The position numbers and the translations under genes are program-made. This document shows, one piece after another, positions 1-64,000 of a stretch of 64,000 nucleotides of DNA (position 1 is its first letter; every line of letters begins with the position of its first letter). The stretch spans positions 37,200,001 to 37,264,000 of the forward strand of contig OZ287754.1 in the NCBI GenBank assembly GCA_965649765.1. The letters are read 5' to 3'. The notes beneath the pieces were generated by a model. The model was given only the letters and a program-made list of their open reading frames with translations, was not told the origin of the DNA and did not search any database. Source of the DNA: Bispira polyomma (taxonomy: Eukaryota).

Positions 1-280
1 GACCTCTTACCTTTCAAAACCTCACACACAAGGTCAAACTACCATCTTATGCCCTTGACCTCAAACTCATTTCATTCGGCTGGGGTTCCCAGGTGCAGGT
101 AGATACATAATGACTCATTCCCAATGGCAGGCTAAAAGAACCTTTGAGAACATTAATGAATGGTAATCTCTAAGCCTATGTTATCCCACCAATGAAACTG
201 GCAGCAATGAACAGGAGTCAAATTTGTGACCTTCCTATCACCAGATCAAACCATCCAACCTCGAGTTAAACCGGCTACAT
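1..280 (-). mobile_element. degenerate tRNA-derived SINE (partial)
   Basis: The minus strand from ~280 reads gtagccggtttaactcgagg...gataggaaggtcacaaatttgactcct, resembling decayed A/B boxes of a tRNA head followed by a SINE-like body. Boundaries approximate. Confidence 0.35.
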
Positions 281-3200
281 TTTGATCACCAGACCAATTC
301 CCTATAAGACAACAGTAGGCCAATGAGTATCATATCATGTGTATAGACACATCAATCAATGCCTTTGTGTGATACAATAGTTAAACTGATAAGGCCGCTG
401 AACATTAAAGTATGTATAAGAGTAGTTGCTAGTTACTGATTAAATTGATATCACAAATGCTATAGTAATAGGGGCCACAAATGTTGCTAATGTGTGTATC
501 AAATGAAAAAGAGGAGGCTCTTGATGTTCTCAGATGGATGTATATCATTTCCCAGTGGTGTAATGAGAAATAATGATCTAAGTACTGAATGACTTAAGTC
601 TATTGAATCAATTTACGTGAAACTTGATGGAGCTATGAGTACTGGAATAGCCCATATGGTTAGAAAGGCAGATGTAGGAACTTTTTGTCAACTGTTTGAC
701 AGCTTGGCGGAGGTATACACTGAGTGCCCTTTTAGAATTGACATTGTATTCCTAAAATGGTGAATGTTACTTCGTAGTGATAACTGAATCTTTTCTTTTT
801 TTTCATTATTTTAGTTTCATATGGAGTACTCCTTATCTTTTATTTATTTTTGCTCTTGGTTGCTGGCAGGTTACTTCACTTATCTTGAAAAAGAACAACC
901 ATGTTAAGGTCTCCAACAACTCCTGTGTATATAACATGTCAATGTGAAAAAAAGAAAATTGTTTGAATGTCGAGTGAGTTATGTGGTTTGATGAAGATAC
1001 TGTATAAGTATACATTTTAGCTGAAACTAAATTTTACTTATTTAGTAATTTAATGAAATTAACTGGAATTAAACTTTACTATTGGCCATTTTTATTAAAA
1101 AAGGCATGGAAATTAAAATTTTCACATGGAATTAATTGAACTATTCCAAGTCATTAGCTAAACAAGGGTCAAATTCATTCCAAGCAAAAATGTTGTGATC
1201 AAAACCCGGACCTAGTTCATGAATATATTGAAAACCCATCAGCTGACAAAACAAAAGCATATATTCTATGTAATGACCACACCACTTGTAAGCCCACACT
1301 CTTCAGTCTGATTAATGGTTGACTTAGTTTTACATCCATTGTTTTCACTTCAAAGGGTTAGATTGTGATAATGATAACACAAACTCAAAGTAAGACAAGC
1401 CAGACTGTAATAAAGCTAACAATGACATTACCAAGCAGTTGTCTTTTCTCTCTTTCTCTGTGTAAAACACTTTTTACTCCATCCCCCACATGATATTTGA
1501 TTTCATGACTTGAATTCAAGTATGTGTGTTAGCTGAACGTGTCCCAGTCATGGTGATCAATGTTTATCCATAATAAGTGGAGTCCGTGTCAATTTTATGA
1601 TCTCCAGAATGTATCTATGGATCTACACATACCCTGCTTCTCTGTGTGTTTATATGTCTGTAAAAGGATGATTTACTGTAATTGTATGCACTTTCATTGT
1701 TTTACTGTTTGATCCTTTATTTGATCAAATTTAAGCCCAATAATCTTCCAAACATTTGAGATATTAATTTTGATTTACATAGTCTTCTTTGATGTCAAAT
1801 ATTTTTGTGTTATTTTATATATGTGAGAAGAAGACCAATTTACCAAAATGGTTAAGACTCCCCCCTTTTGTCCAATTTTCCCTATAAATAATTCATTGAA
1901 GAATTGCTATTCAGAGGATTCAGTCTTAAGCATTGTAGTAATTAGAGATAAATGATTTTAGATTAATAAGGTAAGGAGAAAAATGTGGGCGAAACAATAT
2001 CAGAGAAATACCGCAAATTGAGGAATAAAATGTTATTTTTTAAAAGTTAATTAGGTTAGTTGCTATACTTGTAAAACTTTTTATAAATACTACATATTTG
2101 TAATTATTTATGGTTTTAATGGTTGATAAAACGTCTGGTCAATTAATAATCGATAGCAGTCCAACATTGTGGCCCCTTAGTCTTAATTTTAAATTGAAAA
2201 AAAAATCGATTGTTTAACAAATGCTCTTACAAATAAAAAAAACACTCTGGCCTTTTTACGTCATTTTATAGTATTTATTGCTCAACAAAGCAACATATAC
2301 ACCTTAAATTGGCTTATAAATACTGCTAATGTTTACAGGAAGGGATATATATATATAGGGTAATGGCACATGCTAAATGTCAAACGTCAAGTTGTACATT
2401 AGGTACCTTAACATTTCAAACTATTATATTAGGTGAATAATTAATTGTAAGTAGATCATCAGTTGGAAAATTAGGCGATTTGACATTGACAACTCTCAAC
2501 ACGAGACTCGTTATAGGTATCCGCTTTTTTATATCAAAGGTCCGTGCTTTCGAACAGTCTCTTTAAAAAGTTTGCCATGTACTTGTTGCAGGTCGATGGT
2601 ACCCAGTATGAATAGTAATTGTTTTCCCCAAATAATGAATCTGGTCATCACAATATGACAAAAGATGTTAAAAGTGATGTATATGACGCATTGGGCATAT
2701 TTTTGTCATAATTAATGCTACATTTTGAACTTGTGCTTTTAGAGGGCAGTAGTGATGATTAATTACCAAACATCTGACGATATAGGGATGATCCGTCTAA
2801 TACTATTATTTTGGAAGTCACTAATGTCTAATTAATCTTGTAATCTTCACTTTCACCTGCGCTAAGCCAATGGGATGTTAGAGATAGCATTTCCATAAGT
2901 CAGGGTACCTTGGCGTCACCATTTATGACTGGGGTTTTTAACATTGCTGTCAGCACTTCTGTGGTATATTACAACACATATATTTGCTGATGGAAAAAGA
3001 CAAATACAGAGTAAATTAGTCAATATTTTGTGCACTGTAAACAACCAGTATTTAGCAATTCAACTGCCAACTGTCCCTCAACTGTGCCACGGCCGAGATT
3101 TGAACTCATGACTGCAGAGGTGGGAATAGCAATAGTGTTACCTGTAACATGATAAAGGCAGCCCACAATTGATGACATAATGGTGATACTGTTGCTTTTA

Positions 3201-4518
3201 CCAATTGTTATAATTAACTCATTGAAGAGCAGGTTCGATTCTAGTAGACACCACAAGTGTTCTGGCAATTAAAGATTAACCGGGTTTATGCAGAAGCAGT
3301 AGTAAAGCACAGGTCATGACAAAAGGGAGATTAAATCACTGGTAATACCTTATGAATGCAAAACAAAAACTAACCCGGGTTGTAATGCCCTTGCTGTTGC
3401 TGATAAATGTAGCATCATGTAATTAATTAGCCCCTGCATTACACTGATTGAAGCCCATAGACTGATTACAACTGTACATGTTGTCGGAGACTGTCACCAC
3501 CTAAAAAAACAGAAACACTGCAGCTAAATCGGGAGCTTTAGTATAAGCCAAAGCTGTCCCAAGGAAATGACGTCAATGGGTTGAAAGTGAAATCGGTTTT
3601 AAGTGGTTACTCACACATACATACTGTTTCTATCTAATCAAGTATTGATATTATTACTCAATAGCTTGCTCTCCTTATCCATTGATTCGAATTAAAATCT
3701 AAGTAGACTAACTCACTGACTTAAACCCATGTGACTGACTATAACAAGCAGAGTAAATGCGGCATCAACAGGCAGGAAAGTGATGGATTTAAATGTTGTG
3801 CAGGCCTGCTGATGTTAGTACAAGATCCAGGACTCATGTCAGATTTACTTATGTTTTAAAACAAAGCAAAGGGGGAAAAAAAGAACATTTAATAGTAGAA
3901 TTGAGTTACAGAATAGCTGTGTAGCCTTATACATCTCTTTCATTAATTGGATTGGGATTATTTTCATTTCAATAACACTTTCGATAAATGTGTATCATGT
4001 CAGGAACGGAAAATTGGTTGTCGGAGAAACTAATACGATGTAATTGGTCAAACCTTAGACGACCCTATACCACACAGGCCCCAAAGTTCCACAAATCTGT
4101 AACAAATATACACAGATTAGGAAGTTGCTATTATGTATAAATACTATATTTATAGGTTCAAAATTAACTGTAGTTAAATTTTAATTGATGGGGTTTTACA
4201 TCAATCTTGGGTGGTATTATGACGTCAAGACATATACAAGAAATGTACAAATAAAAAATACAGTGTCACAGTCTATAAAATCATGACATCAATCTTAATA
4301 ACGTTTTGGAAACAAGGGTAAACTTGGTTCAAAACAAACCATTATTTAATGTTATTGTTGACACAATTTCAATCCGAAGAGTGTCATAACACAGTTATGT
4401 ACATATTAGTGTTCTCTCTTCAAAAATATAGAACAGCCACCAAGGTCCAAACGGATAAACAGCCTACTTAAATTAGTACCAAATAGTTTTACTGATATAT
4501 ATATGTCGTATATCCCAT

Positions 4519-5030
4519 CAGTGCCCTTCTCGTAGAGCCTTGAAGTTTTAAGTTGACATTGTGAATAAAAGCAGCATGTTGGATAAAATTAGTTTAATTC
4601 TATATTAGATCTACATTTTTTACAGACTGTAATATGGTATGTAACTAAGGCCACCTTAGTTTGATTTAAGTTTAAGTGTGACTCAAATATTGTTGATATT
4701 TAAGTTCACCATAACTTGTATTTTGAAGTTAAGGTTGAGTCACACTGTTAGGATTAAGTTTAAGTTGAATTTAGGTGAAATTATAGTATAATACCCATTC
4801 AGTTTAAGGTCCCCCTAAGCTGAATCTAAGGTTAGAGTTGATGATGGTTAAAGTTATCTGTAACCTAATGTTAAGGTTTGTATTATTATGAGAGAAAGGT
4901 GGTCTTAACTGACATCAAACATTTAATGCCATTTATATCAAATATTAGTGAATCTAAGAAAAAGCACTAATAGTGTAAAAGTATAAAATATCAACAAAGA
5001 ATAAAATGTAATCAAATATAATAAAATGAC
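4519..5030 (-). mobile_element. 3'-terminal relic of a YR retrotransposon
   Basis: Ends ...GGGCACTG on the minus strand (cf. GRACTG ends of E1-E3). Palindrome-rich TTAAG/AAGTT region, including a 12-bp inverted repeat (4675-4686/4735-4746). 4871-4965 is homologous to 5686-5785, which directly follows a YR stop. Confidence 0.6.
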
Positions 5031-5685
5031 TCGAGCACTCAAGTCACGGGCACTGTAAGATGCATCTCGTTTAAAGTAGAGTCCCAATTAGAACTCCCTG
5101 GAAGCTTACCTAACCCTAGTGACTGGACTGTGTAGCCTTTACACAAAACACAGCTAGAGTACAAGTTGATAAATCAAATTACAATAGCACATTGCACAAG
5201 GTTGGTAAGTGTCTTGTGTTGCAGCTGAATGCGTCTGAAACTAAACAACTAGTATTAGTACTTAGTCAACATGTTATCAATGACGTCTATGTCATGTTAT
5301 ACATGAACATTATGACATTTTACATGATATAATTTTGGACATTTTTTTATTTATTATACTCATTGAATATTTATACTTAAGGATGTAGCAACTGAATGGA
5401 GCCTATCCGAGTTGTTGGTGCTACAGACAGCAGCCTAGTTTTACTCAGTAGAGTTTTTGGAGTCAAAAATAGGGCAGGGCTACCGTGACGCATAAGTGAC
5501 CACCAAAGTGCAAGACAGTACCCTTCAAAGCCGCACCCTAGGACCGCTTGCCCTTTCCATACTGCGCTCGCCCTTCCCATACTCCTGGTAATTGTTCCCA
5601 GGTGGCAAAATAGGGCCCACAGTTTGATAGTGCATAATCAATTAATTAACTAATGAGGCCAACTGCGAATCACCCAAAAGGTCAT

Positions 5686-8014
5686 CAGGGTTTGTATAAT
5701 TATGAGATAAAGGTGGCCTTAACTGACATAAAGCATTTGATAACATTTATTAAGAATATAAAATATGACTGAATTTAAGAAAATACCCAGGCCCAATTAC
5801 GGAGTGGAGATAGATAGTTGAGTTTTAAAGGATAAAGCCACCTTGTCAGGTGCCTGGTAATCGTAGGTGCATATCTCCAGACACAGTCCAAAGTTCAGGT
5901 TTGGTAGATTTGGATGTCTTATATGGAAACATTATTATTAAAGGCTAAGGTCGCCCATGAGAACCTGAAATCATGAAATGTGATGGGGCATCTTCGAATG
6001 CCCAATTTCATTAGTGTTGTTTGTAGTTTTCAACGTAATCTTGAATCTGTAAGGCCATGTGGCATTGTTTTTGAATTGGAATAAAGGGTGGTTATTGGTT
6101 GCAGGGGTAACTGCCAGTAGCTCATGTAGCCCTGGCCAATTGCTGGGGAGAAAATGCAGCAATACTATGACGGACAAGATTTTAAATTCTCAGAAATGCG
6201 GTGGCAAATAGGCTACTTTGAAAACTTAGCCCATGAACATTGTATGAATATGTACTTACTATGTCTGTTGACAGTGCTAGGTCTATAATTCTGTCAATTT
6301 TAGCTTTAAAGAGTCTCTGCAAAACTAATGCTTTGTTAAAATACTTCAAAGGGGGTAATATCCAAGCTACATTGCAAAACTAGCCTTAACTGCTGCTATG
6401 TGATTTGCTATGGAATAGTAAGACATCTTGCTTGCTACCAAAAATGAGAGTAACAATTGGGGTGGGGGGGGGGGGTGGGGGTGGAGGGGTGGTTGCATTT
6501 AAGCTAAATTGCATGAAGCAACAATAGGCCAGGAATAACCTATATGCCTATGATATAACCTATTTGCCGGATGTCTTGCCACGAGAACTGCCATAGCAGG
6601 TATACCTGAAATAGTTATATGCCTAGTAAATGTCTAACAATATATCTCAAACCCGAACCCAACTGGGTTCTAGAATAGTTTCCAGCAGCTAGCCTCATTT
6701 AGAGACATCATGTGCCATATGGATAGCAAATTTGATGCCTCGTTCAGTTTCCTCAGAATGTGCACTGTTCTGAAACCTATATCTGCCTCTACAATTTTCA
6801 TCAATATATTTCGTGGAATGGCAGGCCAAGGATAAGATCTCTAGTCCTGTCTGAGTTGAGGACTGAGACAGGTGAGGATTAAGACCTTTCAAGATGGACT
6901 ATTATGAAGTGTAAGTAGCCATGTAGTATTGTTTTGGTATAAACTAGGTTGTTATATTTTCTCTATAGCCAGAGAGACAGGCGTCCACATGGCATGTGAC
7001 TGGGCAGTGGTAAAAAAAGCAGTACCGTTGAATTTTGTGAGAAATTTGTCAAAAATGTCGAGCAGCCTAATAAAAAACACACAAATGACTTGAACACATT
7101 TTGCAACATACAAGTGAGTCTAGCACTGACTGTAACCATCGTGTAGTGTATTTACTTTTCTGTAAACACAGATTGCACATCTTAACTGTGTCAGTCAGTT
7201 AAGCTGCCTGGGCAAGCAACTCTTGTACTTGGTTCTACTATTTTCTACTACTGATTTGAAAACCAAGATGTTCCAGTAATGCATACAAGGCTGATACAAA
7301 TCAGTTTCTGACCATCACTACCTGACGACGTCGTCAATATAATTGATGACATCATGGCCACATACGTCCATGACGTATCTAATTGTGTCAGTGAGACACT
7401 GCAATATCCCGCTTCCATGTCTATAGCCAAATGACAGACACATATCAATAAAATACTGATCCAGTTTTAGTCTTAATAGGTAGTAATTAGCTGAAATGCA
7501 CAACTTATGTCCAAATCATAAAGAAGCTCACCTTGCATAATTTTGCAAATTTGTTTATGATGTCATCAATCATCGGGAACGTTAGTAGAAATTTTGTACC
7601 TAAATATTCCTTTTTCTAAATAGCTGTGTTGACTGAATGACATATTGATAAATTGTGATGTGCCTATGTTCTGTACCAGGCTTTTCCGTGGTCATAAACA
7701 GTGAAATGTGTAAATGTGGAATGGGTGGTTGCTCCAATGCTCCTAGTATTGCACCAACTTTAGGTTCTATTTTTAGATACACCCTTACGTCACAGGGTAT
7801 TCAGATGCAGATTTGTGGTTTTCTTCTTTATGAATTAGTGTACATTGACTATTGAAATATAATGGAAACCTATACTTTGTGAGGTGAATTATTTTGGAAT
7901 CCCAATAGTCCTTCAGCACTCATTTCCATGCTTCATGCTTAAATTCTGATTTGATTAGTATTTGCTCGGCTAGGAAATTTGACTAGCCACTATTTTCACC
8001 TGATTATGTGTGTT
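5686..8014 (-). pseudogene. old degraded YR retrotransposon E0 (YR and RT/RNaseH remnants), split by E1
   Basis: Minus-strand remnants: WATLAFNNNV..DCVWRY (YR C-term, 5800-5960), NHPLFQFK, DMCLSFGYRHGSGI..DVINYIDD (7318-7503), GAILG..PPIPHLHISLFMT, KDYWD..YRFPL. Many stops and frameshifts. Confidence 0.85.
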
Positions 8015-8473
8015 CAGTCCCCAACACTCCCAAGCCAATAATAAACTCAATGAGGCTATATAATTTATTATATAAATTGTATAAAATATATAAAATACAC
8101 TTCTAATCTACTGACTATTTACATTTCTTAATAGGTTATGTAATACAGTAATGAATATAATGTGTAAAATTTTAAAAGTAAAGGTCATCTTGAACAAAAT
8201 AAGTTTAAGTTTTAACTTAAGTTATACATGAATGAGTTATCAGTTTAAGTTTGACTGTTAATTTTAAGATTGTTTAAGATTATCCTTAAGCAATACTTTA
8301 AGGTTGCCCTAACCTGAGGGCCACTAAGGTTAACATACGTCATAATTTAAGGTGACCCTAATCTGAGGGGCCTAAATAATTTCCAGATAAAAGTTCAAGT
8401 TGACCTAAACTTGCACAACATGTTTTAAGATACATCAGATCAAGCCTCAAACCCAAACGTAGGGTAATGACAT

Positions 8474-9474
8474 TTATACGGCATTAAGTAAGTGCTGGAA
8501 AGTTGCAGCCACTTCTGTTGAGCCATTATTGCTCTGAATATACGTCCATACACAATCCGACGTCCAGGTGCCATGCTCTTTGATTTGCTGTATAGGTACA
8601 TCTGCTTTATAAGCCAGAGTGGCACCTGAACGTTGAAATGCATGGAATGTATATTAATTCGATGGATAACCCAATTTATTGTTAAGTAGTGCCAATGTTT
8701 TCCTAACTCTTGAATCCGTAGCCACCTGCCAGCACTGAGCCGTCTTGCACTGGAACAATGGATCTTTTTTACCAGGATTGTAAAGATGAAATAACTTTCT
8801 TAAGGCTGCATATGGACAAATGGCAGCAGAACCTAATCGTGGCAATGTCAGTGGCATTTGCACCTTGTCCCTAGTTTGCATAGTCTTTGTCTATTTTAAC
8901 AATATTTTGACTGTGTGCTTCTGAAAGAACACATCTGCACCAGTTAAATGCCTGGTCTGATCAAATTCCCTGATTGCATGTGGTGCGATATTTGAGAGTC
9001 TCAAAAAGCCAAAGAATCCTGTTAAGAAAATAGCCTTGTATATGTGCACATTGCTTATGTAATTGCATTGAGCTACCAATCTTTCAAGCGTGGGCACATC
9101 CATGATATTTCTCTTAACTATAGTATGAGTTCTATTAATCTTAAATGACTTGATAAAGTATTTTATCTTCGGGTGATCAAAGATTACAAATTGTAAATCA
9201 TATACACTATACATGGCTTTAATAGCTGCAACGTAGTTTGCCACCATATGAACTGAAACTTTATTGATAACCAAAAACTCTAGAAATGACATGATACCAT
9301 TTATATTTAAACATTCCAGTGCTATATTAACACAAAGGCAAAAAGCCACAAAAGTTCTAAATAAACCTTGGTAGCAACGCCTAGTCTTTGGTCGAAAGGC
9401 AGTGTGTAATATCTTGCTAGCTTTTATCTGTAGGTTTTGCACTGCTCCAAGCTCGACAACACAAAGCATAGTAT
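8474..9474 (-). pseudogene. tyrosine recombinase of E1 (internal stops)
   Basis: FFGFLRLSN (catalytic R), CP..AL, PLFQ, HGTWTSDCVWTY (H/W and catalytic Y); ORF pieces 8891-9469 and 8654-8881. Confidence 0.9.
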
Positions 9475-9480
9475 CTGTTA

Positions 9481-11932
9481 TTAAAGTGTATTATCAATGT
9501 CTGTTAACTCTAAAGACGTTTTTAACCATACTGGGTTTTCCACCAATGTGTTCAATTCTTGTACATTATCAATTGTATATTTCCAACGTGACAATAGATC
9601 AGCGATTCTGTTGTCTCTTCCCATGACATGTATACATTAGAGCTCAATGTCTGCTACTGCAGCCATATACCATATATTTCTCGCACATGCTGAGAGGTAA
9701 GGGTCTCTAGCCCTGCCAGATTGCAATACATTCACAACTGCATTGTTATCACATTTAATAAGGACCTTACTGCCTGTCCAATATTTTTGGTATAACTTTA
9801 AGGCTACTAGTATGTTAATCATCTCAAGATGAACTATCCCAAGATTTTGAAAATTTGTTGGTATTGGAAGATGATATACAAGACTTCTCCATCTTCCTCC
9901 CAGGCCATAAAGGCAGGCGTCTAATTCCAATGTTTGATCAATGCTTTTATGTCCATACATGGATACACCATTGTACATCGGCAAGAATCTATCGAACCAT
10001 CTCAGGTCCTGTTTGAAATCTTCTGTTAAAATGGCCTTGTTTGGATCTGAAATACCTCTTAACAATTCCAACATCCTGTTTAGGAAACACCTCGCAGGTT
10101 TGATGCATTTGTGAATGTATAACAATTGACCTAATAAGGATTGCAACTGTTTCTTGGTACATTGTTTTTTAATTTTGCCATTGACTGACCGTAGTTCTAA
10201 TTTGCTGTAATTTCTCGTCTGGTATGGCAACTGTGCCTTTTACAGTGTCAATTAGTACTCCTAGGCACACTGCTTGTGTGCTAGGAGACACTAACGTTTT
10301 CTGACTGATTGTAAGTCCTAACTTTTCCATGATTTCATACAAACACTGAAATGAGCGTTTTGCTGAGGTGGGCGTACCGTAACCAAGGAAGTTGTCTATA
10401 TAGTTGATGACGCTGTGGCCATGTAGACGCATGATGTAACGCACGGCGTCACTGACCCGTTGAAAGAATTGGCTGCCGTGACGGCTCCCAAAGGGGAGAT
10501 ACGTGTCTACATAAGTACCTTGCCAATTGAGTCCTAACAAGTCATAATCAATGGGATCGATTTTTAAATGGCGAAACGTGCAACTTACATCCAACTTATG
10601 AATGTGAGTGCCTTTTCCTAATTTGGAAAATTCTTTAGTAAGATCGTCAATAGTGGGGAAGCTGAGCTTAAAATCTGTCCCTAAATAGCTTTTTCTACCC
10701 CAGCATTTACTGAATAACCTTTAGGCCAACTCAAGTCTATAATTACTCGCCTGTTATCTGAATTAAGCTTGTGCCTAGTCATGAACGGTGAATGATGGCC
10801 GTTTGCAAGTGGGTTTTGTTTCAAGGGTCCTATTATCGCCCCATGACTTTTTTCCTCATCAATGTAAACCTGGACATCATTGGGATATTCTATTGCTGAC
10901 TTATGATTGTCCACATCACACTTGAGTTCACATTTCTGATTAAAACCTAAGGGAAACCCAAATTCAATGAGCTGAAGTAATTGCTGATCCCAATAGTCCC
11001 TCAACATAACCTTCCATTGTTTTGTGTTTAATTGAGATGTCACTGGTATTCGAGCCCCCATGAAATTTGGTTGCCCCTTTTCTTTGACTTTCTGATGTAA
11101 CTTAAATGGGCATTGAATGGTTGTGTTTGTTAAGCCGCTACCACTTGGTAGTGTTTACTCAGTGATTGGAATAAATCCAAATTGAAACTCTGATTGTTTT
11201 GTAAACTTAGTGAAGCTGAATGCCAATGATTTGTTTTGCTTTGACACCTTTATTGTGACACAATAACGAGTTAATGAATTTATCGTCCTGAATGCCATTT
11301 ACATCAAACAATAGTTTTGTTTTGGCTGGGCTATTGTCATCGTGCGCCACATTGTTCACTTTTGTGGAGGAAATCCCCCTTCGTGATTGTTGCTTGTCGT
11401 GTTTAACCCTTTCCTGTAAGAGAATAGATTTTTGTGTTGTGACACTACTAACCGCATTGTTTGATTTTGCGTTGAGTGTTTTGACACCCTGTGGTCGTAT
11501 TTGGTGTTTGTTTACTTTACATCGAAAACCCACACTATTTTGCTTAGCTTTAACCATGCTGGCATAAGATCTGGTTTTGACGTCATAACTGACGGCCCGA
11601 TATGTGCACATGACACTTTGCAACGGACGAACGAGTAAACTTTCTATGTCACTTTTTCTCACTTTTTTGCTATAAAAACATCTGCCAGCATGACTTGTGT
11701 CACGCTGTTTACATTTAAAACCAGCAAGGTACTTTGCCTGCTTTGTACTGACATTTGTATCAATTGTATTTACACATTCAGTATTACTAACACTAGAACC
11801 ATTTGTTTTTCCATTCACACTAAAAACATTGACAACCTCTCTGTTTTTGTTTACCTGTAACTGACTGGCCTTACTACTAAACCAGCTGCCCTCCAGTTTA
11901 GGACTACGAGGACAGCTACTTACTCGTTTTTT
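9481..11932 (-). pseudogene. pol (variable linker + reverse transcriptase + RNase H) of E1
   Basis: GFPL, HSPFMTR..RRVIIDLSWP, LPFGSRHGS, YIDN(D), LQSLLG, LDAC..GLGG, HLEMINI, CDN; broken into ORFs 11207, 10681, 10169 and 9637. Confidence 0.92.
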
Positions 11933-12850
11933 GCTTGTGCTTGATTCTTTTTAGCAAACAAGCAATCCTTTTCGGGATGAGCTAAAATGCGACCTGTACC
12001 AATGCAAAATGAACAAATATGTCTATGGAGTTTTCCCCCGACCTCGTGATCTTTGATTTGTTGACAAGCACCAGTCTGGTAAAATTTACAGAACCATGGT
12101 TTTTTGTTATTGTCAAATTTCGCCCAATTTTTTGTCCTTCTAAAATTATTATGGCTGGTGTGCTTTTGTGCGTGAGCCCTGCGAATACGGTCTATTCTAT
12201 TTGTGTCATCCCATATTGATTCTTGAGGCCACGCTACTTTTTGTTTTACCACAACTTCCACTGGACCACCCCTTTTTGACTTAATTTTATTTACATTCTC
12301 ATTACCTGAATTTCTGCTGTCCTTCTCCAATTCCCTTAATCTGGAGTCAACTCTACGTTGGAAAGATGCCGAGGCCCTTAATGTAGCCAAACTAGGGAGT
12401 ACTTGTTCCTCGTCAGAGGATTCACTATCAGATGTACTATTACTGCTATTCTAGTTGTTACATTGAACATTAGTTTTTTGACGAATTTTACTTAACTTCC
12501 GTCCACCACTTTTGAGCACGTCCTTCTGTTGGCTGTTGCTGGATTCCGCTACCTGCTCCTCTACTACATCAAGACGAGAGTTCACCCGCTGTAGTTCCCT
12601 CAATATCTGCAACTGGACGCTATCCTGGACACTATCCCGTTCTGCACTGCTTCCCTCAGCTCTTGCACTATAACTTTGCTGCCCATTTTCGCTAACATTT
12701 ATGTCCAACACTGTATGGGCTTCCAACACCGCCGTGTCATTACTATTGAATTTTTCAGTCAATTTTACACCACGTTTGCACTTTTTTCCCGTTGGTGGAA
12801 CATGTCTTTCCTCACACTTTCTACACAGCGCCTTTGATTGTTTGGGAAAA
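11920..12850 (-). pseudogene. gag-like ORF of E1
   Basis: N-terminal CRKCEERHVPPTGKKC, coiled coil, KIKSKRGG..WPQE, RIRRAHAQ, C-terminal Cys/His cluster ending AKNE*; internal stop and deletion. Confidence 0.8.
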
Positions 12851-13436
12851 TTTCCGAATGTTTACTGTTTATGCTATTATTGTTCATATATCAGCTTCTG
12901 AAAGTAAGAAAATATACACAGGCCCACAGTGCTCCCTTCTCACAGCACCACGACTTGGTTTAACTCGACGAATTTAACTATAAAGCAAGAATGATAAGTT
13001 AGGTTAGACGATCCCTTAATTCCGACCTAAAAAGGTCAGACCAAGCATGAGGCTGTCAGAATGAGCGATCTGTAAACACTGAAAGAGAGACATTGTCTAA
13101 TTCACACAATGTCTGTTGTAGATAACTAAAACACTAAAATAAGTCCTTGTAGTACGTAAAACATAAAATAAAACAGTTTGTAAAAAAACTTGAAGAAAGA
13201 ATTTTAGTTTTCTGCCACACTTGTCTGTGGCCCAATTCAAACTGACTTATTATTAGGTGAAGAACCCTGCTATTTATGGCTACAGCCAATGAGATTGTTT
13301 GACATTTACTTAGCAACATGGAAGTTTGTTTACTTGTTTAGCCATTAAACAATTTTTACCTGTGTATTAGCCTGATACCCTCAGTGAGTTTAAGGTTGTG
13401 TAGGACTGACAAGGGCAATGCCTTAACACTGCCCCC

Positions 13437-13560
13437 AAATATCATCCGATATGTTGTTTTTATAATTGTTTTGGTAATGTTAAGTCACTTAGTGGTATAA
13501 ACCTGAACTTATTGCGGACATGCTTGTTCCATTTATTGAACACTACACTGTTCTTACTCG
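13437..13560 (-). pseudogene. upstream continuation of E0 pol beyond the E1 insertion
   Basis: Reads NKFRFIPLSDLTLP, matching the FGFIP motif that precedes ..HQKVK..NFMGAR in E1; the matching THNQVK.. resumes at 8014. Confidence 0.7.
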
Positions 13561-14429
13561 TAGCCAGCATATCTCTATATCTAGCTTTAAGGTGGAGTTC
13601 TAAGTCATACACCAGGTACCCTGGCTGCAAAATTTCGTGTTGGGGGCCACCGTTTCATATACAGTGCACTGGAGTTCAGACCTATGGCCATAATGTTTGA
13701 CTTGATTTGCTTAAACCACTTGTGCACATGTTTTATGTTCCTTCCAAGTAACCAATCTTTAAAATTAGTGGAATTTTTTTTTTCAAGGGAGAAATCCCCA
13801 GTACTACAAGAAATCAGATATCTTTTCAAACCTTAAAAGCTTTGATGCTCTGTGTATACTAATTTATCTATAATTAACTTTCATTTTAAAGCACAAACTT
13901 TTTTATATATATTTATCATTAGGGGGTTCCACTGAATTATAATTGTGAATCCTATGTAAACGTTATGAGAAGCTGGTCGCTTTAACTCACAATTAGGTCT
14001 CTAACAGATTCCAATCACCTGACAGTGGTTTCCATCCAGGAGGCAACGGTTGCTATCATTTACCAAATCATTGCGATAATTTTGTTTCAAACTAAAGGTC
14101 AACCTAAGGACAAATAAAGTAATAGTCACCCTTTCATCTTATTGATAACCTCCATTTGTTTGTATGTGATGCCATAGAGACCTGATGGTGACCTAACTGC
14201 ACTCCTAATACAAACAAATGCAACCTCAATACAATAAGTACATACAAATATTGATAAATTGATAAATCGCAATATCTTTGCAATTAGAAATTTTTTTCAT
14301 TGCGACCTCATTTTGGCCATTAAAAGGGAAGCAATTTGTGTAAGACATTATTTTATTGCTAGCTTTTGAGTGTTCAACATCGACATATTTCAATAAAGTT
14401 TTTTAGTAGAACTTCATTATCACTTCAAC

Positions 14430-16070
14430 ATGCCGCCAAAGAAGCAACGTAATCAGGAACAACTGGCCCAGGTCATGAAGGAAAGCAAAAGGTCAAATAC
14501 TATTTTTGAAAGATTTGTTGGCCCAAAAAAGGACGGTAAGTAAGGTTATAAGTAAGGTAGCCCTGACAAGGATAGGGTATAATTGGTCTCATCTGATCAT
14601 TTGTTTTTGCTATGGCACTGATCTGGTAGGGCAGCTTTAAAATCCCTTTAGGTACTTTCACTGTAGCTTGGCAGCGTCTGTAGCCCCAGACACGGTACTT
14701 TTGGCCTATGTCTGGTAATTATAGTGGCTGGCTCCATGCCCCTGGGAAAACAGAATTATTGGCATCGTCCTTATCCAGTACACCTACATGGATTCTGGGG
14801 TATCTGGACCTGATCAAGTTGTGCACTGTGCAGCAGCCCAGCAGTTTGGTCGTAACTGTCTCTGGGTATTGCCACATTGTGGTTAGGAGATCCCAAATGT
14901 CAAATGCACAGGTCTCCTGTCCATGTATAACATATGATTGAAGATGAGCTTTGGCTCAGCGACGTTCTATATGGAAAATGGCTTTATACACCATTTCCTC
15001 AGTGTGAGAGCGTCATCTCCAACTATAAATTTAATCTTTGGCTTGTCGTCCCCAGTTTGGGGCTCATCGTGAGAAGCCAATGGTGCCATCTTCAATAGCT
15101 TCGTTAAGTGGGCAGACATTAAAAATCTGGGTATCAAAGTAGCTGCCATTGCTACTCATGTCAACCTATAGAAACTTATAGTCCGCATACAATAGTCCAA
15201 TGAGTAAAATTCAGTGGAAACTTATGTAATTATAACAGAGTTCCTTATGTTCTTGGCAACAGAAATATCTCATATTTGGCCATACAGACATCTCTGATAA
15301 TATTTGAAATGATGTTGGCAGCCGAACATGTTGGATTTATATGAATTACCAAATGTCTAAGGGTGATGGCGGGTTCAATGGATATGCGATATAAGTGTTT
15401 GACTTCTCAATCCTGTGCTCCAAATGATCCACTCGCTCCTAAAACATAGCTGGGTCAACCGTAACAAATTCATTGCTTTTGATGTCCTCCCAGGCCCTTT
15501 CAGGCCTTATCAGGAGCCAGCTTGTAATTTTGTTGAAACAATAAATACTTGACATAGTTCTACTGGGCTTTGTTGACCTCTATATCAATCAAAATCCCTA
15601 GAAATTTCAGCCTGTCAGCAGCATTCATATATCTAGCCATTAGGTAATTGTGCAGTCATTAAACAATAAATAAATGATCATTTTTTATAGTTACCCATAC
15701 TAGAATTAATCCCTTTCATATCAGGACAAATGCCAGGATCGTGCATGAATCTCCTCAACTGGAGATCTAGATAGCAGGTCCTGGTACAATCCCAAAGTAC
15801 CTGATTGGGTCACAACGAGGAAGTCACGGTCTTCGTATTTGATTGCAATACTCACAAATGATCACACTTTTCGGGATAAAAACAGTTGGATTGCTCTGAT
15901 TTGCAATGATCTTACAACGGTCCGCAATATTCTGCAAAAACAGGCCGTTTCTCTGATTGAAAAATTACCAATATGGATGGCAGAAACAAAGCTACATCGC
16001 AGTCCCCACAAAGCTACATATAATCAGTTCTGCGACTTGTCATGTTTAGACAGTTCAAAACAAGAGGTTT
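14430..16070 (-). mobile_element. degraded PIF/Harbinger DNA transposon
   Basis: Minus-strand transposase remnants IVGDDALTLRKWCIKPFS, LIFN..RRPV..FGI, CCTVHNL and an N-terminal DPAMF..HRIEKSNT..LRHL. An opposing plus-strand ORF start MPPKKQRNQE at 14430 resembles the Harbinger second ORF. Ends approximate. Confidence 0.7.
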
Positions 16071-16679
16071 TTAGAGTTGTAGTTGGAATGTATAAGGCAT
16101 ATGTTGGTAGTAACGAATGATTTATTTAGGATAACATTTGTAGTTAAAGTAAAACGGGTCACCTTCTAAATTGTGGAGGTAAAAATAATATAGACATATG
16201 TTATGAAGGGGACAAGGGCAAAATTTGACACATATAGGCATTCCAATGATAAAGTACAATATACTACTGTATGTTATATATATGTGTACATATAAAGTAA
16301 TATAATATTATATTGTCATCATTTTATAAAATGTTAGTCAACTTTCATTTATATGTATGATTGAGATAAGAAGCATTTATTGCCAGTTGTCAAATGTCAG
16401 AGACAGTTATTTATCCTAATTAGGGATGACAGATTGCCTAATTTGCATAAAATCACTTTAATATTAGATTAAATACGTATGCTTCTTTACTGAGATAATC
16501 CAGTAGTGAAAAAAATTTAAAAAAATGAAGCAATTAATGGATTTCTCTTATAGCAGTGACCAAGTGCTACATTGTCAGTAGATAAACGCATGGAGTAGTG
16601 AAAATAGAAGAAATTAAAAGCTATTAACACTCGTTGAAATATGTCTGTTTTTATCGACTTCAGGGGTCATATGTTATGT

Positions 16680-16975
16680 CCTTGCTTACATCCTCGACTT
16701 TCGGGACATTGAGGATATACCTTTTGGGGATTTTAGGCTGCAAAATATTCTCCCATCATACATAGTAAAGGTAACAGCAGCATAATGTATAGTGCCATGG
16801 AAGAGTGGATACAGTGTCAATAGTGCCACCCTGAAGGTTGGTTTGATCAAATGCAATCTATTTTGAAATATCCAGCTAGTGACAATATAATGGAAAACAT
16901 AAAATATTTTGGAAAAAATGCCCTTTTAAATAAAATCCATTTGGAAAGGGCGTTCCATAATTTTTGTGAGGAGCC
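16680..16975 (+). pseudogene. RT fragment of another YR retrotransposon relic
   Basis: LKYPASDNIMENIKYFGKNALLNKIHLERAFHNF matches LSYPSIDHL..LGKGCQIFKIDMSRAF of E3. Confidence 0.6.
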
Positions 16976-16980
16976 CTTTG

Positions 16981-17360
16981 AGAATATTCTCTATATCCAA
17001 AAAGGAAAAGTCCAGGGCAGGCAAAAGGTCGTTACCAGAGAGCATCCACTAATGAAAGGGTGACTAAGGAGGGGGGTAGGCCAGTCTGTAAGTTTGATAA
17101 GAACATTCTCCATATCCAAAAAGGAAAAGTCCAGGGGAAGCAAAAGGTCGTTACCAGAGAGCATCCACTAATGAAAGGGTGAATAAGGAGGGGGGTAGGC
17201 CAGTCTGTAAGTTCAGATGGCTTCTGAAACCAGTGATTTTAACCTGTGATCTGACAGTGTTTGGAAGTTTGTTCCATTCAACAGTAGCCACAACAGCAAA
17301 GCAGCGCCTGCCAATTTTCTTGTTTAGTCGGATTCAAGACATGACAGGTGGTTTCCCCGG
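16981..17360 (-). mobile_element. L2/CR1 LINE 3' end with tandemly duplicated 3' UTR
   Basis: The minus strand encodes RCFAVVATVEWNKLPNTVRS, like an L2 C-terminus. Two ~114-bp direct copies start at 16981 and 17100. Confidence 0.65.
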
Positions 17361-18047
17361 GTAAGATTACTAGATTTGATGAGTGAAGTATCAATAGAGC
17401 ATTTTGAGGTAGCTACAATGGTGCTACAATGTCTCGGAAAACAGAGACTGAATACTTACAATTAGTAGGTACCAATACAAAGAAAATATGCAAATTTTTA
17501 AGTTTTGCAAATTGTTGTTTTGTTTTTGCATTGATTTGGTATTTAGTACATAAATAATAGACTACATATAATGGAACCTAGAGAGTGACAGACTAATAGA
17601 CAGTCGAAAGTTTTTGTATTTTAGATTGATATTTTTATTTGAATTATGCACCTCTGAAATACTTTTCTGTACTAATAAGCAAACTATTAATATATATTAG
17701 TATTTAACTATTAAAGTTGCTAATCATGGATTTGTGATTATATACAATGTACTAAAATATATGTATGGTGTTAATAATACAGTGCTATAGTATTACATTG
17801 TTTCTATTTAAGTTTATCTGGTTCTAAACTAGATTAAAAATGTGTAGTCGCAAAGTTGGTCTCTGAAGCTAGTTTTGCTTAATGTGTGACTTCTATTGTA
17901 ACATATGTTCAAATGGTCACTTGTTTTACTTTTATGGAGAAAACAAAGTAAAATGGTTTAAAACGGAAAAGGTTGGGGAGTGTGTATATAACAATTTTAT
18001 GGCTAGAGTACATTGTATAGTCCTGCAAAGATATTGTACCGTTTTAA

Positions 18048-20312
18048 ATGGCAAAGTTAGGTAGTGATTTAGTTGTGTTGTCTGCAAACTGCCAAGGCCT
18101 ACGTACTCTAGAGAAAAGAAATGATGTAATAAGTTTTTTCAAGGACACAAATGCTGGATTAGTTTGTCTTCAAGACACCCATTTACTTGAAAAGGACATA
18201 ACACAGGTGAAAACAGTTTGTTACTTAAATGGGAGGAAATCAAACTCTCGAGGCGTAGCTATGTTATTGACAATTTTAAACATGAAGTTATATCTGTAAA
18301 TAGAGACACTGAAGGCAACTACCTGCAACTAATAATACAATTACATACTATGGTTGTAAATTTAATGACGATTTATGCCCCAAATATAGACAGTCCATAT
18401 TTTTTTAGAGAAATACAAAAATTAGTCACCGATAGCAACTCCGACTACAGCATAATATGTGGACACTTCAATCTAGTTTTAGATCCGATTAAAGATTCAT
18501 ACAATTATACAAATGTTAACAATCCTAAAGCACGAGAAACAGTTCGATTTAATGCGATTTAATAGATGTCTTTAGAACTTTCTATCCAGAAAAACAGAGA
18601 TATACTTAGAGAAGAAAAAATTCAATAAAACAAGCGAGATTAGACTACTTTCTAATATCAAGGCCACTGAGTGACATAATAAATACTTCAGAAATAAGAC
18701 CAAGCTAAAGGTCCGATCATTTAATGATAGAATTAAGAATTAGTCTCACAAAATTTGTAATTGGAAAAGGTATATGGAAATTCAACAACAGTCTTTTGAG
18801 CAACAACGATTACTTGACACTAATAAACATAATTATTGAAGAAAAAATAAAATATGCAGTCCCTGTCTATGACATACAATTTTTAGAGAAATTTGAAAAT
18901 GACGATATTCATTTTGTAATAGACGATGATCTATTCCTAGAAGTATTGTATCTTAGAATTTGAGGGGAAACTATAAAGTTTGCATCAAAAATAAAGAAAA
19001 AAATGAACTCTGTAGAAGAAAATTTAAAAAAAGATATAGAAACGATAGAAAGGAATGAACATTTAAATAATCATTACGAACAAATAGTAAATGATAAAAA
19101 ACAAAAACTAGAACAACTTAGGTCCCATAAGGTGAGAGGTTTTATGATTAGGTCCCGCCTGACATGGCTTCAAGAAGACAAAAAACCTACAAAATTATTT
19201 TGTAATTTAGAGAATAAAAATTTTGTTGAAAAAACAATAAGGAAATTACAGTTAAACAAGGGTTCTATTGTAACAGAACAGGAAGATATTTTAGCAAGTA
19301 TTAAGGATTATTATACCAATCTATTTAAAAAAAGAAAGAAGTCACAGAAATACTTGTATATAAAGGATTTGTTTGGGGGAAATATATATAAACAAGTCAA
19401 TAATGATCTAGAATTAGGCAAGCTCGTAGAAGTACATGAAGTAAGTGCCGCCTTAAAGTTGATGAAAAACAATAAGACACAAGGGATTGATGGGATATAT
19501 GCAGACTTTCTGACCAAAATTGAAATTATATGTGACCAGAGCAACTAATAGTTGTTTCAACAAAGCTCAACTTTCAACTTCTCTCTGTCAAAGTATTATA
19601 ACTTGTCTACCAAAAGGTTCAAAAGACTGAACACTTTTGAAAAATTAGAGGCCAATTTCAATTTTATGTGTGACCTACAAGTTGGCTTCATCAGTTATAG
19701 CAAACAGAATTAAACCTCATTTAAATAAAATTATATTGAGATCCCAAACAGGCTTTCTAGCTGGAAGAAATATAGCTGAAAGCACTAGATTAATTTATAA
19801 TATAATGCACTATGCAGAATCTGAAGATATAGATGGACTTTTAATGCTTATAGATTTTGAAAAGGCGTTTGATTCGATTTCATGGTCATTTCTATATCAA
19901 ACTTTAACTTTCTTTGGATTCGATGAGCATTTACTAAGGTGGATTAAACTATTTAATAATAATATTTCAGCTAGGGTCCAACAGTGTGGTTTTTTATCTG
20001 ATGCAATTCCAATCGAACGAAGTTGTAGACAAGAAGATCCAATATCTCCATATTTATTTATAATTGCAGCGGAAATATTAAGACAATTAATAAAAATAAG
20101 TCCAGAAATTGAAGGTATAAAAATTGAAGGCATAGAACATAGGCTAACACAGTTTGCAGACGACACAACAATCATACTTGATGGCAGTTTAGGTTCTTTG
20201 CAGGCAACTCTCAATGTAATAGAAATTGATTGAGCTTTATCAGGTCTTAAGATTAACACTGATAAGACTAAATTAGTGTGGATAGGTAAAAAAAGAGGTT
20301 CAAAGGAGAAGT
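18048..20312 (+). pseudogene. Tx1/L1-clade LINE ORF2, 5' part (APE endonuclease + RT)
   Basis: SANCQGL, CLQDTH, SRGVA, IYAPN, GHFN, RLDYFL, SDH, WKFNNSLL, QTGF..GR, IDFEKAFD, QFADDTT, KTKLVWIG; several frameshifts and stops. Confidence 0.92.
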
Positions 20313-20780
20313 GGGGGCTAGGGTGTTGACAGCACCAGGTTTCAGTCCAAAGAAAGTGACACTAATTAATAGTTCCCCCCTTTTAGCCATTTTTCTTTCT
20401 GGCAAGCTAATGATTGCCTGTCTCCCTTGAGAGACTGCTAACTTGCCACCATGGCTTTCTTACTATATAAACCCCTGTTTCTTTGGCATAAAGCATCTAA
20501 ATTCTCTTGTTACTGGAAGTGCTGTCAAAAATCACGGTCACATTTGGGGCCTTCTACTTCAAATAACTCGAGCAATTACCAGATTTTGGGAGAATATCAT
20601 GTGTGATTTTATGGAAAAGATTTTATGTGTTTTAGTGATTTTATGAAAAACATTTCATGTGTTTTAGTTTATTTTAAGTGTCAGCAAGTTTAAAATATTA
20701 CTGTATCACAGTCGAAAGGAGTCGTCTTGTGTGTCATATAAAGTGTTGTGTTACATAAAGTGTTATGTTTAGAAAGTAAA

Positions 20781-22144
20781 ATGGCTAGGCCAAGTGCCTA
20801 TTGTAAAAAGTGCGGGAAAAATCACCCAAGACCTGTGGGAAGGCATTGTGTATTAAATATTACCGAAAATGTGGAATCGCCAGTGTGTGATAAAGAATCA
20901 CAGCCAGCCAGAGCTAGAGGACGTCCTCGGAATGTGCCTGATTCGCCAACGCGCTCTGATTCGTCTGGAGCTCAGAAGCTGGATTTCATAATCTCCAAGC
21001 TACAGAAGTTGGAAGATCAGGTAAACCACGTGCAGAGTGAGCAGCGAAGCAGAAGCAGAGTCGAACGCGTCCTGGATGCTGACCGTCGTCGATCCCCCGA
21101 GAGGTCCGGGTATGTTCCCGACAGCAGTCGAACCCGCCGACGTTCCCCTATCTGGTCCCCTGAGAAAGCCGGTTATGTTCCCGATACCAGTCGATCTCGC
21201 AGATGATCCCCTGTTCGAGCAGGGTATGACCTTGCTAATGACGACCCACTGATGGGAGACAAGGACTGGGATCGTTTGATGGATGACATAGATTCTGAGC
21301 GTCGAGGAGGCCTTCCTGTTTTTAACAGATGACCTGAGCGAGCTGCTGCTGAACGGGGCCGTCATGATGATACCAGACCAGCTGCTGACCGAGGACACTA
21401 TAACTGTCAAGATTCAGAAGATCTGCTGCTGCCGAGCCAGCAATTTCTTCGCCAGAACGATCACATACAACGTCAAGTTGACGCACGCCTCAAACACCAT
21501 AAAAACAGGCTGGCCTCCTCACCAGAAGAACATGGTAAGAAACTTAAATCAGGTTTATTGCGTACTGGGGAGCATACTATCAAAGAATATATAAATTGGC
21601 CACATGAGCATTGTTATGTAAATTCAAGTAGAAAGTACCCAGCGTATGATGAACTTACTCCACTCATGTGGTTTCAAGGTTATTTACAGTGTATGTTAGA
21701 AGAAACAGAAAGTGTAGTTAGAACTAATATGATGCAGTACGGGGTACAGTTGATGCGGGATGCCATGGAAACATCATGGTACACTGCCAAAAGTGCACAT
21801 TGTGTATTACTATTAGAGATGGAAAGGGGGAAAGTTGATTGGCATGATATGAGATCTGTTCACGAAATAAGGGCTTGTCTAACACAACGCACTATAAAAG
21901 AAAATAGTCGCGAATCTGCCTCAACTAATTCAGCAAAAAACTCTAAAACAATAAAACTGTACCCTGCACTGCATATAATAAAGGTACTTGTACTCAAACT
22001 AGTGACCATGCATTTGCTGGCATGATTTTAAAACATGGATGTGTAAAGTGTTTTAGGCTTACTGAGAAATTTCATGCACATAGGGAAGTCAATTGCAAGG
22101 GGCCGGAAAACGGGAAAAGCCTCCAGCAGGCATCAAAAGCATAG
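20781..22144 (+). pseudogene. gag-like ORF of E2
   Basis: MARPSAYCKKCGKNHPRPVGRHC, RRSP repeats, KKLKSG..INWPHE..YDELT..W..G, C-terminal Cys/His cluster. Two TGA stops (probably from CGA) and one frameshift. Confidence 0.85.
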
Positions 22145-24283
22145 AAATTAAAACAAGGACTTTTTGGAACACTGCTTGGCTGGAGACTCTTGAAAAAACT
22201 AGAAAATCAAAACTATTTAATGTAAAAGGTAAAATTGTGGGAGATGTGTGTGAGAATATAAAAATCCCGCCCTCCACAGCCCCTACAATTGAAACTAAAA
22301 CAAATAAAACCACACCTCAAGGTAAACAAGTTAGTGTTCAGAAAGTATGTGACATCATTCAGCAAGTCTATTCTCCTCCCCCACAAAGGGGGGATATTGC
22401 TGTGCCTTCTGTGTCCCCACAGTCTATGGTAAATAGCCATTCTTCTTCTGTCAAACATAATGACATTCAGGGCAGCCCCCTTTCAGAACCTATAATTGAC
22501 ATATGTGTAAAGCGGGAATTACATAATACCAATGAGCGACCAAAATTCCACAAGTCTAAAGACAATTTTGGATTTATATGCTTATACAAACCAGTATACA
22601 CTGTTCCAAAAAACTAGGAATAATATTCATTACAAAACTTTGGAACAATGGGCCATTTTAGCCAATAATATGGTTAACCAAGTCGGTGGCCCTAATTATA
22701 TGGGGGCAAGACTCCCAGTCCCGTCAGAGTTAAATATCCCAGCCTGGAGGAATTTATTACAAAAAGACCATGATGTGTTGTTGCCAGAATATCTGGAATT
22801 TGGTTTTCCTCTTTGTATAGAAAAACAAGGTTTTACATTTAATAATGTTGTGAGAAACCATGACTCTGCTCTCCAACACCAAAGTAGTGTAGACGAATAT
22901 TTTGTAACTGAACCCCTCCACAAGGCTATTGCTGGCCCATTTCACACCCCTCCTTTTCAGAATATCCACTTTTCACCAGTAATGACACGTCCAAAAAGTG
23001 ACAATACCCGTCGAATTATTGTAGACTTGTCATGGCCACATGATCAATCATCTGTTAACAATTCTGTGTTAGACGCTGTTTATGATGATCACCCATTTTG
23101 TTTGACTCTACCTAATATTGACTGGTTAGTAGACAGAATTAATGAGCTAGGTGATAATTGCTTATTATATAAAATTGATTTATCTAGGGTGTTTAGGAAC
23201 TTAAGGATAGATCATGCTGATTACAATTATGCAGCCTTAACATGGAAAAATAAAACATATATTGATTTGTCTGTAATGATGGGATATAAACATGGCACGG
23301 CTCTTTGTGAAAAGGTGACTGATTCAATACGTAGACTCATGAGAGATAAGGATTATCTTATCTACAACTACATCGACGACATAGTAGCAGCAGATACTCC
23401 TGAAAAAGCTAACGTCTCTTTTAAAACTTTGTACTCATTAATCGAACATTTGGGTCTTCCCATAAACCCCAAAAAAGTGGAAACCCCATCTGAAACTATA
23501 ACATGTATGGGGATAATTATTTATGCCCGCACCGGAATATTAAAAATCCCTCAACAAAAAATGTCAGACATTCAAGAAATGTGTGAACAATGGAAAGGCA
23601 AAACTAATTGTACACGCAGGCAACTTCAATCATTACTAGGAAAGCTCTTGTATATACACCGGTGTGTAAAGCCCGCACGTCTGTTTTTAAATAGAATGTT
23701 GGCACTACTGCGTTCATCACATCCTAAAACAAATATCGCTCTCAATGAAGACTTCAGGCGTGACCTTAATTGGTTTAGAGTTTTTACTCAGTCATTCAAC
23801 AGTGTAGTTGAAATGCACACAAAAACAACACCCAATTATGAATTCTTTGTTGACACGTCTCTCACTGCGTGGGGGCTGTGTTCAAAAACAATGTATATAC
23901 CTCCACTTTTCCTGACAACACACCTCCAGCATTCACTATTGTTCACCATGAGATGTGGAACATTTTAGTGGCACTAAGAAAATGGGGTCATTTATGTCAA
24001 AACTCAGTGTTGCAAATATGGTGTGATAACATAGCCGTAGTATTTACACTCAACACAGTAAAATAAAGGATGACGCCCTCTCATTGATTGCTAGAGCCAT
24101 ATAGCTTGAGGTCGCTATTTGTAACATCAAGATGCACTTGAAACATGTACCTGGAGTAAAAAATGTAATGGCGGACTGCCTCTCCTGTATGTTTTCACAA
24201 AAACAATTCCCACCAACACTGTTGCAGCACTTGTCGCAAAAATGTTGGTGGCCTATAACAAAGAATGATTTCACCCTGAGTAA
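22105..24283 (+). pseudogene. pol (linker + RT + RNase H) of E2
   Basis: The 478-aa ORF 22532-23968 has EFGFPL, RRIIVDLSWP, KIDLSR, YIDD and LQSLLGKL; RNase H HHEMWNI..CDN follows in a shifted frame. Confidence 0.92.
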
Positions 24284-24304
24284 TGATATTTAATGATTTT
24301 CCAG

Positions 24305-25263
24305 GTACTACCCAAGAAAAAACTCTATATTCTGCTGCATTACAAAGGTTACCACAAGCCTTTACAGAAAAGACACAGCAATCCTACCTTCAATGCATCA
24401 GGCTGTACTTAGCCTTAGCTATTGCTCTACAAGTGCCTGACTATACCACAATCAATTACTTACTTGTATTTTTGGAATACCTTGTGCAGCAAGGCTTAAA
24501 ACCCCCCTCTATTCAAAATTATCTGTCCTCTATAAAATTTTATTTTCAATTATGGGGTGTTTCCACTACTCCGCTCCACCACCCCCATATCAGACTGTTT
24601 TTAAAGTCATTATCTCTTACCACCCCTTATAACCCAAAATTAAAGTCAATCATCTCAATTTCTATTCTCACCTCTATAATTACTCAGTGTGAGCATTTTA
24701 AAAATGCACATGTATTTCAAGCTTTATTTCTCACTGCCTTTTTCGGCTTCTTTAGATTATCAAATCTAGTTCCCTCTTCTTCCTCCACTATAAACGCACA
24801 CAGGCACCTTACAGTGCAAGATTTAGTATGGGGACATCCTGGAGTGCATATTATTATCAGATGGGCGAAAAACCTCCAACGTTACAACCAATACCATGTA
24901 GTTCAACTCCCCTTTATTAAAAACTCATTACTGTGTCCTGTTACTGCATTACGGGTAATGATAAAACTGAATCAGCCAAAACTCTCTGCTCCATTGTTTT
25001 CTATTGACAATGTTCCGCTTACTGCTTACAAAGTTAGAAGCGTTCTCAGACAAATTATAATAAAACTCCAACTAAATCCGTCAGCATTCACCTTTCATGC
25101 TTTCCGTCGGTTGGGTGCGACTTTCGCATTCGAAAACAATATTGACCTCCAATCCATCATGGTACATGGGGGTTGGAGGTCTCAAGCCGTCTGGGCTTAC
25201 TTACAGTCAACCCCAAATGCGGCTGCCACAGTAGCTACATCAATACAACAACTCTTACAATAA
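24305..25263 (+). CDS. tyrosine recombinase of E2 (open frame; predicted second exon of a Gag-N/YR fusion)
   Basis: FFGFFRLSN, HAFRR, HGGW..VWAY give the complete R-H-R-H/W-Y set; preceded by the acceptor ttttccag at 24304. Confidence 0.88.
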
Positions 25264-25872
25264 GTACGCCAAGTCTGGGCTCTTTGGGGCAATGTTTGTT
25301 TATATATATATATACATACTTTTACATTGTAACGATAATCTTATTTTATGTTTATACTTATACACTTTACTATAATTATTCTTGTCATTTCAGCCAGTCG
25401 GCTTGAGGTAAACATAGCTTATATAAGCATAGGTTTCAGTAATTTGTATGCAACATTTTAGTTAAGCTTTTACCACTTGCTAAACTTAAGTATTAAAGTG
25501 GATTTATCAGGATATACTGATGTCTTAATAACAATAATGAACTCTTATTAATAATGCTAATGCCTGATTGTAATGTTTGTAACTAATTGCAATTAACTAA
25601 AGTTAAGTGCATGATTTGTATCATGTAGCAATAAGACTAAGTGCAATTAACCACAGTGAAGTTGTGCATGAATTAACTGTGCTATATTTTATATATTTTT
25701 GCTACAAAACTTGTAAATATGTAGTGTTAACAAATACTAATGATAGTTATATGTTTTAGATTAATAAATGCCCAAAGAGTGCCTTTTATTGACTTGGTGT
25801 TCACTTATCACTTGCCCTTCAGTTCTCACCCTTACTCTGGTAAACATATAGTTCTGGAACAAACAAGGACTG

Positions 25873-27740
25873 TAAATATATCAGCAGAATTAGACTGGGG
25901 AGCCACAGAGTTGTATTTCTTAGGCATTGACTTTTCAGAAAATTTCAGAAATGAATTTTTCCAAGGAACTGCTTAAAATTAAATCTGTTACAAAATCATG
26001 GAAAAATAGATATCTGACCCCAATCGGCAAAATTACTGTTATTAAAACCCTGTTAATTCTGCAGTTAAACCACTTATTGGTTTCCATTCTAATATCACAA
26101 AAAATGATGGATACAATAAACAAAACCCTTTTTGAATTTTTGTGGGATAGAAAACCTGATAAAGTCAAGAGAGAAACAATCTATACAATTTGCAATCAGG
26201 GGGGTCTAAGTATGATAAATATTTGTAACTTTGAAAAATCATTAAAGTTGGGTTGGATGAAAAAAATAGCTAATATCACATATGACACTTCTCCTTGGTG
26301 TCAAGTCTTATTAGAGATATCCGGTAATTTGGATAAAGTTTTCACGAGAGGTGCTGAATGGTGCAAAATAATACTGTCTAAAATGTCAAACCCATTTTGG
26401 AAACATGTTTTTTCTATATGGATAGAATTTTGTGGAGTACAAAAGTTGCATACAAATTTAGATGTCATGCAATCTTGTTTGTGGTTCAATAGACAAGTGT
26501 CAGATGCAATTCTATTTTTTCTGGATTGGGAAAAGAATCGAATACAGATTGTAGGTGATATTGTGAAACCACAGGCAAACCAATGAGTTTTATAGAAATA
26601 CAGAGAAAATATAACATAAAAGATGACTGCCTAAATTACTATCAAATAAGATCAGTTCCTTTGGCATTTATAAAAAACATAGGATAGATGAAGTATTTAT
26701 TGTTACAAAGCCACATCAACCAAAACACATTTAAATTCTCTTTGAACCACAACAGGGTAGCCGAAGGTTTTATCAAATTATGAATAATAATAACTCGCTT
26801 AATAAACCACAGTGTGAAATAAAATGGAATAATAGACTACATTTAAGTTTTGGTTCTGAAGAATAGAAAAATGTGTATAAAATATGCTTTCACACAGTAT
26901 CTGACAACTACGTCAAGTGGTTTCAATATAAGATACTATATAATATTTTTGGAACAAGACGTCGCTTGTATCAAATTAAATTGATAGATACTGATAAGTG
27001 CAACCTATGTGGAAAAGACCCTTAAACAATAATTCATCTTCTGTCAAAATGTGAAAAGTTAAATATTTTGTGGTCTGCTATAAGTCAGTGGATTAACCAT
27101 AAAATCAATATTGACGTTAAATTGACCGAGTTGGAAAAATATTGGGATATCAAATTCTAAATGAACATTTTTGGCCTTTAAATTATATCCTATTAATAGC
27201 TCGAAAATGCATTTTTCTGTGTGCAACAAAAAAGTATCAGTTAATTTTTTAGATTTTACAAAAAGAACTACAAACAAGGTACTTGGAAGAAGAACATTTA
27301 GCCAAACTTAATGGCTCAAGTGTAAGATTTGACCGGATATGGTGTAACTGGAAGCATATTGTATTAAACTGCTAAGATAATTAACAGGAAAAAGTGGTAC
27401 TATCTAGTAAAAAGAAAAATCAATGTTATTATAATTGGTTAAAGTTTGATGCTAGCTATTACAATATGCTTCATAAAAAAAGAAAAAAAACAACATAATA
27501 AAAAGTCATGTGGATTTTTACCTTTCCCAGAAGAGATAAATATTCTTTTTTTTCCCAATATGTCAATAGTTTGTAATATAATATAATTGTATGCAAATGT
27601 AACAAAAGTAGTCCAATACTACTATTTTATTATGGTTAAATGTACTTATGTTTCGAGGTGATACCTAACTGCCGGGGTAAATCACCAGTATATTGTAAGT
27701 GGCAGAATAGGTATAATAAAAAAAAAACAATAAAAAAACA
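25873..27740 (+). mobile_element. Tx1/L1-clade LINE ORF2 3' part and 3' UTR with A-rich tail
   Basis: FLGIDF, W..RYLTPIGKITVIK, LWDRKPDKVKR, GGL.M, C-terminal CNLC..TIIHLL..C zinc motif near 27000, A-rich tail at 27714-27740. Confidence 0.88.
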
Positions 27741-30217
27741 ACAATGTGGCAGTCATATAAGCAATGAAAACATAGTTTCTCGTGAGAATGCACTTTTATC
27801 CTTAGATCCCCAAAATTAAAGCTCAAATATCTTACAACATATAAAACTAAAAATATTTTGATTTCTATTCTTAGAAAAATGTCTTTGAATCTAGGTGATT
27901 ATAACTTTCATGCATTTCATAGAGCTAGAGCCAACATGGCTTTTGACAATCAGGTTCCCCTGAAAAAATAAAAACTCATGGTCATTGGAAAAGTGAAGCA
28001 GAGTGGGCTTTAACGACACTACAATAAGTTGAATTGTGTTCAGGTTATTTCAAGACTCAAACATTAGAAGTTGTATATAGGTTAACTAACTTTGACAGGT
28101 TAAAGTTATCTGGGCCAGTTGTCATAGGTCAAGCATGGAGGGTCAAATGTAGGGGGCATATTTCACACTTTGAACAGATTGGGTTAATGATACACTTTTG
28201 CTGATGTAAGTTAATAAACATCATCTGCTGACATTTAACCTGGCATAGCTTTGTTGAATGTGGGTAATGAAATTAATACAATTCAACAACAATGAAAAAA
28301 TGTAACTGAGACTGTCATATTAGAGAGAGATGATAACTCTAAGTGTAACTCTTACGGATGTTAGTTTATTAATATTGTAACATCGTTTTAAATCGTATAG
28401 TGATGCAGTAAACCCAAACCTTGTGTTATACTTATACTCTAGCTCTATTATTATGTTGCAATGCTTTGGCTAAATTGAATACAAGAAAAAGGTAGATATA
28501 TACATTGAGTATAAAGGTGAATACTAATAAAAATGTTGTAATCATCATTACTTGTGTGAATTGTAATTCCATGCAATCAATAAAATTAAATAAAATCTCA
28601 CTGTGCTTAGTACTGGTGTCTTTTTTGGTGTCAATTTATTGCAACACAAATATTGATAACATAGTATGACCTAATGGTTCCTTACAATAACAGATATACA
28701 TACTGTACCCCTTTTAATTACCCTCCCCCTTTTCTCCACCTTTAAAATCATATGTTGTGATTATGGCAACATATTAAATTAGAATCCCTTGTGGTTTCAA
28801 GCTTTATTTCAAACAATTTGAAGAATAAAACAATACTGCCAGGTTACTTAACAATTGCCAGCTATATATGTATAATGTGTTACTCTAAATCAAATGCACT
28901 CCCCTAATTTTTTATTAGAAGTAATTTCATAAAACAGTGGTACTTATCACAAAAAGTGTAACCTGCGATGAGCAATGGAAATTTCCAAACCAGTTGCTCT
29001 TCATAGGTGGTTATCTACATGTTGACTTGAAATAATAGTCATCACAATGAAATGTTAGTAACCACTATGAATATATAGGCTTTATTAGGGGAAGAAAGTC
29101 ATTATATTGACATGTAGTGAAATCATTAACATCAAATCTATTACAAGTTTACGTTTAAGTCATTTTCTTTATTTTAAGGCTTCAAAATGCAATTGCAATG
29201 GCCATTTAAGAGGTGTTAGTTGCAGATTTACTAAGCTCTAAACCTATTATTAACAATCTCCAATGCAAGTATGTGGAATTAATCGGAGGTAGCCAAATTT
29301 AGACACAAGACCCCATTGAATGATAAAAGCATACAATACCCAGATTATGGCCTGAACACAATTATTTTAAGAGCAAGACAAAACAATTTCATGTCACAAT
29401 TTAAACATAAAAAACTGAAGGTTTTAAGGTTTTAAGAATTAAAAAAATTGTAAACATTTGTATTTGAAAAAAATTTATAATATATGCCTGAATAAAAATA
29501 TTGTTTTGGATGAGAGGGGTGATTTCTCTTCACAGATGACTTTAGGGATATTAAATGAGGTGATTGCAGGTGGTTGGTGTAGACTGTATTAATGCTTTGT
29601 AAAAGTTTGGCTGATATCAATGTCACCTATATATAATTGGAATAAATTAAATTAAATAGCATTAAGTTTAGTCTTTACTTATATGTACCACTCTATCCAA
29701 TTAACAGAATACAGGCAAAATGAAGTAATCACAATCCTACACTTCCATTAACTTAGCTCAGACGAATGCACTAATACTACATAATCATTTTGTTATTTAA
29801 TAAAGATAAGTGTTTAAAAATAGGATCTTATACTGGAAACAGGATACCTGGGATTATTACCATCATTATCATGAGTGTGTTATCATGGGAGATAATGGGC
29901 CCTAATCTTATAAAAAAGCGAGAATAATTTTAGCAAATGAATCTTAAAGTGAAGGAAAACAATAATAAAAGCATGTTTTCAAGGAACTAAACAATCAAGA
30001 GACAAGCTCTAAGTCTATTTTGTAACTTTGAAGTGTGCTTTAGTAATTTATGAAAACTGCATAGTAAAATTATAACAACTGTGTTCAAGTTTATCTTTAC
30101 ATATCTTGTCTTCACAATCATTTATACTGGTTAAAGAGACTACATACTTTTTTAAGTTGACAATTGCAATACATATTTAGGTCACCTAACACCAGCATTA
30201 CCAAAATCATATGACTC

Positions 30218-31525
30218 TTAAGCTTTGTCTGCATTCCTCTTTCCGATTCTCACAAAACTACTCAGACGTTTTTCTTCCTGTGGATCACTGGACTCGTCCC
30301 AGCTCTTGCCAATCCTGACGAAACTGCTCATCCGCTTTTGGTCCTCCTGTTGGTTTGGTTCATTGTCCTCGAAACTCTTGCCTATGCGAACAAAGCTGGA
30401 GGCCCTCTTCTCTGAGTCAGAAGAGAAGGGAACCTCTTCATTAGCAATGCCTTTACCGATTCGCACAAAAGAACTACTGGCTTTTTTATCAACAGCATTG
30501 TCTTGGGCCATAGGTTGATGGTTACCTGTTTCGAGTGGTAGAGATTTACCAATTCGTACAAAAGAACTAAGGCGCTTTGATACTTCTGGCTCATCATCGC
30601 TGTACTGCTCTCTTTTGCCTATCCTGACAAATGAGGAGTAGCGTTTCTTGCCACCTCTACTGGTCCTCAGGATAGGGCTTGGCCGGCCAATACGTACAAA
30701 AGAGGAGGTAGCCCGCTTGTTGGCACCGTCATAGATTTCTGGATTGCGACCAATGCGTACAAAACTGCTTAACCTCTTGGCCATAGCATTATCCTCTGCC
30801 TCAGACTCTGCATCATCAACATTGTCATCATCCTTTTTACCAATACGTACAAAAGAACTCATTCTTTTTGGCACTTCATACATATCTCTGTCTGTCTCAT
30901 CCAGACCGTCTACCATAGGCTGTCCATCCATGTCAGAGGATTTTTTACCGATTCTCACAAAAGAACTTGGCCGTTTGTACACAAAGCGGGTTGGATCACT
31001 CTTACCAATACGTACAAATGAACTGGCCCTTCTGTTTAGGTCAGGTCCTGCTGCTGCCTGTAAGGCTTTACCTATCCGTACAAAGGAGCTCATTCTTTTG
31101 TCCTCATCCATCCCTGCACTACTACCATCTGCTTCATTTCCTTCGAAACTGCCATCAACACTGCGCCCAATACGTAAAAAATGGCTTCGCTGTTTTCCTA
31201 GCCTGATGAATGCCGATTTCTGTCTCTTGTCAAAGTCATTGGAATTAGACTCGCTCTGTTCAAAGGTCTTATCCCATAGTTGTGGAATGTCCTCTTCAAC
31301 CAGTTCACCTTCTTCTTGCCATTGTAATAGCATGTTTTTACAGGCTGTCAGACATTCTTTGAAGTCTATGTACTCCACCTGTTTGATACAAATGTCACTG
31401 CAAATCAGAATATCCTCTGTACTGGCTTGCATAGTGGATATATGCCCCAGACATAAGGTCAAGGTGATCACAGCTAGGGTCCATTGCTTGTAACACGGTG
31501 TTGTCCAGTAAATAGGTGGCTCCAT
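30218..31525 (-). CDS. FxRIa: FxRIamide (xSSFVRIamide) neuropeptide precursor, 435 aa, single coding exon
   Basis: ATG at 31525 (the track start at 31528 is GTG). Hydrophobic signal peptide, a 4-Cys N-terminal segment, 12 xSSFVRI-G-K/R copies plus QKSAFIRLG and SHFLRIG, each after basic cleavage sites, with acidic spacers. No stops. Confidence 0.95.
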   Translation of the reverse strand: MEPPIYWTTPCYKQWTLAVITLTLCLGHISTMQASTEDILICSDICIKQVEYIDFKECLTACKNMLLQWQEEGELVEEDIPQLWDKTFEQSESNSNDFDKRQKSAFIRLGKQRSHFLRIGRSVDGSFEGNEADGSSAGMDEDKRMSSFVRIGKALQAAAGPDLNRRASSFVRIGKSDPTRFVYKRPSSFVRIGKKSSDMDGQPMVDGLDETDRDMYEVPKRMSSFVRIGKKDDDNVDDAESEAEDNAMAKRLSSFVRIGRNPEIYDGANKRATSSFVRIGRPSPILRTSRGGKKRYSSFVRIGKREQYSDDEPEVSKRLSSFVRIGKSLPLETGNHQPMAQDNAVDKKASSSFVRIGKGIANEEVPFSSDSEKRASSFVRIGKSFEDNEPNQQEDQKRMSSFVRIGKSWDESSDPQEEKRLSSFVRIGKRNADKA

Positions 31526-31555
31526 CACTGCTTAGTGTAGTCTGCTTGTGGTTTT

Positions 31556-31580
31556 CTGAAAAAAATAGATATATTTTTAG
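31556..31580 (-). other. 3' splice acceptor of the FxRIa coding exon
   Basis: Minus strand ctatttttttcag|aaaacc, 30 nt upstream of the ATG; implies an upstream non-coding exon that was not located. Confidence 0.7.
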
Positions 31581-32266
31581 TTTAATGTCACTTGATGTGA
31601 AAGAAAGAAATGAAAGACAATGTATATTTTCTCTTTTTATCAGACATGTCCTTCATTATTTACTAATTACAATTCCACTATGATAACTGCATATAAATCA
31701 ATAGCGTCATGTATAACATTTCTCAATACAACCAGTGATATTTGTAAACAAAGCTTACACGTACATTGGGAAATGGTATTGAATTTCAAAAGCGACCCAA
31801 ACACATAAGGGATTTTTCAGATCACCTGTCGTTTAAGCATTGTTTTCATAGTGTCTCTACCCAAATACCCCGTGTAATTTGCACACTTTTTTGTAAACTA
31901 ATTGTGTTTATAATTGCTACAAAAAATATGTAATCCTTTGTTTGAAATGTAATAAAAACTTCGCCTGTGGAGAAGGTTTCTTGGATAAAGATGTCGTGGG
32001 TTGGCATTTCTAGACATTGATTATCTTTTTTGGATCTATTATTCTTTTGTAAATAATTGTAATTTGGTTAATTAATTTGGTTGTGTGTAAATAAGATTTT
32101 AATGATTCCATTTTCTGATGTATTGTGATATTTTAGAATAAATAATGTTGATATCAGTGGTATATAGTTAGCACCCGCGTAAAGCATTTAGTTGCAAACT
32201 TATTTAAACTGCAGCATACTGCATGGTAAACAAAGCAAGCACCTCTACATATCTATAAAACCCATT

Positions 32267-32573
32267 CATAGGTCCCTTCACCCAAGTTCAAGCAGCTCTT
32301 GGAGTATAAATCTATGAGAACCTTTAAAATCTACCACGGTTTCTGTCATAAATCTCTTACAAAAAAATGAACAATAAACACTGTTATATTTAATTAAGAA
32401 TACAACAGGGCACCATATTGTTAAGCAACACCTTTTACAGTTTTGTATTCTACTTACTTTGGACGTTATTTCCTTAAGTCTTTTAAACACAGCCAGGCCA
32501 TTAACATGCTGGAGGTGTAACTCTCTAAAGGGATTTCCCAGTAAGGACCGGCTTGGGTGAAGGGATCTAATGA
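32267..32573. mobile_element. MITE-like element with ~22-bp terminal inverted repeats
   Basis: tcataggtcccttcacccaag (32267) and cttgggtgaagggatctaatga (ends 32573). Confidence 0.5.
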
Positions 32574-34254
32574 GATTACTTGAAAAACCCACATTTATTA
32601 AAAGATTTGATTCGTTGAGAAGAGCTCTCGGCTAAAAGCTTGGCTTCAAGTCTGGTAGCCTAAAAAAAGAACCCACAACTTATAGAAAGTTATTTGTATG
32701 TCTTTAAGTAACTGTCTACCCTGGTGAGCATTGATATATATTTTTCAAAAAGATTTTCTAAATTATGTGTGTTTATTTTTGGTACAGGATGAACAGACAA
32801 TATAGGAAATATTGCTATATAAGGTACAGGTGTAATTTGATAGATAATATCAGCAAGCAGTTTAAGTCCATGATGTGGATACCAGACTAGTTTCTGGGAG
32901 GCAGCAGATAAAACCCTGCCTCACATTTAAATAAGGGGCTTGGAAATCTCTAAGTCTCCTGGGAGCCATTAGTTTATTGTAAGTATGTTTAAGGAGATAT
33001 CAGAAGTGGCATGGTACAAACAATGTTAAATAATCAAGGGAGTTTTTCCAATGGTTATCAGTCTGGTGTGGAGGTTAATATCAGTTTTGTTCTAAATTCC
33101 TATAGTGCCCCCCCCGAAACATGTAATAAAAACGCCCAAAAAATATTTTTGTTGTCTTTTCTTAGCCCTGACAATAAGCCGTTTTGCTTATAGATCTACG
33201 AGTTGCTACAAGTGTAGTATATTACTACCACAGACATTTGTATTCATTGTAAAGCTTTTAGTATCTAGCCAAGGATATCTTCATGCATCACAATGAAATG
33301 CTTGCCGTTCCTGACAGCCCTTTCTTACACTGAGACAAAAACTAAATCTTCCATGGCTTTGGTTGTCAGAATTACTTGGAACTGCTGCAAAAATGCAGAA
33401 ACTCATTATACTAATTATATATTTATTCTTCAGATATTCCTTAAGCATCCAAAGTATGGGTTACAAGTTATACAATATACATATGAACTTTCCAAAATGA
33501 ATAAGGTGTAAAGAAGTGTATGTTACAGTCTCCTGAGAAAATCATCACATTGAGTTTATACTCTATATACATGTTACAGAATATGGTTAGTGTATAAAAG
33601 TTTGGCTATTAAAGATGTAGTTTCCTTTTTGAAGATTATAAGTTTCAGTAAGGTTAACTTTAGCCAAATCTTTGGGTTTACTTAAGTGAATTTGTAACTT
33701 TCCAGCTGAAGCTATTTAACATTCCGATGGTTCATACTTTGTTTGCATACTGGAGGAATAAACAATTAGGTTTTTGCGTGATTTGATATATAAGAAACAG
33801 TTTCTTTAGGTTAACTTCAAACAGGATATTTTTTATAACAGATGAGTCCATGCTCTTCATTTGAATTTTGTATTCTGCAATTAACCTTCTGTTAATTCTT
33901 TCCTCTGTTTTCCAGCAGGTTGACTTTCTATTGCAGAAGATTTGCTTTGTTACAGCTCCCCACTGGAGCAAAAAGTGACAGCATTGCCACTGAGGGTGAA
34001 ATCAGGAAAGTTTATAAAGGTTAAATGAAGTTATTATGCTGATGACCTATCCTAACGACATCATGTACAGTTTTGTATACAACACCTACAATGTTCTGAA
34101 AATCTTACAGATTTTTTTGATTTTTTATATGTAGTGATTTTCAAAAAGTAATTAAACCCAATACAGGATTACACTTCAAAGACCTTCAGTTCTATCAGAT
34201 ACAGTTAGCCGTTGCTAGAGAAAGACAAATAAAAGCCACACAAAAAACACAAAT

Positions 34255-34540
34255 GGTCATTAATTTGCAGTTACAGTGGCTTTGGAGCACCATGTCCTGG
34301 ATTCAAAACCGGACAGATTGTGTGGATACTAAAACACACCCTGTATAAGGTGGAGTATACTAAAACACTCCCACTCGGGGTACTTTTTTACCACCAGGGA
34401 CATGGTCGATTTATACTGATATCTTCTGGCAGGTTTTTTGTCCAGATAGAAACAAATCATTGTTCGTCGTGTAGATCACTAAAAGAATGGGCCTTGTTTT
34501 TATAATTGTGGTCCATTTAAAGGCAAGCACTCGGAGGCGG
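34255..34540 (+). mobile_element. degenerate tRNA-derived SINE
   Basis: B-box-like ggattcaaaacc at ~34299 followed by a SINE-like body; boundaries uncertain. Confidence 0.3.
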
Positions 34541-35728
34541 CTGTTACTTTGATGTAAAAGCATACAGGGCTAATAAAATGTCAGATTCAGGGACATGCAT
34601 AGAATAAACTGGCTTGATAACTGTATTGTTGCATTTTTTGTATTTATCATTTAATGCTTACTTGACAAATGAGATAAATACGCCTCGACTAAGAAAAGTG
34701 CAGTTTAGTAATCTTTAGTGCAGTTTGTGTAAAGGATATTAATGAAGGAACTTTTTTTTAAATTGCAGTCACATTTGAAGTGTTTTACTTCTCAATGTAA
34801 TTCTACGTTGTGTCAACTTATCAGTCTGTAAAAAACACCAGATAAAAAAAATATCAAGCCAACTTTTCCAGAACTAATATATCACAGGACGTGTACTGTG
34901 TGAAGAGGTTTCGAGGTGATGTAATTAATACTCTAAAAAAACCTCCTCAAATCATTTGAATTAAGGAAGAGAGTTATTAAGTGTTGTCTGTAAGCTCTAT
35001 AGGGGAGGACAGAAGAGATGGTGGTTTTGTTCTTAGTTAGTCCTATAGTGTTTTTTCTATTCATTGATTGATTAGCCTAGTCTGCTAGGTACTTGTGTTT
35101 TGCAGAAACACACACACACAGAGGGTTTATTTATTCAGAAAGAGAATGGAACAAGAAACAAAACTAAAGCAGAACACAACAAATGTAGCAAAATATGTCA
35201 CAATGAGTGACAAATTAATGAATGACACAGAGCCAAGACAACAGCTCCACCTACCCTCCTTTATAGTCATAAATCTAGTGTACTATACCAGTCTAAGTCT
35301 AGGCTTAAAGTAATATTAAATAGTGTTGGGCACCTACATGTCTTGTCATACAATTCTATTCTATTAAGATATATATATTACCGGTAAGTTGCATTTCACA
35401 GTAACTACACAATAAACCACACTACTTTTTAGCTTTTGGAATATTAGGGATAGAAACTAAAAGTCCTGACTGAAGTGTCGTCAATAGTAAAAAAAAGACA
35501 AAAAACAAGATTTCCATGGGAAGACAATGTGTTTTAATGTGTGGGAGGAGGGGAAAGGCTCAAACCATGCATAGTTTGGGGTTCTGAAAGGAATACCAGC
35601 AAAAATACTCCCACCTTATTTCCCTTTTAATAAGAATTAAGCATGTACTTTTATTTGCATTTTTTACCCATACACAAGTAAAAGTTTAAGCCAATAATTT
35701 GAAAGGAAAAAAAAACCTGGTTGAAGAA

Positions 35729-35983
35729 TATGAGTTTGAATTTGGATATTTAACGTCCACTGTAGTACCTGTTTAGGTTATATTGGAACGGATAGTTGGA
35801 AACGCTGGAGGAAACACTGCATACAGTTGATCAAGGTTCTGCACTGAAACCAGCAGCCAATAATAAGGAACTACCACCTTTCCCACATAGGCATCGATGG
35901 GATTCGAACTAACGCCACCCAGGGGTGAGAGACCAGTGATTGTGAAGCACAATGCTTGCTAACCACTACGCCACCGCGGCCCC
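35729..35983 (-). mobile_element. tRNA-derived SINE with 14-bp TSD
   Basis: Minus strand GGGGCCGCGGTGGCGTAGTGGTTAG (A box)...GTTCGAATCCC (B box), body and tail. Flanked by acctggttgaagaa at 35715-35728 and 35984-35997. Confidence 0.9.
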
Positions 35984-36629
35984 ACCTGGTTGAAGAAATA
36001 CATTATTATGCTAACATTATATAGACAAGCAAGGAGATTAAGATCAAGCGGAAATTGCTGCCAACAGTGCCAAAATCTACCCACAGAACAACTGATCGTT
36101 CTTTTAATGCTTTAGAACAGATTACCAATCAACATTAGACAGATTAAGGAACTGTTAAATTTTAAATTTTAGACAAATGTTTTCAATTATTGGAATTGAA
36201 TAAATAAGATCTTCGAAATATTGAAATTCAATAAATAAGATCCCCCAAAAAATAACAAATCGGGATATCATGTTCTATGCATTTGGTTAACAATTTTCCC
36301 CAGACTGGTATAAAAAGGTATTCTTTCTCCACTACTTTACGATTAAAAAGCTAGAGGTAATGTTTGTTTTTCAATATAAAAGTGGTTATGACTTCAATGT
36401 GACAAGACTATACAGCTTTCAATTGGACAATAATTATAAAGTAAATACTTATATCAAAGGCTAAATGAAGCAAAGGACATCCCTCCAGATTGTGAACGAA
36501 AATAGTGTTGTAAATTTGAACATAGTTCATGATAAAAACTTTTAGAAAGCAATGTACAAGGTGTGTTTTCACAAAACAAATAACATTTTGATACATAATT
36601 GAAACATTTACATTTACAATGTATATGTC

Positions 36630-36768
36630 TTGACAGAAACTCCAATCTGACAAGATTTGAGATACTGTCAACAGAAACTCCAATTGGAATTTCTGTCGAC
36701 AGAACCTCCAAACCTAGTTTATTTTTCACCATTAATCATGATTTAAATTTTTGTCGACAGAAATTCAA
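36630..36768. repeat. cluster of gacagaaactccaa motifs in both orientations (probable MITE subterminal repeats)
   Basis: About five imperfect copies, including the palindromic tttctgtcgacaga. Confidence 0.4.
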
Positions 36769-37896
36769 ATAATATTATTAAAATTTAAACTTTGAAACAG
36801 ATATCAAGGAATTAAAACATATTTTTTTAAGATCAAATTAATTATAATAAACTTTTAACATAAATTGTAATACGTAATCCATTTTAAAAGACATAAAACC
36901 AAGATTAATAATGTCTAATTATAATGTTACTTTCATTTACTTTACTTATGTGTCTATCCAAGAGGTTATAAAAATCTGCCTTATGATCCATATTCACACA
37001 ACTTTAAATGATACATTTCAGCTTCCAAAGCACAAAGGGCCATTCTGTTATCTAAATTGCAATAACTCAATCAAGACCATTTAAAGGTACTACTGTAATA
37101 CTCTGGTATGCATAAATAATCTTTGATCAACTTAAAAAAAAAACAAAAAAAAAAACAAACTGTTATTCCTTTTTCTTCAATTTATTTATTTGTTATTTTT
37201 TTACTCTTTATTATTTCTTTTTTTAAAAGCAGGGAATGTCTCACAATAAGTAGTGTAACTTCAGACATTACCTTTCAACATCAGTACCCATTGTAACATC
37301 AGTGTATTGTATAATATTATGCTGGATAAATATTATTTTTTTTTAATTTTAATGTTACTAAAGATTTGAATTTCTGTAAGCATAAATTCCAATTGGGAAT
37401 TATGTCTATATATTTGGTTCCAATATAGAATACTACAATACTACAAAAAATTCTTAGTACACAACATTTGTTGTATACAATCCGAGTGTCTGATTGTGAT
37501 TTATGCCAACTCTGTGGCCAAAGGAGTGAAACAATTGTTTTGTCATAAATCTTTAAAATGATGTTAAAAGCTCGATTGAGAGCACAATTGGTCATGCACT
37601 AAATCTAACTAAATAAATCGGATATTAGGATATTATTCACCGGGTTCAAGTATTTGGCCATTAAATTTTGTTTTGTTAACCACTAGACACTTTATCTTTC
37701 AGAGTGCTGAACTTTCATAGCTCATAGGATATAGTGGAAACAAGAAATACAGTCCAAGATATGTGATACTTAATACGCTTTTACCATAAAATGGTCTCCG
37801 TGGAGGAATATTTTCAACTAAGTATTTAAACTACTTCTGGTATTTGTACTTTACGGTGAAGTGAGAAATGTTATTTTACTAGTATAACTAATATAA

Positions 37897-38011
37897 TATA
37901 GATTAATATAGATTTCTTCAACTGGCATAGTAACAAGTTACCATAACTACTAAAATGGTTATAGATTCATATAGATTTCTTCAACTGCCATAGTAACAAG
38001 TTATCATAACT
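37897..38011. repeat. two-copy tandem duplication, period ~63 bp
   Basis: atatagatttcttcaactg(g/c)catagtaacaagtta(c/t)cataact occurs twice. Confidence 0.75.
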
Positions 38012-38600
38012 GTTTTGCATACAAAGTATATGTAAACGCTCTGTAATTATTGGCAGTTTTTCTAATTCGTACCCTAATGGGACATTGTACCATTTCCCTT
38101 TTTTTTAATAATCTATTGATAAAAATAAAATGGATGTAAGTTTTAAATCTGGAAATAGAACAATTTCATTCAAAAAAGGGTGTAAAGACCGAAATTAATC
38201 TATTGTAGTGTCAATAAATATTTTTAGGGACCTTAAATACTTGTGGTTGTATTGTACTTTGGGTGTCAGGACATCAGGACATCACTTAGTATAGGTCCCT
38301 ATGGAGAAGTGGTCTGTATAACGAGGACGGTTCTATCACAGGCTTTGACTGTGAGTATATAGGGTTTTGAAAGCTAACGCCCCAGCGTTGGCGGCCTCAG
38401 TTCTGGGGTACCAGGCTGTTCACTACTATGGGATGGATGGGCGAGTATATAAGCCACCCCCCTTTCGAATTCTCCCACCTTTTACCGTTTGTCAGCAGAG
38501 CACTAGGAAAATTCAAATACTGTTTGGGTGACAAAGAGAGTGTTTTATGTTTTATACTGTTACATGGTTTTAGTATTTTAATTCAATATACACTCAAGTC

Positions 38601-39647
38601 ATGCCAGGTAAAAAGATTGTGTTTTGTCCGAAATGTTTGCAAAAACATGAGAGACCTGTTGGAAGAAACTGTTCGGTTAATATGCCTGATATCTCAGGTG
38701 AGGGAGTGGAGGTTGACTCTGGCTCCCATGAGGACTTGCTGGTTCATCCGAACGAGGCTGTATCTAGCGCTATACTACAGCAGTTGCAATCGCTTAGCCA
38801 GGTAGTCGAGAGGATGGATCGGCGAGTCCAGCAGACAGAGGCAGCGTTAGCAGCCAACCTCACCAGTAGTAAGGCAAGTACCGTTCCTTCTAGCATCACT
38901 CCTAGTGTTTCTAAAGAGCTAGTCTCTGCTGACGAAGGTAAAAGCCCACCTACTGGCCCAGATACTGTCGTTCTGAGTGTCGAATTTTTGAGTCAGAACG
39001 CTCAGATTCAGTTGCAAGTCGAACAGAGGTTAAAGGACCTTTGGTCCCTTAATGAAAATCCCTCAGGTAAAATTAAGTCTCAGAAAACTGGGGGGAACGA
39101 GGTTATTGTAAAAAAGGCCATCGAATGGCCCCAGAATTATGTGCTGACCGGCAGTTCGAAGACTCGCCCTAGTTACGACGACTTAACCCTTGTTCAATGG
39201 GTTTGTGGCTTCACCCAGATCGCTCATGAGGAGAAGTCGACTGAAATTAAGAATGCTATGCTAGATTACATGAGTGGCCTCATGGAGGACGTCCAAGACT
39301 TTTCGTGGGAGGTGGCGAAGGCCTGCCACGCGGTAGTCCTAACCAATATGGAAATGGACAAGCTCGGGTGGTTGGATGTTGAGAAGGTCAACCGGATTCG
39401 TAGGGCACACGCCCAACATCATGTAGGTGTGTCAAGATCTATTCATGGGGCGAATGGCCATGCTGTTAGCACTGGCAGTAGTAAAACTAGTCAGAAAAAG
39501 TTGACACCTTGCAGGTTCTTCCAAGAAGGAACTTGCAAGTTCTCTAGCTCACATAATACAGGGGGGCAAATGTATAGGCATAGTTGTGAAACTTGTGGGG
39601 GTAGTCATAAGACCAGTATGTGTAGCAAAAAAGAGGCAAAAAACTGA
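38601..39647 (+). CDS. Gag-like protein of E3 (348 aa, intact)
   Basis: CPKCLQKHERPVGRNC, coiled coil, KIKSQ..IEWPQNYV..YDDLT..W..GF, RIRRAHAQ, CRFFQ..C..H..HSCETC..H..C. Confidence 0.88.
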   Translation: MPGKKIVFCPKCLQKHERPVGRNCSVNMPDISGEGVEVDSGSHEDLLVHPNEAVSSAILQQLQSLSQVVERMDRRVQQTEAALAANLTSSKASTVPSSITPSVSKELVSADEGKSPPTGPDTVVLSVEFLSQNAQIQLQVEQRLKDLWSLNENPSGKIKSQKTGGNEVIVKKAIEWPQNYVLTGSSKTRPSYDDLTLVQWVCGFTQIAHEEKSTEIKNAMLDYMSGLMEDVQDFSWEVAKACHAVVLTNMEMDKLGWLDVEKVNRIRRAHAQHHVGVSRSIHGANGHAVSTGSSKTSQKKLTPCRFFQEGTCKFSSSHNTGGQMYRHSCETCGGSHKTSMCSKKEAKN

Positions 39648-42131
39648 GGGGCCACTGCTTGGATGCAGTGGATAAAAAGGTAAAAAATTTTAAGGTTGTA
39701 AATAGAACTGTCTATGGCACAGGCTTCAAAGATTTTCATTTGTTTGAAAAAATGTGTATCAGAAAATGTGTAAATATATGAAGGTCAAAAGGCCTAATGT
39801 TAATTATAGTGATGCTTTAAAAAGTACTGCTAGTACCAGAAAATCAATGTTTGTATGTTTGGGGTTGACAGGTTTAGCTCTGGAAAGGTGACACAAAAGG
39901 GCAGGTTTTGCCAACCACAAAAGGTTGGCAGAGCTGAACTCAAGAATAATGTTGACACCTCTGCTGCCATATCTATTCAAAGGTTTGAAAAGTTAACACC
40001 TGTAATTGGCACCTCCATTCAAGTGGCTAAGAAGGTGACACCTATTGTGAAGCAACCCCCATGCACAAAGCAACAGGGCATGGAGACAAAGGTGTTAGAA
40101 AATCGATTCAGAGGGGGGGGGGCGAAAAGAGCCACGTCAATGAAGCTAACTGTGGCCTTCAGCTTAACAACCGGTTTTCCGCATTGGCACAGATACCTGT
40201 GGAGGACAATGCAGTCATTGTGAGGGTCGTTCGCTCTAGTAACACGCCTGGTAACAATGGGGGCTTTGCAAAGCACCAAGAGACAAGTACTTGCGCAGAA
40301 CGTGTCAATGAAAATGTTGAAACCTCTGATAAGTATTCGTGTGCTTTAAAGCACAAGAAAAATAAAAGCTGCAGAAGGCGGCCTCGAATCAAACACACAA
40401 AAAATGGCAGGACCAGAGTAGTCATGCTTATGGATTTATTCCTCTCTCGGCTTTGGGCAGTGAGATTGCCGACCATGGTGGGGGAGGGCACAAACTATCC
40501 ATATTACAAATGCATAAGAAACTACGTCTTGATGGCAGGCATAATTATACTGGCCTCCAGATTCCTGTCCATTCTCAATTAAAAGCTGAAACATGGGGAA
40601 AGTATTTACAAACCTACTGGGATTGGCAAGTGCCTCTCCTTATAAAATACAGATTCCCTCTTGATGTGTGTCGAAAAATTTGTACCAAGTCGAATGAAAC
40701 TAACCATAAGTTAGCAGAGGAATTTCCTCAACATGTAGACGCCTATATGAAGGAAAAATGTGGCTTTGGGGCAATGCTTGGTCCTTTTGACACTCCACCA
40801 ATTCAGAATTTGCATTGTTCCCCTTTAATGACCAGACATAAACCCAACTCGATTAACAGACGTGTGATTGTGGATTTGAGTTGGCCTCAGGGGGCTTCAG
40901 TAAATGCAGGTGCTTCTCCGACTTCGTATTTGGGTGTCGATTTTTTACTGTCTTACCCTTCCATTGATCATCTTACTACTGAAGTGTCTAAATTGGGTAA
41001 GGGTTGTCAGATATTTAAAATAGACATGAGTAGGGCGTTTTGCCATGTCCCCATCGACCCTGGTGTCATTGACCTCTTAGGGTTGAAGTGGAAATCTTAC
41101 TATGTCGATAAATCGCCGCCGTTCGGTTATTTGAATGGCAGTACTATTTTTCAACGAATTTCGGATGCAGTGCGTTTCATAATGCACTCAGAAAATCATA
41201 ACGCCACAATTATATCGACGATTTTTTTATGCGTATCACTTCCCAGCAAAATTCAGAAAACGTTCATAAGACTGCAAGAATTGCTTGCTGAACTGGGTCT
41301 TACAGTTAGCCAGAAAAAATTGGTTCCACCCAGCACTGAGGTAGTCTGCTTAGGCATAATAATTGACACAGTCAAATGCACAACTTCTATCGCATCTGAA
41401 AAAATGACAGAAATTCAGAGCAAGTGCAGGGATTGGGCTTCAAAAAACTATTGTACCAAGAGAGAACTACAGTCTTTACTGGGCCTTTTGCTATATATCT
41501 CTAAATGTATTAAATATGCTCGGGTTTTTTTGAATAGAATGTTGGAACTGCTACGAGATAATCACAGTAAAAACAAAATTGTAATAAGTGATGCATTCAG
41601 ACGTGATTTAATTTGGTTTAGAACTTTTGCAGAGCAGTTCAATGGTGTTTCCTTTTTCTTACATAAACCCATATCAGGCGAGATACAATTGGATGCCTGC
41701 CTCACAGGCATTGGGGGATTTATGGAAATCAAGTATACCAAATTAAAGTTCCTACATGTATGATAGAGTATAATATAGCTTCTCTTAAAATGTTGAACAT
41801 TTTGGTAGCAATGAAGTTATGGGTCCAAAAATGGAAGGGTCAGAGAATTTTAGTAAGATGTGACAATAAGGCAGTAGTCAGTGTCTTACAGACAGGCCGT
41901 ACTAGAGACCCCATATTGGCCACTTATACCAGAAACATATACATGTTAGCCAGTAAGTTTGACATTGAAATTGTTGTAGTCCATATTCTAGGTAGAGAAA
42001 ATCAAGTGGCTGACTTACTTTCCAGATGGGCCGAGACAGAAAGTAACCACCTATTATAAAATCAACTGGCTGGACCAATTCAATGGCTTCCTGCCCCTGA
42101 AAATTTACTTCATGTGAACACTCTTATATAG
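39638..42131 (+). pseudogene. pol (linker + RT + RNase H) of E3, frameshifted
   Basis: RRVIVDLSWP, KIDMSRAF, LQSLLG, LDAC..GIGG, CDN, NQVADLLSRW; the YIDD region is frameshifted near 41215. Confidence 0.9.
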
Positions 42132-42155
42132 CAGGTTTTAGTTTTTCTTTTCCAG

Positions 42156-43141
42156 GCACTCACCCTGTGGGTCTGGCTCTGATGAGACGGGCTTGTGATA
42201 GGCTGAACTCAGCTCTTACTCCTGCCACTAATAAAGCATATGACAGAATGTTCCGACAGTTCCTAGCTTTTGGAGCCTTTATGTCATGGCCTTCCCACAA
42301 GGTGACTATGTTGCAAAATTTAGCATATTTAGAGTTTCTAAATTTCAATGGTGTTTCGGCCTCTCAGGTAGTAAATCACATCTTGGCTGTGAAGGCAAAA
42401 TGTGTTATGTTTCATATAGATGTTCAAGTATTTTCTGATCAGAGAATTTCTTATTTCACTAAAGCCTTGGCTATGCATAGACCTTTACAAGCGAAATTGA
42501 AGTCAAGTTTTGATGTGCACTTGCTTAGGGCTCTCATTAGTAAATGTGATAGTACTTACATAGGCCAAATTTTGAAGGCTGTTTATTTGACAAGCTTTTT
42601 AACATTTTTGCGTTTGTCCAATCTGTGTCCTCATTCAATGGGGTCATACTCTCCTCTTAAGCAATTAGCTAGAGCTGATGTTTTGTTTAAGCCAGGGTAT
42701 GCAGTCATCATGGGTAAATGGTCTAAGACGCTGCAGAGAAATGATACAGTTCGGTTGCTAACCATCCCAAGTATACAAAATTCAATTCTTTGTCCTGTTC
42801 AGGCCTTGAAAGCTGTGTTAACCACCTCACCTAAAGGAAAAAGTCTCCCATTATTTCAGTTTAAACTCCATGGCTCGTGGGTTCCACTAACAGACACACG
42901 GGTGCGAAGGCACCTCAAAAATGTACTATCCTTACTTGGTACTCAATACTCTGGCTTGACCTTTCATGCCTTGCGACGTTCAGGTGCCACATTTGCGTTT
43001 AACAATAATGTCAAGATTCAGGATATTCAAAAACATGGCACCTGGACGTCGGATTGCGTGTGGCGTTACATCTCAGACTCTGCTGATGCTGGTACTCAAG
43101 TTGCAGATTCCTTTAAAGATGTCCTACAAAACACCTACTAG
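42156..43141 (+). CDS. tyrosine recombinase of E3 (intact; predicted second exon)
   Basis: FLRLSN, HALRRSG, HGTWTSDCVWRY; strong acceptor tttttcttttccag at 42155. Confidence 0.9.
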
Positions 43142-44852
43142 TTTGGGGCTTGGTGGTCTAACTTAAATATTTAGGTTTAAGATCTGTCAAAATAACACAA
43201 AATATTATACCCTTTTTTGGGCATAAGGTCCCCCCCCTTCATTATATTAGTACATATTGTACTCAAGTATCTAAAGTTCGACTTAAAACCCTAAGTCAAA
43301 CTTTAGACTAGCATAAATTTAAAGTTTAATCGCTTAAGTTTGCACTTAAATTAAAATTTCTACCAAACTTAAACTCTTAACCTTAAACTCAAATCCTCTA
43401 AGTTTGGACTCAAAGTCAACTTTGGCAAACTTATACTCTTAAACTCATTGTACGTAAGGTCACCTAAACGTAAGCTTTGTATAAGCTCAAGGCCTTAAAC
43501 TCACTTGAGTTAAGGGGCCCTTATGCCCACAACAGTATTACGTATTCTACAAAGAAACTGTATATAAAAAATATGCTAGTAGTAGAAATCATATATATAT
43601 AATAAAGTATTTAACCGCAATCTTTTCTTACTATGAGTTGTTGGTTAAATATCTATCATTTGCCCACACACCGAGGAACTGATATTGAACACACCCTAAC
43701 ACCAGAATACCCTTAAAGGTCTGATTAAATGGCCATTGCTGCAATTTGTACAACACTCCATTTTGTTCTAGAAGGCTGATCCTAGTGTTTAAAGGACACA
43801 GACATAGTGAGACCCTGGCTGGAAAGTTTACACCTGCGGACTCATTGATTACATACACACACGGAAGGAATCAACTGACAAATGACTAAATGTCCCCACT
43901 CCATCAAGGTTTACTCTACTTAATATGTTAAGCCAAATGAACAATGTCACCTAAGAAAAGCAACTACATAAGGAACAGGGTAATTAAGCAACTAAAGACA
44001 ATTCCAGAGAATACATTCTATCAAATATAAAGGCTGGTCAACCTGCAATATCAGTAGATGATTTTGTTTTTTTTAATTAAAGATAGACAATCCCAAAATA
44101 AAAATAAGGTTTAAGACCATACTGATCCTAGCTAAGAACTTGGCATTACTTAGAACCTAAAACAGTGTAGTGTTAATTAGAGTAATAAACTATACATACA
44201 GACGGTATTAGTTCTTAGAGACAGGGAATCTCTTGTAATAAACTCTATATATTATCAACAACGACTGAGACACAATGGTCCCAAACTCAGCTGCAGATAT
44301 AGCTCCACTGCTTACAGCCCACGAAAAACTGTGATAAATTCTTTAAGAAACAAGAGTCATCTTTCTTTACCACAGCAAGGAGGTAGTATTGAATTACTAC
44401 TGTAAATAAAACAGCAACAAGATATGGAAATAAATATTTATCCTTAGCTGTTATCAATAAAATGTATTGTTACAAACATGTACAGCAAATGTCAATTTAG
44501 TGGCTACATAGGGCAAGTACCTTTGTGTCAGGGAATGCAGTCTTTAATCTCTAAATGTGAGATCCTGCAAATAAGGTGTCATATTTAGGATATAAATATA
44601 GCTTTTGTATTTTCTGGTGAAGGCCACAGGAACCAAGTCCATGTAATATACATTTACAGGTCAATGAAACATGAATTGATTCAACAAAATTAGAGGTTAA
44701 TTTTATTTGTTGCTTAATGAGGGGAATAAAATGTTGTCTTTAGTTTAAAAAGGAAATGTAAACATTTTCTTTCACATTCAAGATATGAATGTTTAAATTT
44801 AATATTATCTACTGACAAATTTGTTGTTAAGTTGATATTTATAAATTACATT

Positions 44853-45590
44853 TAGGCATTTCACGAAATGACTGACATTTGCAGTCAATAATTACACACC
44901 TTGCCTGACTGGTAATATATGTTTCAAGGCAACTTGTGTAACAGTGTTTGGTATCATATTTCATGACAATAATTACAACTGTATTTACAATTGAAGTATA
45001 AATCGGTAAATTTTGAAGAAGAGAAGTAAAATTAAACTGTTGAGACTTTCTTTCTTTTTTGTCGTCCTGTAATTTAATACTAGTGAATGAATTAATTTAA
45101 TAAAAACATGACATATCTGATATATATAATCTTTTAAGAAGTGGCTTCCCTTTAAGTTCATTCCTGAGTAATTATTTTCTTTATTATCAAATATATTTGT
45201 ATATTTGTTTAGTGGGAAGTGTATTACATTGATAATTGCATTCAGCTTCCCTGGTATGAGGGTTTATAAAAGGTACAAGACTGGTGGTCCTTTATTTTCT
45301 ACTTTTTATGCAAATCTATCTGCTGTATTACAAGTTTAGAGTTGTTAAGTTTTCAATCGAAAATTAGAAATGGATACATTTTTCATTTAGTTCTATTGTT
45401 CATCTTTTAATCATTGTTTGTGTGAAAATAAACTGTTTTTAATCCAAACGTATTATTTATGCAATAATTACCACCAATGTAGGCTATTCGCGAAATGCCT
45501 AGGCCTAAAAATCAGTCATTTCGTAAAGTGCTGGAAATTTAAGTCATCTTGCAAATTGCCTAAGGGAATCAGGCATTTTGCAAAATGATT
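44853..45590. repeat. probable MITE bounded by CATTTC(G/A)CGAAATG-type palindromic repeats
   Basis: taggcatttcacgaaatgactga at 44853; inverted or related copies at 45487-45590. Confidence 0.35.
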
Positions 45591-48500
45591 ACACAGTTTG
45601 CCTGTAAAATATATCGAACGCGAAAATATATAGATTTAAACTGCTGTTATTATGATGTAAATTGTTTGGAATATATGTTTTATAAAACAGGTCAACACAA
45701 GTTTCTTTATTTTGAAGTGTATTGTATTTCAACCATTGTTCCAAAGGTTAATTAATACATTATTCCTTATAATAATTCCAAGGAAATGAACTCAACAAAC
45801 CCAAAATTGTGAATAGATTATTGTGCTTTATTTGCTTCACAGATAGCGACTAATTCATAATATGATGCTTCACTCCAGCTTGAATCTATAACTACTTCTA
45901 TTGTTCAAAGTGTGTCCTGTTCTATTGCTGTTTTTCAATTTAGTGCATTTATATTATTTAATTTCCTTTCAGTTTATTATTGCCATGTTTTAGACATATA
46001 TGTTTACATTGGCACATCATATTTGGTAACTGTAATTTGACTAAAAATGAATAAATCAAGTTATATTTACATCAAATTCTATCGCCTTGCCTTTATTTAT
46101 GTTTATAATGGGCATATTTAGAAATTCTGGAGGACTTTAAACACTGCATAAAATACAATTTATTACTACCACCTTACGTTTCAGCAATTTAACTCAAATC
46201 AGAACTTTCTTTAAATTATTAAATCAGAAGTTTGTTTAAATTAATTGACTTTCACTAATTAATTTTAAAGAAACTCCTGATTCTCCTGCAAATCTGCTAC
46301 ACATAATCAGTGTCACCTGTTGTACGCCACGAAATACTAGATTAAGCCTGCCAATCAGACAGGGTTGTGGATGTGGTCTTAATTAGTGTAATGACAGCAG
46401 TATTTGATACCAAGTCACATCAGTGTGCACACAAGTTACCAAAAAGATCAGGGACTTAGATGATGGTCTCAGAAAGCAATTATCTGCAGTGTCTTTTAAA
46501 GGGAGGAATCATATACATCTATACAACTTATATAGGTAATAACAAAGACAGTGATATAAATGGTAATATGTGTCTTTTTTTGTGAACAAACTAGTTTTTG
46601 ACGCCCTGTCTAAACCATTTGTGCTGTCATATAACGGATAAGATATGTAAATCGTTTTTATAGACTCATCATAAATTCACAACGTATATAGTCTGTGATA
46701 TAGGATTCCATCTGGGACCCCTTTTATATTGTAAGGATGAATGTAATACTGGAAAGATAATTCTGCTGTCAAGTACACAATGCTCCTTGATACACAGTGC
46801 TAGTGACTGATGGAGAAGATATGTTTTCTTGCAGCTTAAAACACCTATTTCTTCTTAGAAAGTTCACCACTAATGAGCTAATATAATGTCTGTATTTATT
46901 TCTCTAATTAAGTCCATAAACCTAAGACATGAACGTGCATTCCTAATTATGTGGAGGCGTTGTGTGGTATGTTGTAACAAATCATATGTCGTGTCAGTAA
47001 GGTGTTATGGTGTGTTATGTACATACATGTGTAATGATACTTTATTTATCAAGTTGTCACTAATTTAAAGAATTTACAAAAAAGAAGATGTTTACTAGAA
47101 TTCCACTATCACTTTGTCAAAACATAGTTAAAATGCAATTCCTAGTGCAAATCTTTCACCTACATCATTTGTTGTACAAATGTACACAATCATTAGAAGC
47201 ATTATTTGTTTGTTTATTTATTTATTTTATTTAAAAGGTCCATATTTCACAGTAAGTAAACAATCTAGTATCTCCACCCACCTTTTGTGTCACTGTTACA
47301 GGAACAAAAACCAGTTGATATTCTTGCAGGATTAGTACTATACTCTCTGTTTTGGTGGATGTGATTATCTTCCTGGTAAAAAGATTAGCTTCTCTTAATT
47401 CGTTCTGATAGTCCTATGATGCATTAAGTGGTATATGATGGTTCCTCGTCTTTTTTGTGTCTATATTTCGAAATATAATTTAGAATTAATATAGCTCTTC
47501 TAGATTGGTAAGTAATTTGCCTACAGTTTACTTCAGTTCCTTTTTTTCTCTTTCAAACTGAGAGTTGTTGTAACTTTAGAAACTCTGACACTGTAACTGG
47601 CCATTAAAACCAATGCCCTCTTTTAAATACACCAGCCGAGTCTCCCCGATTCCCACCCTAATCCAAGTTGTGTAACTCAACGGCTATTTCCGTAGTTTAA
47701 CGAGGATTGACGAACGAGTCATTAGGTTCAACGATTGGCTGGCTCTAGTAGGCACCGAGGGGATACGGGGATTTACCCGCCGGATGACGTGATTAGACAG
47801 GGGGGGGGGGGGGGTGTCTGTGAAGTGGGGGGAGTCCCACGGACAGAACCTATTTGTTCCTGCATCTCGAGGATTATTGAACTTTTCTATTTACTTAATT
47901 AAGAGTGACAGTACCACACAATGACTTTATACCAAGAAGAAACACCAAAAACTCCGGCACGTGTGATTTTGGTCATCCGGCAATTTGCCCCACCCCCTCT
48001 AAGCTTCATTCCTTTTAATCAAAAACAGGTCCACATATTTTTTTATATTTATCAATGGTGCTTTAGTTCCTTCTGATAATATATTCGTGTTTTCTAACAG
48101 ATTATAAATCCCGGAAGTACCTGAACAAAGGAAATTATTGTCATTTTAGGTAACCTTGAGAGAGAAACACAATGACGTATGATTTAGTGTGACGTATTTT
48201 CACTAAATAACACATGTCTCCCCTGATTACTACAAAAATACCAAATAGTCTAGGTTGAATGTATATTAGTGTCCAGATATCCCTTGTGTTTGACCAATTA
48301 GGCCAATCATTCCATACTCCATCCATCTCAACAGTTTAATAAGAGTCCAAAAATCACCAGTAACTAGCCTGTAATTCCACACACGCACCCCCGTTTTACG
48401 GGTGTTTATTCATTTAAGGCACAGTATCAAGGGGCAGGGAACTTTGGAATTTGTTAAGGTAATCAAACAGCCTTAATTAACACCTGGTCAGTGGTGATAG

Positions 48501-49189
48501 GCAGCTGTTTTTGTGACCTATTAGCTGAGTAGTTTTTTCGATATACAGATATATTGTTCTGTAAAATGGTGGTGTATCAATTTGCCGAACCTAAATATAA
48601 CCTGGAAATGTATGTGAATGGCAATATTTGCACTTTTACATAAGTTAGTGGTACTAAAAAGTGACCTGGGAATGTTCAGTGTCCGAGTGTAAGTTAGAGG
48701 TACTACTTCTTATCCATAAGTTAGAGGTAGTAACCCTTATCCATAATTAAAGATACTGCAACAGAGAAGGCATAGGGTCCAATCTGTTTACTGGTTTTGG
48801 TATCAGAGACTGAAACAATGTTTCCCCTGGTAAAATAAGGACAACAGTGAAGCAAGATATGACAATGTTGTCTCTTTTTGGAAATGTCCACTTGTTTCAA
48901 ATATGCACTCATACATTTTTATTTCTGTATTAGAAACGGAAAGTTAGATACCCATGTTAAACAATTGGTATTCCTGGACCTTATTTGTAGCATAAACGTC
49001 TGTCCAGATTTGCACATCCATGCATGCAATAACATATTTTTTTAAATTGTGACTTTATCTTAAGATTATGGAGCTCTACTAAAGTAAGCTGGTTACACAA
49101 TTCATGCTCATCTACTGATGTCTAACATTGTTTTCCATTTTAGTAGAGTTGGACATCTGAATGTAGACATGAACCACATTTTATCAATT

Positions 49190-50100
49190 AAACAAGACAT
49201 CTTTGTTGACGACACTCAAATCTATCCTCCCCTTATCCCTCAAAATGCCTACAAAAAACTTGGTCCACTTGCCGACTATCTCTCCTCACCATCCAGGCTT
49301 AGATGAGTATAAATTTAAATAATATCCGGACTAAACTTATTTTATTCTTATTGGCCGCAAGAAACACAGTGAGTACTTAATATCATTATTCACTATATCA
49401 CTACTGGACAATGATATACAACCCTCTGATTAGATCAAGGACCTTGGTGTTACTATTGACTCCGCTTTCTCATTTGATACGCACATCAGCAACATTTGTC
49501 ACTCCTGTTAATATCACATTTATAATATCTAAAGAATCAGAAATCACTTCTCACTTGATATTGCCATCATCGTCCATTGTAAGTATAAACACCTCAACTA
49601 CTGCAATTCTTTGTACTGATGTCTCTCCACACCTCAAAAATGATATTGGCTTCCTTCTAACTATAAAATTTTGTTTAAAATCCATGCCTATTAGCCGTAG
49701 TCCTCTCCCTGGGTGCTGACACATCCTTATGACCTGTCTATGTGTTTCATTTTTCTATTGGCTGATTGATTCTGATGTTGGGCCTTACAAGATGCCTAGC
49801 ATCAATAAGGCGCATTAAAAATGTACAATACAATACAATGTAACCACTTTCAAGGCTGTTATCTCTCAATAGCCCTTCTACCTTGACGCTCACCTTTCCT
49901 TCAGCAACCCAAAGAGGGTAAATGGACTTTCTGTTTGCTCTGTAAATCCACAAAGAGGGCTGGATCTAGAGCTTTCTCTGTAGCTACCCCTATGTTATGC
50001 AATAGTCTCCCAGTTGGGCTTAGATCACTGAAAACGCTTTCTGGGTCTAGGAAAAACCTATATCTTCAAACTCGCATCTCTCCCAAGGTCTCCTCCTATA
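49190..50100 (+). mobile_element. L2/CR1 LINE fragments
   Basis: FVDDTQIY; 3' end gatgcctagcatc with (CAATA)n tail at ~49790-49840; second fragment RAFSVATPMLCNSLP at ~49960. Confidence 0.7.
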
Positions 50101-52075
50101 TACCCCATCCCAACTTACAACTGTATCTATGTTTTTTTGAACATCTCAATTGGCTGATTGATATTTTTTTATTCATTTTTTTTGTATACAAATTCAAACA
50201 AATACATGTAACAATACAATTGCAGTTACACAAAACAGTAAGACAATGTACAATACAATAATATACAATTACATACAAAAGTGTCTATTTGTTCAAGATA
50301 TTTCCAAAATATTGTTTAAATTGTTTCATAACATCCCTTGAGTTATTGAGGTCACAGAAAAGTTGAACTTTACTTTTCTTAATTAGCATATATTAAAAAA
50401 GAGATTATTTAGTTTGTTTGCATTTTCTTGTTTATAAACCATTTTCCAACTAAGAGTAAATAGTTTATTAAAAGTAATGTTTCATCTTGAGTACAAACCA
50501 TATATAATAAAACCTCACATACTCTAAATCTGAATTTTAAATCCAGGTTGTTTGGCTAATTGATTTGGTTGTTTGCTTTAGAAAACGCCTCACATAATCG
50601 TTAAAATGTATAGTACAGTACAATGACACAATTTTTCTAGCATCCCAGGGGGTAGTGGATCCCATGACTTTAAAAAGTTTAATAACTAATCAAATATGAC
50701 CAGAGCCAAAACAGTTACAAATCGAGATTTCAGGATATTAAAAAACTCTTGTGTTTCCATTTCCAGGAACACCAACATACTATAACGGCCCACATACTGA
50801 TGTCACCGAGCCCCCTTAATACTCACCCCCTCCCCTTCCTTGTCCTATACACCAGCCTTTCCCCCTTCCCACTTGACTCTGTGTGATATTCAATAAAAAG
50901 ATGACAGATGACTTGCTCAGATAAAGCTCCTGGAACTGATAAGAGTACAGAGTTAGCTACCATAAGTCAGACCGCCAGTCACAATGGACTGCTACTTAGC
51001 AGTTCTCTCCACCCCTGGCATACCTCTGTGGTTCTTGTAGTCTGGGACTTGTACAATCCTCAAGCTAATGTTAAGTCCTAAATATGCCCAGCATAGGTCA
51101 CAATACATAGAGTTAGAATAGCTGGCTTTTAAACTCTGACCTGAAGTAAATAAACCTCAAGGTTATGCTACAAGAATTACGTGGAGATTAAAATTTTATT
51201 AGAGATGAATATATAAAACCAATAGGGGTATAAGTACTCTAACTTAATTTAACTCAGAGGTCTAAAGTTAGCCAATCAAAATCGAGAATTGAAGTGACGT
51301 GGGTTTTTAGACCTTAACCTACTAAATGCTGTTTTGAGGAGAGTTAATTGTATATGTATTTCTTGCTATTGGTGCTCTCAGTATCAGAATTACAATGCAT
51401 GCATCAATGAAAGAGACAAAAGAGTTGACTTAGTTTTTGAGTATTTAAGAAAAATCAGAATATTTTCCTAAATAAGTGGAAATATTTCCGGAACTAATAA
51501 GGACACTGAATCCATGTAAAGGTCACCCAGATATTACAGTTTTTCTTTTATTAACTTTTCAGTCAAGGGCCCAGACATTTATGTACACTTAATAATACAA
51601 TTACAAGTCGGTGATTTATTAGGATCTGTGACAAAAATGCCATCGGGGGCAAATAATTCATCTGAAGCATGAATTGTGTTGGTGTTGGTGCAAAAGCCAC
51701 AAATTAACCACTAAATGATGCCATAACTAATGTTGTCACTGAAGCATTTGCCACTGCGGTCTACTGCTTGACATGTTCACTTGCAGAGTACTTGGTTTTG
51801 AACCCAGATAAGGGTAGATAAACAACGGTTCTAAGTTTCTCGGTGGGTGTTCAGATCAGCACTTTAATTTACTAACTCAAACATAACCAGTGATGCGTTT
51901 ATATACTTTATTATTATATATATAATCTAATACTACTGAGGTATATATACAGTTCTTTAACAAGAGTAAAATGAACTCTCTGGGCATAAGGTCACCTTAA
52001 TTTAAATATGTTTATGAGTTTAAGTTTTGACTTTTAGAAAATTGATTAAAGTACAAAGCTAGAGTTTCACTTTAA

Positions 52076-52406
52076 TTATTATTATTACACAACATTTATA
52101 TAGCGCTTTATATATATATATATTACTCTAAAGCGCTTTCTCATGGGCAGCCACTATGGGCGCCGAGGTGCTTGAGGATGACTATTTATCAACGTCCCCA
52201 AGGATCTTTAATCTGCCACTGGAGATATTACTCAGTGACAGAGGCCCGCCATTTTAAGTGGTCAACCGAGCCACTAGGTAAACTTGTGTTCACATCTTGC
52301 CTAAGGATGTTATCCCACCATATTAAACTAGCAGCCAGAACTGGGGATAGAAGCAGGGACCTTCTGATCGTCAGACCAACACCTTAACCACTAGACCATG
52401 GGGGAT
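52076..52406 (-). mobile_element. tRNA-derived SINE with L2-type tail inserted in the E4 3' region
   Basis: Minus strand ATGGTCTAGTGGTTAAGG (A box), then body, then aagcgctttagag..aagcgctatataaat and (TAA)n tail. Confidence 0.8.
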
Positions 52407-53293
52407 CACAAGTGAGGTTTGACTTAAAGTAACCTTAAGTAAAGTTTGACTTAAGATTTGAAGTCGAACTTTACCTGTATGAGTACAATATATACAGTTC
52501 TAATGTAAGGGGACCTAATGCCCACAAAGGTAAAGTGTAAAATGTGAAAAGTAGTGTAAACTGAAAAGATGTTTTATTTATTTTTTTCCAGCTGCCTGCA
52601 AGCTTAGACAGACCACCAAATCCCAATAAGTAGCAGGTGTTTTGTAGTATATCTCTGAAGGAGTTTTCAGGGTTTGAAATATATCGCCAGACTCAATCTG
52701 ACGTCCAGGTGCCCTGGTTTTGGATATCTTGAATTTTGACATTATTATTAAAAGCAAATGTGGCCCCTGAATATTGAGACCCAAGCAATTGCAGGATATT
52801 TTTGAGATGCTTGCGCACACATGTATCAGTAAGAGGTACCCATGAATTTTGTAACTTATACTGGAATAACGGTAGATTTGTCCCCTTAGGTAAGAGCGCT
52901 AATACCCCTTTCAAAACTTGCACAGGACACAAAATTGAAATGGGGATGTTTGGTACTGAGAGAAGTCTAACTGCATCTCTGGATTGCATAGTGTTTGACG
53001 ATCTAATGACTAGTACAGCATACGCTGGCTTGAAAAGTACATCAGATCTGGCTAACTGCTTCAGAAGAGAGAAGGACCCCATTGAATATGGACATAAGTT
53101 TAGAACACAACCTTAGAAACGTAAAGAAACTAGTCAAATAGACAGCCTTGAAGATTTGGCCCATATATGTACTGTCACATTGTTTAACCAGTTTTTTAAG
53201 TAGCTCAATGTTAAACACTGACTTACGTTTGACTTGCAAATGTCTATGCATGGCTAGAGTTTCAGTAAAATAACTGATCCTTTAGTCAGATAA

Positions 53294-53482
53294 TAGACTT
53301 GCTTACAAGTCTTTTCTGTTGGTGAAGACTATATGACTGCATTTTACAAGTTTCTATTCTATTCGAAAGGTGTCAGCACTGGTGTCATTATAACTGCCAG
53401 CTTCTTTATTTAACCCAAATGTACACAGGGTTATAGTTAAAAAATCATAATACCCTCATTGAAGGACCTTGCACAAGGTCTA
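53294..53482. mobile_element. MITE with TAGAC..GTCTA ends and 9-bp TSD, in the E4 YR
   Basis: TSD gtcagataa (53285-53293) / gtcagagaa (53483-53491). Confidence 0.8.
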
Positions 53483-53651
53483 GTCAGAGAAGGGTTTAAC
53501 ATCCAGATGTAAGAGAGTACATTTAGCCTTAACGGCTGACAAGTGGTCAAACTACCTGAGACATGGATAAGCCATTAAAAGTTAAAAATTCTAAACAAGC
53601 TATTAGATGCAACACATTCACCTTGTGGGCTGGCCAACACATAAAGGCCCC

Positions 53652-54099
53652 TAGACCTTTCGCAAGGTCCTTCAATGAGGGAATTATGATTTTTTAACTA
53701 TAACCCTGTGTGGATTGAAAGACCTTGTTCACTCACCTGGAAGTACATGGAATCACGTATCGGTAAAAAAACAATTATGTACTCACAACTTTTTTGACTG
53801 CCAGTCTGTTTAGTATAACTCGCACATCCCATACTGTTTATATGACAACACTAAAATCCATGTGCTTGTTTTTAAAAAACTAAACGGGCTTTAGACCTTG
53901 TGCAATGTCCTTTAATGAGGGCATTATGATTTTTAACTATAACCCTGTGTGGATTGAAGACATTTTATATTTGGGATTAAATAAGGAAGCTGGCAGTTAT
54001 CAAAACACCAGTGCTGACACCTTTTATAGAGTAGAATGAGAACTTGTAAAATGCAGTCTTACAGTGTTTACCAACAGTAAAGATTTGTAAGCAAGTCTA
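53652..54099. mobile_element. second, inverted and partly dimeric copy of the same MITE family, in the E4 YR
   Basis: TSD aaaggcccc (53643-53651) / aaaggccct (54100-54108); the left end is repeated internally at ~53892. Confidence 0.8.
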
Positions 54100-57000
54100 A
54101 AAGGCCCTAAAAGTCAGACTTAATCTAAACATTATGTCATAAGCTTTGTTGGTAGCAGGGGCGAAGGCGGACTGCAGCCTCTCATTTGCACTTTTCATCA
54201 AAGCCAGGTCCACAGGGTGAGTATCTGCAAATAAACTACAAATTGCTATATAAAACTGTTCACATTAAGTAAGTTATTAGAAGTGGACAACCACTGCACA
54301 GGATCAGCTAGGCTAAAAGCAATTGGTGATTACTCTCAGTTTCCTTTCACCTGGACAACAAGTCAACAATTTTGTTCTTCCTGCCTAAAATAAGAATTAC
54401 CATAATTTCAATATCGAATTGACTAGCCAACATGTAAATATTCCTGTTATAGGTTGCCAAGGTCGGATCTCTTGTACGCCCTGTCTGCAAAACGCTGACC
54501 ACTGCCTGGTTATCGCATTTGACCAGAATATCTTTACCTCTTCAGGCTTCCATCCACAATTTAGTGGCCTCCAGAATATTAAGCATTTCAAGATATGTGA
54601 TGTTCATGTCAGCCATCTGGGCCAGAGTGTCTATTTGATATACTTGTTTTGAATAAATCCCCCCATCCCAGTGAGATAGGCATCTAATTCGATTTCCCCA
54701 TTTACAGGTTTATGGGCAAAAAAATGACACACTATTAAACTGGTTAGCAAAGGTTCTAAACCAATTAAGGTCATGTTTAAATTCTTCAGTAATTTTGAAG
54801 CGTTTTTTACTGTGATTATCACGTAAGAATTCCAGCATTCTATTCAAGAATACCCGGGCATATTTTATGCATTTTGACACATACAATAGCAAACCTAACA
54901 AAGTCTGTAACTCTCTTTTTGTACAGTAATTTTTTTTTTTTAATTCATTACATCTACTCTTTATCTATGGCAGCTTTTCAGGCGGAATAGTTGTGGTGCA
55001 GTTTTCTGTATTTATAATAATGCCAAGACAAACGACTTCAGCGCTGGGGGAACTAATTTTTTCTGACTTACAGTTAACCTCAGCTCCTTGAGCAATTCTT
55101 GTAAGCTGAGATAAGTTTTTACTAGGAAGGAAAATGCAAAACAAGTCATCGACATAATTGCGGACGTTATGATTCTCTGACTTTATTATGAAATGTACTG
55201 TGTCCGAAATTCTCTAAAAAATGGGTTTGCCGTTCTGATAAATGAACGGCAGGGACTTATCTATGTAGTATGAGTTCGATTTTAGGCCCAATAAGTCAAT
55301 ATCGCCAGGGTCAATAGGGACGTGACGAAACACCCTGCTGACATTGACCTTGAATATATTGCACCCCTTTCCAAGTTTAAGCACTTCCTTAGTAAGACTG
55401 TCAATGGACGCATATGAAAGTAAAAGTTCGACATCAAGATACGAAGTAGTGGATGCCCCACATTTACTGAAGCGCCTTGAGGCCAACGCAGATCTACAAT
55501 GGCTCGCCTGTTAACTGATTTAGGCTTATGCCTGGTCATAAGTGGAGAACAATGCAAATTTTGAATTGGTGAAGTGTTGAAATGACCGAGTATTGTTCAA
55601 AAAGCACATATTTCTTTCATATATGTGACTATATGATCAGGGATTTCATCTGCCGTACTATGATTTTTTTCATCTGACTCGGTTTTACTTGTTCTAGATA
55701 CATCCAAAGAAAAACCATATTTAATTAGAAGGGGCAACAGCCAGTTCCAATAGCCTTTCAGATAGTTTTTCCATTTGTCTGGATGTAATTGTGAGTGTAC
55801 AAGAATCTGTAGCCTGCTGTGGTTTAATCTACTGAGCTCTGAGTTTTTTGTGCATTTCCAATATGATCAATTTGCTTCCCTCCTCACCCTAATCCACAAT
55901 GTTATGGCCCAGGGCTGAGAGGTGGTAAAGCCATAATTGTTATCACTCTGGTCCTGCCTCTTTTTATATGTCACATTTGAGGCTGCCTTTTGTAACAATC
56001 GTTTTTTATTTCGCTTCTGCTTCAGCGCCCAGGAGTATTTGTCCAAATTTGCCATGTGACCTTCAGATATTTACACATTTTGTTTGTTACACTCTTTTCC
56101 AACAACTGATACTCTCTGAACTCTGAATTGTGGACAGTTCTGGATATTTACACTATTTTTGTCCACAGCATTAACGCAGTGGCCCCTTAGTTTTTTGTTA
56201 CCTTTTTTCAAACACACACTTGTCCTGTGATTTCCATCACATGTCTCAGAAGTATGCTTATAGAGTTGCCCCCCTGTATTGTGGGTACTGGGGTAGTTGA
56301 ATGTTCCTTCTTGGAAGAATCTGCAAGTAACCCGATCCTTTTTATGACTTGTCTTTTTAGAATTCAAACCCCCAGTACGACCATTTGCCCCAAAAGAATT
56401 TTGAGAGACCGAAATGTAGCGTTGAGGGTGTGTCCGATGTATTCTGTCGACTTTGTCCACGTCCAACCAACTTAGTTTGTCCATCTCCATATTTGTGAGG
56501 ACGACGGCATGACAGGCCTTAGCCGCTTCCCAGGAGAATTTCTGTGCATCCTCCATTAGACCCCTATATAATTGAGCATGGTATTTTTAATTTCTAATGA
56601 CTTTTCTTCATGAGGGATGCAAATAAAGCTGCAGACCCACTTCACCAGCGTGAGGTCATCATAACTGGGCCACGTTTTAGCACTGCCTGTCAACAAATAA
56701 TTTTGTGGCCATTCTGCTACTTTCTTAACAACCACATCGTTACCCCCACTTCTCTGAGACTTTAGTTGTTTACCTGCCGAGGGCGTTTCGTTAAGGGTTT
56801 TAAGGTCTCAACCTGAAGCTGAATTTAAGCGTTATCCTTTAAAAATTGGGAACTGGTATAATGGTTTCCTGGCCTGAACTTGAAAAGCTCTTATCCTCGT
56901 CAACAGAACTAGCACTAGCCATGTTATTAGAAAAAAAAGTGTCTGACTAGCCTGTTTGCTGATAAGGTTTCCAGCCAGCGCTGCCTCCGTCTGTTGAACC

Positions 57001-58723
57001 CGTTGATCCATCCTCTTAACGGCCTTACTTAATGACTGACGTTGCTTAAATATAGCTGTGGACACCGCTGCAGCAGGCTGAATCAATGGGTCCTCGTGAC
57101 TCGAGCCAGCACTGTCTTTATCCTCCACAGCATCAATAACAACACTACAATTTCTTCCCACGGGCCGTTCATGCTTTTGAAGGCACTTCGGGAAAAATAG
57201 TATTTTAATTCCAGGCATGATTAGAGCGTGCTACTAAAAAGGTTTAAAAACACATTAACAACAATTTTTAAAACACGACTCTTTGTCCTAAAACTATAAT
57301 TTTTTGAAATACTAGTTGTTTCTGTTGATGAGCGGTTAAAAAGGCGGGAGAATTTGAAGGGGAGGGGGCTTTTATACTCGCCCATCTTTCCCATAATGAT
57401 GCTGAGTTCGTTCACTTACAAAATGGTAACACACTGATCTCCCAACTCACTGGACTCCCAATCCCTAATATGTGTCCTGGAAACATTGCAGTAGATTGGC
57501 TGATGCTTGTCAGAGCAGAAAATCCTAACGAATTGCCCTATTCTGATTTCCTCTTACACTTCCCATTGCGATATAACACAAACTTGTTTAAGCGACGTGA
57601 AATCCAAACTGAATTAAGCCAGAGTGTTAGCTCTGCACCACAGAGGCCCTAGGTATGTTAGGAATCTGGACCTTTTTCAAATAATTAGAAACAAATTTAG
57701 TAACCAACTGATGATTATGGTAACATTGGTTGTTATAGTCGCTCAGGTCAATAACCTTCTCAAAACACAAATGAAATAAGTAAATATTATATGAAGAGCA
57801 TATTTGGATCCACATTCGGGGGTTACAAGCATGAACTGTAACCTACAATTAATTGCCTAAAGGCCCAGGACCAAGATTATTTAGACTTTGAGTGACAGTG
57901 TCAATGTTTGGATGACAGACTTTGAAATGGGTAGCTTGTATCAAACCACCAGCAGGTCCTCTGCCTGTCTCATATGTACCGCTTGCAACCACACCACGTG
58001 CACTATAATCGGCTTCACATTGTTCAGGCCAGCACTATTTAGATAACCAGATACCACAGGAGAAGACGTGAAACTCCAGAAACAGATGTACATGACCTTC
58101 CTACAACATCATTGCTCACATTTTTCCCCGAGACACCACTCCCATTGTCCTGGCCAGTGATGTTTAGGCGACTGGAAACACCCAGCTATGACGTCAGACC
58201 ACCAACAGCAGATACACTTTGAGTGATCCTGGAAACTATACACATAGAGACAGTATTGCAGGCAGTACTGATGCTATATCAACTCACCATGGGATGTGAT
58301 GTCATCGTGACTGTGGCAGTGGTTGTGCTTAACATGTGTGGTAAGGGATAAAATTCGGGCAGTACTCTGCTACCTTGGCATGCAAGCTTTAGAGATATGT
58401 GACATATCTGAGTCCTTAACCTGAATTAAAAAAGAAACAGAGGAACATATATTGACTAATACACATAATTATGTGATAACATTGTGATGAGCAAATGTGG
58501 AAAGGTTCAAGACAAACAAGAATAGTCTTTCAAAGGCTGGTCGGAGACAGGTGAAGGCCACTTTATGTATTAGAGATATTTTAATTATCAGCTATTGTAA
58601 AATACTCCAAAAAGTAGCAAAATGGCCGTTAAGTTTCCACATTGCATAACATGTAGATTTAACTGTCAAGCACTAAGCAGTATGTAGTCAAGTTTATTAA
58701 GTGTAGGTAAGTAATAGTTAAAT

Positions 58724-59440
58724 TTGAGTATTACTTTTGATTCCCTCTTTCCCTTCGACGATCAGATTTCTAATATAAGTAGATCTTGCTACCTTTACAT
58801 TCGTGACCTCAAAAGAATAAGAAAACACCTATCCCATCAAACAACCATCATCATAGCAAATGCACGTATCAGCAGTCGATTGGACTACTGCAATGCTCTG
58901 TTTCTTGGACTAAAGAATTACTGGCTGCAAAGGCAACAGTCAATCAAGAATCACTTGTGCGGAGTTATCTGCCGTGTTGGACCTCATGTCAGAATGACTC
59001 CTTTCCTAAAAAGGCTCCATTGGCTACCTGTCAAGTACCACATCATTTTCAAGACCAATGTTACTACATACAAATATTTTAAACCTTCGACAGCCTCCTT
59101 TCAGCATATTTACCAGGAGAAACATAATTTCAGTCTCTGATACTAGAACTAGTAAACAGATTGGATCCTATTACTTCTTGTTGCAGAACCTACCTTATGT
59201 AATAATTTAGCAACCAAGATCCCAGGAAACTATCTTTTATAGCTTTAGAAGAAACCTTAAGACCCATGTCTTTACACCCGCTTACCCTCCATAGATTTCT
59301 TTCTCTTCCACGTCATCCCCCTTGATCACCAAGTTGCATTGGAAATGGACTACGGTTTTAACAACTTTGTCAATGATGTTGCACTTAGAAGATGCCTGGC
59401 ATCAATTATGGGCATGAATAATCAAATCATATCATACAAG
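58724..59440 (+). mobile_element. L2/CR1 LINE 3' fragment
   Basis: IRDLKRIRKHL..SRLDYCNALF.GL..LKRLHWLPVKY.I.FK; 3' hairpin gatgcctggcatc shared with the 49.8 kb copy. Confidence 0.85.
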
Positions 59441-61599
59441 TCAATTGTCTATTGTAATATTGTAGTTTTAACCAAATAGATACCAGTGTATTAACGTAAC
59501 TAAATTTTATAGTGTATTTTAATATAATCATAAATGAGACTCATCTTCAAGGTCACACGGTACTGAATGCTCAGTTGTGTGGAGCTATAGTAAGACCTAA
59601 TGATTTGTTGCTTAATATAACAGATAAACATTTAGACATCAGACCTTTGTGGTATGATTTCTCGTGTCTTCCATTAAACATAATTTCAACGATAACAAAT
59701 TAATATATTTTAACATATTCTTGTAACTGTACTCATTTAAATGTACTGGCATTACAGGAGCAACTTGGAAGATCAGCTCCTATCACCAAAGCTTGAAGAT
59801 AAACATACTGGTCTCAACTCAAAACTTTGCTATAGCATTGCAATGTGCACAGTCATTGTCTTATTTAAGTCTTTAAGTACTATTTCTCCACACACGGAAA
59901 TTGTCATTCATTTCAGCTCCCATCCCCTTTTTCACAATCCAAGGACCCCAGATAAAGGACACTTCCTGTCCTAGTTTTCTCTCCCTTTGTGACGTCACTG
60001 TGAACCATGCAATTCAATAAAACCCCCGTTTTTTCTGTCACTTTATCCTACCATCCTAAAACATCTGGCGGTAGTTTTAACATAAAAAAACTCATGTTTT
60101 TGTGGAACTTTGCTGGTTCGAAATGTATTTCTTGGAGATAATGTAGACGCTAGAACAATATTTCACCAATCTATAATATTTGAGAAATTCAATGCAATTA
60201 ATTGCTATATTTTCAAGTTAACAATCTTTCACTGAAACTTAATTATCACAATCAATTCTCATCAGCTAAATTAGTTGAATTAATTCATAGCAAAAATTTT
60301 CATTTAAACAGTGTTTTTTAAACCTATACAATTATATTTTTCATAATCTGCGAGGTGACTCAAATCCCCGATTTAAGTTAAGTAATAGAGAAGTTGATCT
60401 GAAGCACCGACATCAAAGGAGAGTAGTGAAACATTGGCCTTGTAGTTTGTTACAATTTCTGCCATTTTTTTTCTTTAGTGTATTTTTATATCCATCTCCG
60501 TCCTAGTTTGTGAAGTAATTTTACTGACCTGTTACAACACAGGCACACAGTGATTCTATTTTCTTATCAATTTTCTTCACAACTACTTCACAATCTTTGA
60601 TAGCTAATTTGTCTCCTCAACTCTTTGTTCTAACTCTGTGGCTGTTCTTCTTGGTGGAACTTTTTTCCCCGATTTTCTCCTAGTGGAGGAGGGTTATGAT
60701 TAATATTAAGGCATATCGTTGTCGGTTATGAATTTACTAGTTTTGATGGTTAAGATCACACTTTAAATGGCAAACAGTTGTCCCTATATTTCTGTTTTGA
60801 AAGTTCATTTGAAAACAAGCACAAACAAGCAAACTAATACTCATAACTCAGTTAAAATTAGCAGAACATTTAACAAGAGTTTTTGTTGTTAATCTATGGT
60901 TTGCTTGTTTATCCTTTATGGTGAAAGGAATGTAAAATATAATATATCCCCACTACTTTACAGCTACAATTTAGCAGTGGTTTCAAAACATTATTTATTG
61001 GCAATAATGAAGTTTTTGTCTCCAAAAATACAACACCCAATAGAATCCCACCCACACACCAGTGAAATGTTAAAGTAGGCATTTTTATAGTAATTTAAGG
61101 AGATTCAATGGTGTAAAGGAAACACTTTGGTTTGAATCCCTGGCATCCACAATGAATGCTTAGCAATGGAATTGCTGAAGGGAGTTTGTTTACAGGGCAA
61201 AAATCATCATCAAATGATTTATTTACATTTTGAGGTCACTGCGACCTGTTTCAATTGCGACATCCAAAAATTTGTTAATGACTGAAAAGATAAGTCGTTC
61301 ACAAGGCCAGATTGATTTTTTACATTGCTATAAATCGCCCAGTCTAGTCGTCAGAACTAAATATATATCACCTGACCTCCCCGACTGACCAAAAAAGTCC
61401 TTCCAGCTGGTAACAACCTAAAAAATAAGTTGTAACCACACCACAACCTATTCTGTGTATCCAACGATAACTCGACCCACTCCCAACTGTCCCCATCTAA
61501 CACTTAGGTGGAAATCAAAAGCTCCAGATTGGAACCTAAAAAGTATATATAAAGGGGATGAGACCATGTATCTAGACAATTTTTATCGTTCAGTCAATT

Positions 61600-61880
61600 G
61601 AAAAAGATGATTCTACACAGGCTGATAGAGTCATACACATCACTGCAGTACTCTTTTGTTGTGGGAAGTTTGCGCCACAGCTTTGCCAGGCCATCATAGA
61701 TAAGTTCCAGGAAGAATTTGTGTCCTGCCCCACCAGCACATGGAATTTACGAAATGCCCTTAGGGCCATAGATGGGAAACACATTGTCATTCGATGTCCA
61801 AGAAGAGGGGGCAGTGAATATTTTAATTACAAGGGCTCCCGCTCCATAGTAATGCTGGCCTTGGTGGATGCAGAGTCGAA
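61600..61880 (+). pseudogene. Harbinger (DDE_4/HARBI1-like) transposase fragment
   Basis: SYTSLQYSF..CQAIID..WNL..AIDGKHIVIRCP..GSEYFNYKG..SIVMLALVDA. Confidence 0.85.
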
Positions 61881-61919
61881 TTCCTGTGAGTCGATCTGTG
61901 ATCTAGTGGGTCCTGCTCA

Positions 61920-63028
61920 GATTTCCAGATATTTATTATGACCGGGGCAAGTAGTTTTTAGTATGAGTGTACATGAGGTAGTTACTTTTAAAGCCAATTC
62001 AAATCCTCTCACAAGTGATGCCACTGATGAGGTGTCATTGATGAGGTGTCAGAATTTAAGGAGGATGGAGTCTGAACACCACATCAAACATCCAACTAGG
62101 ATTTGTAATATTTGGTTAACAACCCGAATGGACTGCTGTGGCTTGACCGCTGACTGCTGTGAAGGTTGTGATGTCTGTAGTCTGGGCTGTTGCTGGTGGT
62201 AAACAAACTGTCCTGGTTGCTGTTGTTGATGTGGGATGAAGGAAGTAGGGCCATCTGATAAAAGGTAATATGCTGTGGTTGAAACTGTTGGGGTTGAAAC
62301 TGTGGCACCACCTACTAAGAGGAAGAAGCCCTGTCTTGCAGATTCCTAATCAGGTTAAAAGGTTCTCTCCTGAATTGAGTAAGTATTGTTCAAGAATCAG
62401 TTCAGACAAGCACCTCTGGGTCCCTCTATCATTGTCTTTGGTGGCCTTAGATCTGTGGAAAGTTCAGCATCTAGGGTAAGGGTTCATGATGGATGATATG
62501 TGTCCTTAAAAAGTCAAATGTCCCTTTCAACCATCTCTGCCTTTCGGTCATATCAGGAGCTGCTTGTTCAGACTTCTAGAGATGCAGTTTCCAATTAATA
62601 GTATGCTGTGACTGAAACCACTTTTCAACCTCATCTGCGTCTAATCCCCTGCAGAAGCAGAAATTTTGCCAAATCATATCTTTAGTTTGTGTGTGTCTTT
62701 GTATAAACGGTATTTCTTGTTGTACAACCACTCGTGATCTTTCAAAGAGTCCACCACAGCATCCTCTTCGTCATCGGTAAGTAAAACTGTCCTAATTTTT
62801 TCCTTCTTCTGTTTTCTGCTAAAAGAAGTCACTTCACTATCCCCAGCTGTCTGCTATGTCTCCTGTGTCTTAACATCCTGTGTTTCAACATCCTGTGTCA
62901 CAGCACCCATCTGTGATAGCTGTGTCTCTGGAATGACTTCCTGACACGTCTCCCCCACATGGAATTCCCTGCTTCCCTCCTCCTCCACTGTCTCTATCCT
63001 CCCTTTTTCCTTTTCTTTTTGGTGGCAT
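61920..63028 (-). pseudogene. Harbinger second ORF (MADF/Myb-like DNA-binding protein), frameshifted
   Basis: Starts MPPKRKGK; EEDAVVDSLKDHEWLYNKK..YKDT MADF-like motif; Q/P-rich C-terminal part; convergent with the transposase. Confidence 0.7.
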
Positions 63029-64000
63029 TTTAATATTACTCACATAAAAACCAATACCCTGTCTCAGAATAACATATTTTATTTTATATATTTTATTGCC
63101 AGTAGATGAGAATTCTCACGATACTAGGACTGAAGGTGATGAAGACAACTGGCACAGCCGTTTTTATAGTCTGCACATCTGTTACAAGTGGGAAGATGGG
63201 AAGATAAGTCAGAATGTGGATGGATGAATATTCCAGCGATTTGGGTCCTGGAAGGAACCGACTAAGAAACTAAGTCTTTAAATGGAAAAATGCATCATTG
63301 AAAGGTTACAAGTGACCATGACTTATCGGCCGATGGTCGCCCACACGCAAATGTTTTAAAACATGCTTGAAAACCTCACCAAAGGCCCTGAAGTGTCCCA
63401 AGTACCTAAGATAAGTCACACAACCTAAACAACCTCCAAGGTTATGCCCAAACGCATAGTCGTAACGGTTTGGGGCTTTGATCGGCATAGTGGAACAGAG
63501 GTATTTGGCAAGTGTGTTAGAGGAGGACATTATTTTTAAACTGAATAGACTGATTCTGCAGATTCTAAGCTATTACCATAATAATATTAACATTAAAGAC
63601 TGTAGGTTACATTGCATTGAAAGTATTGTGTAATTTATTACCCAATCTGTACAATTGGTACAATGTCGTATACAAAAAAATTAGTTTAGTATAATTATAG
63701 AAATACATGTTTTATCCTCAGTGTGTCTTTCACTGTCCTCACAGAAAATGACGAATAAAGTAAAAAGAAATCCTGGATCAACTCTAGCCTTTTAGTTTAA
63801 GTACATTACGATTTTATTAAAATACTTCTAAAAATCAGGAACCAACATTATATGTACACCTGTATTAATGTTCCAGTGTACTAATAATGTTAATAAAAAA
63901 TATAATTTCAAATTGTTCAAAAAGTAGAGTGGTGTATCTGCCATTTTGAGCAGCCCTGTATACATTTTGCAGAGTTAACTTGTGTCAATGTCTTAAAGAA

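Follow-up and report, generated by a model that had tools for sequence, protein, structure and literature searches.

The tyrosine recombinase (YR) of the Ngaro-like retrotransposons described here is likely made from a spliced RNA, as a fusion to the N-terminal part of Gag. That is, a single transcript starting in the A repeat would give Gag in its unspliced form, Gag-Pol by -1 ribosomal frameshifting at an A AAA AAC heptamer followed by a hairpin, and, when a phase-1 donor where the Gag coiled coil ends is spliced to a YAG just past the pol stop, a protein of ~480-580 aa in which the Gag N-terminal knuckle and coiled coil are fused to the whole recombinase. A sequence-only reading of the same DNA had proposed a spliced subgenomic RNA for the recombinase; the proposal is supported by the conservation of both acceptor and donor, by missing start codons, and by joined products in two other clades, although that reading had overlooked a frameshift that probably serves pol. 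Such an RNA would account for the conserved splice sites, the absent start codons and the variable offset between the pol and YR frames alike. For Bispira polyomma itself, we infer splicing, use of the coiled-coil donor in the window's clades, the frameshift and the role of the Gag half from sequence. The present analysis contributes naturally joined products, a frameshift signal and a test of splice phase that spans many lineages.

Elements and their class

The window, by which we mean the whole stretch of 64,000 nucleotides analysed (37200001-37264000; the genome searched amounted to 1.035 Gb in 75 contigs), holds five Ngaro-like YR retrotransposons. E3 (38368..43681, + strand) has 18 further copies, each with 91-95% identity over 85% or more of the query, and E4 (51834..57400, - strand) is an old relative of E3 whose YR is interrupted by insertions. 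E2 (20312..25883, + strand) belongs to a second clade and has broken gag and pol, E1 (8015..13439, - strand) belongs to a third clade, and E0 (5871..7979, - strand) is a relic made of RT and YR pieces. Related families include young ones in which the gag, pol and YR frames are all open.

A zinc-finger motif in Gag is typical of Ngaro-like elements, and a Cys/His pattern is visible in Gag here, its match to PF00642 (E 0.005) being under the cut-off. The genes gag, RT/RH and YR lie in this order on the same strand, and no methyltransferase was found after RNase H: pol ends soon after RH, and Pfam searches on two full pol ORFs returned RT and RH families only. Split direct repeats (A1...B1 A2 B2) are present in L010, L018, L022, L043, L122, L124, L132, L138 and L139, while most copies, E3 included, are of the A...B form without the A2-spacer-B2 end, a form that recombination of B1 with B2 would account for. 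The gene order, together with the split direct repeats and the missing methyltransferase, fits Ngaro-like elements; these same features define the group in the available portions of PMC9210276 and PMC3266345, and one derived PAT lineage likewise lacks a methyltransferase according to the accessible part of PMC4157794. A PAT-like assignment (methyltransferase plus split direct repeats) does not fit, there being neither space for a methyltransferase nor a Pfam match, and neither does a DIRS1-like one (inverted terminal repeats and an internal complementary region), self-comparison having returned direct repeats at the element ends. In copies with full A1...B1 A2 B2 ends, the A2-to-B2 spacing is 0.45-1.05 kb, unlike that of described Ngaro-like elements; spacers of this kind were seen in L010 (6985-7931), L016, L122, L124, L132, L138, L139 and L043, and those of L010 and L016 contain no long ORF but strong acceptor-like tracts, downstream of a TATA-bearing A2.

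Predicted exons and intron of E3

In E3 (all features on the + strand), the A repeat (38368..38520) carries a TATATAA word at 38446-38452 that may act as promoter. The gag ORF (38601..39647, 348 aa) encodes an N-terminal Cys/His knuckle, a coiled-coil-like segment and a C-terminal CCCH-like finger. Predicted coding exon 1 (38601..39066, 155 codons plus 1 nt) ends at the phase-1 donor CAG/GTAAAA (39067..39068), and the predicted intron (39067..42155, 3089 nt) would contain the C-terminal part of gag and the whole of pol. A probable -1 frameshift site (39638..39671), composed of the slippery heptamer A AAA AAC (39638-39644), the gag stop and a 7-bp hairpin (39652-39671), leads into pol (RT and RNase H, 39629..42131), which lacks a methyltransferase, is broken by frameshifts in this copy and stops 24 nt upstream of the acceptor. 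A polypyrimidine tract with a phase-1 CAG acceptor (42136..42155) precedes the YR exon (42156..43141), and the B repeat (43153..43681) follows it. The R-K-H-R-W-Y set of the YR is invariant in the alignment. Nearly the whole YR exon shares its fold, together with the catalytic residues, with Cre and XerC/D: the predicted structure aligns at model residues 10-305 with Cre 24-323 (Z 19.6, rmsd 3.8, 277 aligned), with the differences that identity to Cre is 14% and that the N-terminus here would come from Gag.

The splice sites named in the sequence-only reading are where it had placed them, that is, donors CAG/GTAAAA at 39067 (E3), ATG/GTAAGA at 21535 (E2), CAG/GTAATG at 12305 (E1, - strand) and CAG/GTAAAC at 56773 (E4, - strand), and acceptor AGs at 42155 (E3), 24304 (E2), 54225 (E4, - strand), 9475 (E1, - strand) and 6606 (E0, - strand, as TTTCAG). 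All of these are phase 1 as it had claimed; the E3 join keeps an open frame of 483 aa, and the E2 join is in phase, the E2 gag being broken upstream of it. These families have a GT donor and a polypyrimidine-YAG acceptor of matching phase, which are the signals of a U2-type spliceosomal intron.

The acceptor and the start of the recombinase

The conservation of GT and AG relative to synonymous sites, which had been suggested as a check, is complete in the E3 family (donor GT in 24/24 and CAG in 30/30 copies) but has little power at a divergence of 5.9% at four-fold sites, and families were therefore compared instead. For the acceptor, we used 37 representatives from genome and metagenome contigs, with 11 same-family or deleted copies excluded beforehand and one mis-anchored representative (L095) dropped afterwards (n = 36), and took the highest-scoring AG between 45 and 120 nt upstream of the conserved YR tyrosine, ignoring the frame. 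A phase-1 YAG stands 25-29 codons before this tyrosine in 36/36 representatives, and the top frame-blind acceptor is phase 1 in 34/36 compared to 57/131 of the other AGs in the same stretches, which bears out the earlier view that chance is an unlikely cause. These rows span seven separate lineages with DNA in a YR tree built from the sequences of this analysis alone, and collapse to 13 clusters at 60% YR identity, every one of which has the phase-1 site (0.43^13 = 2e-5). Among ENA homologues that reach far enough upstream, 26/26 have a [STPALVI]-[GDEAV] pair at the acceptor distance (a permissive pattern with no null), and these pairs (such as S-G, T-G, P-G, V-G and T-D) mostly end a run rich in F/L/I/Y/C/V, as would be expected if the peptide were a read-through of a T-rich phase-1 acceptor tract.

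The acceptor proposed for E1 fared less well than the others. There is an in-phase AG at 9475, but the tract upstream of it is A-rich, and in 5/5 E1-type families the frame-blind score prefers a T-rich, phase-1 YAG 21 nt downstream, at 9454. The AG of 9454 is kept in 21/23 pattern-matched E1-type loci (24 scanned) and was lost from the window copy. Hence the E1 acceptor is probably 9454, with 9475 as a weaker in-phase alternative.

The claim that the YR has no conserved ATG stands on other families rather than on the window, where each of E1-E4 has an ATG in frame no more than about 10 codons from the acceptor, and the window alone therefore does not exclude a YR start codon. In 13/36 representatives, the first in-frame Met lies at or after Tyr-1, and in L163, which has many near-identical copies, it lies +71 codons after the tyrosine. 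The residues that such a late start would skip form confidently predicted helices (H4-18, H23-42) inside the Cre-aligned stretch. For 27 rows a pol stop was located within 60 nt, and in these the offset between the pol and YR frames is 0, +1 and +2 in 9, 11 and 7 rows, respectively, and no single readthrough or frameshift fits this spread. Alternatively, the YR might be self-started, from an internal promoter or by re-initiation past the pol stop, with the T-rich tract as a mere spacer. The remaining 23/36 representatives, like the four main window elements, do have an upstream in-frame ATG, and the end of pol (an Ile codon plus the stop) forms a TATA-like word in several families; yet the ATGs lie anywhere between -295 and +127 relative to the tyrosine, the TATA-like word is missing from L124, L136 and L138, and a start of the YR's own leaves the fixed-phase YAG, the donor and the joins at the AG unexplained. 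We consider this alternative very improbable, and favor translation from a spliced RNA, in which the Gag half probably provides the start codon.

The donor in gag

In each of the 25 representatives whose gag was usable, the GTs in the 70 nt after the anchor were scored with a weight matrix, ignoring the frame, and the best one was taken. The best local donor after the Gag coiled coil is phase 1 in 23/25, and the two exceptions, L063 and L130, have a phase-1 site that is outscored locally. When all 38-79 GTs in about 1 kb are ranked, the phase-1 coiled-coil donor comes first or second in 19/25; E1-type donors are weak (rank 3-5), and the weak exon side of E2-type donors is offset by a +5G. The donor had been described as lying just before a K(I/L)KS motif, and it does adjoin the motif, albeit loosely, with the Gly 1 to 7 codons before it in the window's clades. 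The residues flanking the donor vary (SGK, QGK, SGT, TGS, TGI, AGT, HGK, KGT) whereas G/GTA is kept; among other gag Gly codons, GGT accounts for 110/315 and GGT followed by A for 32/315. Consistent with these nucleotides, the residue after the Gly in ENA Gag homologues is K, R, M, T, N or S, the set with A-starting codons, in 77/78 (background 0.435), and in 78/78 the residue before it can be specified by a codon ending in A (K, R, Q, S, T, A or P; 4 homologues had no Gly and 10 were unparsed).

It is also conceivable that the acceptor is real but is served mainly by another donor, whether upstream in gag, so that the knuckle alone is kept, or in a non-coding leader, which would give a YR with little or no Gag. 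E3 has three further phase-1 donors upstream (38608, 38698 and 38938), one of which scores higher than the coiled-coil site, and in L121, L122 and L043, too, there are phase-1 sites further upstream that score better. These upstream donors are not common to families, however, and the coiled-coil donor is in the top four in 16/17; a non-coding leader provides no start for the 13/36 representatives without an ATG, and the natural joins described below retain 140-170 aa of Gag, which argues against a YR with little Gag. We therefore judge the use of another main donor unlikely, and take the coiled-coil donor as the predicted site.

Naturally joined copies

At the sequence level, joined products occur naturally in two distant clades, neither of which is the window's own. 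L153 and L154, from the metagenome scan, have a Gag-type N-terminus joined to YR in phase 1 at the AG that is seen unspliced, behind a T-rich tract, in L157, which is 96% identical to them in YR; L153/L154 is a chimera that mixes two families, and viral contigs yielded no unspliced parent for the 5' exon of L153. P0248 follows L147-type Gag through FSAK and continues with L147-type YR from the Glu after the acceptor (FSAK/E), and both its donor and its acceptor position had been predicted before P0248 was seen. Similarly, P0257 exits Gag at T-G into YR, at the point where the unspliced relatives P0245, P0255 and P0260 run on as T-G-E-G into zinc-finger Gag, and so do four NCBI entries from two species of Porites (P0247, P0266-P0268), which are gene models. 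ENA calls read through acceptor tracts and are therefore probably calls of unspliced ORFs; on this reading, P0248 and P0257 would be uninterrupted in DNA and hence retro-copied spliced RNA. Spliced RNA, which would retain both ends, may sometimes be reverse-transcribed and re-inserted as a joined copy. The donor of the P0248 clade comes after P-N-[YF] and that of the window type ~20 residues before, meaning that the donors do not form one alignment column.

For the window's own clades, no joined copy was found among 165 loci with E3 or E2 probes, no window-type Gag fused to YR among 417 proteins, and no Gag-YR fusion by protein searches with the YR, a Gag profile or the Gag N-terminal region. 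In three DNA read sets with even single-copy cover, the predicted joint was not among the 15 joints listed (217 more were unlisted), a result that has no bearing on splicing. L129 and L159-L161 were rejected as joined copies, their long open frames having arisen where a deletion or a lost stop lets pol read through into YR, and so was L162, which has no join.

Under a third explanation, protein conservation and AT-rich codon use produce the splice signals as a by-product, and the joined copies stem from chance deletions or from faulty annotation. Gly-Lys does yield G/GTAA wherever its Gly codon is GGT, as 35% of those in gag are, and deletions do arise near the acceptor: L129 breaks 4 nt short of it, and L118 and L034 break inside the upstream tract. 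On the other hand, in most families the acceptor tract lies outside coding sequence, the nucleotides at the donor are constant while the flanking residues vary, and P0248 and L153/L154 break in frame at the predicted AG. We regard this explanation as extremely improbable, and hence favor spliced RNA as the source of the joined copies as well.

A few other features of these sequences can be reported. In P0246 (a single example), RNase H is fused at its end, in frame, with the YR acceptor at R-F-H-T, and the pol ends of L147 and L157 have G/GCAA at the R-F-H-T point, possibly a GC donor for a Pol-YR form. L153 also carries, upstream of the Gag-N-YR join (928-1536), an ORF for a GDSL/SGNH hydrolase (PF13472, E 4e-12), and its contig ends in an AAT repeat; no hydrolase ORF was found in the window's clades.

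A probable frameshift signal between gag and pol

In E3 and the L135-L139 clades, gag ends with A AAA AAC, a hairpin of 7-9 bp follows after 7-8 nt, and pol overlaps in the -1 frame. Eight families picked for the heptamer (E3, L121, L123, L124, L135, L136, L138 and L139) have the full arrangement of a -1 signal, that is, an X XXY YYZ heptamer, a 5-9 nt spacer, a stem and pol in the -1 frame. When aligned, their stem is 95% paired, with two pairs showing two-sided (compensated) changes, and 1/500 shuffles scored as high. Pol is thus probably made by -1 frameshifting in E3 and the L135-L139 clades; a slippery heptamer with a hairpin was looked for, and not seen, in the E2 clade and the metagenome clades.

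Relation to known systems and implications

Orthoretroviral pol is made by a -1 frameshift. Retroviral env and foamy pol splicing likewise reaches a downstream gene by removing gag/pol as an intron, with the unspliced RNA being genomic, and the earlier comparison with these viruses holds in this respect. The foamy part of the comparison is loose, however, since foamy Pol mRNA contains no Gag sequence (accessible part of PMC3705302), whereas ~150-250 aa of Gag would stay fused here and the spliced gene is the integrase. Conserved alternative splicing also sets protein ratios in Ty1/Copia elements (in the available portion of PMC5580714), but the spliced RNA there gives Gag alone as opposed to the Gag-recombinase fusion predicted here. 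Ngaro-like elements share the order gag, RT/RH, YR, the split direct repeats and the absence of a methyltransferase with the elements studied here, but the accessible parts of PMC3783388 and PMC9210276 speak of their ORFs only in terms of overlap, a shared frame or a frameshift, compared to the gag-to-YR splice and -1 signal that we predict.

We found no published account of Gag-YR splicing in a survey that covered the core Ngaro literature in part. Spliceosomal introns in some YR elements are reportedly mentioned in the abstract of Goodwin and Poulter 2004 (Ngaro). The available portions of papers that treat or mention YR elements make no mention of a gag-to-YR splice (PMC7192593, PMC9341512, PMC9210276, PMC6681497, PMC8547959, PMC4157794, PMC3266345, PMC3783388, PMC12477816, PMC3212892 and PMC2632668), nor is the translation of the third ORF of YR retrotransposons addressed in the accessible parts of the literature surveyed.

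Predicted nucleotide-level junctions for YR expression are now available. If the model is true, YR ORFs annotated from the first ATG are mis-started, host splicing governs the protein ratios of the element, and the real integrase bears a Gag domain, which is relevant to packaging and target choice; more speculatively, the Gag half may tether the recombinase to Gag assemblies. It is tempting to extend the model further, to Gag-to-YR splicing as a general, ancestral and previously unreported integrase route of animal Ngaro-like elements that parallels retroviruses, in which the retained coiled coil loads the recombinase into the particle and spliced RNAs seed non-autonomous Gag-N-YR copies; we offer this broader version tentatively, as a possibility that we rate at somewhat below even chances.

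Other features of the locus

The five YR elements of the window lie inside 52 kb (5871-57400), and elsewhere YR elements adjoin or nest in one another (L126, L128 and L165) or are inserted in tandem-repeat arrays that make up both flanks (L121 and L033). LINE-like ORF2 pieces flank E2 on both sides (18191-20233 and 25924-26586), as if E2 had inserted into a LINE. Nested inverted-repeat insertions (53294-54099) disrupt the YR of E4, and a second inverted pair (48765-59178) flanks E4 at a distance. A SINE- or MITE-like element of 250 bp (window 35735-35984) shows extreme depth in DNA runs and is also found within the B repeat of L124. Finally, the window encodes a 437-aa neuropeptide precursor (30218-31531, - strand) with many SSFVRIG-KR repeats, which we take to be FVRIamide-like by name.

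Follow-up and report, generated by a model that had tools for sequence, protein, structure and literature searches.

How a retrotransposon of the kind found here makes its reverse transcriptase (RT) is the question raised by a gag-like open reading frame that occupies 38601..39647 on the forward strand of the window, by which we mean the whole 64-kb stretch of DNA analysed. Its last two codons, Lys-Asn, lie in the heptamer A_AAA_AAC at 39638-39644, the gag stop TGA comes directly after, and the region encoding RT and RNase H lies behind a frame that has just closed. On sequence evidence we consider it highly probable that the heptamer and the hairpin behind it form the -1 ribosomal frameshift signal of a Ngaro-type tyrosine-recombinase (YR) retrotransposon, giving an uncleaved Gag-linker-RT/RNase H protein. 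The first-pass annotation of the window had read the site as a -1 frameshift signal joining gag to pol, and that reading is supported by the phase of the heptamer, the relation of the frames, conservation, and covariation in relatives. The copies in the window taken alone make a case that is suggestive only; the relatives elsewhere in the genome are decisive.

Decayed Ngaro-type elements in the window

Four related elements, E1 to E4, lie within the window, with ends taken from copy alignments: E1 at 13436..8015 on the reverse strand, E2 at 20313-25879 and E3 at 38368-43681 on the forward strand, and E4 at about 57450..51834 on the reverse strand. E1, E2 and E3 each carry a gag-like ORF, RT, RNase H and a tyrosine recombinase, the Pfam matches for RNase H being weak in E1 and E3; E4 aligns with E3 at 66-71% identity, and all four copies are decayed. 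The contig that carries the window is chromosome-scale, and the animal genome to which it belongs measures 1.04 Gb.

In E3, whose features all lie on the forward strand, ORF1 encodes an N-terminal Cys/His motif, a coiled coil, a helical domain and C-terminal CCCH-type zinc fingers. The pol region (39638..42131) comprises a basic linker of ~270 codons, RT and RNase H; it is in -1 relative to gag in relatives and is broken here by indels, comparison with a genome relative placing indels of this copy at about 39747, 39857, 40088 and 40368. The YR ORF is found at 42156..43141 (PF00589, E 6.8e-4). Repeat A1 forms the left end (38368..38520) and recurs as A2 in complete genome copies, and repeat B1 forms the right end of the copy (43153..43681), A2-spacer-B2 being absent here.

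E1 to E4 are decayed Ngaro-type YR retrotransposons, a name that stops short of firm Ngaro membership. Like Ngaro-like elements (order DIRS), they have a gag-like ORF, RT/RNase H and YR in this order on one strand, no methyltransferase (MT) and, in genome relatives, the split direct repeats of an A1-ORFs-B1-A2-spacer-B2 layout. In three families, A1 and A2 of one copy share 94-99% identity, as do B1 and B2, and 6 of 28 E3-family, 2 of 21 E1-family and 1 of 21 E2-family copies (9/70 in total) continue past the B end into A2. Unlike Ngaro-like elements, they have A2 and B2 about 270-950 nt apart, with spacers of about 270, 455 and 950 nt, and the direct adjacency of B1, A2 and B2 in the Ngaro wording of PMC7192593, in the part of that source available, was not found. 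The definitions in the available parts of PMC9210276, PMC3783388 and PMC8547959 agree with the elements except for the A2-B2 spacer. Since this spacer departs, we use the label "Ngaro-type". Atlas neighbours of the RT were RVT_1 clusters of Mollusca, Cnidaria and Basidiomycota; the many molluscs among them and a repeated SSFVRIG peptide precursor in the window point to a host within the Lophotrochozoa.

The window copies are without terminal repeats, and neither inverted terminal repeats nor an ICR were found in them. No MT family was detected after RNase H at E<=1, and an 818-codon natural pol frame stops ~30 residues past the RNase H match. DIRS1-like and PAT-like elements likewise have YR, RT/RNase H and a Gag-like ORF1; in contrast, the elements here have no inverted terminal repeats, ICR or MT domain, which rules out the former, and the missing MT domain rules out the latter. 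An LTR retrotransposon or retroviral Gag-Pol was also ruled out, aspartic protease and DDE integrase not being found and a YR standing in place of the integrase.

The slippery heptamer at the end of gag

The heptamers that had been reported for the four elements were all found at their positions: A_AAA_AAC in E3, AAAAAAC in E1 (11932-11926) and E4 (56196-56190), both on the reverse strand, and GGAAAAC in E2 (22105-22111, forward strand). That they stand in the correct phase could be confirmed directly in E3, where 355 open gag codons run into A_AAA_AAC_TGA, and in E1, where 173 open codons run into A_AAA_AAC_GAG_TAA; the gags of E2 and E4 carry lesions upstream and their phase is taken from relatives. 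The part of PMC5009743 available counts A_AAA_AAC with the heptamers most prone to shifting, gives 5-9 nt as the usual spacer, and lists G_GAA_AAC, the form of the E2 family, as a natural X_XX exception (G_GA).

A stem lies behind the heptamer in E1, E2 and E3, and a mismatched one in E4. In E3, a spacer of 7 nt that contains the gag stop (39645..39651) leads to the stimulator hairpin CCACTGC-TTGGAT-GCAGTGG (39652..39671), both on the forward strand. The E1 signal (11883..11932, reverse strand) consists of A_AAA_AAC, a 7-nt spacer and an 11-bp stem with a 14-nt loop, that of E2 (22105..22185, forward strand) of G_GAA_AAC, a spacer and a long-loop stem, and that of E4 (56163..56196, reverse strand) of A_AAA_AAC and a hairpin of the E3 type with one mismatch. 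AAAAAAC and GGAAAAC words occur 65 times in the window; six have a nearby strong helix (score of at least 17, spacer 3-12), and three of these six are the gag ends of E1, E2 and E3.

The reading frame of pol

Behind the heptamer the -1 frame is open for 241 codons in E1, 170 in E2, 47 in E3 and 41 in E4, compared with 2-12 codons for frame 0 and 4-14 for frame +1. An open -1 frame, as described at first pass, therefore stands in E1 and E2, and in E3 it falls short of RT in this copy. A -1 frame that is open and has no conserved start is a property of the relatives, not of the decayed window copies E3 and E4. Gag is intact, with 300 or more open codons ahead of the heptamer, in 58 natural copies; in these the RT motif D[LI]SWP lay in -1 in 42, in +1 in 8 and in frame 0 in 3, and was absent from 5. 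Natural copies thus bear out, without recourse to a consensus, the expectation that pol lies in -1 without an ATG of its own. The frame was open from the heptamer all the way to RT in 33 of the 58, and the 11 copies with RT in another frame count as evidence against the proposal. E3-family relatives reach 475-818 codons in -1. At 37 loci the -1 frame was open through the end of the fetched stretch (at least 90 codons) in 23, and the +1 frame was closed within 23 codons in every one. The linker is basic and poorly conserved and has no Pfam match. The first-pass annotation had seen no protease, and none appeared in eight natural -1 frames by Pfam match, with D[ST]G present in only one of them.

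Pol could instead have a start codon of its own in the linker, used through leaky scanning, reinitiation after the gag stop or an internal promoter, the heptamer and hairpin then serving otherwise, for example in packaging. Copies of the E3 family do share Met at -1 codons 43 and 47, and one lineage (L189, L192, L195) has an AUGA stop-start overlap; however, L198, a close relative of that group, is without AUGA, and between lineage representatives the first Met wanders from codon 3 to codon 301, being absent from the open stretch in 10 of 30. In one lineage it comes at codon 301, beyond a conserved GFIP motif at codon 243. The frame moreover stays open upstream of the first Met, and a separate start leaves the exact phase of the heptamer and the synonymous-site constraint unexplained. 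We regard such a start as improbable.

Still less probable is a pol mRNA made by alternative splicing, from the donor in gag to an acceptor near the gag end. A conserved gag donor and a strong acceptor before YR make splicing plausibly in use in these elements, but in 6 of 10 copies scanned from -300 to +900 nt around the heptamer no pyrimidine-rich acceptor was found, and the matches in the other four differ in place and phase. No splice acceptor common to the copies was found before RT.

Conservation of the heptamer in relatives

In the families of the window, the heptamer is retained in 42 of 44 members of the E3 cluster, 17 of 20 of the E2 cluster, and 10 of 17 and 3 of 4 of the E1 clusters. 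Two foreign Gag queries led to 60 loci of younger families, 53 of which have the heptamer in phase at the gag end, the remaining seven having premature stops, lesions or no callable frame. Forty further loci were picked by eye so that their gag lengths differed, with the gag ends still unseen; the heptamer was in phase in 37, and by inspection the three misses retain the A-run and stem out of phase.

Linker-sequence clustering gave 33 clusters and, after three deletion variants had been dropped, 30 lineages; copies without an alignable junction and loci found twice were left out. The lineage representatives comprise 28 with A_AAA_AAC, one with A_AAA_AAU and one with G_GAA_AAC, the junctions of L121-L220 having been admitted to the lineage tables only when the heptamer was present. 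The codon before Lys-Asn specifies six different amino acids, yet it ends in A throughout the A_AAA group. Gag codon usage would lead one to expect this spelling of x-Lys-Asn at about 4.5%, and the excess over that expectation therefore points to a constraint on the nucleotides, that is, on the RNA. The lineages are of common ancestry, and their counts are thus not independent.

Of 25 Gag homologues encoded in other assemblies, 19 have KN or KNx as their C-terminus; for three such homologues the best match in this genome reaches only 50-59%, and they are therefore not from it. More distantly, 63 of 150 representatives have matches that reach the zinc fingers, the other 87 being left out as their matches end before them; 29 of the 63 end in KN or KNx, with ~3% expected, and 27 have no KN in the last 11 residues. 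No DNA of another species came from two scans of metagenomes and one of viral sequences.

A polymerase or the reverse transcriptase might also slip on the A-run and add one base, so that no ribosome need slip. Runs of A are indel-prone, the run is out of phase in 3 of the 40 loci, and some genome matches have open frames of 898-1239 aa through gag. However, the run is just 6 A long, and 4 A in the E2 family, and its codon phase and 5-9 nt spacer to a 3' stem suit the geometry of the ribosome as given in the available part of PMC5009743. We judge slippage of this kind to be as improbable as the alternative splicing of pol.

The downstream stem

The stems described at first pass were confirmed in E3 (CCACTGC/GCAGTGG, spacer 7, fold z -2.48) and in E1 (11 bp, z -2.80); the long-loop fold of E2 is not unusual against shuffles (z -0.95). 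In E4 the mismatched hairpin does not form (z -0.29). The E3 hairpin has a folding energy of -13 kcal/mol and its helix a p of 0.055 against shuffles. Across 33 cluster representatives, 27 have a fold z below -2 at +0..45 nt after the heptamer, compared with 0-9 of 33 in non-overlapping windows. In 27 of 30 lineages the best helix follows a spacer of 5-9 nt, and the helix reaches p<=0.05 against shuffles in 21 of the 30 representatives, the nine that fall short including that of E3.

In the class of the E3-type hairpin (20 related sequences, gapless alignment), 86.5% of cells are paired and covariation is 0.201 against 0.079 in shuffled alignments (0/500), slid controls giving 0.045 or less; this covariation is inflated by relatedness. 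The core is invariant, the loop is free and two-sided change occurs at three flanking pairs. As the core CACTG/CAGTG pairs barely vary, they are neutral for covariation, and the commonest compensatory change (C-G to G-C), which splits the KN-stop from the KNx-stop group, may be a single event. In the E1-type class, one of nine pairs shows two-sided change and the changes are mainly G-U/G-C. Other lineages have three further stem types, two with their arms swapped. The position and pairing of the stem are thus kept while its sequence turns over.

No pseudoknot common to the 30 lineages was found, and the loop of the E3 hairpin is too short for one; second stems that might form one occur in L181/182/187 (9 bp) and L162 (7 bp) and are not common across lineages. 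Hairpins of 7-8 bp are modest stimulators, and the frameshift rate could be low. The peptide KLRGHC..AVDK, noted earlier as conserved between E3 and E4, is more readily accounted for by translation of the hairpin sequence than by a motif of the protein. Conservation purely of protein (Lys-Asn at the end of Gag, His-Cys..Ala-Val in Pol) that merely mimics a signal is highly improbable. A Cys codon is retained in many lineages at -1 position 7; however, the heptamer hardly ever shows a synonymous alternative, third codon positions of the stem are fixed where loop residues vary, lineages with other stems encode unrelated peptides, and such conservation gives pol no route of expression.

Proposed route to Gag-Pol

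With a -1 frameshift, most ribosomes would end ORF1 at the stop just past the heptamer and release Gag. A minority, holding tRNA-Lys and tRNA-Asn on A_AAA_AAC, would stall at the hairpin that lies ~7 nt downstream, and we infer that these slip back by one base and read on through the basic linker (150-295 codons) into RT and RNase H. The product would be a Gag-Pol fusion made at a low ratio and co-assembled with Gag; as no protease was seen, it is probably not cleaved. Frameshifting would in this manner fix the ratio of Gag to RT and tie RT to the Gag-RNA particle.

Expression of the recombinase

As judged from the DNA, the YR is likely to be fused to an N-terminal portion of Gag, the mRNA for this fusion being made by splicing. 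A candidate phase-1 donor, CAG|GTAAAA, lies inside E3 gag at 39066..39072, and a pyrimidine tract with a candidate acceptor at 42132..42155, between the pol stop and YR, ends in CAG in every listed E3-family copy (both on the forward strand). Twelve clusters gave a match: in 10 of them the majority of copies have a GT-A donor at a conserved Gly codon, and in an eleventh it stands one codon later, whereas the background use of GGT at gag Gly codons is only 343/1148. An AG acceptor directly precedes YR in every copy listed for E1 to E4, and the YR of E2 is without an early Met. The Gag-N/YR splice put forward in the first-pass annotation thus gains support at the level of DNA, from the conserved phase-1 donor and the acceptor. 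Three contig runs of unknown kind from one study, aligned to E3, gave 53 joints, and the predicted donor-acceptor joint is not among the 15 of these that were listed, which is evidence neither way.

A frameshift from RT/RNase H into YR was proposed by Poulter and Butler (2015), as quoted in the available part of PMC13003380. In E3 there is an in-phase A_AAU_UUA near 42100, and many E3-family copies are without it or have its spacing shifted by 1-2 nt. The distance from the pol stop to the acceptor is 6, 7 or 8 nt among E1 subfamilies, and the YR of E2 is in +1. Since spacing and frame vary between subfamilies, a pol-to-YR frameshift fails here and was rejected as a general route; no conserved slippery site or frame was found, and an acceptor is present instead.

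Joining the two routes, we offer tentatively a scheme of three products for animal Ngaro-type elements, as far as found new to the order DIRS, which may well be correct but which we would not yet call probable: Gag, an uncleaved Gag-linker-RT/RNase H made by -1 frameshifting, and a spliced Gag-N/YR. If the scheme is true, Gag sequence would carry both enzymes into the particle, without a protease and possibly without a capsid fold of the retroviral kind. It would then take the place of the frameshift from pol to YR guessed at in print, and gag-pol frameshifting would come to include retroelements that lack a protease, in many genomes of invertebrates.

Comparison with known systems

Sites of the A_AAA_AAC type serve the gag-pro junctions of MMTV and HTLV and the ORF1a/1b junction of astroviruses. 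The elements here resemble retroviral and Ty3/Gypsy (Metaviridae) gag-pol in the class of heptamer, the 5-9 nt spacer, the 3' stem and a pol in -1 behind a Gag-like ORF. In contrast, they have a YR instead of a DDE integrase and no detected protease, their recombinase lies outside the frameshift product, their stems are mostly simple hairpins, and the ORF1 model gave no capsid match. That model had a pLDDT of 73 and a pTM of 0.41, and whole-model fold searches gave no Foldseek match at E<=0.001 and a best VIA Z of 4.8; nothing is therefore concluded on likeness to capsids.

The part of PMC5009743 available places pol in -1 in 28 of 51 animal LTR retroelements and does not mention DIRS, Ngaro or tyrosine recombinase. 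ORFs of YR elements are described, with no mechanism given for RT in the parts available, in PMC3266345, PMC6681497, PMC8547959, PMC3783388, PMC7192593, PMC4157794, PMC9210276, PMC13003380, PMC13465315 and 10.1101/2021.01.25.428050. In this partly available literature, with Repbase outside its scope, no gag-pol slippery site is described for YR elements, although one may already be suggested in the paper that founded the Ngaro group or in the review of 2015. The mechanism itself is textbook and is no surprise to a specialist in recoding; the element class is, as far as found, a new setting.

How the second and third ORFs of YR retrotransposons are expressed is a largely untested field, and a signal of 35-80 nt is short enough to go directly into a reporter assay. 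The 30 lineages, which combine one heptamer with several designs of stem, form a natural panel for the turnover of stimulators. A Gag-Pol predicted to be unprocessed bears on whether control of Gag:Pol by frameshifting is older than protease and capsid, or does not depend on them. For annotation, the gag-pol 'frameshifts' in these elements are not to be taken as lesions.

Elsewhere in the window, where Rfam gave no match at any position, there is a repeated SSFVRIG unit, which we take to belong to a peptide precursor.

Repeat ends of the Ngaro-type elements

Among copies of the E1-E3 families that reach the end of repeat B, only nine of 70 were found to carry the A2-spacer-B2 segment beyond it, while the remaining copies, and all of the copies in the window, have the arrangement A1-ORFs-B (example loci L010:6798-8216, L036 and L074). 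This shortage of the distal segment could be explained by recombination between B1 and B2, or by action of the tyrosine recombinase (YR) on the internal B|A junction. The spacer itself (approximately 270-950 nt) was devoid of a long ORF in four E3-family copies. Within repeat B, a short inverted repeat (GGGCATAAGG / CCTTATGCCC) accompanies a TTAAG-rich tract (window 43210-43530, + strand), and E4 likewise carries both.

Variation at the gag end

Downstream of the slippery heptamer, the predicted structures of related loci L181, L182 and L187 include loop pairing with downstream sequence over 9 bp with a 3-nt linker, and that of L162 a similar pairing over 7 bp; these are possible pseudoknot stimulators of frameshifting. 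In some copies gag remains open in frame far beyond its usual stop, as in genome matches with open frames of 898-1239 aa and in L218, probably through one-base changes within or upstream of the A-run.

Lesions and neighbouring features

The gag of E1 lacks approximately 225 nt that relatives carry (window 12213, - strand), and the YR of E4 is interrupted by a small element (53294-54099) whose inverted repeats are nested. LINE-like endonuclease/RT pieces flank E2 on both sides (18191-20233 and 25924-26586, + strand; RVT_1, E = 1.2e-25), and E2 appears to have inserted into a LINE. A 437-codon open frame (30218-31531, - strand) encodes numerous SSFVRIG repeats, with basic residues on either side, and gave nothing above cut-off in a Pfam search; it resembles an FxRIamide-type neuropeptide precursor. 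Finally, a frame at 61576-61941 (+ strand) contains the motif 'AIDGKH..C...GS.YFNYKG', presumably that of Harbinger-type transposases.
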